This document shows positions 1 through 36,499 of a stretch of DNA of 36,499 nt, one piece after another. The position numbers were made by a program, and so were the translations under genes. Location: NCBI GenBank assembly GCA_048884785.1, contig JBHLQM010000031.1, positions 1 through 36,499 of the forward strand. Direction: 5' to 3'. Position 1 is the first letter of the stretch, and the number at the start of each line of letters is the position of its first letter. The notes under the pieces were generated by a model. It was not told the origin of the DNA. It saw only the letters and a program-made list of their open reading frames with translations, and made no database searches. The stretch is from Candidatus Thorarchaeota archaeon (GTDB taxonomy: Archaea > Asgardarchaeota > Thorarchaeia > Thorarchaeales > Thorarchaeaceae).

Positions 1-140
1 GCCGAGGCCTGGATGAACCTTGCGAAGGGGCCAAGCAATCTGTGCTTCTTCCACCTTGAGCCTTCCTGCACTATCCAAAATATGAGAAATAGCACTATTA
101 TCAAAGTGAAGGGTACTAGGAATACTGTTAACCAGAACAT
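1..140 (-). CDS. Partial hypothetical membrane protein (N-terminus only; runs off the window edge; not in the ORF track)
   Basis: Reverse complement from ATG at 140 reads MFWLTVFLVPFTLIIVLFLIFWIVQEGSRWKKHRLLGPFARFIQAS with no stop to position 1. It has an N-terminal TM helix followed by a basic patch, and a GGAG SD-like motif upstream. Confidence 0.65.
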   Translation of the reverse strand, partial: MFWLTVFLVPFTLIIVLFLIFWIVQEGSRWKKHRLLGPFARFIQAS

Positions 141-283
141 AATCGGGTTTCTCCCTGTGCATTTAAGCGGAATCGAATGTCTTCAGCCTATAAAAGCTAC
201 GGTTGCAGTCATTCATAAGTTTGAAATCTAAATAGTCTTCAAATCGCGCAATAAAGCCCACTATGCTCGGGTGACATTGGAAA

Positions 284-631
284 ATGAGAATTATTTTGAG
301 TAGGTATCGCCTGGTTTTTCCGATAATAGGTTTGGCATTCTTTTACATTGGCAAAGTCCTACTGAGTCTTGCTTCTCTCCTGCCGCCAGAGTATGTGCTT
401 CTGGACATAGCTATGTGGTCGCTCCTATCCCTGATAGGATTAGCATTGAGGGACCGAGAGGTCATTATGGTTGGCTCAGCTTTGCTAATTCTGGGTTCGG
501 GGCCTCCTATTTACTTCCGTGCACTTTCTGCTTCGGCTTATGTAGGATTATCAATACTGGGTACGGCATTGATGATGATAGGTAACTTGTTTCAGATCTT
601 GACAATCATTGCCTGGTTCAAAGAGAAGTAG
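284..631 (+). CDS. Small hypothetical membrane protein (~4 TM)
   Basis: 115 aa, almost entirely hydrophobic segments. Converges on the TGT-like gene. Confidence 0.6.
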   Translation: MRIILSRYRLVFPIIGLAFFYIGKVLLSLASLLPPEYVLLDIAMWSLLSLIGLALRDREVIMVGSALLILGSGPPIYFRALSASAYVGLSILGTALMMIGNLFQILTIIAWFKEK

Positions 632-669
632 CCATGTGAATCTTCAAACGATGGCTCTTGTACTCTGCC

Positions 670-1770
670 TTAATTTCCATTTAGGAATTCGTAGGCAGTC
701 ATCCATTTTGCTTCCTGTTCCTCAGAGCGATTCTCAAAATCGCCTTTACGAATAGAATGGTCGGAGCTCCTTTCAACAGCAATCCGATTGTCACTCCTTT
801 CTCTCTTCCAAGTTCCCTGTCTACAAGAGTCAGCAACCTTTGCAGCTTCACTGATATTATGGATATAGAGCCCAATGAAGAACTCATCACTCTGAGTGTA
901 CATGTTTGGGTTCAGGGTTCTGCAACCTGGACATTCACACTCTTCAAAGAGAGCAAGGCGAACAGGTTTCGGGTCAACGCCACTGAGAAACCTACGTTTG
1001 GCTGTCAGATAGAGTAGCATCGAAGTATCGACACTATCCATTTTTGCTGTTTGGAGATAGAATGGCAAGAGACCTACATCAGGAAGGCCAAAAGTGTGCA
1101 GCCAGTATCCCTTTGTCAGCGTTCGGGAGTAAGAAATAACTCTCCTAAACAGTGCCTTGTTATATCTGTAGAGCGGGATTATCCCTCCGGCGGCAAACTT
1201 ACTGACACCCTGTGATCTATAGAAATCAAACAGGCGATTCAGGTTATCCTCTTTTATCCCCTGTAGGACTGCAATGACATCAGAGGCTTTAACGTGTTCC
1301 AGCAATTCCAAGAGGTTCTCTTCGATTATGTTGAGTTTGCTTCTTGCCACAACACTGCCGTCTGTTGGAAAAACGATCTCATCTGGAGCTACAAAAAAGT
1401 CTGCGCCGGAGAGGTCATATGCTTCGAAAATCTGGCTGTTGGATAGCTCTATCTGGATGTCTATCCCAAGCTCCCTCGCGAGACCAGCCTTCTTTGCTTC
1501 AAGCTCAAAGATGCCTGTATCAGCGATCATCGTATTCTCTTTTGGAAATCCAAGTTCTACGAGTGCTTCTTTGAGTGTGAGTCCTGAATTGATGACGGAA
1601 TCTAGCCACCAGTCAGAGCTTCTAAAGACATCAAAAGCCGTGAATAGTATGGTGCTAGTATATCGCCAATTGATGAGCGGACTCTCACGGAAAAAACTCA
1701 TAGAAGTAAAGTGATTCTTGGGTACTATTGCTGAGATATGGGGTGTCTTCTGTCTTCTAGCCCTCTTCAT
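670..1770 (-). CDS. tRNA-guanine transglycosylase (TGT/ArcTGT/DpdA) fold protein, catalytic domain only
   Basis: IADTGIF resembles DSGxF; also WLHTFG, MDSVDTS and the zinc site CECPGC...HN. Start moved to ATG 1770 (MKRARR), which follows GGGGAGG. Confidence 0.75.
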   Translation of the reverse strand: MKRARRQKTPHISAIVPKNHFTSMSFFRESPLINWRYTSTILFTAFDVFRSSDWWLDSVINSGLTLKEALVELGFPKENTMIADTGIFELEAKKAGLARELGIDIQIELSNSQIFEAYDLSGADFFVAPDEIVFPTDGSVVARSKLNIIEENLLELLEHVKASDVIAVLQGIKEDNLNRLFDFYRSQGVSKFAAGGIIPLYRYNKALFRRVISYSRTLTKGYWLHTFGLPDVGLLPFYLQTAKMDSVDTSMLLYLTAKRRFLSGVDPKPVRLALFEECECPGCRTLNPNMYTQSDEFFIGLYIHNISEAAKVADSCRQGTWKRERSDNRIAVERSSDHSIRKGDFENRSEEQEAKWMTAYEFLNGN

Positions 1771-1851
1771 TTGCCTCCCCTCGCCAACGAGCAAGTTCTT
1801 ACTCTGTCGGCATATTCTGTATTCGTTTCATGGGTATATAAACGACACAAA

Positions 1852-3525
1852 TCATCTGGCCTTGTACTCAAACTGCGACTCATATATTTCATTGAGCCGT
1901 TTCAGTGTTGTAGCATCAGAAGGTCCGAGATCTTCTCTTATTCGCGATATTCGTGCGAACCGAAGCGCAATGCCCGCGTCATATGTGGAGCTCTTCTGCA
2001 ACTCAGCGGCAACCACCTCAACAACAATTTCGGGTTTCACAAATACTATTCCTCTTGATGACTGAGTGGAGATCTCCTGAAGCCTGTGGGTCATTTCGGA
2101 CAGTTCCTTGTCGGTGAGACCCTTGTAGGTCTTCCCTATCATCACGAATTCACCCCGATCCTCATCCCATGCAGCCAGATGATAGTCCGAGAGCCAGTTT
2201 CTTCTCCTTCCATGACCCCACTCCGCAGCAATGACCACGAGGTCGAGCGTCTCCATTGTATGCTTGACCTTGAACCAGTATCTTCCTCGTTTTCCAGGGT
2301 AGTATGGGGAATTTGCCTTCTTGAGCATTACGCCCTCATGACCGAGCCTTTTACTATCATGAAATGCTTCTTCGATTTTTCTGAGGTCTCTGAAATCAAA
2401 CTGTTCAGCAATTAGCTCTGACGGTGATATTCCTTCTAGGATTCTTCTTCGATGCTCAAGAGGTTGATCGAGAAGCGATGAATTATCCAGCAATAGCACA
2501 TCGAAGAGATGAAGTCGAAGCTGAATTTCTTCAACGGCAGCATCCACATCTGTAGAGCGGCCGAATCTCTTCATGACTATCTGAAAAGGGTACGGGCTTC
2601 CTTGGGAATCAACCGCTACAATTTCGCCATCAAGTATCGCGGTATTGGCGGCTATCTTTTCTTCAATTAGCTTTACAATATCAGGCATGCTTTGAGTGAC
2701 ATCCTGAAGTCTTCTCGAGAAGATTTTCACACCATCCGTGCCTTTATGAATCTGAACGCGAGCCCCATCATATTTGAACTCGCATAGATAGATTTCCTTG
2801 AAATCACCAACTACATCTTCAATGGAATCTGAGGGGGTTGCCAGCATTGGTTTTACAGGAGTGTACAATTCCATCCTGATATCCTTAATGCCTGGTTCAC
2901 CCTGAGATGCTGCTATCTCTGCAACCTTTCCGAGATCTCCAGTCACACTCCACGCTCTTCTTATCAACTCGGCATCAATTGCATATGCCTTTGACACCCC
3001 ATCAGCAACAATTGCATCTGAAACTCCAGTTCGGGTGTCCCCCAAAATCAGTGCAACTACATAGCGTAGCTCCTTGGGGGTTGCATCTTGCAAGATACGC
3101 ACAAGAATAGATTCACGAGTTGTTTTTGACCCCTTGCCTTCTGCTTCAGCTATTTGCTTGATGGCTGATGAGACTGAATTCAAGGTAAGGGGTTCCGTCA
3201 AGAGGCTTTGCTGTCTAGAGAATCGTCCAGAGAGCATCATGGACTCAATCGCTTCTCCGGCATCTCCTTTGTAGAACTCGCCTATCTCGTGGTCTTCAAA
3301 GGCTATGACCCTCTTGAGAGCACTTATGATTCCAGCCCAAGAAGTGTTCGTAGTTCTTTGATCACTCTCAGAGAACACCCTTCCTGCCAATGCAAGAGTA
3401 CCAAAATGCACTTCATTGAGATTTAGTTCTCTCAAGAACGAGCTGATAATCTCAATCTTTTCATTCCTTTTTGTCGTGGCTGCAATCGCATCGAGCGTGT
3501 ATGCAAGTTTAGAGAATTCCGTCAT
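1852..3525 (-). CDS. lig: ATP-dependent DNA ligase (archaeal type)
   Basis: Motif I EFKYDGARVQIH, ILDGEIV, FDVL, EGVMLK, WFKVK, and ALRFARISRIRED. 557 aa including the N-terminal DNA-binding domain. Confidence 0.97.
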   Translation of the reverse strand: MTEFSKLAYTLDAIAATTKRNEKIEIISSFLRELNLNEVHFGTLALAGRVFSESDQRTTNTSWAGIISALKRVIAFEDHEIGEFYKGDAGEAIESMMLSGRFSRQQSLLTEPLTLNSVSSAIKQIAEAEGKGSKTTRESILVRILQDATPKELRYVVALILGDTRTGVSDAIVADGVSKAYAIDAELIRRAWSVTGDLGKVAEIAASQGEPGIKDIRMELYTPVKPMLATPSDSIEDVVGDFKEIYLCEFKYDGARVQIHKGTDGVKIFSRRLQDVTQSMPDIVKLIEEKIAANTAILDGEIVAVDSQGSPYPFQIVMKRFGRSTDVDAAVEEIQLRLHLFDVLLLDNSSLLDQPLEHRRRILEGISPSELIAEQFDFRDLRKIEEAFHDSKRLGHEGVMLKKANSPYYPGKRGRYWFKVKHTMETLDLVVIAAEWGHGRRRNWLSDYHLAAWDEDRGEFVMIGKTYKGLTDKELSEMTHRLQEISTQSSRGIVFVKPEIVVEVVAAELQKSSTYDAGIALRFARISRIREDLGPSDATTLKRLNEIYESQFEYKAR

Positions 3526-3637
3526 CTTTGAAACAGTATGGCTTTGCCCCTTACATTTCTATCGAAAAACAATGGAATGATGTCTAGAAAGTTACATCTA
3601 TATTGCGTCCTGCGCATGCTGAATGTGGTTGATAGTG

Positions 3638-4219
3638 ATGGGCAGTCCATGGCTGAGTAAGAAAGCGTTCCTATATTTTGGAGGAGCTTTTGTGCTTCTT
3701 CTTGGTGGTGCCATTGTGATAATGGCGCCTTATCATTATACAGGATATGTAGCACTGCCTGGGGAGGTGGATGCATTCGAAATTTGGGGTTCATCCGGAT
3801 ATTATCCTCAACTTGAAATTGCTATCACAGTTTCTCCAGATACGGGAAACACCACGGTCTTTGTAGACATTCGAGTACAAAATAATGAAACACTTGAGTT
3901 AGACATAGTCAACATGACGCTCTCGTCTTTGGATGCAATCCCAGACACGAATCCCATCAAGTTTGAGAAGCGTGAGGTACTTGATCTTGATGTAGGCAAC
4001 TACACAATCTATGTTGATAATATTCAGGGTGCTGCAGACGTTGATATTTCCTTTACTCAAATCAGTGACTCAAGGCTTTACATTGTGACAGGTGGAGTTA
4101 TGAATATCATTGGGCTCATCATGGGTGCAACTGGTTATTGTATAGGAGGCACGTTGATCCCATCGGGAGAAGAGACCATTGTTGAATGGGGATTTGACGA
4201 TCGACAGCATCCAAAATGA
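3638..4219 (+). CDS. Hypothetical membrane protein (two TM helices flanking a beta-rich extracytoplasmic domain)
   Basis: N-terminal TM (FLYFGGAFVLLLGGAIVIM), C-terminal TM (LYIVTGGVMNIIGLIMG), and several N-x-S/T sequons (NTT, NET, NMT, NYT) in the loop. Start at 3638 or 3623. Confidence 0.75.
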   Translation: MGSPWLSKKAFLYFGGAFVLLLGGAIVIMAPYHYTGYVALPGEVDAFEIWGSSGYYPQLEIAITVSPDTGNTTVFVDIRVQNNETLELDIVNMTLSSLDAIPDTNPIKFEKREVLDLDVGNYTIYVDNIQGAADVDISFTQISDSRLYIVTGGVMNIIGLIMGATGYCIGGTLIPSGEETIVEWGFDDRQHPK

Positions 4220-4287
4220 GAATCGATATATGCTACGTTGAAATCCTATATGAATAGAATTCTTTGTTTTGCAATCATTAGCGTATA

Positions 4288-4311
4288 CTTAATTATGTAG
4301 ACATGATTAAG
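4288..4311. promoter_or_regulatory. Imperfect palindrome, candidate operator upstream of the HTH gene
   Basis: CTTAATTATGT-AG-ACATGATTAAG: 11-bp arms with one mismatch, in an AT-rich intergenic region ~50 bp upstream of ATG 4363. Confidence 0.45.
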
Positions 4312-4362
4312 CTAGCATAATAATGTATATATGACTGGATGCTGCTATAAAGATCGGTCATC

Positions 4363-4641
4363 ATGTCTATCATTACACATAGCCGAATTGGCATATCCGA
4401 TGTATTGGGGGATGTTCTAAAGGAGTTGGCAAAAGGTATCCCGCTGACAATAGCAGAGCTATCTCGGAGAGTTGGAGCTGACCGACGCACAATTACAAAG
4501 GTCTTGGAGATGATAAATCAAATTCAAGACAGTCTCGAAGGAAGACAGATGGTCAAAATTGAACGTGGTAATAGCAAAATCTATCGATTTATCGAAGACA
4601 AAGCCAGGAAAGCTGTTTCTAAAGCAAAGAGTATCATATGA
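4363..4641 (+). CDS. Small winged-HTH transcriptional regulator
   Basis: PLTIAELSRRVGADRRTITKVLE helix-turn-helix, followed by a wing hairpin (VKIERGNSKIYRF). Confidence 0.75.
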   Translation: MSIITHSRIGISDVLGDVLKELAKGIPLTIAELSRRVGADRRTITKVLEMINQIQDSLEGRQMVKIERGNSKIYRFIEDKARKAVSKAKSII

Positions 4642-4655
4642 GGGAGTGAGTCACC

Positions 4656-5186
4656 ACGTCACGACGCAATGGTCTTATTATTTCATCTGTATTCATAGCC
4701 CTAGGAAGTTTGACTACTACAGTCCTTTGGCATCTTTATGGATGGATTGTGTTGATTCAAGTTTTTTCAATTCTGACAATTGGAACGTTTGGAGAGCATT
4801 TTGTTTCGAGCCAAGGTTACTATCATTATACGCGGATAAACGGTATCTTCCTGGGCAAGGTAGCGTTTTGGATTCCTTTCATGTGGCTCTTCGCTATCCA
4901 AGGATTATTCCTTATAGGCATCTTGCTTGGTTTTAATGGCGCCAATAGCAGTATCCTTGCTGGTATCATGGGTGCTGTTATCGATTTATCATTGATTGAG
5001 CCGTACTGTTCCAGGAAAAAGTCTCTTTGGATTTGGAATCCGGTCCGGAATGGATATTTCCGCTTCGTTCCGCAGAGAATTAATCGATTCACAGCCCCTA
5101 CTGGTAATTATATCGTATGGACCCTGTTCCCCATTTTAATGGGACTACTGATAATAGTCCCTAGTGTGTTGTTTCAGATATCCTAG
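4656..5186 (+). CDS. Membrane protein, possibly CruF/DUF422 (carotenoid hydratase-like) family; start uncertain (ACG 4656 or TTG 4710)
   Basis: Motifs GEHF...GYYHY, G.V..WIPFMW, IDLSLIEP...LWIW and APTGNYIVW resemble DUF422. The frame stays open upstream of 4710 with another TM-like stretch. Confidence 0.55.
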   Translation, partial: TSRRNGLIISSVFIALGSLTTTVLWHLYGWIVLIQVFSILTIGTFGEHFVSSQGYYHYTRINGIFLGKVAFWIPFMWLFAIQGLFLIGILLGFNGANSSILAGIMGAVIDLSLIEPYCSRKKSLWIWNPVRNGYFRFVPQRINRFTAPTGNYIVWTLFPILMGLLIIVPSVLFQIS

Positions 5187-5261
5187 TAAGTGTTACAGAG
5201 GAATTGATGTGGGTTGTACACAGGCTCTTGAGTGAATTTGATACTTTTTCTGCGAGGAGCA

Positions 5262-5495
5262 ATGACAGACAAAGAATCAAATTGGCTACTAAAGGACAAG
5301 ATAGTTACCGATTTTCGCGGCTATCCTATCGGACGTGTGAAGAAACTCTGGTACGATACAGCTAGAGGTCCTTTGGTTGTGATTGAACGAAATCAGTCTG
5401 CGAATATGAAATCTCGATGGGAGGCAATACCTCTCCAGTCGATCCATACTGTTACGGATGAGGTGCGATTAAAGCCACCAACATTTGCTGAATAG
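5262..5495 (+). CDS. PRC-barrel domain protein
   Basis: KIVTDFRGYPIGRVKKLWYD...AIPLQSIHTVTDEVRLK fits the PRC-barrel pattern. ATG 5262 follows GAGGAG. Confidence 0.75.
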   Translation: MTDKESNWLLKDKIVTDFRGYPIGRVKKLWYDTARGPLVVIERNQSANMKSRWEAIPLQSIHTVTDEVRLKPPTFAE

Positions 5496-5536
5496 CAGCG
5501 GTTTCGTAGTAGGCAATGTATTTGGAGAGGCCCCTG

Positions 5537-5875
5537 ATGCAATCAAAATCCATCCTTTCATCCAAAAAGCGGGTAATTCTCACAGAGGGGGTAGAGTGTG
5601 AATCCTCTCCCCTGAAGATTCAAGTTTATACAAGTGCTCGGAATAGGTACTCAGGTTTGGCAGTTGAACAAGTCATGTTTATCGCCAAGAAACTCCAGAG
5701 TAGATATGATCTCAAAGTTGTAGAGTCTTCAGTTGATGATAATCCCTCTCTCATGGAAAGAAGCGGGATTATCGCTCTTCCGTTAACAGTTATTGGAAAT
5801 TACTCATTTGTAGGTATTCCGGATTGCAGAGACTTGGAAAGAATCATCCATCATATGCACGGATCGTATGCTTGA
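5537..5875 (+). CDS. Thioredoxin-fold protein lacking CxxC, KaiB-like
   Basis: KIQVYTSARNRYSGLA...YDLKVV...DDNPSLMERSGIIALP. ATG 5537 follows GGAGAGG (the track start is 5516). Confidence 0.6.
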   Translation: MQSKSILSSKKRVILTEGVECESSPLKIQVYTSARNRYSGLAVEQVMFIAKKLQSRYDLKVVESSVDDNPSLMERSGIIALPLTVIGNYSFVGIPDCRDLERIIHHMHGSYA

Positions 5876-5876
5876 T

Positions 5877-6635
5877 TTATCCTGTGAATCCTACACCAAG
5901 GATAAAGTATGCATTCTCTTTTGTAATCAGTCTCTGCTGTTCGTAATTTAGGTTGACCATATTCAGGGCAGCCTGAATGTGAGCATAGTCAGTATGATGA
6001 CCAGATCCAAACACCAGTTTTCGAACACCCACATCCTGTCCAAGCGCATCTAGGTACACTTTCAAGGGAGATTCAACCAGTTTTATCAGAGTGTAGGACG
6101 TTTCAAGCCAAACGTTTTGTCTTGACAGGAGCGGAATCACATTTGGAAAGCTAAACAGACCGCCCATATGTAGAATCACAAATCTTCCATCCGGATGAAT
6201 GAGTGATGATCTATCAACGAAACGCAGGCTGTCTCCTCTGAGCTCTCTGTTTCTAAAGTAAACAGCGATATCCTCTTGGACTGCGGCACGCACTAATGCA
6301 TCGGCCGCAGGGTCTCCTGGATGATAGAGCGTTTCATCCATTACCAAGGATATGCAGCCTTCGTTGATGTAATGCTTGAGTGCATCCCTCGCCTCGTCAA
6401 TAGGTCGGGGATAGAGGATGCAAGAGCTGTATAATCTATCGGGATAAATTGATGCGGCTTTCAAGTATAGCTCATTGCCATCATAGGGACTACTAGGAAC
6501 CAGTACTGCACGATTGATTCCAAAAGTATTCATTCTATCAACTAGCAGATCAGTGTGTTCTGCAAGAGACCTACTATCTACTTCATGAATGGTCATCCTA
6601 TTCATGCCGAGCTGGGTATGGATGTCAGTTGTCAT
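5877..6635 (-). CDS. Amidohydrolase-2 family protein with degenerate metal/catalytic motifs
   Basis: TDIHTQ, GINRAVL, FVILHMGG, NVWLETS, KLVFGS and ENA..IL follow the family order. Likely start is ATG 6635 (MTTDIH). Confidence 0.8.
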   Translation of the reverse strand: MTTDIHTQLGMNRMTIHEVDSRSLAEHTDLLVDRMNTFGINRAVLVPSSPYDGNELYLKAASIYPDRLYSSCILYPRPIDEARDALKHYINEGCISLVMDETLYHPGDPAADALVRAAVQEDIAVYFRNRELRGDSLRFVDRSSLIHPDGRFVILHMGGLFSFPNVIPLLSRQNVWLETSYTLIKLVESPLKVYLDALGQDVGVRKLVFGSGHHTDYAHIQAALNMVNLNYEQQRLITKENAYFILGVGFTG

Positions 6636-6701
6636 TAGGATAGTCACTTTTCCTATGCAGGAATGGCTTTTCTTTCTTTGTCGTGTCAACAATAGCTCTT
6701 T

Positions 6702-7355
6702 ATGCTTGATGTGGAAGAAAAGAATGGTTTTACATTGTCAAAAAGAGAGAAGCGCATTGACCTCTTCGAGAATCTAAAGACGATTGCGCGTGAAATTAAT
6801 CGGGATCGATTTATGCTAATGGAATTCCTAGGTCCAGTAGTTGATGGTTGCAGGGCGGCATTAAATGTTAGTATTGACAAGGCAGAGGCACTTAGCAAAC
6901 TTACTGAAGATGATATTGATTCCTATATGGATAGAACGGAACAATCATTTCATGAACTCACCATTTGCTTTCATACCAAAGATATGGATGATGTTTATTC
7001 TCTCGTCTTTGACTCTGGTGAAGCATATGCCTACGATGAGTGTGTAGAAGCGGATGTTGTCATTGAAGCGGAGGAACCCATTCTTTGTAGTCTCTTTGAT
7101 GCTGATTCTGATATCTCTCCAGTCGATGGATTGGGTGTTCAATACCAAATATCTGGAAATGACTCAGGGAATATAATTGAAGCCCTTGGAGTACTGTGCT
7201 ATGCTCCACTACTGCGAGTAGCCAGATCTGGTGTTGATCCATCATCACTTCTCTCAGAGAATGCGGATTCAATAATTCTTGCTGCAGCATCTGACCTAGT
7301 TACCAAATTAATCAAGCGTTGGATTGATTCTGTAATGACTGGTTCAAAAGCCTAA
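6702..7355 (+). CDS. Acidic hypothetical protein with a central SCP2 (sterol-carrier/lipid-binding)-like domain
   Basis: VYSLVFDSGEAY...EADVVIEAEEPILCSLFD...SPVDGLGVQYQISGN resembles the SCP2 consensus (ADvti...l..l...ldP......l.i.Gd). Confidence 0.55.
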   Translation: MLDVEEKNGFTLSKREKRIDLFENLKTIAREINRDRFMLMEFLGPVVDGCRAALNVSIDKAEALSKLTEDDIDSYMDRTEQSFHELTICFHTKDMDDVYSLVFDSGEAYAYDECVEADVVIEAEEPILCSLFDADSDISPVDGLGVQYQISGNDSGNIIEALGVLCYAPLLRVARSGVDPSSLLSENADSIILAAASDLVTKLIKRWIDSVMTGSKA

Positions 7356-8497
7356 AGGCCATGATATGGGAATATAATTTCTTTTACTCGTCGAATCACC
7401 CTATCAAGATTGAGCTTCACCTGCTCTCTCGGAACATATTGTTGGGCCACTTCTGTGACGTCACGCATACCCTCAGGAAAGCTTCTATAACCCATGCCAA
7501 GGCATTTTTGCTTGAATTCCTCGGGGAATTCTTGTGGAACCTTTTCATCAAGCATCAAAGCCAAAAACAGTGTCCATAGTCGTGCAACGTTTACTGGATG
7601 ATACCCTCCGCCACCCACGGCAAGCCAACCAATACTACAGATATCAGAAACCATGGATTGAACCTTCTTTAGAAACACCTCATATCCATGAGTTGTATAT
7701 GTAAGGTGTGCAAGAGGGTCCAAATAGTGTCCATCAACACCAAGTTGTGTTACAAGAATATCAGGATTATATGCTTCAAAGAGGGGTACTATGATTTCAT
7801 TGAGTACCTCGATTAATTCCTCTGAGGAAGCACCTGGCAGGACAGGAATATTGACTGAATATCCTATTCCATCTGCCCCGCCGGATTCATGAACAAAACC
7901 CGTACCAGGAAACAGTGTTTCGCCAGTCTGATGCATTGATATTGTTAGTACATCCTTTGATCTGTAGAATGCATTCTGGACGCCATCTCCGTGGTGGGCG
8001 TCAATATCCAAGTATAGCGCCTTGCACTGTTTCTTCTTTTGGAGATGCATCAGTGCCAAGACAACATCATTAAAGATACAGAATCCGGAAGCTTCGGTTT
8101 TCTGAGCATGATGAAGGCCTCCTGAAATGGCGAAGGCGTGTGATGCCCCATTCTCTATTCGCTTCATTGCATCAAGCGTTGCGCCGACATATCTGGCTGC
8201 TGCATCATATATTCCAGGAAATATTGGATTATCAGGAGTTCCTAGGCCACGACGGTAGTCGGGTATACCGCTATCTCCTGCACGAATAACTGCATCAATA
8301 TATTCAGCAGGATGATACATTTCGATTTCTTCTCTTGTAGCTACTGTTGTATCGATAACATCAACTTTTTCCAGTAGTCCAAGCTCCTCTGATAGAGCGT
8401 AGGTTAGTAATAGTCTGTCAGGTTTTAGAGGATGATCCGTCTTGAACTCATACTGCAGAAGAGCATCACTATAAGGATAAACCAGCTTGTCTTTCAT
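7352..8497 (-). CDS. acuC: Zn-dependent histone deacetylase family / AcuC-like protein lysine deacetylase
   Basis: HPLKPDR, GGLHHA, ASGFCIFND, YLDIDAHHGDGVQ, LFPGTG, GVDGHYLDPLAHL and GGGGY. Confidence 0.93.
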   Translation of the reverse strand: MKDKLVYPYSDALLQYEFKTDHPLKPDRLLLTYALSEELGLLEKVDVIDTTVATREEIEMYHPAEYIDAVIRAGDSGIPDYRRGLGTPDNPIFPGIYDAAARYVGATLDAMKRIENGASHAFAISGGLHHAQKTEASGFCIFNDVVLALMHLQKKKQCKALYLDIDAHHGDGVQNAFYRSKDVLTISMHQTGETLFPGTGFVHESGGADGIGYSVNIPVLPGASSEELIEVLNEIIVPLFEAYNPDILVTQLGVDGHYLDPLAHLTYTTHGYEVFLKKVQSMVSDICSIGWLAVGGGGYHPVNVARLWTLFLALMLDEKVPQEFPEEFKQKCLGMGYRSFPEGMRDVTEVAQQYVPREQVKLNLDRVIRRVKEIIFPYHGL

Positions 8498-8573
8498 ATC
8501 CAGCCCATCAGCTCCCTCGTTCTGTTATGTCGGCGATATTTATGCTTAGGGAATTTATGAAAATAAGAGAAAT

Positions 8574-10148
8574 CTAGTACCATTCAATGGTTCCTGGTGG
8601 TTTCGTGGTTAAGTCATATACCACTCTATTAACTCCCTTTACTTCATTGGCAATCCTAGACGCAGCGTTCAATAAGATATCCCATGAAGGTTGTGAAACC
8701 GACGCTGTCATTGCATCCAAACTCTCAACAACTCTAATGACAATCGCTTGGTCATACGTACGCTCATCTCCTGCTACTCCTACTGATTTGACAGGGAGTA
8801 GAACACAGAATGACTGCCAAATGGAGGGATAGATTGGGTCATTGATAAGTTCCTCCTGAAGAATTCGGTCTGCTTGTCTCAATAATTTCAGTTGTTTGGC
8901 ATCAATGACTCCGCCGATGCGAATTGCCAGTGATGGACCTGGAAATGGCTGCCTATGTATCATCTTCTCTGGGATTCCCATTTTTACTCCGACTTGCCTT
9001 ACCTCATCTTTGTATAATTCTGCGAGAGGTTCTACAAGTTTTAGTTTCATCCATTTTGGTAGCCGAACATTATGGTGACTTTTGATCACGGCTGTTGCTT
9101 TTCCAGTTGCTGCTGATTCAACCCTATCAGGATATATTGTGCCCTGCCCCAAAAAATCGAATCCACCATGTTCGGACTCCAGCTCAGTAGCTTTTTGTTC
9201 GAACACTTTGATGAAAGTATTAGCAATGATTTTCCTCTTTTCCTCAGGATCTTCTATCCCAACTAACGCACTGAGAAACATATCTGAAGCATCAACTGTG
9301 GTGAAGTTCTCAAATCCCATCTCAATGAAGGCATCTGCCACTTCTTCTCTCTCGCCTTCACGAAGAAGTCCATTATCCACAAATACGCAGTACAGCCTTT
9401 CGCCAATGGCTCGCCTTATTAGATATGCAGCAACTGTCGAATCCACACCACCACTAGTAGCCATTAGGACTCTGCTTTCGCCAACTCTATCCTTTACATT
9501 GCGAATGATATCATCAATGAGGCTCTCTGGATTCCAATGCTCTCTGAATTCGCATATATCTCTCAAGAATACTCGCAAGACTGTCATGCCATTAGGAGTA
9601 TGATACACCTCGGGGTGAAACTGTACACCGAAGACTGTTTCTTCTGAATTCTGGAATGCAGCAATGTGCCCATCCTTACTGGTTGCTAGAACACTAAACC
9701 CAGATGGGATGCTTACAACCTGATCGCTGTGTGACATCCACACACGCTGCTTTTGCTCAAGATATTTCAGAATGGATTCGGTATCAGCGATGCTGACAAA
9801 TGTGCTCCCATATTCAGGATTTCCCCCGGGTTCTAGCATCCCGCCATAAAAAACAGCAAGTAGTTGATGACCAAAGCAAATCCCTAGAATGGGAATCTTC
9901 CTTTCTTCTAGCAATTTGATATTCTCTTTGAATGGTTTTTCCAGGTCTCTCTGGCTTGCTGTTCTAGGCCCCCCTGAGAGAATCACGCCTTTGATATCTT
10001 CATCTTCGCCTAGGTCTATCTCATGGTCTTGTGGCACTATCTCTGCATATACACCAAGTTCCCTACATCTCCGTGAAATAAGATGTGTATATTGTCCTCC
10101 ATAATCCATAACAAGCACTTTTTCTCTCGCGACCATGCTATCCCACAT
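8574..10148 (-). CDS. guaA: GMP synthase (glutamine-hydrolysing), fused GATase and ATPPase domains
   Basis: DYGGQY, PILGICFGHQL, VQFHPEV, SGGVDS, IKSHHN, PFPGP and KPPGTIEW. Start is ATG 10148 or 10136. Confidence 0.97.
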   Translation of the reverse strand: MWDSMVAREKVLVMDYGGQYTHLISRRCRELGVYAEIVPQDHEIDLGEDEDIKGVILSGGPRTASQRDLEKPFKENIKLLEERKIPILGICFGHQLLAVFYGGMLEPGGNPEYGSTFVSIADTESILKYLEQKQRVWMSHSDQVVSIPSGFSVLATSKDGHIAAFQNSEETVFGVQFHPEVYHTPNGMTVLRVFLRDICEFREHWNPESLIDDIIRNVKDRVGESRVLMATSGGVDSTVAAYLIRRAIGERLYCVFVDNGLLREGEREEVADAFIEMGFENFTTVDASDMFLSALVGIEDPEEKRKIIANTFIKVFEQKATELESEHGGFDFLGQGTIYPDRVESAATGKATAVIKSHHNVRLPKWMKLKLVEPLAELYKDEVRQVGVKMGIPEKMIHRQPFPGPSLAIRIGGVIDAKQLKLLRQADRILQEELINDPIYPSIWQSFCVLLPVKSVGVAGDERTYDQAIVIRVVESLDAMTASVSQPSWDILLNAASRIANEVKGVNRVVYDLTTKPPGTIEWY

Positions 10149-11394
10149 CTGCGGCTATATCCATTCTATAACGAACTCTACCATTTATTTTCAAAACATC
10201 ATCATAGACCATATCTCTCGCTTCCTGCACGCTATCACCTTTTGCAAGAAGCCCAATTGATCTGCTCCCTGTTGTGTACATTACACCATCAGCTTCATAC
10301 ACAGAGGCGTAATATACTTCCGACTGGATTCCTGGCACTAAACTGATTGGCATGTCCCGTGCAACATGAGCACCTGGGTAGCCTTCGGGCACAACATACA
10401 GGCACACCGTTGCTTTATTTTCAAATTCCGCTGTTTTGAGGTTTCCATCTATAATGCTCTGAAACACATCAGTAATTGGTGTCTTAATGATTGAAAGGAC
10501 ATTCATTGCCTCAGGATCACCGAATCGTGCATTGAACTCTATCACTTTTATTCCCTGAGCGGTTTTCATGAACTGCCCGTAGAGAATCCCCCTATAATCC
10601 AACCTAGTTCTCTTCTTGATACCCCAAACTGTCTTTTGCATAATATCAATTGCCCTCTCGAAATCCATCTCGGTCACATAGGCCAGTTTGTGGTCTTCTC
10701 TGGAATAGGAACCCATCGAACCCGTATTTGGTCCTTTATCACCATCGTATGCTCTCTTGTAGTCCCTTACTAATGGCATTGGCTGAATTGAAGTTCCATC
10801 TACAAAAGCCTGTATTGTAAACTCTATTCCTTGAAGCTTTTCTTCCAAGACTACGATTCCATGCTTTGAGAGAAGGTCTATGGCGTACTTCTCCAGCTCC
10901 TCGCGGCTACTAAAATGATCTCCGAATATTTTTACACCTTTTCCTCCGGTAAGACCATCTGGTTTTACTACGACATTTTCAGGACCAATGGAATTCTCGA
11001 ATTTCTTCAGATCATCAACACTCCTGGCTGTTTTGTAGCGCGGGTTTGCATCTTTATCAACCTCATCGAGAATTCTTCTCGCAAACGATTTGCTAGTTTC
11101 AATCCTTGCTGCTTCCTGAAACGGACCGATGCATGGAATACCTTTACCATTGAGATAATCAACCACCCCAACCGACAAGGGGGATTCCGGACCAATTACA
11201 GCAAAATCCAGACCACTAGTATCAGGTAGTTTCCTTGGATCAGTGAGTGTATTAATCTCCACTTCGGAGGCGAGAGAAGCAATTCCAGGATTCTTTTTAT
11301 CCATGTGGGCGATTATCTTGACTCCATCTTTGGAAAGTGCAACGGCAATAGCATGCTCTCTTGCACCATTTCCAATAAGCAAGACCTTTGTCAA
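10138..11394 (-). CDS. purD: Phosphoribosylamine-glycine ligase
   Basis: [36 protein letters not shown] and [10 protein letters not shown]. Confidence 0.97.
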
Positions 11395-12836
11395 GTAAGC
11401 ACCACCTCATAGGGTACAATCTCAACCATCGGGCTGTCAGTAGATTCGACATGTCCCAACTCAAATGCATCTAAGTGCTTTGATAGAGCCTCGATTGCCT
11501 TTTCTTTCTCAGATTGTGAAACGACGATAACCAAGCCTACACCATTGTTGAACGTTGAAAACATCTCGTTCCATTCTATATTTCCTAGTTCTTGAATCAA
11601 GGTGAATATTTCTTTGACCACTGGAAACTTGTCGATGTAATATTTGAATGGGCCCAGTCGCAGCACCTTTCTGAATCCTGTTCCTGTTATGTGGGCGATT
11701 CCTCTAATGTCAATTCCGGCGTGCATTAAATCCTTGAATTGCCTAACATATATTGCTGTAGGCCGCAGGAGTTCTTCAGCTACTGTCCTTCCCCAAGGCA
11801 ATCTATCATGGACTTTATACCTAGAGAGAACGACTTTCCGAGCCAGAGAGAATCCGTTTGAGTGAAGTCCGTTTGATGCTAGGCCAATTATTGCATCTCC
11901 TGCTTGGATTCTTGAACCATCTATTAGTTCATCTGGTTTGGCAATCCCAACTGCTGTTCCAGCTAGATCCAAACCTCTATCATGTATTCCTTTTATCATG
12001 TCTGGAAGTATAGCAGTTTCACCGCCAAGAATAGGAATCTCAGCGGCCTTGCACCCTTCCAATAATCCCTTTCCTATTTGATCAAGAACATCTTTTGATA
12101 GCGGCTTTTCAGAGGCTAGATAATCGACAAAACCGACTGGTGATAGACCAAGACATATCAGGTCATTTACATTCATGGCTACACAATCAATTCCAATAGT
12201 ATCATATCTATTCGACATCTCGGCAATGAGGATTTTGCTGCCGACTCCATCCGTTGAGAGACCAATACAAAGTTCATCATGAACCTTCACAGTATTTGCG
12301 TAATGCCCATAATCTTGAGTTACCTTGCCATATCTGAATGATTCCTTCACATATTTACCAAGAACCTTTAGCCCCTCGGAAACAAGTGCCTCGTCTACTC
12401 CTGATTCAGCATATGTTCTTGGAGCCGTATTTTCAATCTGTGTTTCTACATTTAGAATTCTAGCAGCCAAATATGCAGCATTCTGTCCATTGTCAATTCC
12501 CACGGTGGCAACAGGTACACCCTTTGGCATTTGGACTATTGAGAGAAGTGCATCAAGTCCTCCAAGAGCAGATGAAACTGGAACTCCAATAACTGGTTTT
12601 TTGGTTTGTGAGGCAATCACACCTGGAAGCGCGGCAGCTAGTCCGGCAACAGCAATTATGACTTTTGCATCGGTTGACTCCACTATCCCCTTTACTTTTG
12701 ACGGTTCCCGATGAGCTGACGCCACTTCGACAGTGTGGCTTATCCCCAACGACACAAGCGTATCTGTTACCTTCTTGATCACCAACTCATCACTTGGGCT
12801 TCCAGCTATTACCAAGACTTCTACCATCTCAATCAA
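11391..12836 (-). CDS. purE-purM: Fused PurE (AIR carboxylase/N5-CAIR mutase) and PurM (AIR synthetase)
   Basis: N-terminal ~130 aa: [36 protein letters not shown]. The remainder: [39 protein letters not shown]. Confidence 0.95.
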
Positions 12837-15004
12837 TTCTCCATATATTTCGGAATCCCATTTCGAAATGCATCTCTTGCATCACTCAATGAGATGGCAA
12901 ATTTACCAAAATTCGCCAAGTTATCTGTGATAGTTAGTCCTATCTCACAAATCTGAACGCCATGCTTCTCCATGATCGATTGGAATTCAACTTGATTGCT
13001 TTCAGGGACTTCTGCAACATATCTGGCTGAGGACTCTGAGAATAGCTGCTCTGCTAATCCTCTTGCACTTCCTGGCGTGCCCTCAAGGTCCAGTTTGAAC
13101 CCATAGGGACTATTCAGAGTCATCTTCATGAGAGAAATAGCTACTCCTCCTCTTCCAATATTATTGCAGGATCGAATAAGATTCCTGGAGTGGGCCTCCA
13201 ATATTGCGTCCATCGACCTCTTTTCTTCTATAGGACGATATCTTGGAGGTAGACCCTTAACACTCCCCAACATCACTCGTTGAAGTTCAGTTCCATTTAA
13301 CTCAGAATGAGTTTCTCCAACGAGGAAGATGTTACTCCATGGTGTGATAAGATTCCGCCTGACAGGCATAAACCCATCTCTAAAAAGACCAGCCATCATG
13401 ATCTGTGGGGTAGGATTTACTCTATGAACAGACCCATCGATTTCTGACTCATTATATAATGATACATTTCCACCAACAATAGGAATGTCAAAATCATGAG
13501 AGAATTGTCCAAGACCTTTCACGGATTCGACAAATTGAGCATATGAGTCTGGCCGCTCAGGATTCCCGAAGTTCAAGCAGTCGGCAATAAAGATTGGCCG
13601 TGCACCCATGGATACAATATTCCGAAGCGATTCTGCAGCTGAATTTGCCGTACCATGAAATGGATCGAGATTACACCAGCCAGAGTTGCAGTCGCTTGTA
13701 AATGCCAGCTTTTTGCCTAACGGAAATTCTAGTACACCTGCGTTTTCGCCAATATCAACAACCGTGTTTGATTGGACATGTTGATCGTATTGCTGAAACA
13801 CCCATGACCTATCACAGACATTCAGAGATTCCAGTATCCTTAGGATTGTTCCTGGGTAGTCAGTAGGGTCAGTAAACCAACCAACTCCTGGACTTCTTGT
13901 TGGTAGTAAACCAATTGGCCTCTCAGGTTCGGGAAAGCCATCTACCAATAGGTCGATAGGAAGACTCGCCTTGACTTCTCCACGCTCGAGAACTGTATAC
14001 ATCTTGTCATCTGTAACTTTGCCAAAAACAGCATAGGGTGTGTCGTTTTCCTCCAATATTTCTACTACGCGGTCGAGTTTTTCTGGACTAACAATCGCGA
14101 GCATTCGCTCCTGAGATTCTGAAACAACAATCTCATGTGCCTTCATATCTGGTTCTCTGAGTGGCACCTTATCTACTTCAACAACGACTCCCGTTCCTCC
14201 CTTGAAAGCAAGTTCTCCTGCGGCTGAGGTCATTCCTCCGCCACCAAAATCCTGCAGTCCGTCGAGCAGTTTCTCCTTGACGAGTTCGGTAAGGGTGTCA
14301 ATTAGCACCTTTTTTGAAAGCGGGTCTCCAATCTGAACAGCCGCGCGATTTTCCTCCTCTTCATCTGAGAATGTTTCAGATGCAAAACTAACACCTGCTA
14401 TCCCATCTCGTCCAGTGGTTGAGCCGAACATGACAAGGTGATGGCCTGGTGTTCTTGCACTACTCCTTACTACAAACTCAGGCTTGATCACTCCTACGCA
14501 TACTACGTTTACGAGACAATTCTCATTGTAGGATTCATCGAATTCTAGATCCCCTCCCAGCATTGGTATTCCAACGCTGTTTCCATATTCGCTAATTCCT
14601 CTAACAACATGTTCTAGGAGATATGCATTTCTTGGATTTTCAGGGGATCCAAATCGCAGGCAATTCATTAGGCCAACTGCTTTGCAGCCCTGTGATATCA
14701 CATCACGAATGATTCCTCCAACTCCGGTAGCCGCACCATTGTATGGATCTATCTGACTTGGATGATTGTGAGATTCCATTGCAACACCTACAAGGTATCC
14801 ATCGCCAATATCCACTAGTCCTGCTCCCTCTCCAATTCCCAGAAATACTTGATTTCCAGTTGTCTTGAAAAGGTTGAACCATCTCTTACTACTCTTGTAG
14901 CTGCAGTGTTCCGACCAGAGAACATCTAACATGGCAAGCTCTGTTTCGGTAGGCACCCTCCCAAGGACTGATGCAGCATAATCCATTTCTTCTCTTGTGA
15001 GCAT
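12833..15004 (-). CDS. purL: FGAM synthase synthetase subunit (small-type PurL)
   Basis: [36 protein letters not shown] and GGNVSLYNE. Confidence 0.97.
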
Positions 15005-15009
15005 AGCCT

Positions 15010-15708
15010 CTATGCCTCCCTCATGGCCTGTACAAAATTCTCAAGGATTCCTAAACCGTCAACCGATCCGAGTACCAACCTGGACGCCCGTTCGGGATGG
15101 GGCATCATCCCGAGGATATTCCCTTTCTCATTTGTAATTCCAGCTATACTGTAAATAGCCCCGTTTGGATTGGCTGCCTCAATGGCTTCTCCTTCCTGAT
15201 TACAGTACCTGAAGGGTATTCTATGACCATGCTTGAGTCGTTCAAGATCTTCTTCTGTGCAGTAGTAATTCCCCTCCGCATGAGCGATTGGGAGTCGAAT
15301 CACTGCGCCTTCCATTCCATGAGTGAAAGCTGTATGGTGACCAGAAACTTTGACATAAACCCACTTGCATATGAAGTGAGCAGAAGCGTTCGGCAACAAA
15401 GCACCAGGTAGAAGACCTGATTCAGCAAGAATCTGAAATCCATTGCAAATGCCAAGGATTGGCTTTCCAGAGTCTGCCATTGCTCTGACACCATCAAGGA
15501 TGGATCCCACTGATGCAACAGCGCCAGCCCGAAGGTAGTCCCCATATGAAAAGCCACCGGGAATGACTACTCCTTTTGCGTTCTTCAATGCATCTGAACC
15601 TTTGCTACTTGGTACTAAGTATGGCTCTGCTCCTGGAATCAACTTAAGTGCCCTCACTACATCATTTTCATTATTTGTTCCAGGAAATCTGATTACCGCG
15701 ATTGTCAC
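15010..15708 (-). CDS. purQ: FGAM synthase glutaminase subunit
   Basis: FPGTN, PGGFSYGDYLRAGA, LGICNGFQIL, NPNG and GMMPHPER. Confidence 0.97.
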   Translation of the reverse strand: MTIAVIRFPGTNNENDVVRALKLIPGAEPYLVPSSKGSDALKNAKGVVIPGGFSYGDYLRAGAVASVGSILDGVRAMADSGKPILGICNGFQILAESGLLPGALLPNASAHFICKWVYVKVSGHHTAFTHGMEGAVIRLPIAHAEGNYYCTEEDLERLKHGHRIPFRYCNQEGEAIEAANPNGAIYSIAGITNEKGNILGMMPHPERASRLVLGSVDGLGILENFVQAMREA

Positions 15709-16682
15709 ATCTGCATCCTCATATGATGTTTCTCAGCAATTGGATTTGATAGAAGCTTGAGATTCATCAAGATTAACTGCTCCAAAATGCTGGATGTAAT
15801 TGGGGTGGAGATGCCAATTTGGAATACTTTGCCCATACGCACCTCGGCTACATCTTTGAATCCGAGTCGCAGCAAAGCCTTCTTGGTAACTTCCCCGGGA
15901 GGGTTCTTAATTCCATCCTTTGGCATTACAGCTACATAGACTATTTCCATCCTTTTTGCGACTTTATCTTGATCGACTTTATTGAGGGTTTTTAGAAGAA
16001 ATGCATATGCTTTGGCGATATCCCCCTCTCCTTCTCGAAATAGATCCTTATCGTATGACTGCTTTCTAGCATTCCATACTCTAATGGTGTCACCGGAGAT
16101 TTCGTCCGCAAGAAGAATGGATCCATCTGGAGTTTTTCCGAACTCTAGTTTGAAATCCACAAGGTTCAGTTTTGTCTGCATGAACAATTCTGAAAGATAA
16201 TAATTCACAGACAACGTGATTGATTTCAGGAAGGCAATGTCATCTTCTGATACAAGTCCTAATCCTATTGCAGCTCCTTCGCTTATTAGCGGATCATGCA
16301 ATATATCATCTTTGAGAAAGAATTCGACGAGAGGCGGTTGGATTTCCTCTCCCTTTTTCACGCCATATCTTCTGCAGAATGACCCTGCAGCTAGATTTCT
16401 GCAGACAACTTCTAAGGGAAGTATCTCAACTTTTCTGCATCGAATCTGAGGTCCTTCCAGTCGCTTGACAAAGTGTGTTTCTATTCCCTTTGAAGATAGG
16501 TATTTCATGAAATACTCTGTCAGATCGCATGTCAGGGCACCTTTTCCTGCAATCACCTTCTTCTTTCTACCATCACCAGCTGTAACTCGATCAGTGAACT
16601 CGATGATTATATTCTCTTCTGAGGTTTCATCGCTGAAGATTTTTTTCGCCTTTCCCTCATGTATCAATTCCATTTTTGACAC
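15705..16682 (-). CDS. purC-purS: Fused PurC (SAICAR synthetase) and C-terminal PurS
   Basis: HEGKAKK, PLEVVCRN.AAGS, LVDFKLEFG and ADEISGD. The last ~80 aa (VMPKDGIKNPPGE...LGF..V.EVRMGK.F...LLSNPIAE) match PurS. Confidence 0.93.
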   Translation of the reverse strand: MSKMELIHEGKAKKIFSDETSEENIIIEFTDRVTAGDGRKKKVIAGKGALTCDLTEYFMKYLSSKGIETHFVKRLEGPQIRCRKVEILPLEVVCRNLAAGSFCRRYGVKKGEEIQPPLVEFFLKDDILHDPLISEGAAIGLGLVSEDDIAFLKSITLSVNYYLSELFMQTKLNLVDFKLEFGKTPDGSILLADEISGDTIRVWNARKQSYDKDLFREGEGDIAKAYAFLLKTLNKVDQDKVAKRMEIVYVAVMPKDGIKNPPGEVTKKALLRLGFKDVAEVRMGKVFQIGISTPITSSILEQLILMNLKLLSNPIAEKHHMRMQM

Positions 16683-16695
16683 CTCTGGTTATTAG

Positions 16696-17769
16696 TTAGG
16701 TTGTTATCTCTCCTAGCATGCCTTCTTCTATTGCGTTACCAATATCAATCATACACAGGTCTAGGGGAGATTGAATGAGTTGTTTCATCTTAAGCGTAAG
16801 CCTTCGCATTTCCGGGCTTGTTGGCCCAACACAGGGAGCTCCTGGTACTCTCGGACTAAGGTCAAAAACAACAAATTCAGAATCCTCGGTCATTGCACCC
16901 TGCAATGAGAATAGCCCAATCATCTTCGGTGGAAAGTGTTCTTTTATGCCATTCAAAAGACGTTCAGCAGCATCATACACAAGCGGCTTTTTGCTCTCTC
17001 GCATTGTTATTCCAAAATGACCAATTTCCTCATTCATTGGAATCAGGTTCAATTTCAGCTGGTCTTGAGCTGGAAGATTCAGGAGACCCGTCAAGTTCGT
17101 TTGAATTCTATCATCAAATCCAACGAAATCCAGCTCACCATATGTATCAGACATTCCATATGCCTGAAAATTGGAATTGAATCTTGGAGCCACAATGAAC
17201 TCCTCAATTGTGGCAGTCTTTAGATCATCTCGACCAATTGCTCCTTTTTCAATCAACGATTCTGCGATGTTGTGGAAGTCTTCAGGAGTATTTGCATAGA
17301 AAAATGCCCTTTCAAGAGGATTATCCTTTTGCTGGACTTTTACGATTGCCAGTCTATCGATATTATTTGGCGTGAAAGCTTCAGGGATTCTGATGCCTGA
17401 TTCCTTCAGTAGCCAATACTGGTCTCTCGGAACGCCTCTCTCTTCGACTCTTAGGATGTTTCTGTTTCCATAGATTGGTATTCTGAAGTGCTTCTCAATA
17501 TTCTCGTAGCCAACATAAACACTGAAAGATCTGTTAGGAATCCAAATAGCTCCGAGTTCGGCAAGCTTCTCTTGAATTTCGTCCGAGATTATCTGTTTAA
17601 AATCATCCAGCACAATAATCTCATCATACAGATGCTTGTTGTAGTGAGTATATAGCTTCTCTCTCCCTTTCTGGCATACTACAACTGTAGGAAACCCAAA
17701 TGACCTGGCAGACATGCCAATCTCTTCTGCACTATGAGATCCAATGGTTCCAATCGTTGGTTTTCTCAT
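16696..17769 (-). CDS. purP: PurP-family ATP-grasp (formate-dependent FAICAR synthetase-like), paralog 2
   Basis: IGTIGSHSA, IPNRSFSVYVG, IYGNR, LERAFF and EIGH....RES. Confidence 0.88.
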   Translation of the reverse strand: MRKPTIGTIGSHSAEEIGMSARSFGFPTVVVCQKGREKLYTHYNKHLYDEIIVLDDFKQIISDEIQEKLAELGAIWIPNRSFSVYVGYENIEKHFRIPIYGNRNILRVEERGVPRDQYWLLKESGIRIPEAFTPNNIDRLAIVKVQQKDNPLERAFFYANTPEDFHNIAESLIEKGAIGRDDLKTATIEEFIVAPRFNSNFQAYGMSDTYGELDFVGFDDRIQTNLTGLLNLPAQDQLKLNLIPMNEEIGHFGITMRESKKPLVYDAAERLLNGIKEHFPPKMIGLFSLQGAMTEDSEFVVFDLSPRVPGAPCVGPTSPEMRRLTLKMKQLIQSPLDLCMIDIGNAIEEGMLGEITT

Positions 17770-17853
17770 AGAATCTCCTCGCAGTAATGCACCTCTCTTC
17801 CATCAATACTTGTGAGGTCGTGAAACAGTTTGTAAGTCTTGTTATTCGCGGTT

Positions 17854-18807
17854 CTATTGCAATGCCTCACTCAACCTATCCTCCTCAAGCAGTTCTCTTA
17901 TTTCAAGCGCAACTCGTCTCCCCATCCACATTGGTTCATTGAATTGAAGATAGGAGTATGGGGAAGAGGGGATCCATACATTTGTTCCAGCGACAATTCT
18001 ACCGCTAAACTCGAACACATGTATATTCTGATGCCTATCGATTATTGTTTCAATGCAAAAGGGTCCAGGGATAATCCTGCCTGTTGACTTTCGAAAGCTT
18101 TCTATAAAATCATGACCCATTTTGTGATACTTCAGCAAAAGTGATTCGCGGAGCACCAAGGGAAGATTACCTACAACGACAAAAGATGGCCGATCATCGA
18201 ATCGAAGGTTTGCATCTGCATCAGTTTCGTACCTGATATCAGCTCCGAATATCTCAAGACGGTTGCGGGCTATGGAATTGAAATAGGTAACAAATACCTT
18301 TGTCCCAACAATAAACTCCTGAATCGAGTACTGCTTATCTCTTGGAACCTTATCGTTGAATTCTGCCATATTAGCGGCTATGAAGTAGCCTTCCCCACCA
18401 GCTGCACCATAGGTCTTTACAATGACCGGTCTATCAATCTCTTCTGCTGATGAGAATTCATGAGGAACCCTCAGTCCAGCATCAGTGATTAGTTTTGTTT
18501 TGAGCTCTCTATCTTCTTCCCATTTCAATAGCTCAATGCTCCCAAACATTGGAATTCTGGATTCAATCAGTTTTTTTGCACCAATATATGCAACGAATGA
18601 GCCATGGGGAATCCATACAATGTCATCCAGCTGCAGATTTAGTATATCCGAAAAGGAATCAACTTCTATTATTGAAGATTCCAGCCCATAGCTTCTATAG
18701 AAATCAGTTCTGTCTGGAGTTGAAACAAGAATGGTTTCGAATCCTTCTTTCTTTGCCCCTGATAGAATGTTCAGAGCACTATGGCTTGCAATGGTTCCAA
18801 TCTTCAT
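17854..18807 (-). CDS. purP: PurP-family formate-phosphoribosylaminoimidazolecarboxamide ligase, paralog 1
   Basis: IASHSALNIL.GAKKEGF.T, IPHGSFVAY, GAAGGEGYF, GNLPLVLRESLL, GPFCIE and FEFSGRIVAGTN. Confidence 0.92.
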   Translation of the reverse strand: MKIGTIASHSALNILSGAKKEGFETILVSTPDRTDFYRSYGLESSIIEVDSFSDILNLQLDDIVWIPHGSFVAYIGAKKLIESRIPMFGSIELLKWEEDRELKTKLITDAGLRVPHEFSSAEEIDRPVIVKTYGAAGGEGYFIAANMAEFNDKVPRDKQYSIQEFIVGTKVFVTYFNSIARNRLEIFGADIRYETDADANLRFDDRPSFVVVGNLPLVLRESLLLKYHKMGHDFIESFRKSTGRIIPGPFCIETIIDRHQNIHVFEFSGRIVAGTNVWIPSSPYSYLQFNEPMWMGRRVALEIRELLEEDRLSEALQ

Positions 18808-20201
18808 CTGATTGACCTCTCATAATCCCGGCAATTCTCTGAATCCCCATTTTCCTCGATAGATTGCCTGATTCTTCTCGCAAATTCTGTCGGGTATTCG
18901 CCATCAAGGCAGGCGAAACAGAGATCCTTGAGGCCAATGGCATTTTCAAGCCCATTTTTGTCTTGGTAGATGAGTGCATCTGCTTGAATGTATTCCGCAA
19001 TTCCGTCAACTGATGTGTCTGAAGCAATCAATTCCTTATCAGTCGCGATGTCAATTCCGTAGTAGCATGCATGAATCTGAGGGGGGCAAGTCACTGCAAA
19101 GAAAACCTTGTTTGCACCATTTTTCTTGAGGTAGGCCACAATCATCTTTCCCGTTGTGCCTCTCACTATTGAGTCATCCACAACCAGAATATTCTTTCCT
19201 CTTATCTTGCCTTGAAGATAGATGTATTTGTTCTTCGCCATTAAGTCACGGTCTTTCTGAGTGTTCGCAATGAAGGTCCGACCAAGATACCGATTCTTCA
19301 AAATGATTTCACGCATTGGCACATCTAGGTCTTCTGCCAATGCCTGAGCAGCAGGGCGACTGGTGTCAGGAACTGGAACCACATAGTCTGGTGTTTCTAG
19401 ATTCATCTTCTTGAAGATTCGAGCAAGGGCTCTTCCCAGTCTGAATCGAGTGTCATAAACCAGCTGATTCTCAATAGTCGCTGCAGGGTGTGCAAAATAT
19501 ACGTATTCGAAAAAGCAGTGATTGTGTGTTTCATTCTGAGATATTGAATGAGATTCCATACTGAGTCCGGGGCCAAATATCACTAGCTCGCCAGGATAGA
19601 CATCTCTTTCAAGATTTAAACCCGCCATTTCAACAACTGTACTCTCAGATGCGACAACTGTAAGGTTCTCAGATCGGCCGAATACAAGAGGTTTGAATCC
19701 TCGAGGATCCCGATATGCAAACATTCTGCCTTCATGTAAACCAACCAAACTGTATGCGCCATCCACCTCTCTATCCAAAGCCTTGAATGCCTCAATCAAG
19801 TCCTGATTGCTTTTTGAGAGATGATGAGCAAGCCTATCAGCTATGAATTCCGAATCACATTCATAGCCTTCAGAAGTGAATTTGGTCATGTTTGTGATAT
19901 TTCCGTTATGAGTCAGTGCAACCTCATCCACGTTAAATGGGCCCACAAATTTCTCCAAATCAGCTTCTGATCCAACTCTTCTTCCGGATGTCGGATACCG
20001 AGTGCTTCCAATAATCAGACAACTTCTTTCGTCTGGTATATCCAGCAAGGAAGGATTTCCAATTACCTTTCTTGCCAAATAACCTTCGTCTGTTGACCAG
20101 AGGATTCCTGAAGCATCTTGTCCTCTATGAGTTAGCAAAAGCAATAGATCTCTAGAGGCTGGGAGGGAAAAGCTCCCCAGAATTCCGATAACCCCACACA
20201 T
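18804..20201 (-). CDS. purF: Amidophosphoribosyltransferase
   Basis: N-terminal MCGVIG nucleophile, HRGQD, HNGNI, CFFEYVYFA, VDDSIVRGTT, YYGID and CFAC Fe-S ligands. Confidence 0.97.
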   Translation of the reverse strand: MCGVIGILGSFSLPASRDLLLLLTHRGQDASGILWSTDEGYLARKVIGNPSLLDIPDERSCLIIGSTRYPTSGRRVGSEADLEKFVGPFNVDEVALTHNGNITNMTKFTSEGYECDSEFIADRLAHHLSKSNQDLIEAFKALDREVDGAYSLVGLHEGRMFAYRDPRGFKPLVFGRSENLTVVASESTVVEMAGLNLERDVYPGELVIFGPGLSMESHSISQNETHNHCFFEYVYFAHPAATIENQLVYDTRFRLGRALARIFKKMNLETPDYVVPVPDTSRPAAQALAEDLDVPMREIILKNRYLGRTFIANTQKDRDLMAKNKYIYLQGKIRGKNILVVDDSIVRGTTGKMIVAYLKKNGANKVFFAVTCPPQIHACYYGIDIATDKELIASDTSVDGIAEYIQADALIYQDKNGLENAIGLKDLCFACLDGEYPTEFARRIRQSIEENGDSENCRDYERSIR

Positions 20202-20202
20202 C

Positions 20203-20814
20203 TTAATTATCCTCCTTGATGACGACTTTCCTGTCAGTCACATTCAGTCTTCCTTCAAGATACAGTCTTACGGATTCAACTAGGATTTTGTGTTCTTCAG
20301 CAAGAATTCTATCGGCAAGAGATTCTGCAGTATCATTTTCCATTACAGGAACAACTCTCTGAAGGATAATTGGTCCTCCATCCATATCGTGATTAACAAA
20401 ATGCGTTGTGCATCCTGAAAATCTTACTCCGTATTCAATTGCCTGCTTCTGAGCCTCGGTTCCTTTGAATGCTGGCAAGAGAGATGGATGAACATTGATT
20501 ATCCTGTTTTCGTATTCAGAGAGGAAGACTTCTGATAGGATTCTCATATAGCCTGCAAGAATAACGAGGTCGATGCCATTTTCTATCAGTATCTCAAGAA
20601 CGCGTTTATCGTGCTCTTCCCTAGTTGGGAACTCTTTCTTTGTTACAATCTCAGTCTTGATACCTGCCCTCTTCGCACGTTCTATGGCTAGAGCATCTTT
20701 CTTGTTGCTAATGACAATCTTGATTTCTCCACCAAGTTGTCCTTTTTGGCACGCATCGATTAGTGCTTGAAGGTTTGTGCCCCTGCCGCTAACTAATACA
20801 CCCACCCGGCTCAT
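20203..20814 (-). CDS. purN: Phosphoribosylglycinamide formyltransferase (10-formyl-THF dependent)
   Basis: SGRGTNLQA, LAGYMRIL, INVHPSLLPAFKG and GCTTHFV...DGGPII. Confidence 0.97.
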   Translation of the reverse strand: MSRVGVLVSGRGTNLQALIDACQKGQLGGEIKIVISNKKDALAIERAKRAGIKTEIVTKKEFPTREEHDKRVLEILIENGIDLVILAGYMRILSEVFLSEYENRIINVHPSLLPAFKGTEAQKQAIEYGVRFSGCTTHFVNHDMDGGPIILQRVVPVMENDTAESLADRILAEEHKILVESVRLYLEGRLNVTDRKVVIKEDN

Positions 20815-20869
20815 GCAAACCTGCCGGGAATTTTCCAGTTATATGGTTATCTACTCATGTCAGTCCTCG

Positions 20870-21409
20870 CTAAAAGAACTCCCTTGCCACGGCTCCTACA
20901 AGAGAACCAAGCAAAGATGCAAATACCACGAACAGAAAATAGACAGAAGAAATAACCAACCCGCTAAAGAAGAATTCTCCAATAAGTAGATCAGGGGCAA
21001 TGAAAGCTGGCGTTATGAGGAATAGCAAGAAAACTAGGACAAAGAAGAATCCTGCCAGAATCCCGCCAAAAAGTGCATGACTGGTTCTACCAGCCATCAA
21101 CCCTATTGGAATTGATGCAAACATAGGAATGAGAAACATGTAAATCGTGCTTTCTGGGAGGGTATGGATTATAATCATGCCAAAGATATTCGCATCAATT
21201 AATGCAGCTAAAAGCGGCATGAGAATGAGTACCAGAATATCTTTTCTTTTTTCCAACATGGTTAATCCAAGTATTTTCGTCACTGGACCACCAGGACCTG
21301 TTTTCGATTGCTTCTCTGCAACTTGGGGAAGCGGCCGCAGAAACCCCTTCTTTTCTGTCTGTTCATCCTCATCCGGGGTCTCAACTCGATACTTGGTTTC
21401 TTCATTCAT
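20870..21409 (-). CDS. Hypothetical membrane protein (charged N-terminus, ~4 TM)
   Basis: Hydrophobic segments from aa ~58 onward. Sits directly upstream of purN on the same strand. Confidence 0.75.
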   Translation of the reverse strand: MNEETKYRVETPDEDEQTEKKGFLRPLPQVAEKQSKTGPGGPVTKILGLTMLEKRKDILVLILMPLLAALIDANIFGMIIIHTLPESTIYMFLIPMFASIPIGLMAGRTSHALFGGILAGFFFVLVFLLFLITPAFIAPDLLIGEFFFSGLVISSVYFLFVVFASLLGSLVGAVAREFF

Positions 21410-21536
21410 CTTTTGGCACCTATTGCAAATTGCGTCGGATATTGAATAAATACTTCGCCTAGCGCAAATGGAATATTTCTATAAGAAACTGCTATCTTTA
21501 TTATGACATCGGTCTAGTCTCATAAGAGGAATCCGC

Positions 21537-22664
21537 ATGTCTCGTGGAAAGCAACATGACAAGTCAGAACAAGATGAAATAATTGAGGCGGTTCTGACGA
21601 AAAAACGGAAACTTGAGCACATTGAAATATGTCTTCAGGAAAATGTTCAATGTAACCGTCCAACAATGTTTGAAGATATCACTTTCATGCATAATGCTCT
21701 TCCCGAGATTGATAGGGACTCAATCGATCTTTCGACTAACTTCTTTGGTTTGCGAACTGATGCGCCCATTGTGATTGCAGCTATGACTGGCGGGCATCCT
21801 GATACACTGGATATCAACCGCCGCCTTGCAGAAGCGGCCGAGGAGCTGAAAATTCCTATTGGCGTTGGAAGCCAAAGAGCCGCCATAGAGGACTCTTCCT
21901 TGGTGAATACTTTCAAGATTGTTAGGGACTCCGCACCCAGCGTTCCTGTCATTGGGAACATAGGAGCAACACATGTTGAAGAGGCTGCTAAGGCAATTGA
22001 TATGATTGATGCGGATATCCTAGCAATCCATCTTAACCCCCTACAGGAGGCTGTACAACCAGAGGGCGATTGCAACTCAATCGGGGTTCTCGAAGCGATT
22101 GAGGACATTGTGGACTCAGTTGATATTCCGGTTATTGTGAAAGAAACAGGTGCTGGTATCTCAATTGAGGTTGCTACAAAACTTGAAGCAGCTGGTGTCG
22201 CAGGCATTGATGTTGGTGGGGTTGGCGGCACTAGTTGGTCTGCCGTCGAATATTATCGAGCCATAAAAGAGGGTGATGATATTAAGGCGCAGTTGGGCCT
22301 TGACTTCTGGGATTGGGGTGTTCCTACGGCGCTAAGTGTGATTTTGGTAAGTGAAGTGACTGATTTGGAAATCATTGCAACTGGAGGTATTAGGAATGGT
22401 ATCGATGTTGCAAAATCGCTTGCCATTGGGGCTACCGCTTCTGGTGTTGCTCATCCGCTCCTCTCACCAGCAGTTAATGGTACCACTCAAGAAGTTGTTA
22501 ATGAGATTCGAATATTGATAGAGGGGCTTCGAACAGCGATGTATCTTACAGGTTGTGATGATGTACTTGATCTGACTGGTGTCCAACTCATCATTAATGG
22601 TGAACTCAAAGAGGCGCTCATGTCGCTAGACATAGATTATCAGGTCGTAGCAAGAAGAAGGTAA
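21537..22664 (+). CDS. fni: Type 2 (FMN-dependent) isopentenyl-diphosphate delta-isomerase
   Basis: RKLEHI, AMTGG, GVGSQRAA, HLNPLQEAVQPEGD, VIVKETGAG, GGTSW, WGVPTA and ATGGIRNG. Confidence 0.97.
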   Translation: MSRGKQHDKSEQDEIIEAVLTKKRKLEHIEICLQENVQCNRPTMFEDITFMHNALPEIDRDSIDLSTNFFGLRTDAPIVIAAMTGGHPDTLDINRRLAEAAEELKIPIGVGSQRAAIEDSSLVNTFKIVRDSAPSVPVIGNIGATHVEEAAKAIDMIDADILAIHLNPLQEAVQPEGDCNSIGVLEAIEDIVDSVDIPVIVKETGAGISIEVATKLEAAGVAGIDVGGVGGTSWSAVEYYRAIKEGDDIKAQLGLDFWDWGVPTALSVILVSEVTDLEIIATGGIRNGIDVAKSLAIGATASGVAHPLLSPAVNGTTQEVVNEIRILIEGLRTAMYLTGCDDVLDLTGVQLIINGELKEALMSLDIDYQVVARRR

Positions 22665-22672
22665 GATTTCTT

Positions 22673-24094
22673 CTAGAGTTTTCCAATCCTTTGTAGATAT
22701 CTCGACCTCTTCCTAATGCCGTTAAGCATTTGGACGGCTTCTTCTATCGTATCACCACAAGGAATGCCATTAATCTCAAATCCTCTTATGATGACTTCAT
22801 ACTTGTCCAAGTCAGGAACATATGCGACCACAGTCTTGTTTTTCAGCTTGGCAACATTAGCGACTCTTGCACCAATCTGTAGTGAGATTCCAGGAGCATA
22901 GGGAAGCAGCAGCAGCAAAGCGGCATCAACATAATCAATGTCCAGCATCACGCGAAGCACCCCTTCATAGTCCACGTCAGAAGCACTTCCGGTCAAATCA
23001 CACGGATTCTTGAATGAGGCTATACCTTGATACGCAGGCGTCACTGTTTCCCTCATTGCCGACTGATCTTCTTCAGTAAACTTAGGAAAAACGAGTCCAT
23101 AATGTTCTGCTTCATCAGAAGCAATGACCCCATGCCCACCACTAACTGTTAGACAGCCAATCCGATTCCCTATCATTGGCCTCTCTGGAAAAGAGAATAG
23201 CTTGGCATATGCCATGACTTCATCCTCATCATTTGCTTCAATTACTCCAAACTGTCGAAAGGCAGCTGATGAAACAACTGCACTGCCAGCTAGCGATGAA
23301 GTATGACTCTGAGTTGCTCTATGACCAGCCTCCGACTGGCCTCCTTTTAGGACAATAACGGGTTTCTTGGGCGAGATTTTTGAACAGATATCCACAAACT
23401 TTCTCCCTTCGTCCTCTCCGAATCCTTCAATATATGCAAGAATTGCTGTAATGTTTTTGTCATTCCCAAAATGCTCTATAAAATCGTAGACCTTCACTTG
23501 AGCTGAGTTGCCAATGGATATTGCAGCTGCAATTCCAACATCCCTCGACGCAAACTCCTCAAGTCGCTCAATAAGCCACCCTCCACTCTGGGACACTATT
23601 GCAACAGTCCCTTTCCTTGTACGTGCAACTCTTTCAGAAGGTAGGAAGAAGGTGTCCAAAACCTCGGGTACAAATACACCGATGCAGTTTGGACCAACCA
23701 TTGTGATATTGTATTCATCCGCTATGCTCATAATCTGATTCTGAAGGTCAATCCCTGCTTCTCCAGTTTCGCTGAATCCTCCAGATACAACAATGACAGC
23801 TTTGATCTTCTTTTCTCCGCACTCTCTTAAAATGCCAGGTACATAGCCAGCAGGCACTGAGATTACAGCGAGGTCGATATCACTTGGTGCCTCCGTAATA
23901 GATTTGTAGACTTTTTGTCCCTCAACAGTTCCTCCCCTTGGATTGATAGGATAGGTAGGTAGGCCATTTTCGAAGCACAACTTCCTGAAAATCACATTTC
24001 CAGGTGAGAATGGATTTGATGTTGAAACGCCTACAACAGCTGTCACTCTCGGTTTGAGCATGATATCCAAGCCTTTCATCTGGTATCTCACCAA
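22673..24094 (-). CDS. acdA: ADP-forming acyl/acetyl-CoA synthetase alpha subunit
   Basis: YPINP, SGGFSETG, GPNCIG, VSQSGG, YIEG, phospho-His motif SHTSSLAG, and NPCDLTG. Confidence 0.9.
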   Translation of the reverse strand: MVRYQMKGLDIMLKPRVTAVVGVSTSNPFSPGNVIFRKLCFENGLPTYPINPRGGTVEGQKVYKSITEAPSDIDLAVISVPAGYVPGILRECGEKKIKAVIVVSGGFSETGEAGIDLQNQIMSIADEYNITMVGPNCIGVFVPEVLDTFFLPSERVARTRKGTVAIVSQSGGWLIERLEEFASRDVGIAAAISIGNSAQVKVYDFIEHFGNDKNITAILAYIEGFGEDEGRKFVDICSKISPKKPVIVLKGGQSEAGHRATQSHTSSLAGSAVVSSAAFRQFGVIEANDEDEVMAYAKLFSFPERPMIGNRIGCLTVSGGHGVIASDEAEHYGLVFPKFTEEDQSAMRETVTPAYQGIASFKNPCDLTGSASDVDYEGVLRVMLDIDYVDAALLLLLPYAPGISLQIGARVANVAKLKNKTVVAYVPDLDKYEVIIRGFEINGIPCGDTIEEAVQMLNGIRKRSRYLQRIGKL

Positions 24095-24128
24095 TTCCTG
24101 ACTTGCGCAGTCAAAGAGGTTTTCCCTT

Positions 24129-24163
24129 ATATGGCATATGGCTATGAAGCAACATGAAGCAAC
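24129..24163. repeat. Two adjacent short tandem duplications in the intergenic region
   Basis: ATATGGC x2 (24129-24142), then T, then ATGAAGCAAC x2 (24144-24163). Confidence 0.6.
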
Positions 24164-24179
24164 AAAGAAAGGACAGTAG

Positions 24180-25235
24180 TTATGGTTTGATTTCGGCCAA
24201 TATATCTCTTAATCTTGGTTCAGCTAGAATTGCATGTTGCAGTTTGCACAGAAGTTTAGTAACCTCAGCATATACTGCAGCTCTTGCAGGATCCGTGGAT
24301 GCCTCGGCGCTTTGAAGAGCCTCTTCAGACTGTTGGTTAATCCTCTTTATTAGTCGCTTTTCTAGTTCAGGACCGCCCCATCCAAAACCATCGAATGCAT
24401 TATGAGCCTCAGATATTTTATCCTCTGGATTTGGTAGCTTATCTGTAAGCACCCCCTCGAGTCCTTGGAAGTATTTGTGCACGGCTCGATTCACTCTCTC
24501 TGATTCTGATGCGTCCAGATAGTTCTCCTGAGCTCTTTTCAAAGAAAGGTCCTGCAGTAAACGTGCACCTGGGGCTTCGGTGAGGAGACCTTTGACAACC
24601 TTCGCCATGATTCGAGATGGAATCTCAATGACGTCCCCGATATACTGGGACTCAGACTGATACCTATGGATTTCCCTTATTACCTCAAGCCAGAATGTTG
24701 GCAAAAGCACATGACATCGCTGAGAATATTGCTCAATCAGGCGCTGTGTTTGGCCTATTATCCCCCACTCATCATTTTCCATCCCGACTTTTCGATAGGG
24801 TTCTTTGGGGACTTGAAGCTCGCCTTCAGCAATTGCAACAATTCGAGAATCGCCTGCTTGCGCCTGTTGAGTGTCAGATGTTCTTGTACGTCCTTCACCC
24901 TCAAGGAGAGAAAGAATTTCTTGAGCAGGTGTTGCTCTGGTCTCGGCCTTCTTGGCTTGTTCTGAGAGCTTTGGCAAAATGCTCTCTATCTGGGTGAGCC
25001 TTTTCACAATCAGGCTCAGGATGTTTGTTGTGGATTCCGGGATGCCCTCAGCCGTTGTAGCTTCCTCTATCCAAGACCTTGTCTTGATGAGCCCTTGAGT
25101 AAGAGAGTCAATACGGTCGGGATCGACATAACCCTCGACCTCTGAGCTGATTAGGAAATGTACTAGTGTTGAATTCAAAGCTACTATTAGGAGAAGCCTA
25201 TCAACGATATCTTCTGTCTTGAAGGGCTCTGTCAC
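24180..25235 (-). CDS. Hypothetical alpha-helical protein, third gene of the tubulin-like operon
   Basis: Long ORF with no recognisable motif. Likely start is GTG 25235, preceded by GAGGT overlapping the upstream TGA (the track start 25265 overlaps the upstream gene). Confidence 0.8.
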   Translation of the reverse strand: MTEPFKTEDIVDRLLLIVALNSTLVHFLISSEVEGYVDPDRIDSLTQGLIKTRSWIEEATTAEGIPESTTNILSLIVKRLTQIESILPKLSEQAKKAETRATPAQEILSLLEGEGRTRTSDTQQAQAGDSRIVAIAEGELQVPKEPYRKVGMENDEWGIIGQTQRLIEQYSQRCHVLLPTFWLEVIREIHRYQSESQYIGDVIEIPSRIMAKVVKGLLTEAPGARLLQDLSLKRAQENYLDASESERVNRAVHKYFQGLEGVLTDKLPNPEDKISEAHNAFDGFGWGGPELEKRLIKRINQQSEEALQSAEASTDPARAAVYAEVTKLLCKLQHAILAEPRLRDILAEIKP

Positions 25236-25239
25236 GACC

Positions 25240-26634
25240 TCACATCCCTGGCTGTATTTCTCCACCTGCGCCTGGTGTCATGTAGTAGCTGAAGAGTTCT
25301 CTGAAATCGGAAATAGCATCAACAAGCTCTTTTCTTTGTACTCCTTTCGAACGCATGAACCAGCTTTGCTTTAGCGGTGACGCGCCACTGTGAAGATTGA
25401 CAAGCTGAGTAGCTTCATTGATGATCTGGACCAGTTCGGGTATCTTAGGTAGACCCAGCAATACCAGAAGATTCACTTTTGGATCCTTTGTGAGATATTG
25501 AACGTAGCATGGCGTGATAGCTGCACCCGGAGCAATGAACTTGTCAAGTGCCTCTTTCAAATGCATGCCATATTCTGCCTTGCTGATATGTCGCGGTCCA
25601 GAAAGCACATAATATACTGATTCCGCATTTGGTTCATCTCCAACATCTGCATAGGACGATTCACGTACCGCATAGTCTATCATTGCTTTAAGCTGACGCG
25701 GCATGCTCCCTGCATCTGGAATTAGTCCCACATCTGTATAAAGTGCAGGAACAACAATTGGATCCAATTTCCTTGCATAATCAGCAAGGTCAGTGGTTGG
25801 AAAAACATCCTTGTGTGGCTCATAAACTCCTGGTGAGAGCATAGCTTCCACGACATCCAGTGCGAGAGGATTAACGAGTTCAACAAAAGCCTGTTCTGTT
25901 CTCGTTTCAAGCTCGCCTGCTTCATCAAGCGTTGAGGGGACCATCTTCTCTATTGAATCAATATCAGCAATATCGACTGACAATTCTCGTTGAAGATAGT
26001 CTACACTATCGGCACGTCTCGATTGCAGGATTCTCTTGAGCATGGTTCTGTTGCTTAGCAGAATCGTGAGGTCGGCTCCTCTCTCTTGGAGCTGTGCTCT
26101 TAGAAGCCTTGAAACCGCCCATATGGAGTTCAAAGCTTCGCTTGATTGCCCCTCGAAGGGGAGGATCCCAATCACATAGACAAAAATGCGGCGTCCTTCC
26201 TCCTCTTGGAACCTTTGCTTCAGAAGCTCGATGATTGCTGGAGTGCCACCGCATCCAGTACCACCACCAAGGCTTGTAAAAATGCAGAATCCTGAGACTC
26301 CCTCAAACCCGAGGTTGCTCAATTGGTCGAATATGATGTCTTTGGACTCGATAACAGCATTGTATCCATCCATGAACCTACCACCAACACCGATTTCACT
26401 TGCCCCATAGAGGAGTGTATGCTCCTTGGGGATTTCGTATTTTGAGCGCACCTTTGTCAGGTCTGCCCTGTCGGTGTTCATCAAGAGATAGCCTCTTACT
26501 CTTGAGGGCAACTTCTTGTCTATGCTTGCCTTCAAATAGGAACCCACTATATTTGACCCACACTCTCCAACGCCTATGGCAAAGACTTCTGCAGCCTTTG
26601 TTTCTTCTTCCCCTAATCTTGGTGGTCCACTCAT
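25240..26634 (-). CDS. Divergent tubulin/FtsZ-superfamily GTPase (CetZ/tubulin-like)
   Basis: IGVGECGSNI (T1), NTDRADL, GVGG (T3), signature SLGGGTGCGG (T4), ILPFEGQ (T5), LLSN (T6), TTDLADYARKLDP (T7), and C-terminal VNLLVLLG. ATG follows GGAGGAG. Confidence 0.92.
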   Translation of the reverse strand: MSGPPRLGEEETKAAEVFAIGVGECGSNIVGSYLKASIDKKLPSRVRGYLLMNTDRADLTKVRSKYEIPKEHTLLYGASEIGVGGRFMDGYNAVIESKDIIFDQLSNLGFEGVSGFCIFTSLGGGTGCGGTPAIIELLKQRFQEEEGRRIFVYVIGILPFEGQSSEALNSIWAVSRLLRAQLQERGADLTILLSNRTMLKRILQSRRADSVDYLQRELSVDIADIDSIEKMVPSTLDEAGELETRTEQAFVELVNPLALDVVEAMLSPGVYEPHKDVFPTTDLADYARKLDPIVVPALYTDVGLIPDAGSMPRQLKAMIDYAVRESSYADVGDEPNAESVYYVLSGPRHISKAEYGMHLKEALDKFIAPGAAITPCYVQYLTKDPKVNLLVLLGLPKIPELVQIINEATQLVNLHSGASPLKQSWFMRSKGVQRKELVDAISDFRELFSYYMTPGAGGEIQPGM

Positions 26635-26652
26635 CTGATTCTCCTCCTGTGA

Positions 26653-29343
26653 TTATCCTCGTTTGCCGACCATTGACTGAGCAATCTCTCTGATTGCCCA
26701 TGTCAAATATGAGCTTATGTCTTCTCTACTATAAGTATCCTTGATTTTTCTGATTGCATCATCAAGGAATTTCTCTCGCTCATCTACTCCGGCAGCAGGA
26801 CTGAAACCGGTCATGAACATCTTCAAGGACTTATGCCAGTCGTCCATTTTCTCTGCCTTTTCAATCCATTCTTTTCTCATCTCTCTTAATTCATTATACG
26901 CCTCTAGAGCCTTGTCAAGTTGTTGTGCTGATGTCAGGTCCTTCTCTAGAGTGCCCATCTTCGATAAGTCATAGATGAGTTTACTGAAGTCCTTTGGATG
27001 CTTTCCAAAAACCCGTTCAATGGTTGAGTAGTATTGGCTTTTTTCACGTATCTCATTGTAATAATTCTCTGTATCCTTTGATGCAATGCTTTTGATAACT
27101 CCAAGCATTTCTTCTTGGACATTTGCCAAGGTTAGGCACACCTCGAGAGGTTCAGTGATATACTTGGATTCCTCCTGCATCTTGCTGGGAACTTGCTCTA
27201 GGAGCGATTTCAGACGCTTTACGAAGTCATCCATACCTTGATCCTCAAAAAGTGAAACCGCACCAAGGATTTGCCGATATGCATCGTCGCCGCGCTCTCT
27301 CACTCTATCTTGAATATCCTTTGAAGTAGTCAAGCCGGCCAGATGGTCAAATGAATCAGCAGCATCTTCCAACTCGACTGGAGGTTTGTCCATAACGGAT
27401 TTCAGAAGCTTTAGCTCCTTCTCCAGCGGCACTCCAATTGAGGCTGCTTTTGAGAATGAGGTGTGCAGATTCTTTGCTTCCTTTTGAAGTGACTCGATTA
27501 CCTTGCCAGTGATTTTCTTTTCATAGAGTTCTATCATTTTTCTTGCGATAGCTGGAAGGCTAAACACAGTTTCTGCAGCAACGCCAATGCTATTCAATTC
27601 TGCAATTGCATCTTGGACTTCCTTGGGTATTTCTGCTCCAGCTCCCATGAGTTTAGCTGCTGCTAGTCGGATTTTAACGCCCAACCTATATCGAAGATTT
27701 TCAAGCGCTTCTTTTGCCTTCGCAAGTATTGTTTCCTTAATTGTACGCATCTCAGAGCGAATCTCTGCGAAATCATCCATCTGCTTTATTCTATCAGCAC
27801 CTTCATCCAAATCGACAACGATGGGCATGAAGATTTCAGCGTAAGCTGGTTTTATTGTTTGAAGGTCTTCAATGATTGCATCAATCTCTTGTTTGCATGC
27901 TTCTCGAAATGTTGCAACTCCGCTTCCAACGGCAGTCCGGAGGCTCTCAAGTGATTGCAACAAATATACAATTCCTCCGCCCTCAAGTTCTTCCATTTTA
28001 GGTGCTTTCTTGCTCAGCTGCGCATAGTCAAGAACCCTGTCTGCTGAAGTGGCAAGTTCATTGAATCGTGCTAGGAAATCCTTAATGTGTTGCTTTACAA
28101 CTCTCTTATGCTCTTCATCCAATGCATTTGCTTTCACGTATACTTCGATCATCCCGTCAAGTTCGTTCTTCTCCAGATGGCGGCGGGATTGCTTCACAAA
28201 GTCCCTTATCGAACTAATATCGGTGATCCCAGTATCACTGGCGGCGTCTCCTGCCTTTTCTACATCATCAATTAACTCTTCGACCTTTCCCTTAAGAGAA
28301 ATCTTCACCTGTCCTTCCCATTCTACCATCTTCTGATATGATGACAACAAGCTGGGTACTTCTTGATTCTCGACAACAAGTGATGGAGCCTGAGGTATAA
28401 CGTCAGAAGTGGTTGGAATACCATTCTCGACGAATTTGGTCGTTGTTTCGTGCTTCATGTTGATGATTCTATCCTTCAACATATTTGCAACTTGAAGCTT
28501 AGATGCCTGCATTTGTGATTCGAGGCTAATTAGAGTTGTCAAATTCTCTGCACTGGATGCATCCCTTGCCAAAACTCGTAGTTTCTGACTGAAATCCATA
28601 GGAAGCTCAAGACCGAGTCTAACAGATGTTTCCACCCATGCCTGCAGGGATTCAATATCACTCATCAAAGAAACACCAAGCATGCGGCCAACTTCGCCTC
28701 TTCTTCCGTCAAGATACACCTTCTCTGCCTGAAGCTTATCATTGATTGAAATCAAATCTGCCGCAGAGAATCCTGATACATCTTCGTTTGAAACAGAGGT
28801 TGATACTTCTCCTCTATCTATCGTGACATGCCTTTCAAAAGTTTCAATGGTTCTTTTGTTTTCATCAAGAAGGTCTTTGACGGTCCTTGATAACTCATTC
28901 AGGAGCCCAGAGGACTTCTTAGAAAAAACATCTCCGAACTGGAACAGCTGTTCAAAATCTGACATGTCTCCTGCACCAATTGAAGGGAACGATACCGAGC
29001 CTAGTGCCTTTGCCTCTGCAGGCTTGAGTTCTTGCAGTTTAGGAACAGACGCCATTATGTCCCTATGTTCTCGTCTAAACAGCTCTGCGAAATCCCTTAC
29101 AATTCTCATAAACATGTCTTCAAGATCGTTGTTGATTTTCTCCAGCTGCGATTGAATCTTCCTCTTTTTCAAAACGCCAGATGCTCCAAGCTCATTCTCA
29201 GCCTTGGTAAATGTGGCAAAAACCTCATAGAGTTGGCGAACCTGATGGGATGTTTGCTCCTCAAGTCCTGGATTCAGGTTAACCAACATTCCTTTCATCT
29301 CTGAGAGGCGGTCGAGCTCGCGTCTCCACTTTTTGCTGTCCAA
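26653..29343 (-). CDS. Large alpha-helical/coiled-coil repeat protein (896 aa), first gene of the tubulin-like operon
   Basis: Rich in E/K/L/A/S with heptad-like helices and no Walker motifs. TTG start follows a strong GGAGGT SD. Ends 18 nt before the tubulin-like ATG. Confidence 0.88.
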   Translation of the reverse strand: MDSKKWRRELDRLSEMKGMLVNLNPGLEEQTSHQVRQLYEVFATFTKAENELGASGVLKKRKIQSQLEKINNDLEDMFMRIVRDFAELFRREHRDIMASVPKLQELKPAEAKALGSVSFPSIGAGDMSDFEQLFQFGDVFSKKSSGLLNELSRTVKDLLDENKRTIETFERHVTIDRGEVSTSVSNEDVSGFSAADLISINDKLQAEKVYLDGRRGEVGRMLGVSLMSDIESLQAWVETSVRLGLELPMDFSQKLRVLARDASSAENLTTLISLESQMQASKLQVANMLKDRIINMKHETTTKFVENGIPTTSDVIPQAPSLVVENQEVPSLLSSYQKMVEWEGQVKISLKGKVEELIDDVEKAGDAASDTGITDISSIRDFVKQSRRHLEKNELDGMIEVYVKANALDEEHKRVVKQHIKDFLARFNELATSADRVLDYAQLSKKAPKMEELEGGGIVYLLQSLESLRTAVGSGVATFREACKQEIDAIIEDLQTIKPAYAEIFMPIVVDLDEGADRIKQMDDFAEIRSEMRTIKETILAKAKEALENLRYRLGVKIRLAAAKLMGAGAEIPKEVQDAIAELNSIGVAAETVFSLPAIARKMIELYEKKITGKVIESLQKEAKNLHTSFSKAASIGVPLEKELKLLKSVMDKPPVELEDAADSFDHLAGLTTSKDIQDRVRERGDDAYRQILGAVSLFEDQGMDDFVKRLKSLLEQVPSKMQEESKYITEPLEVCLTLANVQEEMLGVIKSIASKDTENYYNEIREKSQYYSTIERVFGKHPKDFSKLIYDLSKMGTLEKDLTSAQQLDKALEAYNELREMRKEWIEKAEKMDDWHKSLKMFMTGFSPAAGVDEREKFLDDAIRKIKDTYSREDISSYLTWAIREIAQSMVGKRG

Positions 29344-29568
29344 GAGAGTACCTCCTTAATCGGCGATAAATGAGGGCGACTACATCTTAAGTGTGTTCTG
29401 TGTTTGTGTCCCTCTGATTTATGCGAATTTGGTTTCAACTGGTAATGAAATTTGATATTACATTGGAGAAAAACATTACTTTGCGCACGTGAGTAAAATC
29501 TTAAAACAGTCAATTTTTGAAACGAGGGTAATCTAATATTCGCTTATGCAAGCGAAGGGAGTAGAAAA
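29344..29568. promoter_or_regulatory. AT-rich divergent intergenic region (probable back-to-back promoters)
   Basis: 225 bp between divergent genes, containing TATA-like tracts (AAAATCTTAAAA, TAATCTAATATT). SD-like motifs precede both flanking starts. Confidence 0.45.
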
Positions 29569-31713
29569 GTGTCAATCTCTTCGGGAGGTACAGCGGAATC
29601 ACTACGTCTTCAGCATAGAATAGAAGCTGAATTTGGGAGCGACGTGGTATATATCAATCATGACGAGAAATATGTCTATGCCGCTTGTACCGACTTGAAA
29701 GTTAGGGTTTGGTCTAAGGATGAATGGCAGCTAATTGCCACCTTAGGTGATACTACCTCTCCTCCTCTTGCAGTTCATATTGATGATGAACATGTCTACG
29801 CAACATGTGAGAAACGAGTCTATGTCTGGACCAAGAACACATGGGGGATGATTGGCTGGTTTGAACTGACATACACAGCTGTAACTTCTACACTTCGAGG
29901 CGAGTATCTGTATGTTGGTGCAAAAGAAGGGCGTCTAGTATCAATAAAGAAAGACACTCATGATACTTCCAGTTGGCAGTTGTTCAAATCTGATATCACA
30001 CGTATTTGGGCTGATGGAGAGATAATCTGTACATCAACAAACAAGGATGAATCAGTGGTTTGGAAAATCGAGAAAAACACCGCTCCCTCAGAGATTGCGC
30101 GTCTTGACAAGAAGGACAAGGGTGCCCACATTACTGGCAACAATGCCTACATATTATCCGGATTGAATACATCTGAAATTAAAATGTGGGATAGAGTTGA
30201 TTGGTCTCGTATTAGGACACTGCAACCGGCAGGAAACAACGGTCTGGTATCTCTCTGGTCCAATAGTATATACCTAATATCTGCATCAAATACCTCCAGT
30301 ATTAGTATCTGGGATTTGAGAAAGGGAACTACCATCGGCACATTCAAAGTGAATGGATTCAAGATATTGCAGGTTCGTGCTGATAGCAAGTATGTCTTTC
30401 TGGCTACTACTGCTGGCATTAAGGTTCTTTCCCTGTCTATTGGAGGGCAGCAGCTCGATCTGAATGCAGATGAGAATTCTCTCTACGGAACTCAGGTATT
30501 GAGAACCTCTCCTTACGATGTGCTCGAGGTAGTTCTAGAGTTGCAGAAAAAGGGGGATCAGTTTCTTGATGAAGGAGAATATCATGAGGCTGTTTCTGAA
30601 TTCGAGCACGCTCTTCAACTATTGATTGATAACAACCAAGCACTTCTGGAAGTACCAAAAGAAAGGGAAAAAATCACAACTGAAATTAATGATCGACTGG
30701 GCCAATCCTTGCTGCGAGCCAAGATAGTAGAAATGCAGGAAATTGTTGATGAAATTGAATCCATCACGGATGAACTTGATCGTGAGGGGCGAACGAGTCG
30801 AGACGAAGAGTCTCTAGATAAGGTCTGGACTATGGCATCCCGTGCGATAAAGGAGAGTAGGGTTCTGGCTGAGGCTCAAGGTGGACACATACTTAGCTAT
30901 CAGCTTTCTCATGAATCTGACATTCTGGATTCCAGTCTTTCCAAGGCGAAGGAAAAGGTTGAGAAGTATAAAGAGAAAATTACCTATGCCCTAACGCTTA
31001 CTCAAAACATCCGAAGTGAGTGGCGGTGGTTAGAGCGAAAACGAACCTCTCTTGAAGACCGACTAGCGTTTTTGGAATCCGCAGTGAGGAAGCTTGAAAC
31101 ACGAATAAAGGAATCCTCTGCAGATGATGAAGTTCGGAATATTCTTGTCACAGCATTAAATGAGTACACACAGCTTAGAGATCAGATATCTCGGATTCTG
31201 GATGCAAGCACAAATGACTCGAAGGATGTTCTCCTGTCAAAGGATGAGGCAATCGCGGCTATTGAAGGGTTGCTTAATGTACTTCCAAAGCGTAGAAAAT
31301 CAATCGAAAAGATTAGTGATGATGCTGAAAGACATAGAGAGATGAATCAGTTAATAGAAGCACTTCAACAGGCGGTTGAAGCAGCTGAGCAACATAAGTT
31401 GAAAGACGAGGCTCTCAAGATCAACGCAGAAATGGCAACAATTCTTTTGAAAGATGAGGCCGAGGAACCTTCGATTACGTCAGAAACACCAAGGCTTGAA
31501 ACTGAATCTGAGCCACCCAAGGAGGAACCCCAAACGTCCAAAGAGGAACCTGTACTACCAAAGGTGGAGAAAGATGAGCAATCAGAAGAAAAACCAGCAA
31601 AGGTCCCAAAAAAGAAAGAGAGCAGCGCAAAGACTCCAAAACAGCCTTCGAAGAAGAAAACTAAACGAAAGAGATCCACAACGAAGAAATCTCCTCGCAA
31701 AAAGTCAAATTGA
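29569..31713 (+). CDS. WD40 beta-propeller + MIT/TPR-like helical bundle + coiled-coil + low-complexity Lys-rich tail
   Basis: Repeated WD-type blades (KVRVWS, RVYVWT, EIKMWD, SISIWD) in aa ~20-290. Then GDQFLDEGEYHEAVSEFEHAL, a long coiled-coil, a P/E-rich linker and KKKTKRKRSTTKKSPRKKSN. Confidence 0.88.
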   Translation: MSISSGGTAESLRLQHRIEAEFGSDVVYINHDEKYVYAACTDLKVRVWSKDEWQLIATLGDTTSPPLAVHIDDEHVYATCEKRVYVWTKNTWGMIGWFELTYTAVTSTLRGEYLYVGAKEGRLVSIKKDTHDTSSWQLFKSDITRIWADGEIICTSTNKDESVVWKIEKNTAPSEIARLDKKDKGAHITGNNAYILSGLNTSEIKMWDRVDWSRIRTLQPAGNNGLVSLWSNSIYLISASNTSSISIWDLRKGTTIGTFKVNGFKILQVRADSKYVFLATTAGIKVLSLSIGGQQLDLNADENSLYGTQVLRTSPYDVLEVVLELQKKGDQFLDEGEYHEAVSEFEHALQLLIDNNQALLEVPKEREKITTEINDRLGQSLLRAKIVEMQEIVDEIESITDELDREGRTSRDEESLDKVWTMASRAIKESRVLAEAQGGHILSYQLSHESDILDSSLSKAKEKVEKYKEKITYALTLTQNIRSEWRWLERKRTSLEDRLAFLESAVRKLETRIKESSADDEVRNILVTALNEYTQLRDQISRILDASTNDSKDVLLSKDEAIAAIEGLLNVLPKRRKSIEKISDDAERHREMNQLIEALQQAVEAAEQHKLKDEALKINAEMATILLKDEAEEPSITSETPRLETESEPPKEEPQTSKEEPVLPKVEKDEQSEEKPAKVPKKKESSAKTPKQPSKKKTKRKRSTTKKSPRKKSN

Positions 31714-31714
31714 T

Positions 31715-32356
31715 CTAGCTTCCAGCTGAAAAGGCATTGTCAAAGGACAATTCAGAATCTGACAGCAAATCATATTCTTCCCTTAGGTCATCAATCCAGT
31801 CGTCAGAAAGACTCTCCAGAATCGGGTCGATTGCAAAAGCCTGTTCTGCGGCACCCAATGCTGCTCCAACATCTCCGAGGACGTAATTGCATGCTGCTAA
31901 GTTGTACCATGTAATAGATGAATTTGGATTTAGCTGGATTGCGTTGTGAAATGCCTCTCGAGCTTCTACCCAATTCTCAAATGTCATGTATGCAGTTCCG
32001 AGCAAGTACCAGTCATTTTGGTTTCTAGGATTGAGCTTTAGGGACTGCTGCAATGCTCTTATCCCTTCAGATTCCTCGTTCAGAAGGAAGTGTAGATATG
32101 CCTTATCTGCCCATATTCTGGAAGCTTTAGGATCCAACGTCAGAATAGAGTTCATTGCTTCCAATGCCTTCTTTGGCCTCTTTAACTCAAGATTGCAGAT
32201 GATCACCCTGTCTAATACCGATCTGTTTTTGGGATCAATTTCTGCCGCTTTTTCCAGCGCTTCGATTGCTTCGTTGAACTTGGATTTGTTCATCAGCGTC
32301 GATGCGAGGTCAAGGATTTGTCCTGTCTCAGGACTGTTATTGGTATTCGTCAACAC
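31715..32356 (-). CDS. Tetratricopeptide repeat protein (~5 TPRs, acidic tail)
   Basis: EAIEALEKAAEIDP, ALQQSLKLNP, WYLLGTAY...AFHNAIQLNP and WYNLA. Confidence 0.92.
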   Translation of the reverse strand: MLTNTNNSPETGQILDLASTLMNKSKFNEAIEALEKAAEIDPKNRSVLDRVIICNLELKRPKKALEAMNSILTLDPKASRIWADKAYLHFLLNEESEGIRALQQSLKLNPRNQNDWYLLGTAYMTFENWVEAREAFHNAIQLNPNSSITWYNLAACNYVLGDVGAALGAAEQAFAIDPILESLSDDWIDDLREEYDLLSDSELSFDNAFSAGS

Positions 32357-32581
32357 TTTTCCCCGAACTGATATGCTTGCAGAGCTATTTGTAGTTCACA
32401 TCTCGCCCAGATTATTTGTATATAAAGTGTGTTTTCTTTGCATCTTTTGTGTAAACACCGACATATTAAATTCACGCTACTGATTAGAGAAGAGAGAGTC
32501 ATTCGAACAATTCCGAATCCATTCAAACTGAAATCCTCTTTAGGAACCTCTCTTTAGTTGTATACACTATTCGTGATTACG

Positions 32582-32977
32582 ATGGGCGTAACAATATTCA
32601 AGTTCTCTTTTCCAGGGGACTCTAAACTATTGGTTGATAGAATTCACCATTGGATGAATAGCACCCCTGAGGGCAACAGATACAATCTTCATAAGCGAAC
32701 ACCGGGTTCAGTGATCTGCTTGAAACGGGGAATGGGTTTAATCACTGCTCCGATAGTATTTGAGTTCCATATAATGGCTGAATCTGAGGAGCATTCTGAT
32801 GTTTATGCAATTGGTTATGCTAGGGCTTTTGGCATAGGACCAATTACCGGACTCAAATCTTCGCTTAAGGCCGATGCCTTGACTGGTACTCTACCTCGTA
32901 GAAATGGATGGAAGGATATGATAAAAGTAATTGATTACATTGGAGTAGACCAGTATACCCATTCTTTTGAATCCTAA
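32582..32977 (+). CDS. Hypothetical protein
   Basis: ~131-aa ORF filling the gap, with protein-like composition and no recognisable motif. ATG 32582 preferred over TTG 32558. Confidence 0.6.
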   Translation: MGVTIFKFSFPGDSKLLVDRIHHWMNSTPEGNRYNLHKRTPGSVICLKRGMGLITAPIVFEFHIMAESEEHSDVYAIGYARAFGIGPITGLKSSLKADALTGTLPRRNGWKDMIKVIDYIGVDQYTHSFES

Positions 32978-33053
32978 ATCCAATCGATTGGTACGAAAGT
33001 TTATCAAGTTCAGGTGGTCGTTTTATGCATTGGTTCGTCAGGAGTAAGAGAGA

Positions 33054-33233
33054 TTGATTATTCTTCCATTCACATTGTTAATTATACTTCTAGCACTAAT
33101 TATTGTACCCTCGGTCCTATGCGGAAAGAAAAGCGAAGGAACTGTAGTGAGTAGCGCGAAAACTGTTGAGAAGAAGGAAGCCAAGAAAGAGAAGGAATCT
33201 GAAGAATCTGAAAAAGAGGATGATGTAAACTAA
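33054..33233 (+). CDS. Small single-TM protein (59 aa, absent from the ORF track)
   Basis: AGGAG SD, then TTG 33054: MIILPFTLLIILLALIIVPSVLCGKKSEGTVVSSAKTVEKKEAKKEKESEESEKEDDVN, stop TAA 33231-33233. Confidence 0.7.
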   Translation: MIILPFTLLIILLALIIVPSVLCGKKSEGTVVSSAKTVEKKEAKKEKESEESEKEDDVN

Positions 33234-33253
33234 TCCATTATTCACTCACTGGG

Positions 33254-33300
33254 TTTCAGATTCATCTGAAAAAGAGGGAATAGACTTCTCTCTATCCCCT
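33254..33300 (-). terminator. Hairpin(s) between convergent genes; probable terminator of the hydrogenase operon
   Basis: Minus strand reads AGGGGATAGA-GAGAAG-TCTATTCCCT (10-bp stem, one G-U) followed by CTTTTT, starting at the hydA stop. A second perfect inverted repeat, TTTCAGAT-TC-ATCTGAAA, lies at 33254-33271. Confidence 0.6.
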
Positions 33301-34591
33301 ACTTGTACTCAACTTCTACAAGATGCGCACTACAGCTTATACACGGATCATATGATCTGGCAATCATTTCAAATTGGAGTTCAATACCATCGGTTCTACC
33401 AGCAGAGAGTAATTCCTCCCCACTCTTCCGGATGAAGGCTTCTATATCATCTAGAAACATCGCAGTAGGAGTAATGTAGTCCGCGGCGGTAATCCGACCT
33501 TCTTTGATTTCATAGTGGTGAATCAGCGTGCCTCGAGGTGCTTCAACAGCCCCTGTCCCGATTCCGCTAGTCCTTTTTGGTTTAGGAATCTTCGGCTCGT
33601 CAGACTTCAATAGCTCATCAATCGTGTGGATTATTCCCTCTAGTGAGTATACTTGCTCAACCGCTTGAGCGAAGTTATTGTATAGCGGATTGCGATTCCA
33701 TCTTTCGTTGAAGAGATTTTCTAAAGCGGTTTTTGCTTCTCCCCTCAATCTGTCACCCAATAGAAGAACACGAGCCAAAGCCCCAACGGAGAAAGGTTGT
33801 CCTTTGTATGAGCTTCGTTTTGCGAAACTGTGACTGACAACCCGTTCCTTAATTGCCGTATTATATTTCTCAGCTGGATATTCCATTCCATCTGATGTAA
33901 TGATTGAATCCCCAAAATAGTCGTATCCGTCATGCGGTGGCTTGCAGCAAAGAAATTGAGTTTCTCTTTCCATATGACTCGGAATTTCCAGTGTGGAAAG
34001 AATATCGACCGTCTTCATTGCGAATGGAAGAAGTTCCTTCGCTTCCTGCTGCACTTCCTTTAGGATATTTGCAGTTGGTAGCTTTCCAAAACCTCCAAGA
34101 ACAGGGTTTTCTCCGTGGATCATCCTTCCTCCAATAAGCTTCATTATCTTGTTGCCAAAGGCTTTCATCTGAAGCGCTTTCTGCACAACGTCTCCATACT
34201 CTGCAGCCATTGCTACTGCATTATCATAACCAAAGAAGTCAGGCAGCGCAAGGAAATACAGGTGAAGACTATGGCTCTCAATCATCTCACCATGATGCAT
34301 TAGATGTCTATACTCATCAGTTGTCTTTGGAATTGTCACATCTAGGGCCTTCTCCAATCCTCGGAGGCTAGCATACTTGTGTGAAAGGTTGCAGATTGCA
34401 CAAATTCTGGGAACAAGACTAAGTGCTTCTTCAGGAGTCTTTCCAACTACCAGTGTTTCAAAGAGTCGTGGTCCTTCCAGAATCTGAACCTCAACGTTTG
34501 TGATTCTGTTTCCAGAAATCTCTACCTTTATTCCGCCATTACCTTCAACTCTTGCGAGAGGCTTAATTATTATCATTTCATTCTTGGTCAT
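33299..34591 (-). CDS. hydA: [NiFe] hydrogenase large subunit, group 3b (sulfhydrogenase alpha)
   Basis: RVEG, L1 motif PRICAIC, EAPRGTLIHHY, and L2 motif YDPCISCSAH followed by a short cleavable tail (LVEVEYK). Confidence 0.95.
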   Translation of the reverse strand: MTKNEMIIIKPLARVEGNGGIKVEISGNRITNVEVQILEGPRLFETLVVGKTPEEALSLVPRICAICNLSHKYASLRGLEKALDVTIPKTTDEYRHLMHHGEMIESHSLHLYFLALPDFFGYDNAVAMAAEYGDVVQKALQMKAFGNKIMKLIGGRMIHGENPVLGGFGKLPTANILKEVQQEAKELLPFAMKTVDILSTLEIPSHMERETQFLCCKPPHDGYDYFGDSIITSDGMEYPAEKYNTAIKERVVSHSFAKRSSYKGQPFSVGALARVLLLGDRLRGEAKTALENLFNERWNRNPLYNNFAQAVEQVYSLEGIIHTIDELLKSDEPKIPKPKRTSGIGTGAVEAPRGTLIHHYEIKEGRITAADYITPTAMFLDDIEAFIRKSGEELLSAGRTDGIELQFEMIARSYDPCISCSAHLVEVEYK

Positions 34592-35394
34592 GATTTCACC
34601 TCCGCTGTACTAGTCAATCCCTGAATGTGTTCCAGAATCTTATGCCCTCCAAAATTCCTAATCCTGCGCATTATGTCATCAAATGGAATGCCGAAACTCT
34701 CGAGCAACTTGAAATGCTCAGAGAAGTTTCCATCCGTATTTGGTCCCCAACAACCAACGCATGATAAGCCATGACTCGGGCAGGCTGAATCACAGCCGCC
34801 TTTTGTTAATGGTCCAAGGCAAAATCTGCTATCAAGCAAGAGGCAGCGATTCTCATTCAATTTGCATTCATGACAGACTGGATGTCTGGATTCATCAGGT
34901 TCTGCACCATGGATGAGCCGTCCAATCAAGGCCATAGCTTGATGCTTGCTAATGGGGCAACCAGGAAGATAATAGTCGACTGTAACAACTTGGTCTATGG
35001 GGGACGCTTCAACTGGCTCGGTAATGAACTCAACATTTCCATACACTTGTTTGAGCCTTTTATTGAAACTTCCATCACCCACAAACATTGATTGGGGTCC
35101 ACCTGAAACGGCACAGTTTCCTATGGCTACTACAACTTGTGTGCGTTTTCGTATTTCCTTTAGATGCTCTCTCTCTTCCTCGGTACTTACGCTTCCTTCG
35201 ACAAAGGCCACATCTAGATTCTCTTCCACTGGATTGGAAGATGCCATTACGAATGATTTGATATCTACTGCGTTGAATAGATTCAACAACTGCTCCTCTG
35301 TGTGTATGATTAGAAGCTGATCCCCTGCGCATCCAGTGAATCCATAAACACCTACTTTAGGCTTGGTGATTTGCTTGGCTAGTCTGTTAGGCAT
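34588..35394 (-). CDS. hydD: [NiFe] hydrogenase small subunit (sulfhydrogenase delta)
   Basis: TGCAGDQL, VEGSV, IGNCAVSGG, LPGCP, CHEC...C, CLGP..GGC...CP and CVGCWG. Confidence 0.93.
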   Translation of the reverse strand: MPNRLAKQITKPKVGVYGFTGCAGDQLLIIHTEEQLLNLFNAVDIKSFVMASSNPVEENLDVAFVEGSVSTEEEREHLKEIRKRTQVVVAIGNCAVSGGPQSMFVGDGSFNKRLKQVYGNVEFITEPVEASPIDQVVTVDYYLPGCPISKHQAMALIGRLIHGAEPDESRHPVCHECKLNENRCLLLDSRFCLGPLTKGGCDSACPSHGLSCVGCWGPNTDGNFSEHFKLLESFGIPFDDIMRRIRNFGGHKILEHIQGLTSTAEVKS

Positions 35395-35395
35395 T

Positions 35396-36247
35396 TTAGA
35401 TCAACTCCCTGAAATGCAATGTATCCCAATATGTGAAAACCGGGCCATCCATACAAGTGTAGATATGATCCAGTGCGCAATGGCCACATTTGCCTATCCC
35501 ACACCTCATTCTTCGCTCCAAGGTCATCTGAATCATGTTCTTTGGAATTTTTAGTTTTAGAAGCTCTTGAATGACATATTTATACATCACAGGAGGGCCA
35601 CAGACTACTGCAGTTGTTGTAGTAGGGTCGATCTTTGGAAGTTGCTTGAATAACTTGGTTACTACACCGACATTCTCCGGCCAGGTTCCCGATGGGTCTT
35701 TGTCGACTGTATAGAAGCAATCAACATCAGTCCGCTCCTTTATCTGGAAGAACTCATTCTTAAAGAGAAATTCATCAGGATTTCTTGAACCATATAGGAA
35801 ATACAACTCATCGAATTGATCCCGGTTGTCCAGTACATAATAGAGAATTGAACGGAGAGGAATGACTCCTAGTCCTCCAGCCACAATGATAATGTCTCGT
35901 TCGACCATTGGCTCAATCTTGAAACCATTTCCATATGGTCCTCTGACATAAATGACATCATTGTCTTTCTTCTTGTAGAGGGCTTCTGTCACTTTCCCTA
36001 CTCTTCTAATACCCATCTCAAGAATACCTGGTCTACTAGGAGTTGACGAGATGGAAAAAGGAGCTTCACCTACACCCGGTATTGACAACATGGCAAATTG
36101 ACCAGGCTTGTATTTGAAGGACATCGCTCGTTCCATGTCAATGAAACGTATCTGGAAGAATCGGTGATCCTTTATGAGATCGTATTGCCGCACAATTCTT
36201 GCAGGTTGTGGTTGGAAGGGATTCTCTGATTCATTGATAAGCGTCAT
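35396..36247 (-). CDS. hydG: Sulfhydrogenase gamma subunit (FAD/NAD(P) binding, 2Fe-2S)
   Basis: PGQF, GEAPFSISS, RGPYGNGF, AGGLG, CGPPVM and ERRMRCGIGKCGHC...CMDGPVF. ATG 36247 overlaps the upstream TAA. Confidence 0.93.
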   Translation of the reverse strand: MTLINESENPFQPQPARIVRQYDLIKDHRFFQIRFIDMERAMSFKYKPGQFAMLSIPGVGEAPFSISSTPSRPGILEMGIRRVGKVTEALYKKKDNDVIYVRGPYGNGFKIEPMVERDIIIVAGGLGVIPLRSILYYVLDNRDQFDELYFLYGSRNPDEFLFKNEFFQIKERTDVDCFYTVDKDPSGTWPENVGVVTKLFKQLPKIDPTTTTAVVCGPPVMYKYVIQELLKLKIPKNMIQMTLERRMRCGIGKCGHCALDHIYTCMDGPVFTYWDTLHFRELI

Positions 36248-36499
36248 TACTTCTTCACCTCGCAACTTGTTAATGCCTCAGAGACCGTTATAACATTGAT
36301 ATCAACCGGGCATGTTCCGACACAACGTCCACAACCTACACATCCAGGTTTTCCATATTCATGGGCAAAAGCTTTCAACTTGTGAGTATACCAGAGCTTC
36401 AGTCTATCAGCTCTTGAACCTCTGAAATTATGCCCTCCTGCAACTAGACTATAGTCAACGAACATACAGCTATCCCAAGATCTTTCCCTTCGCCCTGAT
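36247..36499 (-). CDS. hydB: Sulfhydrogenase beta subunit (4Fe-4S), partial C-terminus
   Basis: RSWDSC, AGGHNFR, and CVGCGRCVGTCPVDI. The frame is open to the window edge. Confidence 0.9.
   Translation of the reverse strand, partial: SGRRERSWDSCMFVDYSLVAGGHNFRGSRADRLKLWYTHKLKAFAHEYGKPGCVGCGRCVGTCPVDINVITVSEALTSCEVKK

Follow-up and report, generated by a model that had tools for sequence, protein, structure and literature searches.

A conserved three-gene unit around a divergent tubulin-superfamily GTPase in Asgard archaea, a candidate filament system with two dedicated partners

We found that three adjoining genes of a Candidatus Thorarchaeota archaeon, which encode a divergent GTPase of the tubulin superfamily and two helical proteins, recur as a unit in many lineages of the Asgard archaea. 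Because the trio has been kept together across so many of these lineages it is probably a filament system, and our favoured reading, held with moderate confidence, is that it forms one operon for an Asgard-specific filament of the tubulin type in which the GTPase is served by two dedicated accessory proteins. The stretch of DNA analysed, hereafter the window, is 36,499 nt long (contig JBHLQM010000031.1), and an Asgard host, as proposed in a preliminary description made from the sequence alone, agrees with its closest homologues, which are named Thorarchaeota. The features of the operon are as follows.

26653..29343, minus strand: gene 1, the 896-aa large partner ("rod"), an open reading frame with a TTG start and no Pfam or NCBIfam family.
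25240..26634, minus strand: gene 2, the 464-aa tubulin/FtsZ-superfamily GTPase, placed in the Asg.Tub clade, an open reading frame with an ATG start.
24180..25235, minus strand: gene 3, the 351-aa small partner, with a GTG start that is backed by the N-termini of homologues.
29344..29568, no strand: an A+T-rich intergenic region of 225 nt, seen in the sequence and shared with a WD40 gene that runs the other way; it is presumed to serve the trio operon as promoter.

The co-oriented genes and their gaps of 18 and 4 nt are as the preliminary description had them, and its statement that each gene has an SD-like motif holds well for the first two. The TTG of gene 1 (29343) is preceded at 8 nt by AAGGAGG, and the 18 nt that follow the TAA stop of gene 1 and lead to the ATG of gene 2 (26634) contain AGGAGG. 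Gene 3 is the exception: its GTG (25235) lies 4 nt beyond the TGA of gene 2 and is served by just a weak GAGG that overlaps this stop, so that the junction looks like one of translational coupling. The longest open reading frame for gene 3 covers 24180-25265, and it is the alignment of homologues that favours the GTG at 25235 and hence a product of 351 aa. Scans for sigma-70 promoters and terminators gave no excess, although the models behind them are not applicable to an archaeon.

That these genes belong together is evident from their relatives. Gene order and the use of a single strand were the same in each of the 74 loci with the complete trio (median gaps 12 and 14 nt), which span five lineages (Thor, Hermod, Sif/Borr, Heimdall/Hod and "Asgardarchaeia"), and a Baldr locus has the same order, also on one strand. 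Of the 83 loci in which the GTPase was matched, 76 have a homologue of the large partner immediately upstream of it. The flanking genes proposed as partners were thus syntenic in every relative checked, and beyond the three trio families no neighbour was common to all lineages. Of 400 Asgard genomes, 124 have the GTPase, 123 the small partner and 129 the large one, with all three families confined to the same nine taxonomic families; the GTPase and the small partner occurred together in 120 genomes, singly in 4 and 3, and were both missing from 273. Duplication in Hodarchaeales has affected the GTPase together with the large partner (L088), while the small partner stays single-copy. The trio is missing from about two thirds of Asgard genomes, which implies that its function is dispensable, or has been replaced, in those lineages. 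Between Thor and Heimdall/Hod members the GTPases are 54-55% identical and the partners 19-20%, while FtsZ is 44-64% identical in the same genome pairs, a pattern of sequence conservation that fits a polymer with faster-evolving accessory proteins. Synteny and co-occurrence, together with the clade described below, uphold the earlier proposal of a dedicated three-gene unit around a divergent tubulin-superfamily GTPase in Asgard archaea.

The assignment of the middle gene to this superfamily was confirmed by a match to Pfam PF00091 (72.4 bits, cut-off 33, residues 16-200) and by intact motifs, with T1 GxGECGSN, T4 GGGTGCG, Asn195 and T7 TTDLAD (Asp282, Asp285) kept in 78-80 of 80 distinct homologues. 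The T4 motif, which answers to the superfamily signature GGGTG(S/T)G, the sugar-binding Asn195 (T6) and both T7 aspartates are found in 80 of the 80, among them the sequence from Baldr and the second paralogue of Hodarchaeales. We assigned the T7 motif (P-T-T-D-L-A-D-Y) by pattern against NVDFAD of FtsZ, VVDAxE of CetZ and NVDLTE of tubulin, not by structure; hhalign mis-registers this stretch because of a variable acidic insert between the two GTPase domains. In this superfamily the acidic residues of T7 activate GTP hydrolysis in the neighbouring subunit, and they do so across the longitudinal interface only; by what is established for FtsZ and tubulin, a conserved T7 loop matters only given head-to-tail contacts between subunits. 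Could the GTPase nevertheless work without a filament, stably bound to the large partner in a hetero-complex where it serves as switch or assembly factor? Such a complex would suit the adjoining and co-duplicated genes of these two proteins, the strong divergence of the GTPase (no solved structure scores above 49 bits) and the variable acidic insert. Yet both T7 acidic residues, whose established action is confined to the longitudinal interface, are invariant (80/80), and the GTPase is conserved to the same degree as FtsZ, as is typical under the constraint of polymer contacts, and we consider a GTPase without a filament fairly unlikely.

Rather than nesting in a characterised CetZ or FtsZ clade, which the preliminary description had named among the outcomes that would refute its proposal, the GTPase belongs by tree and profile scores to a separate clade (99% SH-aLRT support) outside canonical CetZ, FtsZ and the true Asgard tubulins. 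Groups in the tree were labelled by profile search against solved structures, since NCBIfam could not separate CetZ from the other groups, and the position of eukaryotic tubulins and artubulins, which the tree left out, was taken from a published tree (PMC9871819). The same publication named the family Asg.Tub, a "novel CetZ-like group in Asgardarchaeota" of four sequences with unknown coiled-coil genes as neighbours; there the clade has no stable place and falls between CetZ and tubulin, as a weak sister of Halo.Tub with support 62 (Santana-Molina, del Saz-Navarro and Devos, 2023, Front Microbiol 13:1100249, PMC9871819). Its C-terminal alignment (Thorarchaeales AB-25 and SMTZ1-83; Heimdall LC-3 and B3-JM-08) carries the motifs of the GTPase family; the AB_25 contig is locus L038 of the present set (88% identity), and the LC_3 protein (P0117) falls in the same 99%-supported clade as the GTPase of the window. 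By these sequence comparisons the GTPase family is Asg.Tub, already published though without bench study. The word "novel" in the preliminary description therefore applies to the three-gene system but not to the GTPase family: the published account offers no structural or functional analysis of Asg.Tub, and what is new here is the definition of the operon, the two partner families and their co-distribution.

Among characterised proteins, CetZ is the nearest in several respects. The best solved-structure relatives of the GTPase are CetZ proteins (H. volcanii CetZ1 4B46, 49 bits, and CetZ2 4B45, 35 bits; Methanothrix 3ZID, 37 bits), the profile-profile match to canonical CetZ in hhalign extends over both domains (probability 99.6%, E 9e-25, 345 columns), and both are extra archaeal paralogues of the tubulin superfamily beside FtsZ1/2. 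However, 4B46 scores 450 bits with the canonical CetZ profile and 49 with that of Asg.Tub (N-terminal domain only), the GTPase lies outside the canonical CetZ clade, its T1 and T4 carry a Cys (GECG, GGGTGCG), and Asg.Tub is Asgard-only and comes with two dedicated co-encoded partners. No dedicated, co-encoded partners of this kind are known for CetZ genes. The role of CetZ is in cell shape and not in division, according to a passage of PMC9856176 in which Duggin (2015) is cited. The Asgard tubulins (OdinTubulin, Lokiarchaeum AtubA/B and the alpha/beta-tubulin of Heimdallarchaeales) are likewise members of the superfamily with Asgard hosts, and some motifs of the GTPase look like theirs, namely the Cys in T1 and the T7/H8 pattern, DLADY..KLD in the GTPase against DLTEF..NLV in tubulins. 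The two nevertheless form separate, fully supported clades with disjoint distributions, and the GTPase lacks the Tubulin_C domain of true tubulins (PF03953, no match at E up to 1), which found no match in the host genome either. In the 400 Asgard genomes PF03953 occurs in 8, from four families without the trio, with no overlap in this sample.

Both partners are confidently predicted to be all-helical, and neither could be assigned to a family or fold from its model or sequence. With the large partner, in which a transmembrane helix is absent, no Pfam or NCBIfam family reached its cut-off. Its AlphaFold2 model (22 homologues) has pLDDT 86.1, pTM 0.38 and about 30 long helices; the "helical rod" of the preliminary description thus stands as regards the helices, whereas its rod shape is inferential, because pTM is 0.38 despite a local pLDDT of 86, and the overall shape is uncertain. 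Cryptic internal repeats were considered for the Thor protein and found no support in its sequence (hhalign between six segments, probability at most 22%); the longer Heimdall/Hod forms contain a duplicated stretch. The small partner is, as previously described, a helical protein of about 351 aa (351 aa, all-helical prediction), and it too matched no Pfam or NCBIfam family at cut-off. In its AlphaFold2 model (pLDDT 82.8) a bundle of three helices at the N-terminus (residues about 7-100) is followed by a linker that is disordered (101-141) and by a conserved C-terminal domain, also helical (about 150-351, pLDDT about 95), which holds the invariant motif LL.EAP.ARLLQ and all other invariant residues. 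The earlier statement that none of the three proteins has an obvious TM segment agrees with their maximal 19-residue Kyte-Doolittle means (1.17, 1.63 and 1.73), the sole borderline hydrophobic stretch being helix 1 of the small partner, which in Thorarchaeia is no more than borderline. In the sister clade the GTPase is coupled to a TM-anchored protein of about 265 aa; homology of the small partner to this protein was considered and set aside as not demonstrated (hhalign 8.8%).

Foldseek searches of the partner models against the PDB gave a best E of 0.3, and VIA returned generic helical bundles (Z at most 11.6, within the noise for bundles), mostly for the first 100-145 or so residues; these fold searches barely covered the C-terminal domain of the small partner and most of the large one. 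A complex prediction for the GTPase and the small partner scored 0.00, below the mark, a value that speaks neither for nor against binding. Known companions of tubulin-type polymers suggest how the partners might work. EzrA, a spectrin-like regulator of FtsZ, is a long helical-bundle protein beside such a polymer; ZipA and SepF tether FtsZ, and in ZipA a flexible linker joins a hydrophobic helix at the N-terminus to a globular domain for binding; BtubC, whose gene shares an operon with those of its polymer, stabilises BtubAB. The likeness of the partners to these proteins is by analogy, one of possible working mode and not of family membership; sequence similarity to them is not detectable, and fold similarity is not significant over the parts that the searches covered.

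The example of EzrA raises the question of whether Asg.Tub and its partners could be a part or a regulator of the FtsZ1/FtsZ2 divisome, with the large partner as an EzrA-like regulator of the Z-ring. The GTPase is, after all, of the tubulin/FtsZ superfamily, the host uses FtsZ and has two canonical copies of its gene, on other contigs, and the large partner, built of helical bundles in a chain, has EzrA (4UXV) among its weak structural matches. However, that match is within noise (Foldseek rank 11, probability 0.18; VIA Z 7.6, rmsd 15.4), the GTPase is far from the FtsZ equivalog TIGR00065 in NCBIfam (34.9 bits, cut-off 295.2) and is placed away from FtsZ by the tree, and SepF or another division gene is linked to the trio in no lineage. 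The trio is also missing from most Asgard families, with counts of 0/135 in the largest family sampled and 0/31, 0/14 and twice 0/12 in other large ones, which argues that it is not a general requirement, and the two canonical FtsZ genes elsewhere mean that division is already provided for. A place in the divisome is accordingly a reading to which we give a slim chance, and we return to that of a separate filament system.

The surroundings of the operon bear on a further possibility, DNA segregation of the TubZRC kind by a filament, a DNA-binding adaptor and a centromere, which a small operon with two non-enzymatic partners superficially resembles (tubZ-tubR(-tubY)). The neighbours are, however, chromosomal housekeeping genes (a purine biosynthesis cluster, ADP-forming acetyl-CoA synthetase, NiFe hydrogenase and DNA ligase) with no SepF, phage or plasmid genes among them, just as the preliminary description had reported, and the composition is native, with a flat G+C of 0.43-0.47 over the window. 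No direct-repeat or centromere-like arrays occur in the operon and its flanks (24000-29700), and neither partner matches a DNA-binding family in Pfam or NCBIfam, though their unmodelled parts might hide a winged helix at the level of fold. In addition, the distribution is lineage-wide and by family, unlike that of a mobile element, and TubZ ranks far below CetZ and the tubulins in profile searches. Segregation of this kind is thus very improbable.

How, then, might an Asgard-specific filament system of this composition work? For polymerisation of the GTPase, binding by its partners and the cellular role, we infer a scheme in which Asg.Tub binds GTP and its subunits most likely join head-to-tail into protofilaments, each completing with its T7 loop (Asp282/Asp285) the GTPase site of the subunit that follows, in the manner of FtsZ, CetZ and tubulin. 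The large multi-bundle protein would be an obligate partner at the core of the system and would scaffold, cross-link or regulate the filament along its length. The small partner would be adaptor-like, with a hydrophobic first helix in its three-helix bundle, a flexible linker and a conserved globular C-terminal domain by which it may attach to the filament or to the rod. The MAP-, nucleator- or anchor-like functions put forward for the two partners in the preliminary description are likewise conjectural. The cellular role would probably lie in cell shape or membrane-associated scaffolding rather than division, although a link to the membrane is speculative because the Thorarchaeal proteins have no clear membrane anchor.

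A wider proposal, which we hold with somewhat less than even confidence, is that Asg.Tub and its partners are a third, Asgard-specific cytoskeleton of the tubulin type that would go back to an early Asgard ancestor and survive in Heimdall/Hodarchaeales, Thor, Hermod, Baldr, Sif and Borr, the lineages with true tubulins being without the trio; the partners may then be founders of new families of filament-binding proteins, comparable in prokaryotes to MAPs and membrane tethers. Few Asgards have true tubulins (the 8 genomes in 400 noted above), and the trio is found in about one third, including Heimdall/Hodarchaeales, with a GTPase conserved like FtsZ. If the filament is real, it would represent a new class together with two new families of filament-associated proteins; if there is none, the GTPase would be one of tubulin fold that works outside a polymer. 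Either way the trio is a defined set of three proteins amenable to expression, reconstitution and imaging. A functional link to the neighbouring WD40 and TPR genes was also considered and set aside, as these keep their place within Thorarchaeia only, where the whole neighbourhood is syntenic.

The three genes singled out in the preliminary description form a real, deeply conserved tubulin-type module. Their tight, co-oriented packing on the minus strand was borne out in all details that could be checked directly in the sequence: AAGGAGG lies 8 nt upstream of the TTG start of the large partner, an 18-nt spacer with AGGAGG ahead of the GTPase start separates the first two genes, and 4 nt lie between the GTPase stop and the small-partner start. 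The longest form of the small-partner ORF begins at 25265, but the N-termini of its homologs favor the GTG at 25235. G+C is even throughout the region. The genes of the trio and the two beyond the large partner are:

26653-29343, minus strand, large partner gene, ORF of 896 aa, TTG start
25240-26634, minus strand, Asg.Tub GTPase gene, ORF of 464 aa, ATG start
24180-25235, minus strand, small partner gene, 351 aa, GTG start at 25235
29569-31713, plus strand, WD40 gene, 714 aa, N-terminal WD40 beta-propeller with many weak propeller matches, head-to-head with the operon
31715-32356, minus strand, TPR gene, 213 aa, next after the WD40 gene

The trio sits among housekeeping genes of the window, namely a purine-biosynthesis cluster and the genes for ADP-forming acetyl-CoA synthetase, NiFe hydrogenase and DNA ligase; no SepF or mobile-element gene occurs there, in keeping with the initial observation that sepF and a plasmid or phage context were absent. 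A segregation system resembling TubZRC is disfavored by this lack of mobile-element context, as well as by the lack of repeats and DNA-binding domains. The WD40 and TPR genes adjoin the trio in ~40 Thorarchaeal loci and in no other lineage, and as the entire neighborhood is syntenic within Thorarchaeia, their association with the trio is probably mere synteny and not functional. The purine-biosynthesis string (8574-20814, minus strand) is long and includes gene fusions (PurE+PurM-like, 11391-12836; SAICAR synthetase+PurS, 15705-16682) and two adjacent PurP-type (DUF1246/DUF1297) genes (16696-18807).

When each GTDB species was represented by one genome, a scan identified a relative in 121 species and showed that the trio is syntenic in relatives: wherever the flank suffices, the large-protein gene comes first, then the GTPase gene and the small-protein gene, all on a single strand. 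Complete trios occur at 74 loci (median gaps, 12 and 14 nt) spanning Thor, Hermod, Sif/Borr, Heimdall/Hod and one "Asgardarchaeia" genome, and a Baldr locus is arranged likewise. When the flanking ORFs were clustered, the only families common to all lineages were the trio's own three. Among 400 sampled Asgard genomes, 124 have the GTPase, 123 the small partner and 129 the large one. All three are limited to one shared set of nine GTDB families, nearly all of whose sampled genomes carry them (e.g., 74/85, 20/22, 15/19, 5/5 and 4/4), with zero occurrences in the remaining families of the sample (including 0/135 and 0/31). Per genome, GTPase and small partner were both present in 120 and both absent in 273; the GTPase stood alone in 4 and the small partner in 3, all of them fragmented assemblies. 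True tubulin (PF03953) was detected in 8/400 genomes from four families, all without the trio, and no family holds both, a pattern that is suggestive but comes from far too few genomes to claim replacement. Two loci have a gene for an Arf-family small GTPase upstream of the trio, a few kb away in a Heimdall locus and immediately adjacent in an "Asgardarchaeia" locus (L005:102-1037 and L007:4532-5113); none was seen there in other lineages.

The identification of the middle gene as a tubulin-superfamily GTPase was upheld by its match to Pfam Tubulin/FtsZ (PF00091, 72.4 bits). It scored only 34.9 bits against the FtsZ equivalog model (cut-off 295) and had no match to Tubulin_C. Among solved structures, the best match of the family profile was haloarchaeal CetZ1 (49 bits, N-terminal domain only), followed by other CetZs, gamma-tubulin, OdinTubulin and AtubA at 26-37 bits, and profile-profile comparison with canonical CetZ gave a significant match across both domains (probability 99.6%, E 9e-25, 21% identity). 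Searched exhaustively with HMMER against 1.84 billion representative proteins, the family was an island, with scores of 523 bits (Heimdall), 396 (Baldr) and 108 (a rare sister protein), then ≤63.

Was this, as had been proposed, a novel cytoskeletal system? The GTPase family itself has already been named, as Asg.Tub, a "novel CetZ-like group in Asgardarchaeota" (Santana-Molina et al., 2023; PMC9871819), since all four Asg.Tub sequences in the supplementary C-terminal alignment of that study (Thor AB-25, Thor SMTZ1-83, Heimdall LC-3 and B3-JM-08) carry the motifs of our family, the AB_25 contig is our locus L038 and the LC_3 protein is our homolog P0117. Those authors described its phylogenetic position as unstable: in their tree its long branch groups weakly with Halo.Tub (support 62), and canonical CetZ and the tubulins plus artubulins lie apart. 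They called its gene context "characterised by unknown genes," with coiled-coil regions in most of these (PMC9871819). We found no bench work on the family in the literature searched. New relative to that literature are the conserved organization of the trio and its two families of partners, as well as the strictly matching distribution of these families and the GTPase and the joint duplication of the GTPase with the large partner.

In our own tree (72 sequences, LG+C20, groups labeled via profile search against solved structures), the GTPase family was one clade (99% SH-aLRT) outside canonical CetZ, the host genome's own FtsZ1/2 and bona fide Asgard tubulins, and the nesting within CetZ or FtsZ that the preliminary description had wanted checked was not found. 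The GTPase belongs to the tubulin/FtsZ superfamily and, within it, to the Asg.Tub clade already published; it is neither a canonical CetZ nor an FtsZ nor a true tubulin. Its sister in the tree, weakly supported, was a rare protein pair, and the deep branches were unresolved.

Neither partner matched any family in Pfam or NCBIfam. AlphaFold2, run with a homolog alignment, modeled the large partner as ~30 long helices in successive bundles (pLDDT 86), with a pTM of 0.38 that leaves their overall arrangement uncertain. In the small partner, residues 7-100 were modeled as a three-helix bundle and 101-141 as a disordered linker, followed by a helical domain (~150-351, pLDDT ~95) that contains all invariant residues of the protein, including the motif LL.EAP.ARLLQ. 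Fold searches with both models, which barely probed parts of either, returned only generic helical bundles, and the Thor-type large protein showed no significant internal sequence repeats. As first noted, no trio protein has a clear transmembrane helix. Their most hydrophobic element, helix 1 of the small partner (19-residue hydropathy mean 1.2-1.8 in Thor/Hermod and 1.8-2.25 in Heimdall/Hod), is a weak candidate for associating with membranes.

The large partners of Heimdall/Hod are ~1170 aa, ~270 aa longer than the Thor forms in our alignment of the family, and the family HMM region ~240-430 matches them twice, which points to an internal duplication as the source of the added length. A second GTPase copy is frequent in Hodarchaeal genomes; in the 400-genome sample, nine genomes of one genus had two GTPase matches. 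In the one example inspected (L088, G067:C1:2889500-2907500), the second GTPase (441 aa, 7920-9245, minus strand) directly follows a diverged large-partner paralog (1140 aa, 9258-12680, minus strand), with no second small partner. Large protein and GTPase therefore look like an obligate pair.

Across 80 distinct full-length GTPase homologs, the T4 motif GGGTGCG, Asn195, Asp282 and Asp285 are invariant; T7 was assigned by motif pattern, hhalign being out of register over that stretch owing to a variable acidic insert. Conservation is at least that of FtsZ (Thor-Hod identity 55% versus 44% for FtsZ in the same genome pairs). Intact nucleotide-binding motifs, invariant trans-acting T7 residues and this conservation suggest that the Asg.Tub GTPase would be a self-assembling, GTP-hydrolyzing tubulin-type polymer; a complex built on a non-polymerizing GTPase is a rival reading. 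Both partners diverge much faster (19-20% identity) and, given also their strict co-inheritance and translational coupling, may be dedicated accessory proteins of the putative polymer, the large one as a scaffold or regulator associated with the filament and the small one as an adaptor with a flexible linker. Is the trio, alternatively, an accessory of the divisome? FtsZ1 and FtsZ2 genes are present elsewhere in the same genome and most Asgard families are without the trio, and our best guess is consequently that the trio serves not core division but CetZ-like control of cell shape or scaffolding close to the membrane.

Two other kinds of divergent tubulin-like GTPase were encountered. The rare sister clade, which is the family's nearest outgroup (P0129/P0239, 27-32% identity), was found on two contigs as a two-gene unit (L089:8001-10149 and L104:6001-8180), in which the gene for a 457-aa GTPase overlaps the start of, and is translationally coupled to, a gene for a ~265-aa protein whose N-terminal TM helix is unmistakable. 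Homology of the latter to the small partner was unsupported (hhalign, 8.8%). A third locus (L090:2150-16678) encodes a 435-aa GTPase, P0136, alongside a 913-aa PQQ/WD40-type propeller protein and uncharacterized proteins of 680, 222 and 648 aa. A ubiquitin-like set (ThiF E1, UQ_con E2, JAB and YukD-like) adjoins the P0136 group, and the locus is reminiscent of the ESCRT-linked "adaptin-like" systems of PMC10936438, which include a CetZ-like protein.

Follow-up and report, generated by a model that had tools for sequence, protein, structure and literature searches.

Interest in the cytoskeletal proteins of Asgard archaea stems from the fact that no other known prokaryotes are more closely related to eukaryotes. 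A contig of a Candidatus Thorarchaeota archaeon codes for a GTPase of the tubulin/FtsZ superfamily that mixes FtsZ and tubulin motifs. The locus raises the question of whether this protein is an FtsZ, a CetZ, a tubulin or a member of a group apart, and of what role it might have together with the products of its neighbour genes. The stretch of DNA analyzed here (the window) is 36,499 nt long and corresponds to positions 1 to 36,499 of the forward strand of contig JBHLQM010000031.1 (assembly GCA_048884785.1). The GTPase gene lies on the reverse strand between two other genes of an operon, and the relevant features are as follows.

26653..29343, reverse strand: upstream operon gene, coding for an acidic protein of 896 aa; its stop codon lies 18 nt before the start of the GTPase gene.
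25240..26634, reverse strand: gene of the GTPase (Asg.Tub, see below), an intact ORF of 464 aa.
24180..25265, reverse strand: downstream operon gene, coding for a helical protein of 351 to 361 aa; start at 25265 (GTG, overlapping) or at 25235.
26551..26574, reverse strand: T1 loop of the GTPase, G21 to N28 (GVGECGSN); G21, G23, E24, G26 and N28 invariant, C25 conserved in at least 90%.
26245..26268, reverse strand: T4 signature GGGTGCGG, aa 123 to 130, with Cys at the usual Ser/Thr position; C128 invariant.
25894..26019, reverse strand: H6-H7 insertion peculiar to the family, aa 206 to 247, delimited by span comparison, family alignment and the AF2 model.
25828..25914, reverse strand: core helix H7, aa 241 to 269, as predicted in the AF2 model; N255 and P256 invariant.
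25762..25800, reverse strand: T7 loop and start of H8, PTTDLADYARKLD, aa 279 to 291; T281, D282, D285, L290 and D291 invariant.
25288..25440, reverse strand: three predicted H11/H12-like helices that follow the last strand at the C terminus, aa 399 to 449, from the AF2 model and structural alignments.

The 464-aa protein is an orthologue of Asg.Tub, distinct from FtsZ, CetZ proper and true tubulins. It matches the Pfam Tubulin domain PF00091 over aa 16 to 200 (72.4 bits versus a cut-off of 33 bits). Asg.Tub is an Asgard-only group that was named in 2023 by Santana-Molina, del Saz-Navarro and Devos (Front Microbiol, PMC9871819). Their C-terminal alignment of the group contains the near-identical Thor sequences SMTZ1-83 and AB-25 and the Heimdall LC-3 sequence, which is our P0114 and is 50 to 51% identical to the Thor protein; the motifs VNPLAL, PTTDLADYARKLDP, GLPKIPEL and WF.RSKG are common to that alignment and the Thor protein. 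Homologues with 48 to 92% identity come from Asgard bins labeled Thor, Hod/Heimdall, Asgardarchaeia, Hermod, Baldr and Odin, apart from a few in the Baldr/Odin cluster that are labeled Thermofilum or Bathyarchaeota, which are not Asgard bins. The family makes up just two full-length clusters at 50% identity among 1.84 billion representatives. It forms a clade with an SH-aLRT support of 99 in a quick maximum-likelihood tree (IQ-TREE, small sampling, SH-aLRT supports only). The preliminary description of this DNA had proposed a distinct subfamily; score and domain tests do place the protein outside FtsZ, CetZ proper and tubulin, but the subfamily is not new, as it was published in 2023 as Asg.Tub. 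Our literature search turned up no Asg.Tub member that had been studied biochemically or structurally. In the sections available, PMC9871819 reports no experiment on Asg.Tub and describes neither the insertion between H6 and H7, the signature Cys with its invariance and the three-helix C terminus nor the strictness with which Asg.Tub co-occurs with two partner genes.

Conservation of individual motifs was scored in a 19-sequence alignment of the Asg.Tub family. All of the motifs quoted in the preliminary description are present in the ORF (GECGSNI at aa 23 to 29, NTD at 53 to 55, GGGTGCG at 123 to 129, PFEG at 159 to 162 and TTDLADYARKLDP at 280 to 292), and they are not chance occurrences: residues of T1, the signature, T6 and T7 are invariant across the family alignment. 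In the signature, G123 to G125, G127, C128, G129 and G130 do not vary, and neither does the T6 Asn, N195. The Cys in place of Ser/Thr is thus a real family trait; the motif reads GGGTGTG in the organism's own FtsZs and GGGTGSG in CetZ-like proteins and Asgard tubulins, and Cys also occurs in the outliers P0126 and P0133. The T1 loop had been called tubulin-like. Its GECG motif is present and mostly invariant, but it is not unique to Asg.Tub, since the CetZ-like protein P0136 reads GECGNR and Methanosaeta thermophila CetZ GQCGN; the T1 motif is GGAGNN in the own FtsZs and GQGGNQ or GQAGNQ in Asgard tubulins. At the H7 column of N255, CetZ-like proteins have Asn and the own FtsZs have Asp. The acidic residues of T7 are kept, as had been noted: D282 and D285, at the position of the catalytic acidic pair, fall in the same alignment columns as both Asp residues of N-x-D-F/Y-A-D in the own FtsZs. 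The nucleotide loops and the T7 acidic pair remain unchanged from Thor to Baldr sequences (44 to 92% identity).

The protein scored 34.9 bits against TIGR00065, below the cut-off of 295.2, versus 413 and 418 bits for the two true FtsZs encoded elsewhere in the same genome, and Pfam detected no FtsZ_C domain in it at E values up to 1. Features that it has in common with FtsZ are NTD, the T5 motif LPF and the pair of aspartates in T7, in agreement with the earlier reading of NTD and PFEG as FtsZ-like. In contrast, the long disordered linker and terminal peptide of FtsZ are absent from Asg.Tub, and its H7 residue is Asn instead of Asp.

An AF2 model of the protein (pLDDT 81, pTM 0.83) predicts a two-domain fold joined by H7, which can be aligned to CetZ, OdinTubulin and tubulins with an rmsd of 2.6 to 3.4 over 324 to 367 residues. 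OdinTubulin gave the top score (Z 36.0, rmsd 2.6, 364 residues), with Z values of 35 to 35.5 for CetZ structures (327 residues at Z 35.5) and of about 35 for tubulins, BtubA and AtubB. In this structure-based comparison, which had been suggested as a check, the predicted fold thus matches OdinTubulin, CetZ and tubulins equally (Z 35 to 36). The alignments to tubulin, OdinTubulin, BtubA and AtubB comprise 361 to 367 residues and reach aa 455 to 458, whereas those to CetZ end at aa 413 to 423.

At the C terminus the model contains helices at aa 399 to 414, 420 to 430 and 434 to 449 (pLDDT 84 to 89), followed by a variable low-confidence tail of 15 aa. The model therefore agrees with the initial proposal of extra C-terminal helices in place of an FtsZ-type disordered tail, and the three predicted helices fall within the structural alignments to tubulins, where they would correspond to H11-H12. 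W425, F426, K430, G431, A440 and L447 are invariant in the 19-sequence alignment. We presumed the pattern W-F-x3-K-G...A...L-F to resemble the W-Y-x2-E-G-M...E-A...L pattern of tubulin H11-H12. This likeness was dropped as sequence evidence because no tubulin was among the PDB matches of a profile made from the 65 C-terminal residues, its best match being a short, non-significant one to an Fe-hydrogenase small subunit (E 0.085); the structural alignment alone was retained. As Pfam and PDB profile searches detected no relative of the C-terminal domain beyond the Asg.Tub family, its function could be read from the model only.

The second family-specific element is the H6-H7 insertion. The span between the T6 Asn and the T7 Asp (N195 to D282) measures 78 to 90 aa in five Asg.Tub members, versus 44 aa in both own FtsZs and 44 to 47 aa in most CetZ-like representatives (60 to 61 in three of them). 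The insertion is 31 to 44 aa long. Conservation is moderate in the first half (mean 0.53), where L214 is invariant and D221 is kept in at least 90%, and the second half is variable (0.41, gapped). The preliminary description had reported an acidic insert of about 40 aa between T6 and H7. The 44 aa that it quoted (aa 205 to 248, nt ~25891 to 26022) do have a counterpart in all members, but acidity is a Thorarchaeal and not a family trait, since the net charge ranges from -7 in the Thor protein to +3 across 21 members. Likewise, the insert does lie inside the T6-T7 span, but the model places it between H6 and H7 and not straight after T6. Two helices are predicted in it, at aa 208 to 218 and 225 to 229 (pLDDT 62 to 68), with a loop at aa 230 to 240 (~49). 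The insertion, first proposed as a new interaction surface, and the H11/H12-like helices may be the likeliest sites at which the family would make lateral contacts or bind partners in a way of its own. For the half-variable, low-confidence insertion, however, a tolerated loop would fit equally well as a binding surface.

CetZ is a cell-shape protein of euryarchaeal type. Asg.Tub might be an ordinary though divergent CetZ, i.e., a cell-shape protein with lineage-specific loops, and several observations point that way. Asg.Tub resembles CetZ1 and CetZ2 of Haloferax volcanii and the CetZ of M. thermophila (4B46, 4B45, 3ZID) in its fold and in its mixture of FtsZ and tubulin motifs, and both Asg.Tub and CetZ are additional paralogues next to FtsZ1 and FtsZ2. 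The best PDB matches to the Asg.Tub family profile were CetZ1 (6e-12), M. thermophila CetZ (6e-8) and CetZ2 (8e-7), the predicted structure aligns well to CetZ structures, and one homologue carries the annotation 'Tubulin-like protein CetZ'. Santana-Molina et al. (PMC9871819) judge Asg.Tub to be nearer to CetZ than to tubulin. Nevertheless, the match of the Thor protein to CetZ is confined to the N-domain (aa 14 to 163), with aa 19 to 163 matched to CetZ1 at E 4e-9, whereas in true CetZ and CetZ-like proteins the similarity to CetZ1 extends through the whole sequence (365 to 370 residues, 3e-113 and 4e-41) and a match to FtsZ is found as well, at 1e-16. Unlike in CetZ, the C-domain of Asg.Tub is not recognizable by sequence, 35 to 45 more residues are present between T6 and T7, two C-terminal helices extend beyond the CetZ alignments, and the signature residue is Cys instead of Ser. 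The distribution differs as well, being Asgard-based for Asg.Tub and euryarchaeal for CetZ. In the quick tree, with its polytomous backbone, a CetZ-like cluster (SH-aLRT 90) leaves out Asg.Tub, and Brown and Duggin (2023) place Asgard archaea among the lineages with 'non-canonical' tubulin-superfamily proteins outside the CetZ boundary. The gene context of CetZ also differs from that of Asg.Tub, according to PMC9871819. We thus regard identity with CetZ as unlikely. An ordinary CetZ with an unconserved insert had been named at the outset as the outcome that would speak against a subfamily; what was found is an insertion retained in 21 of 21 non-redundant members and a CetZ match limited to the N-domain. 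A CetZ-like protein from an ESCRT paper was also considered; it is haloarchaeal and as such irrelevant to the Asgard family.

Asg.Tub might alternatively be a stem-tubulin, placed on the branch towards Asgard and eukaryotic tubulins, in which the H11/H12-like helices and the Cys-containing T1 loop would be ancestral tubulin traits. The top structural score was obtained among OdinTubulin (7EVB), AtubA/B (9F6T/9HXC) and BtubA/B, and at Z 35 to 36 the alignments of the model to tubulins and their prokaryotic relatives span the predicted C-terminal helices. A large tree in PMC9871819 puts Asg.Tub basal to tubulins. Consistent with a stem position, Asg.Tub and tubulins of the Tubulin_C type are found in separate Asgard families: Tubulin_C was matched in 8 of the 400 Asgard genomes surveyed, and none of the families that carry Asg.Tub is represented among these 8. 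On the other hand, no Tubulin_C domain (PF03953) was found in the Thor protein at E values up to 1, or in the whole genome at 1e-5. Asg.Tub also differs from Asgard and bacterial tubulins in its low identity to them (~16%), and its NTD, LPF and T7 D-x-x-D motifs are FtsZ/CetZ-like. The Asg.Tub family profile gives tubulins about 25 bits, versus 48 bits for CetZ1, and the C-terminal 65-residue profile retrieved no PDB tubulin. Our quick tree shows CetZ-like proteins, tubulins (SH-aLRT 100) and Asg.Tub in a polytomy, with Asg.Tub outside the tubulin clade. The authors who named the family oppose a tubulin affiliation on indel evidence and report an unstable position with a lean to CetZ affinity (PMC9871819). 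A stem-tubulin therefore appears quite improbable. That the protein would be informative on tubulin origins, as first suggested, is doubtful, given the polytomy and the unstable position with its CetZ lean in the literature.

We then considered the neighbour genes of Asg.Tub. The downstream gene overlaps the GTPase gene or follows it after 4 nt, depending on the start chosen; the database copy, P0209, has 351 aa. Neither partner protein shows a recognizable family in Pfam or NCBIfam, where the 896-aa upstream protein had no significant match, and no membrane-spanning segment was detected in any of the three operon proteins (maximal 19-residue hydropathy 1.2 to 1.7). Homologues of the upstream gene adjoin Asg.Tub in all seven loci compared, from different Asgard classes (E 2e-120 to 4e-15), and homologues of the downstream gene in six of them, the exception being the locus L009. 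Of 400 Asgard genomes, 124 have Asg.Tub and 123, from the same families, have the small downstream partner. At least one of the two was found in 127 genomes, of which 120 have them together, 4 have Asg.Tub alone and 3 the partner alone, these seven all being drafts; the other 273 genomes have neither. The counts rest on about nine family-level lineages, related genomes not being independent. Genomes listed with both genes mostly carry them side by side on one contig. The operon is absent from all 135 genomes of family f22 and all 31 of family f8. Coiled-coil genes to which no function is assigned adjoin archaeal tubulin-like genes of this kind, as stated in PMC9871819.

In the model of the downstream protein, the C-domain (aa 155 to 361) is all-alpha with pLDDT values above 90, and Foldseek returned no match at E values up to 0.001. 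A wider structure search, which covered mainly its N-terminal part, yielded helical-hairpin matches to that part only; these, at Z values of 8.8 or less, were set aside as helical-protein background. A complex prediction with alignments for Asg.Tub aa 14 to 452 and the downstream C-domain, aa 150 to 361, gave a score of 0.00, which bears neither way.

Altogether, judging from sequence, the protein is probably an Asg.Tub orthologue that acts as a polymerizing GTPase with a non-division role and has two co-inherited, Asgard-only helical partners. We infer GTP binding and head-to-tail assembly into protofilaments from the invariance of T1, T3, T4, T6, the H7 Asn and the T7 acidic pair. By analogy, the T7 loop of one subunit would complete the GTPase site of the next; to our knowledge, this is so in all studied members of the tubulin/FtsZ superfamily. 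That Asg.Tub is instead a non-polymerizing GTPase or regulatory subunit that merely retains the tubulin fold is very improbable: the large H6-H7 insertion and the signature Cys might disturb canonical longitudinal contacts, but neither the T7 pair nor any of the nucleotide loops varies between Thor and Baldr sequences, as expected of an activity that depends on subunit contacts, and the tree shows no rate acceleration inside the family.

For Asg.Tub as a polymerizing GTPase, a division of labor can be proposed in which the two bona fide FtsZs would serve division and the third paralogue would most likely have a non-division cytoskeletal role comparable to that of CetZ. It is co-inherited, and would be co-transcribed, with the rod-like upstream protein of about 900 aa and the downstream protein of about 350 aa, which are both putative partners that would associate with the filament and serve as its scaffold, anchor or regulator. 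More tentatively, Asg.Tub and its two helical neighbours may possibly make up a cytomotive filament system of three components, complete in itself, in Asgard lineages without Atub- or Odin-type tubulins, with the H6-H7 insertion and/or the H11/H12-like helices as the partner docking surface.

To a family already named, the present work adds figures for the insertion, for the conservation of single motifs and for the co-occurrence with the small partner gene. As a 'third' protein of tubulin fold in Asgard archaea, Asg.Tub is the more widespread one, since it is found in 124 of the 400 genomes versus 8 with true tubulins, which are carried by other Asgard lineages. If the three-component filament exists, it would represent an independent Asgard experiment in which a polymer of tubulin fold was dressed with associated proteins dedicated to it.

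Three genes follow one another closely on the minus strand (24180-29343), and the gene studied here is the second of them:

upstream gene, minus strand: acidic protein of 896 residues, 18-nt gap to the Asg.Tub gene
25240-26634, minus strand: Asg.Tub gene, ORF of 464 residues
downstream gene, minus strand: helical protein of 351-361 residues, overlapping the Asg.Tub gene or 4 nt away

The sole Pfam match of the 464-residue protein was PF00091, the N-terminal tubulin/FtsZ GTPase domain (72.4 bits, residues 16-200), and neither FtsZ_C nor Tubulin_C was found in it by Pfam. A search of 5.8 billion proteins returned 151 relatives, whose named sources were Thorarchaeota (85-92% identity), 'Promethearchaeota', Hodarchaeales/Heimdallarchaeota (~53%), Asgardarchaeia (56%) and Hermodarchaeota. 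When 1.84 billion cluster representatives were scanned exhaustively with HMMER, only two full-length clusters could clearly be assigned to the family; P0121 (44% identity), one of the two, is drawn mostly from Baldrarchaeia and bins labelled Odin. Below these ranked P0126 (32%), an isolated metagenomic outlier, and the matches after it were weak and restricted to the N-domain. The name Asg.Tub was given to an Asgard group by Santana-Molina et al. 2023 (PMC9871819), whose supplementary C-terminal alignment includes Thorarchaeales SMTZ1-83, AB-25, Heimdall LC-3 (our database protein P0114) and B3-JM-08. As the Thor sequences SMTZ1-83 and AB-25 are near-identical to the studied protein and the motifs are the same, the gene is an orthologue of this published, uncharacterised family. 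The distinct subfamily proposed in the preliminary description is thus distinct but not new. In Brown & Duggin 2023, the lineages whose tubulin-superfamily proteins are 'non-canonical' and fall beyond the CetZ boundary of those authors include Asgard; no experimental work on Asg.Tub was found in the literature.

Among solved structures, the family profile matched CetZ1 (6e-12), Methanosaeta thermophila CetZ (6e-8) and CetZ2 (8e-7) best, followed more weakly by OdinTubulin (3e-5), AtubA, Btub and γ-tubulin, and all of these matches cover the N-domain only. This argues against CetZ proper, since the match to CetZ1 spans the entire length of genuine CetZ or CetZ-like proteins (3e-113 and 4e-41). 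Against a tubulin identity, the protein is devoid of a Tubulin_C domain and each tubulin sequence match is confined to the N-domain. FtsZ can be dismissed, as the NCBIfam FtsZ equivalog gave 34.9 bits for a cut-off of 295, and the two true FtsZs (413 and 418 bits) that complete the genome's set of three tubulin-superfamily genes are encoded elsewhere. In a quick maximum-likelihood tree of 37 sequences (LG+C20+F+G4, SH-aLRT support), the Asg.Tub group (99), its pairing with P0126 as sister (99), the Asgard tubulins (100) and a CetZ-like cluster (90) were recovered, and the backbone among Asg.Tub, Asgard tubulins and the CetZ-like cluster was a polytomy, in agreement with the published statement that the position of the family is unstable. 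With such a backbone, the suggestion that the protein is informative on tubulin origins is not established.

The strings that had been singled out, GECGSNI, NTD, GGGTGCG, PFEG, TTDLADYARKLDP and a 44-residue stretch (S205-Q248), are all present in the ORF. In the family alignment, invariant positions comprise G21, G23, E24, G26 and N28 of T1 (C25 being at least 90% conserved), G82, G84 and G85 of T3, G123-G125, G127, C128, G129 and G130 of T4, N195 of T6, N255-P256 of H7, and T281, D282 and D285 of T7.

Motifs of Asg.Tub and of the tubulin-superfamily proteins compared
T1: own FtsZs, GGAGNN; CetZ-like, GQAGGK, GQCGNR or GECGNR; Asgard tubulins, GQGGNQ/GQAGNQ; Asg.Tub, GECGSN
T4 signature: own FtsZs, GGGTGTG; CetZ-like, GGGTGSG; Asgard tubulins, GGGTGSG; Asg.Tub, GGGTGCG
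H7 column of N255: own FtsZs, Asp; CetZ-like, Asn; Asg.Tub, Asn

The motifs reported as hybrid are therefore real but not unique, being typical of the CetZ-like grey zone (e.g., the GECGNR T1). The unusual point is the invariant Cys of the T4 signature, otherwise common, among the sequences compared, only to P0126 and another outlier, P0133. Conserved cysteines occur in both phosphate-binding loops, C25 in T1 (26560-26562) and C128 in T4 (26251-26253), and might act as a redox switch if they lie near enough to each other. Mainly because D282 and D285 align with both aspartates of the FtsZ T7 loop, GTP hydrolysis would be expected to depend on polymerisation.

An AF2 model built from a 19-sequence family alignment (pLDDT 81, pTM 0.83) predicts a fold whose DALI-scale scores are a tie among OdinTubulin (Z 36.0, rmsd 2.6, 364 residues aligned), CetZ (M. 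thermophila CetZ, Z 35.5, 327 aligned; CetZ2, Z 35.2; CetZ1, Z 35.0) and tubulins (β-tubulin, BtubA and AtubB, Z ~35); FtsZ was absent from the best 50 structural matches in either ranking. The extra C-terminal helices noted earlier are supported by this model, which contains three (residues 399-414, 420-430 and 434-449), and only residues 450-464 form a variable, low-confidence tail. Structural alignments with CetZ end at residues 413-423, whereas those with tubulins reach 455-458 and therefore cover all three helices. The tubulin likeness of this modelled region is structural only, because its sequence profile retrieves no tubulin.

The T6 Asn and the first T7 Asp are 78-90 residues apart in five Asg.Tub members, 44 in each of the genome's own FtsZs, and 44-47 in most CetZ-like representatives, with 60-61 in three. 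The extra residues, 31-44 in number, were found between H6 and H7 in all 21 non-redundant members. The AF2 model places these residues between H6 (195-205) and H7, a long helix (241-269), as a pair of short helices (208-218 and 225-229, pLDDT 62-68) with a disordered loop (230-240, pLDDT ~49). The first half of the insertion shows moderate conservation (0.53; L214 invariant, D221 at least 90%), and no internal part of the protein is less conserved than the gapped second half (0.41). The ~40-residue acidic insertion of the preliminary description thus characterises the whole family but is not acidic throughout it, net charge ranging from -7 in the studied protein to +3. The corresponding part of tubulin, H6 with the H6-H7 loop, is close to the plus-end longitudinal interface and to the luminal face. 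The new interaction surface ascribed to the insertion in the preliminary description is not established. P0126, a 457-residue lone sister lineage from a Logan metagenome contig (32% identity), has the GGTGCG Cys and the VNP...DYANKLDP motifs in common with Asg.Tub and lacks most of the insertion (T6-T7 span of 61 residues), and it could represent a pre-insertion state.

Neither operon neighbour belongs to a Pfam or NCBIfam family, and no membrane segment was found in either. Across seven loci (the window and others from Heimdall/Hod, Asgardarchaeia, LC-3 and elsewhere), the gene immediately upstream of Asg.Tub always encodes a homologue of the large protein (E 2e-120 to 4e-15), and in six the gene immediately downstream encodes a homologue of the small one (E 1e-39 to 2e-13). 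The downstream gene may start at a GTG at 25265 (26-nt overlap, 361 residues) or at 25235, 4 nt past the Asg.Tub stop, where its database copy P0209 (351 residues) starts. At the Hodarchaeales locus L009 (JGI 3300041085), the large protein and Asg.Tub are present, the small partner is missing from its downstream place, and a 737-residue Arf/Gtr1_RagA-type small GTPase fusion occupies the opposite strand there; an Arf-family gene lies near the operon at two other loci (L001 and L002). Divergent from the operon in the window (29569-31713, plus strand) is a 714-residue protein with an N-terminal WD40 beta-propeller, with only weak Pfam matches, none of which reaches its curated cut-off; the six other loci inspected have no annotated WD40 domain beside the operon.

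Among 400 Asgard species genomes surveyed, 124, from nine families, contain Asg.Tub. They include 74 of the 85 genomes of the family to which the window belongs, and in four further families the counts are 20/22, 15/19, 5/5 and 4/4; the gene is absent from the 135 genomes of family f22 and the 31 of f8. The small partner occurred in 123 genomes of exactly the same families. Both genes were found in 120 genomes, usually adjacent on one contig, and neither in 273; the genomes with only Asg.Tub (four) or only the partner (three) are all incomplete drafts. As related genomes are not independent, this co-occurrence amounts to about nine lineage-level observations, and it has the pattern of a single inherited module. 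Tubulin_C-type tubulins (8 of 400 genomes; families f10, f21, f28 and f29) share no family with Asg.Tub, which, given the few tubulin genomes, may be chance. Eight genomes of family f11 (G057, G061, G067, G068, G072, G073, G074 and G077) encode two Asg.Tub paralogues (~775 and ~700 bits) and a single small partner, which adjoins the higher-scoring paralogue in all four f11 genomes compared. In the f11 lineage, the second paralogue may be an additional filament protein, heteromeric or specialised.

The preliminary observations of motifs and insertion are thus confirmed, and their interpretation was partly right. The fold, the conserved catalytic residues and the operon are established, and in the best-supported mechanism Asg.Tub would assemble into filaments in a GTP-dependent manner and, together with its two operon partners, serve a role other than division.

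Follow-up and report, generated by a model that had tools for sequence, protein, structure and literature searches.

The WD40 gene and its genomic neighborhood

The window (the whole 36,499-nt stretch of DNA analyzed here) carries on its forward strand, at positions 29569 to 31713, a gene encoding a 714-aa protein with a WD40 propeller, four three-helix bundles, and a disordered tail. The open reading frame is real, as originally predicted: it begins with GTG, homologs start at the equivalent position, and 216 homologs at E ≤ 0.001 rule out a shadow-frame artifact. The homologs listed are 45 to 66% identical, and nearly all of the named ones among them are Thorarchaeota. No transmembrane segment was found in the protein (maximum hydropathy over 19 aa, 1.36), and full-text searches found no description of the family in the literature. 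Homolog counts out of 115 refer throughout to the 115-sequence alignment that was also used for the AlphaFold2 (AF2) model.

Head to head with the WD40 gene lies a three-gene operon on the reverse strand (24180 to 29343). Its first gene (26653 to 29343) encodes an 896-aa helical rod protein, the second (25240 to 26634) a tubulin/FtsZ-family GTPase whose best PDB sequence matches are CetZ-like (4b46, 3zid) and which is found in nine Asgard families, and the third (24180 to 25265) a 361-aa helical protein without a Pfam match. The GTPase in the window probably belongs to Asg.Tub, a published Asgard group of CetZ/tubulin-like proteins with coiled-coil genes on its flanks (PMC9871819). The WD40 protein evolves much faster than this GTPase (mean inter-genus identity, 47% versus 83%). 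At its 3′ end, the WD40 gene is separated by a 1-nt gap from a convergent gene for a 213-aa tetratricopeptide repeat (TPR) protein (31715 to 32356, reverse strand), and the two stop codons fall within −8 to +86 nt of each other in all 34 loci compared.

Conservation of the head-to-head layout had been named beforehand as a check, and it held: in 64 of 65 loci both 5′ ends face each other on one contig (62 within 450 nt and two with an insertion of 2.4 to 2.6 kb), the last pair being split across contig ends. However, the whole block is conserved, metabolic genes included: an FMN enzyme gene converges on a CoA ligase gene, which is followed in the same orientation by the 361-aa, GTPase, and rod genes, then by the divergent WD40 gene and the convergent TPR gene. 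The CoA ligase and FMN enzyme neighbors are syntenic in nearly all loci with the operon block. Past the TPR gene, synteny varies more, and since the head-to-head arrangement is by comparison near universal, selection may still act on the pairing.

The divergent intergenic region (29344 to 29568, 225 nt) contains two separate promoter-like elements. On the rod-gene side, a conserved BRE/TATA-like motif (29386 to 29400, reverse strand) precedes a GGAGG ribosome site (29351 to 29355); in the forward direction, the WD40 gene has a candidate TATA-like element at about 29491 to 29506, and in relatives it also has one of its own. The two genes had been proposed to be coregulated, which is not supported, given the separate elements for each direction, a rod promoter motif and ribosome site that are the same with or without the WD40 gene, and the two genomes that tolerate the long insertion. 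A sigma-70 promoter and terminator scan, a method not suited to archaea, returned nothing.

Several features of these loci deserve mention in their own right. The rod/GTPase/361-aa operon is more conserved than the WD40 gene and probably the more interesting unit; in one family, several genomes carry its GTPase twice. The 2.4- to 2.6-kb insertion of G060 and G062 (L045:8900-11350 and L046:4335-6900) interrupts the promoter of the rod gene at its TATA-like element. It brings in a gene for a TATA-binding protein (TBP; Pfam PF00352, with E = 2e-62 in G060), and the TBP part is common to both inserts at 82% DNA identity. The WD40 promoter region of G061 occurs on two contigs with different upstream sequence (L059:1-360, L060:656-870), which suggests that some strain variants have an insertion at this site and others do not. 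In about 40 genomes, whether or not they have the WD40 gene, the last two residues of the TPR neighbor are a conserved A/G-S/G pair that follows a variable acidic linker and may serve as a C-terminal recognition motif. At its C terminus, the 361-aa protein has a helix that is strongly conserved (24180 to 24225, reverse strand; consensus EPRLREILAQMKP) and shows MIM1-like spacing. We considered this helix as a MIM1-type ligand of the first helical bundle of the WD40 protein and set it aside: it lacks the Arg, and lineages that have no WD40 gene retain it, g15 among them and, for the most part, the outgroup family.

A WD40 propeller followed by a predicted rod of helical bundles

The predicted beta-propeller is borne out. 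It spans aa 14 to 291 (29608 to 30441), and the AF2 model (pLDDT of >90 over most of the domain) arranges 28 strands as seven four-stranded blades with velcro closure. The best structural match is WDR61 (3ow8_A; Z = 32.8, rmsd 1.9, 271 aligned residues), within a field of many WD40 structures at Z = 29 to 33 in which no family is preferred; likewise, WD40_Prp19 (E = 5e-11) and many other WD40 profiles match, all under their family-specific cutoffs. Seven-bladed WD40 adaptors such as WDR61, beta-TrCP (1p22), KIF21A (7klj), beta′-COP (2ynp), and a bacterial protein (5yzv) share the propeller fold (Z = 30 to 33, rmsd ∼2 Å, 265 to 285 residues aligned) and conserved top-face loops. They differ from our protein in sequence (just 10 to 16% identity, with no match standing out) and in architecture, as it has neither an F-box nor a second propeller and its propeller is followed by a family-specific bundle rod. 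Conservation is focused on blades 1 to 4, on both faces, with scores of 0.82 to 0.85 for blades 2 and 3 versus 0.56 to 0.60 for blades 6 and 7. Conserved residues in the top-face loops of blades 1 to 4 include D42, T62, P66, C80, E81, Y102, K140, D142, and K159; in WD40 domains, these loops bind short motifs. Two other genomes, G013 and G001, contain large expansions of WD40-repeat proteins (31 and 21 matches) that look like its initial blades and from which the domain may have been drawn.

Downstream of the propeller, the AF2 model places ten main helices between residues 315 and 628, ahead of the disordered tail. Folded alone, this half (pLDDT 88.7) forms four three-helix bundles, and the orientation of the propeller relative to the arm is uncertain in the full model (pTM 0.47). 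Bundle 1 (aa 312 to 385; 30502 to 30723) leads into the spectrin-like bundles 2 and 3 (aa 386 to 548; 30724 to 31212), and bundle 4 (aa 558 to 628; 31240 to 31452) is attached through a flexible linker. Unbroken helices at residues 363 to 406 (44 residues) and 441 to 490 (50 residues) cross between bundles 1 to 3. What had been taken for a coiled coil is therefore helical as predicted but modeled as three more three-helix bundles: with bundles 1 to 3 joined spectrin-style by continuous helices, the structure differs both from a simple coiled coil and from an alpha-solenoid.

The longest structural alignments of the helical half are to spectrin and plakin repeats, although a Z of ∼10 is common among helical bundles: alpha-spectrin (1u4q_B) aligns over 234 residues (Z = 10.6, rmsd 8.1) and plectin (5j1h_A) over 153 (Z = 10.4, rmsd 3.8). 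Like these rods and beta2-spectrin (6m3p), the model has tandem three-helix bundles with continuous linking helices, helix C running into the next helix A across bundles 1 to 3, and the alignments of 234 to 235 residues (Z = 10.6 and 9.2) cover model residues 1 to 246. Unlike them, it has short bundles (∼80 aa, versus ∼106 aa for a spectrin repeat), and these superpositions come with an rmsd of 8 to 9 Å and 7 to 9% identity; a Spectrin_7 match (E = 0.01) falls under the cutoff. Bundle-to-bundle profile comparisons detected no internal repeat, bundles 2 to 4 did not match the Vps4 MIT domain, and Foldseek gave no match to the helical part at E ≤ 0.001; an atlas search by shape reached a best TM, by query, of 0.45. 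No catalytic signature was recognized in the bundles. Conserved polar/aromatic patches continue along the rod (e.g., W420, K428-E429-S430, E484-W485-x-W487, R490, and R498).

Bundle 1 has an MIT shape and a TPR-type sequence signature

Bundle 1 is the most conserved helical part of the protein (conservation score, 0.77; 30 positions at ≥90%). The original prediction singled out a peptide segment at about 30511 to 30730 as resembling a three-helix MIT domain or a single TPR. The segment exists, at 30541 to 30726 (aa 325 to 386) rather than from 30511, and both the three-helix fold and the MIT shape are borne out, but membership in the MIT family is not, and TPR scores better. In structure, MIT, TPR, and spectrin domains are tied at Z ∼10: the archaeal Vps4 MIT domain 2w2u_B superimposes at Z = 10.3 (rmsd 1.9, 72 of 74 residues aligned), 2v6x_A at 10.1, and the katanin p60 MIT domain 5lb7_B at 9.9, while the TPR 4it4_A reaches 10.6. 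Together with MITD1 (4a5x), these MIT domains have the size and topology of bundle 1 (Z = 9.8 to 10.3, rmsd 1.6 to 2.4 Å).

Sequence comparisons favor TPR. Pfam TPR_2 is matched in 36 of 58 homologs and MIT in 20, both under cutoff. The MIT model (PF04212) reaches 15 to 16.3 bits against a curated cutoff of 30, which the genome's real Vps4 MIT domain itself misses at 28.8 bits, and the match ends at position 55 of a 66-position model (positions 6 to 55). PDB profile matches are led by TPRs, with the Vps4 MIT domain at E = 0.25 to 0.31. In profile-profile comparison, bundle 1 reaches a probability of 42 to 63% to two repeats of the neighboring TPR protein, repeats 1 and 4, versus 3.7% to the Thorarchaeal Vps4 MIT domain; other TPR repeats score as low as MIT, and the MIT alignment is shallow. 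Outside the family, in a search of 1.8 billion representatives, only multi-repeat proteins match, over the hairpin.

Conserved positions agree with this assignment. The Asp of Vps4-MIT helix 1 (A-x-x-x-D-x-x-G), present at the matching position of the Thorarchaeal Vps4 MIT consensus, occurs in none of the 115 homologs, all of which have Y, L, F, I, V, or M at position 333. By contrast, the register of the TPR motif (PF07719/PF00515; FKBP-type TPR domains) is kept across the family (G/A8, Y/L/F12, G15, F/Y17, A/S20, Y/F24, and A27). Differences from canonical TPRs are also clear: bundle 1 is a single hairpin in place of a tandem 34-aa array, has I or V at position 32 and so lacks the Pro32 turn, and scores 17.2 bits against a curated cutoff of 27. 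Relative to MIT proteins, bundle 1 lacks the helix-3 signature, its helix 3 extends into the next bundle, and the WD40 protein has neither an AAA domain nor an ESCRT neighborhood. Our reading is that bundle 1 is a TPR-derived hairpin with a third helix, MIT-shaped without belonging to the MIT family. The genome does encode two Snf7 (ESCRT-III) proteins and Vps4, on contigs other than that of the WD40 gene; the MIT-Vps4 ATPase and one Snf7 gene are divergent neighbors (L062:490-2484, G000 contig C3), and the second Snf7 gene is on contig C6.

The basic tail is not conserved

A Lys/Arg-rich disordered tail had also been predicted, and the C terminus (31453 to 31710) does end this way, but the basic stretch covers only the last 37 aa (aa 678 to 714; 31600 to 31710), with 18 K/R and 1 D/E, and follows an acidic stretch of 49 residues (aa 629 to 677) with 17 D/E and 6 K/R. 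Similar polybasic ends occur in 7 of the 1,558 long open frames of this genome. As a conserved functional feature the tail fails: the median tail in the family is 14 aa, several genera end in acidic residues, and a net charge of at least +8 is found in just 16 of 115 homologs, so the basic tail cannot carry the core function of the family. A lineage-specific electrostatic role is possible.

Probable late gain and repeated loss in one Asgard family

Using a profile of the helical part, we found the WD40 protein, as a single copy, in 57 of 76 genomes of one Thorarchaeia family and in 0 of 224 other Asgard genomes. The GTPase ranges more widely, through that family and 48 genomes of eight others in which the helical profile finds nothing; the two proteins thus do not co-occur across the GTPase range (one family versus nine). 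Even within the family, the WD40 gene is cleanly missing from an intact locus in six genomes (lineages g9, g15, and G052; 88 to 99% complete), where only 213 to 244 nt separate the rod gene from the TPR gene upstream of it, with no WD40 gene between; the queries used found no match elsewhere in those six genomes. In a tree of the rod, GTPase, and 361-aa proteins, g15 is sister to the rest (support, 86), and g9 and G052 are nested among carriers, a placement that implies either a single gain followed by two or more losses or else three losses.

Loss of the gene leaves its neighbors intact. Invariant sites of the tubulin and rod proteins are not relaxed after loss (1/270 and 1/271; 5/178 and 1/180), and the TPR gene persists, its conserved sites and C-terminal motif included. 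No WD40 gene was seen relocated to another place than beside the operon. A required link to the filament is not supported, as the operon is intact and equally constrained without the WD40 gene, and since the operon is unchanged in such relatives, a cytoskeletal or ESCRT connection is unsupported.

Proposed role and alternatives

By fold class, the modeled WD40 protein is a real, previously undescribed adaptor of generic type, and the propeller-plus-helical layout suggested for it is borne out. On balance, and with modest confidence, we favor a soluble, family-specific, two-ended adaptor or spacer, the word adaptor reflecting its fold class. With the conserved loops of blades 1 to 4, the propeller would grip one partner by a surface or a short linear motif. 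Bundle 1, derived from a TPR, and the spectrin-like bundles 2 and 3 would form a semirigid arm, and the polar/aromatic patches of the arm, or bundle 4, could engage either another partner or another copy of the protein. The protein would thereby keep two components a set distance apart and would catalyze nothing. The best reading of its history is that the gene is late acquired, dispensable, and lineage specific: its arrival between the TPR gene and the rod operon probably postdates the deepest split of the family and was followed by two or more losses, and its position probably reflects a slowly rearranging block rather than membership in the tubulin-like system. Neither ESCRT-III nor the GTPase is a probable partner.

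Katanin p80 and LIS1-type WD40 proteins serve microtubule systems, and the gene could by analogy be a dispensable, late-added accessory of the rod/GTPase/helical-protein system that binds the filament or a partner. The near-universal head-to-head pairing and the absence of relocated copies are what such an accessory would show, and in loss lineage g9 the invariant sites of the 361-aa protein have changed a little more often (5 to 6 of 93, versus 0 to 5). But the g9 excess extends to the unrelated CoA ligase (9/193 in G021), constraint on tubulin and rod is unchanged after loss, promoter elements are separate and insertions between the genes tolerated, and eight other families, along with three lineages of this one, have the operon without the WD40 gene; we therefore consider this account possible but not likely. 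Complex prediction for the GTPase (aa 10 to 455) with the propeller and bundle 1 (aa 12 to 390) informs neither way (score, 0.00; mark, 0.32). A bolder version, in which a WD40-TPR/MIT-like-spectrin-like protein was recruited late in one Asgard family to regulate or tether the tubulin-like filament system, with bundle 1 as an independent TPR-to-MIT-like transition and the whole as an archaeal parallel to eukaryotic WD40 microtubule regulators, is a similarly speculative idea. An ESCRT adaptor, in which bundle 1 would be a functional MIT domain recruiting the MIM motifs of ESCRT-III tails, would suit the whole-domain superpositions, the weak Pfam MIT matches, and the Snf7 and Vps4 proteins of the genome, yet the TPR signature, the hydrophobic residue in place of the Asp, the truncated low-scoring Pfam match, and the location of the ESCRT genes on other contigs make this link, as originally drawn, the most improbable of those considered.

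A protocoatomer-like coat or tether subunit acting on membranes was also proposed. Protocoatomers are defined as propeller plus solenoid (PMC6141808), and, as far as that article relates it, a 2017 Asgard report placed the two on separate genes. Our protein has an N-terminal propeller and an all-helical region within one chain, beta′-COP and alpha-COP propellers are among its tied top structural matches (Z = 31.1 to 30.7), and a crude screen of the genome found no other clear propeller-plus-long-helical protein. A 2026 preprint (10.64898/2026.10.28.762692) groups structural cluster A0A3P7E7I7, which contains 34 Thorarchaeia sequences, with CORVET/HOPS-like propeller-solenoid proteins; our family, from the same archaeal class and with the same domain order, may or may not belong to it. 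However, the modeled helical half is a bundle rod with helices of 44 to 50 residues and no stacked hairpins, so the definition does not apply to it; solenoids superimpose at an rmsd of ∼30 Å (TM ≤ 0.24), and the HOPS match 8dit_C has an rmsd of 28.9. Generic WD40 proteins match the propeller at least as well, restriction to one family speaks against an ancestral coat, and the nearest proteins by language-model features, a lead only, are bacterial (Campylobacterota) WD40 proteins of ∼700 aa (0.91). We regard a coat role as improbable. Partnership with the TPR neighbor, the two proteins forming a two-component chaperone or assembly scaffold, could account for the close stop codons in 34 of 34 loci and for the resemblance of bundle 1 to the neighbor's repeats 1 and 4, but convergent genes are not cotranscribed and the TPR gene persists with its conserved sites and motif where the WD40 gene is absent, and we hold it to be very improbable.

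The adaptor favored here represents an uncharacterized combination of domains restricted to a single Asgard family. Gained recently and lost more than once, it is not a good candidate for a building block that eukaryotes inherited from an ancestor. It also urges caution, as Asgard propeller-plus-helix proteins can be misfiled as protocoatomers or MIT proteins by domain order or shape alone; here, what follows the propeller is a rod of bundles whose first unit derives from a TPR. Binding to the neighboring tubulin-like system, if it occurs, would make the protein an archaeal WD40 accessory of a filament from the tubulin family. Natural gain/loss pairs for comparison are offered by G037 versus G052, by g9, and by g15.

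Other genes in the window

Beyond the TPR gene, a reverse-strand region (33299 to 36265) encodes a NiFe hydrogenase large subunit (Pfam PF00374) and apparent small and gamma-type subunits, a flank not conserved beside the TPR gene in relatives. At the other end of the window are a DNA ligase gene (1852 to 3525) and a reverse-strand run of purine biosynthesis genes (8574 to 20814) comprising guaA, purD, a purE-purM fusion, purL, purQ, a purC-purS fusion, purF, and purN, along with two DUF1246/1297 PurP-like genes.
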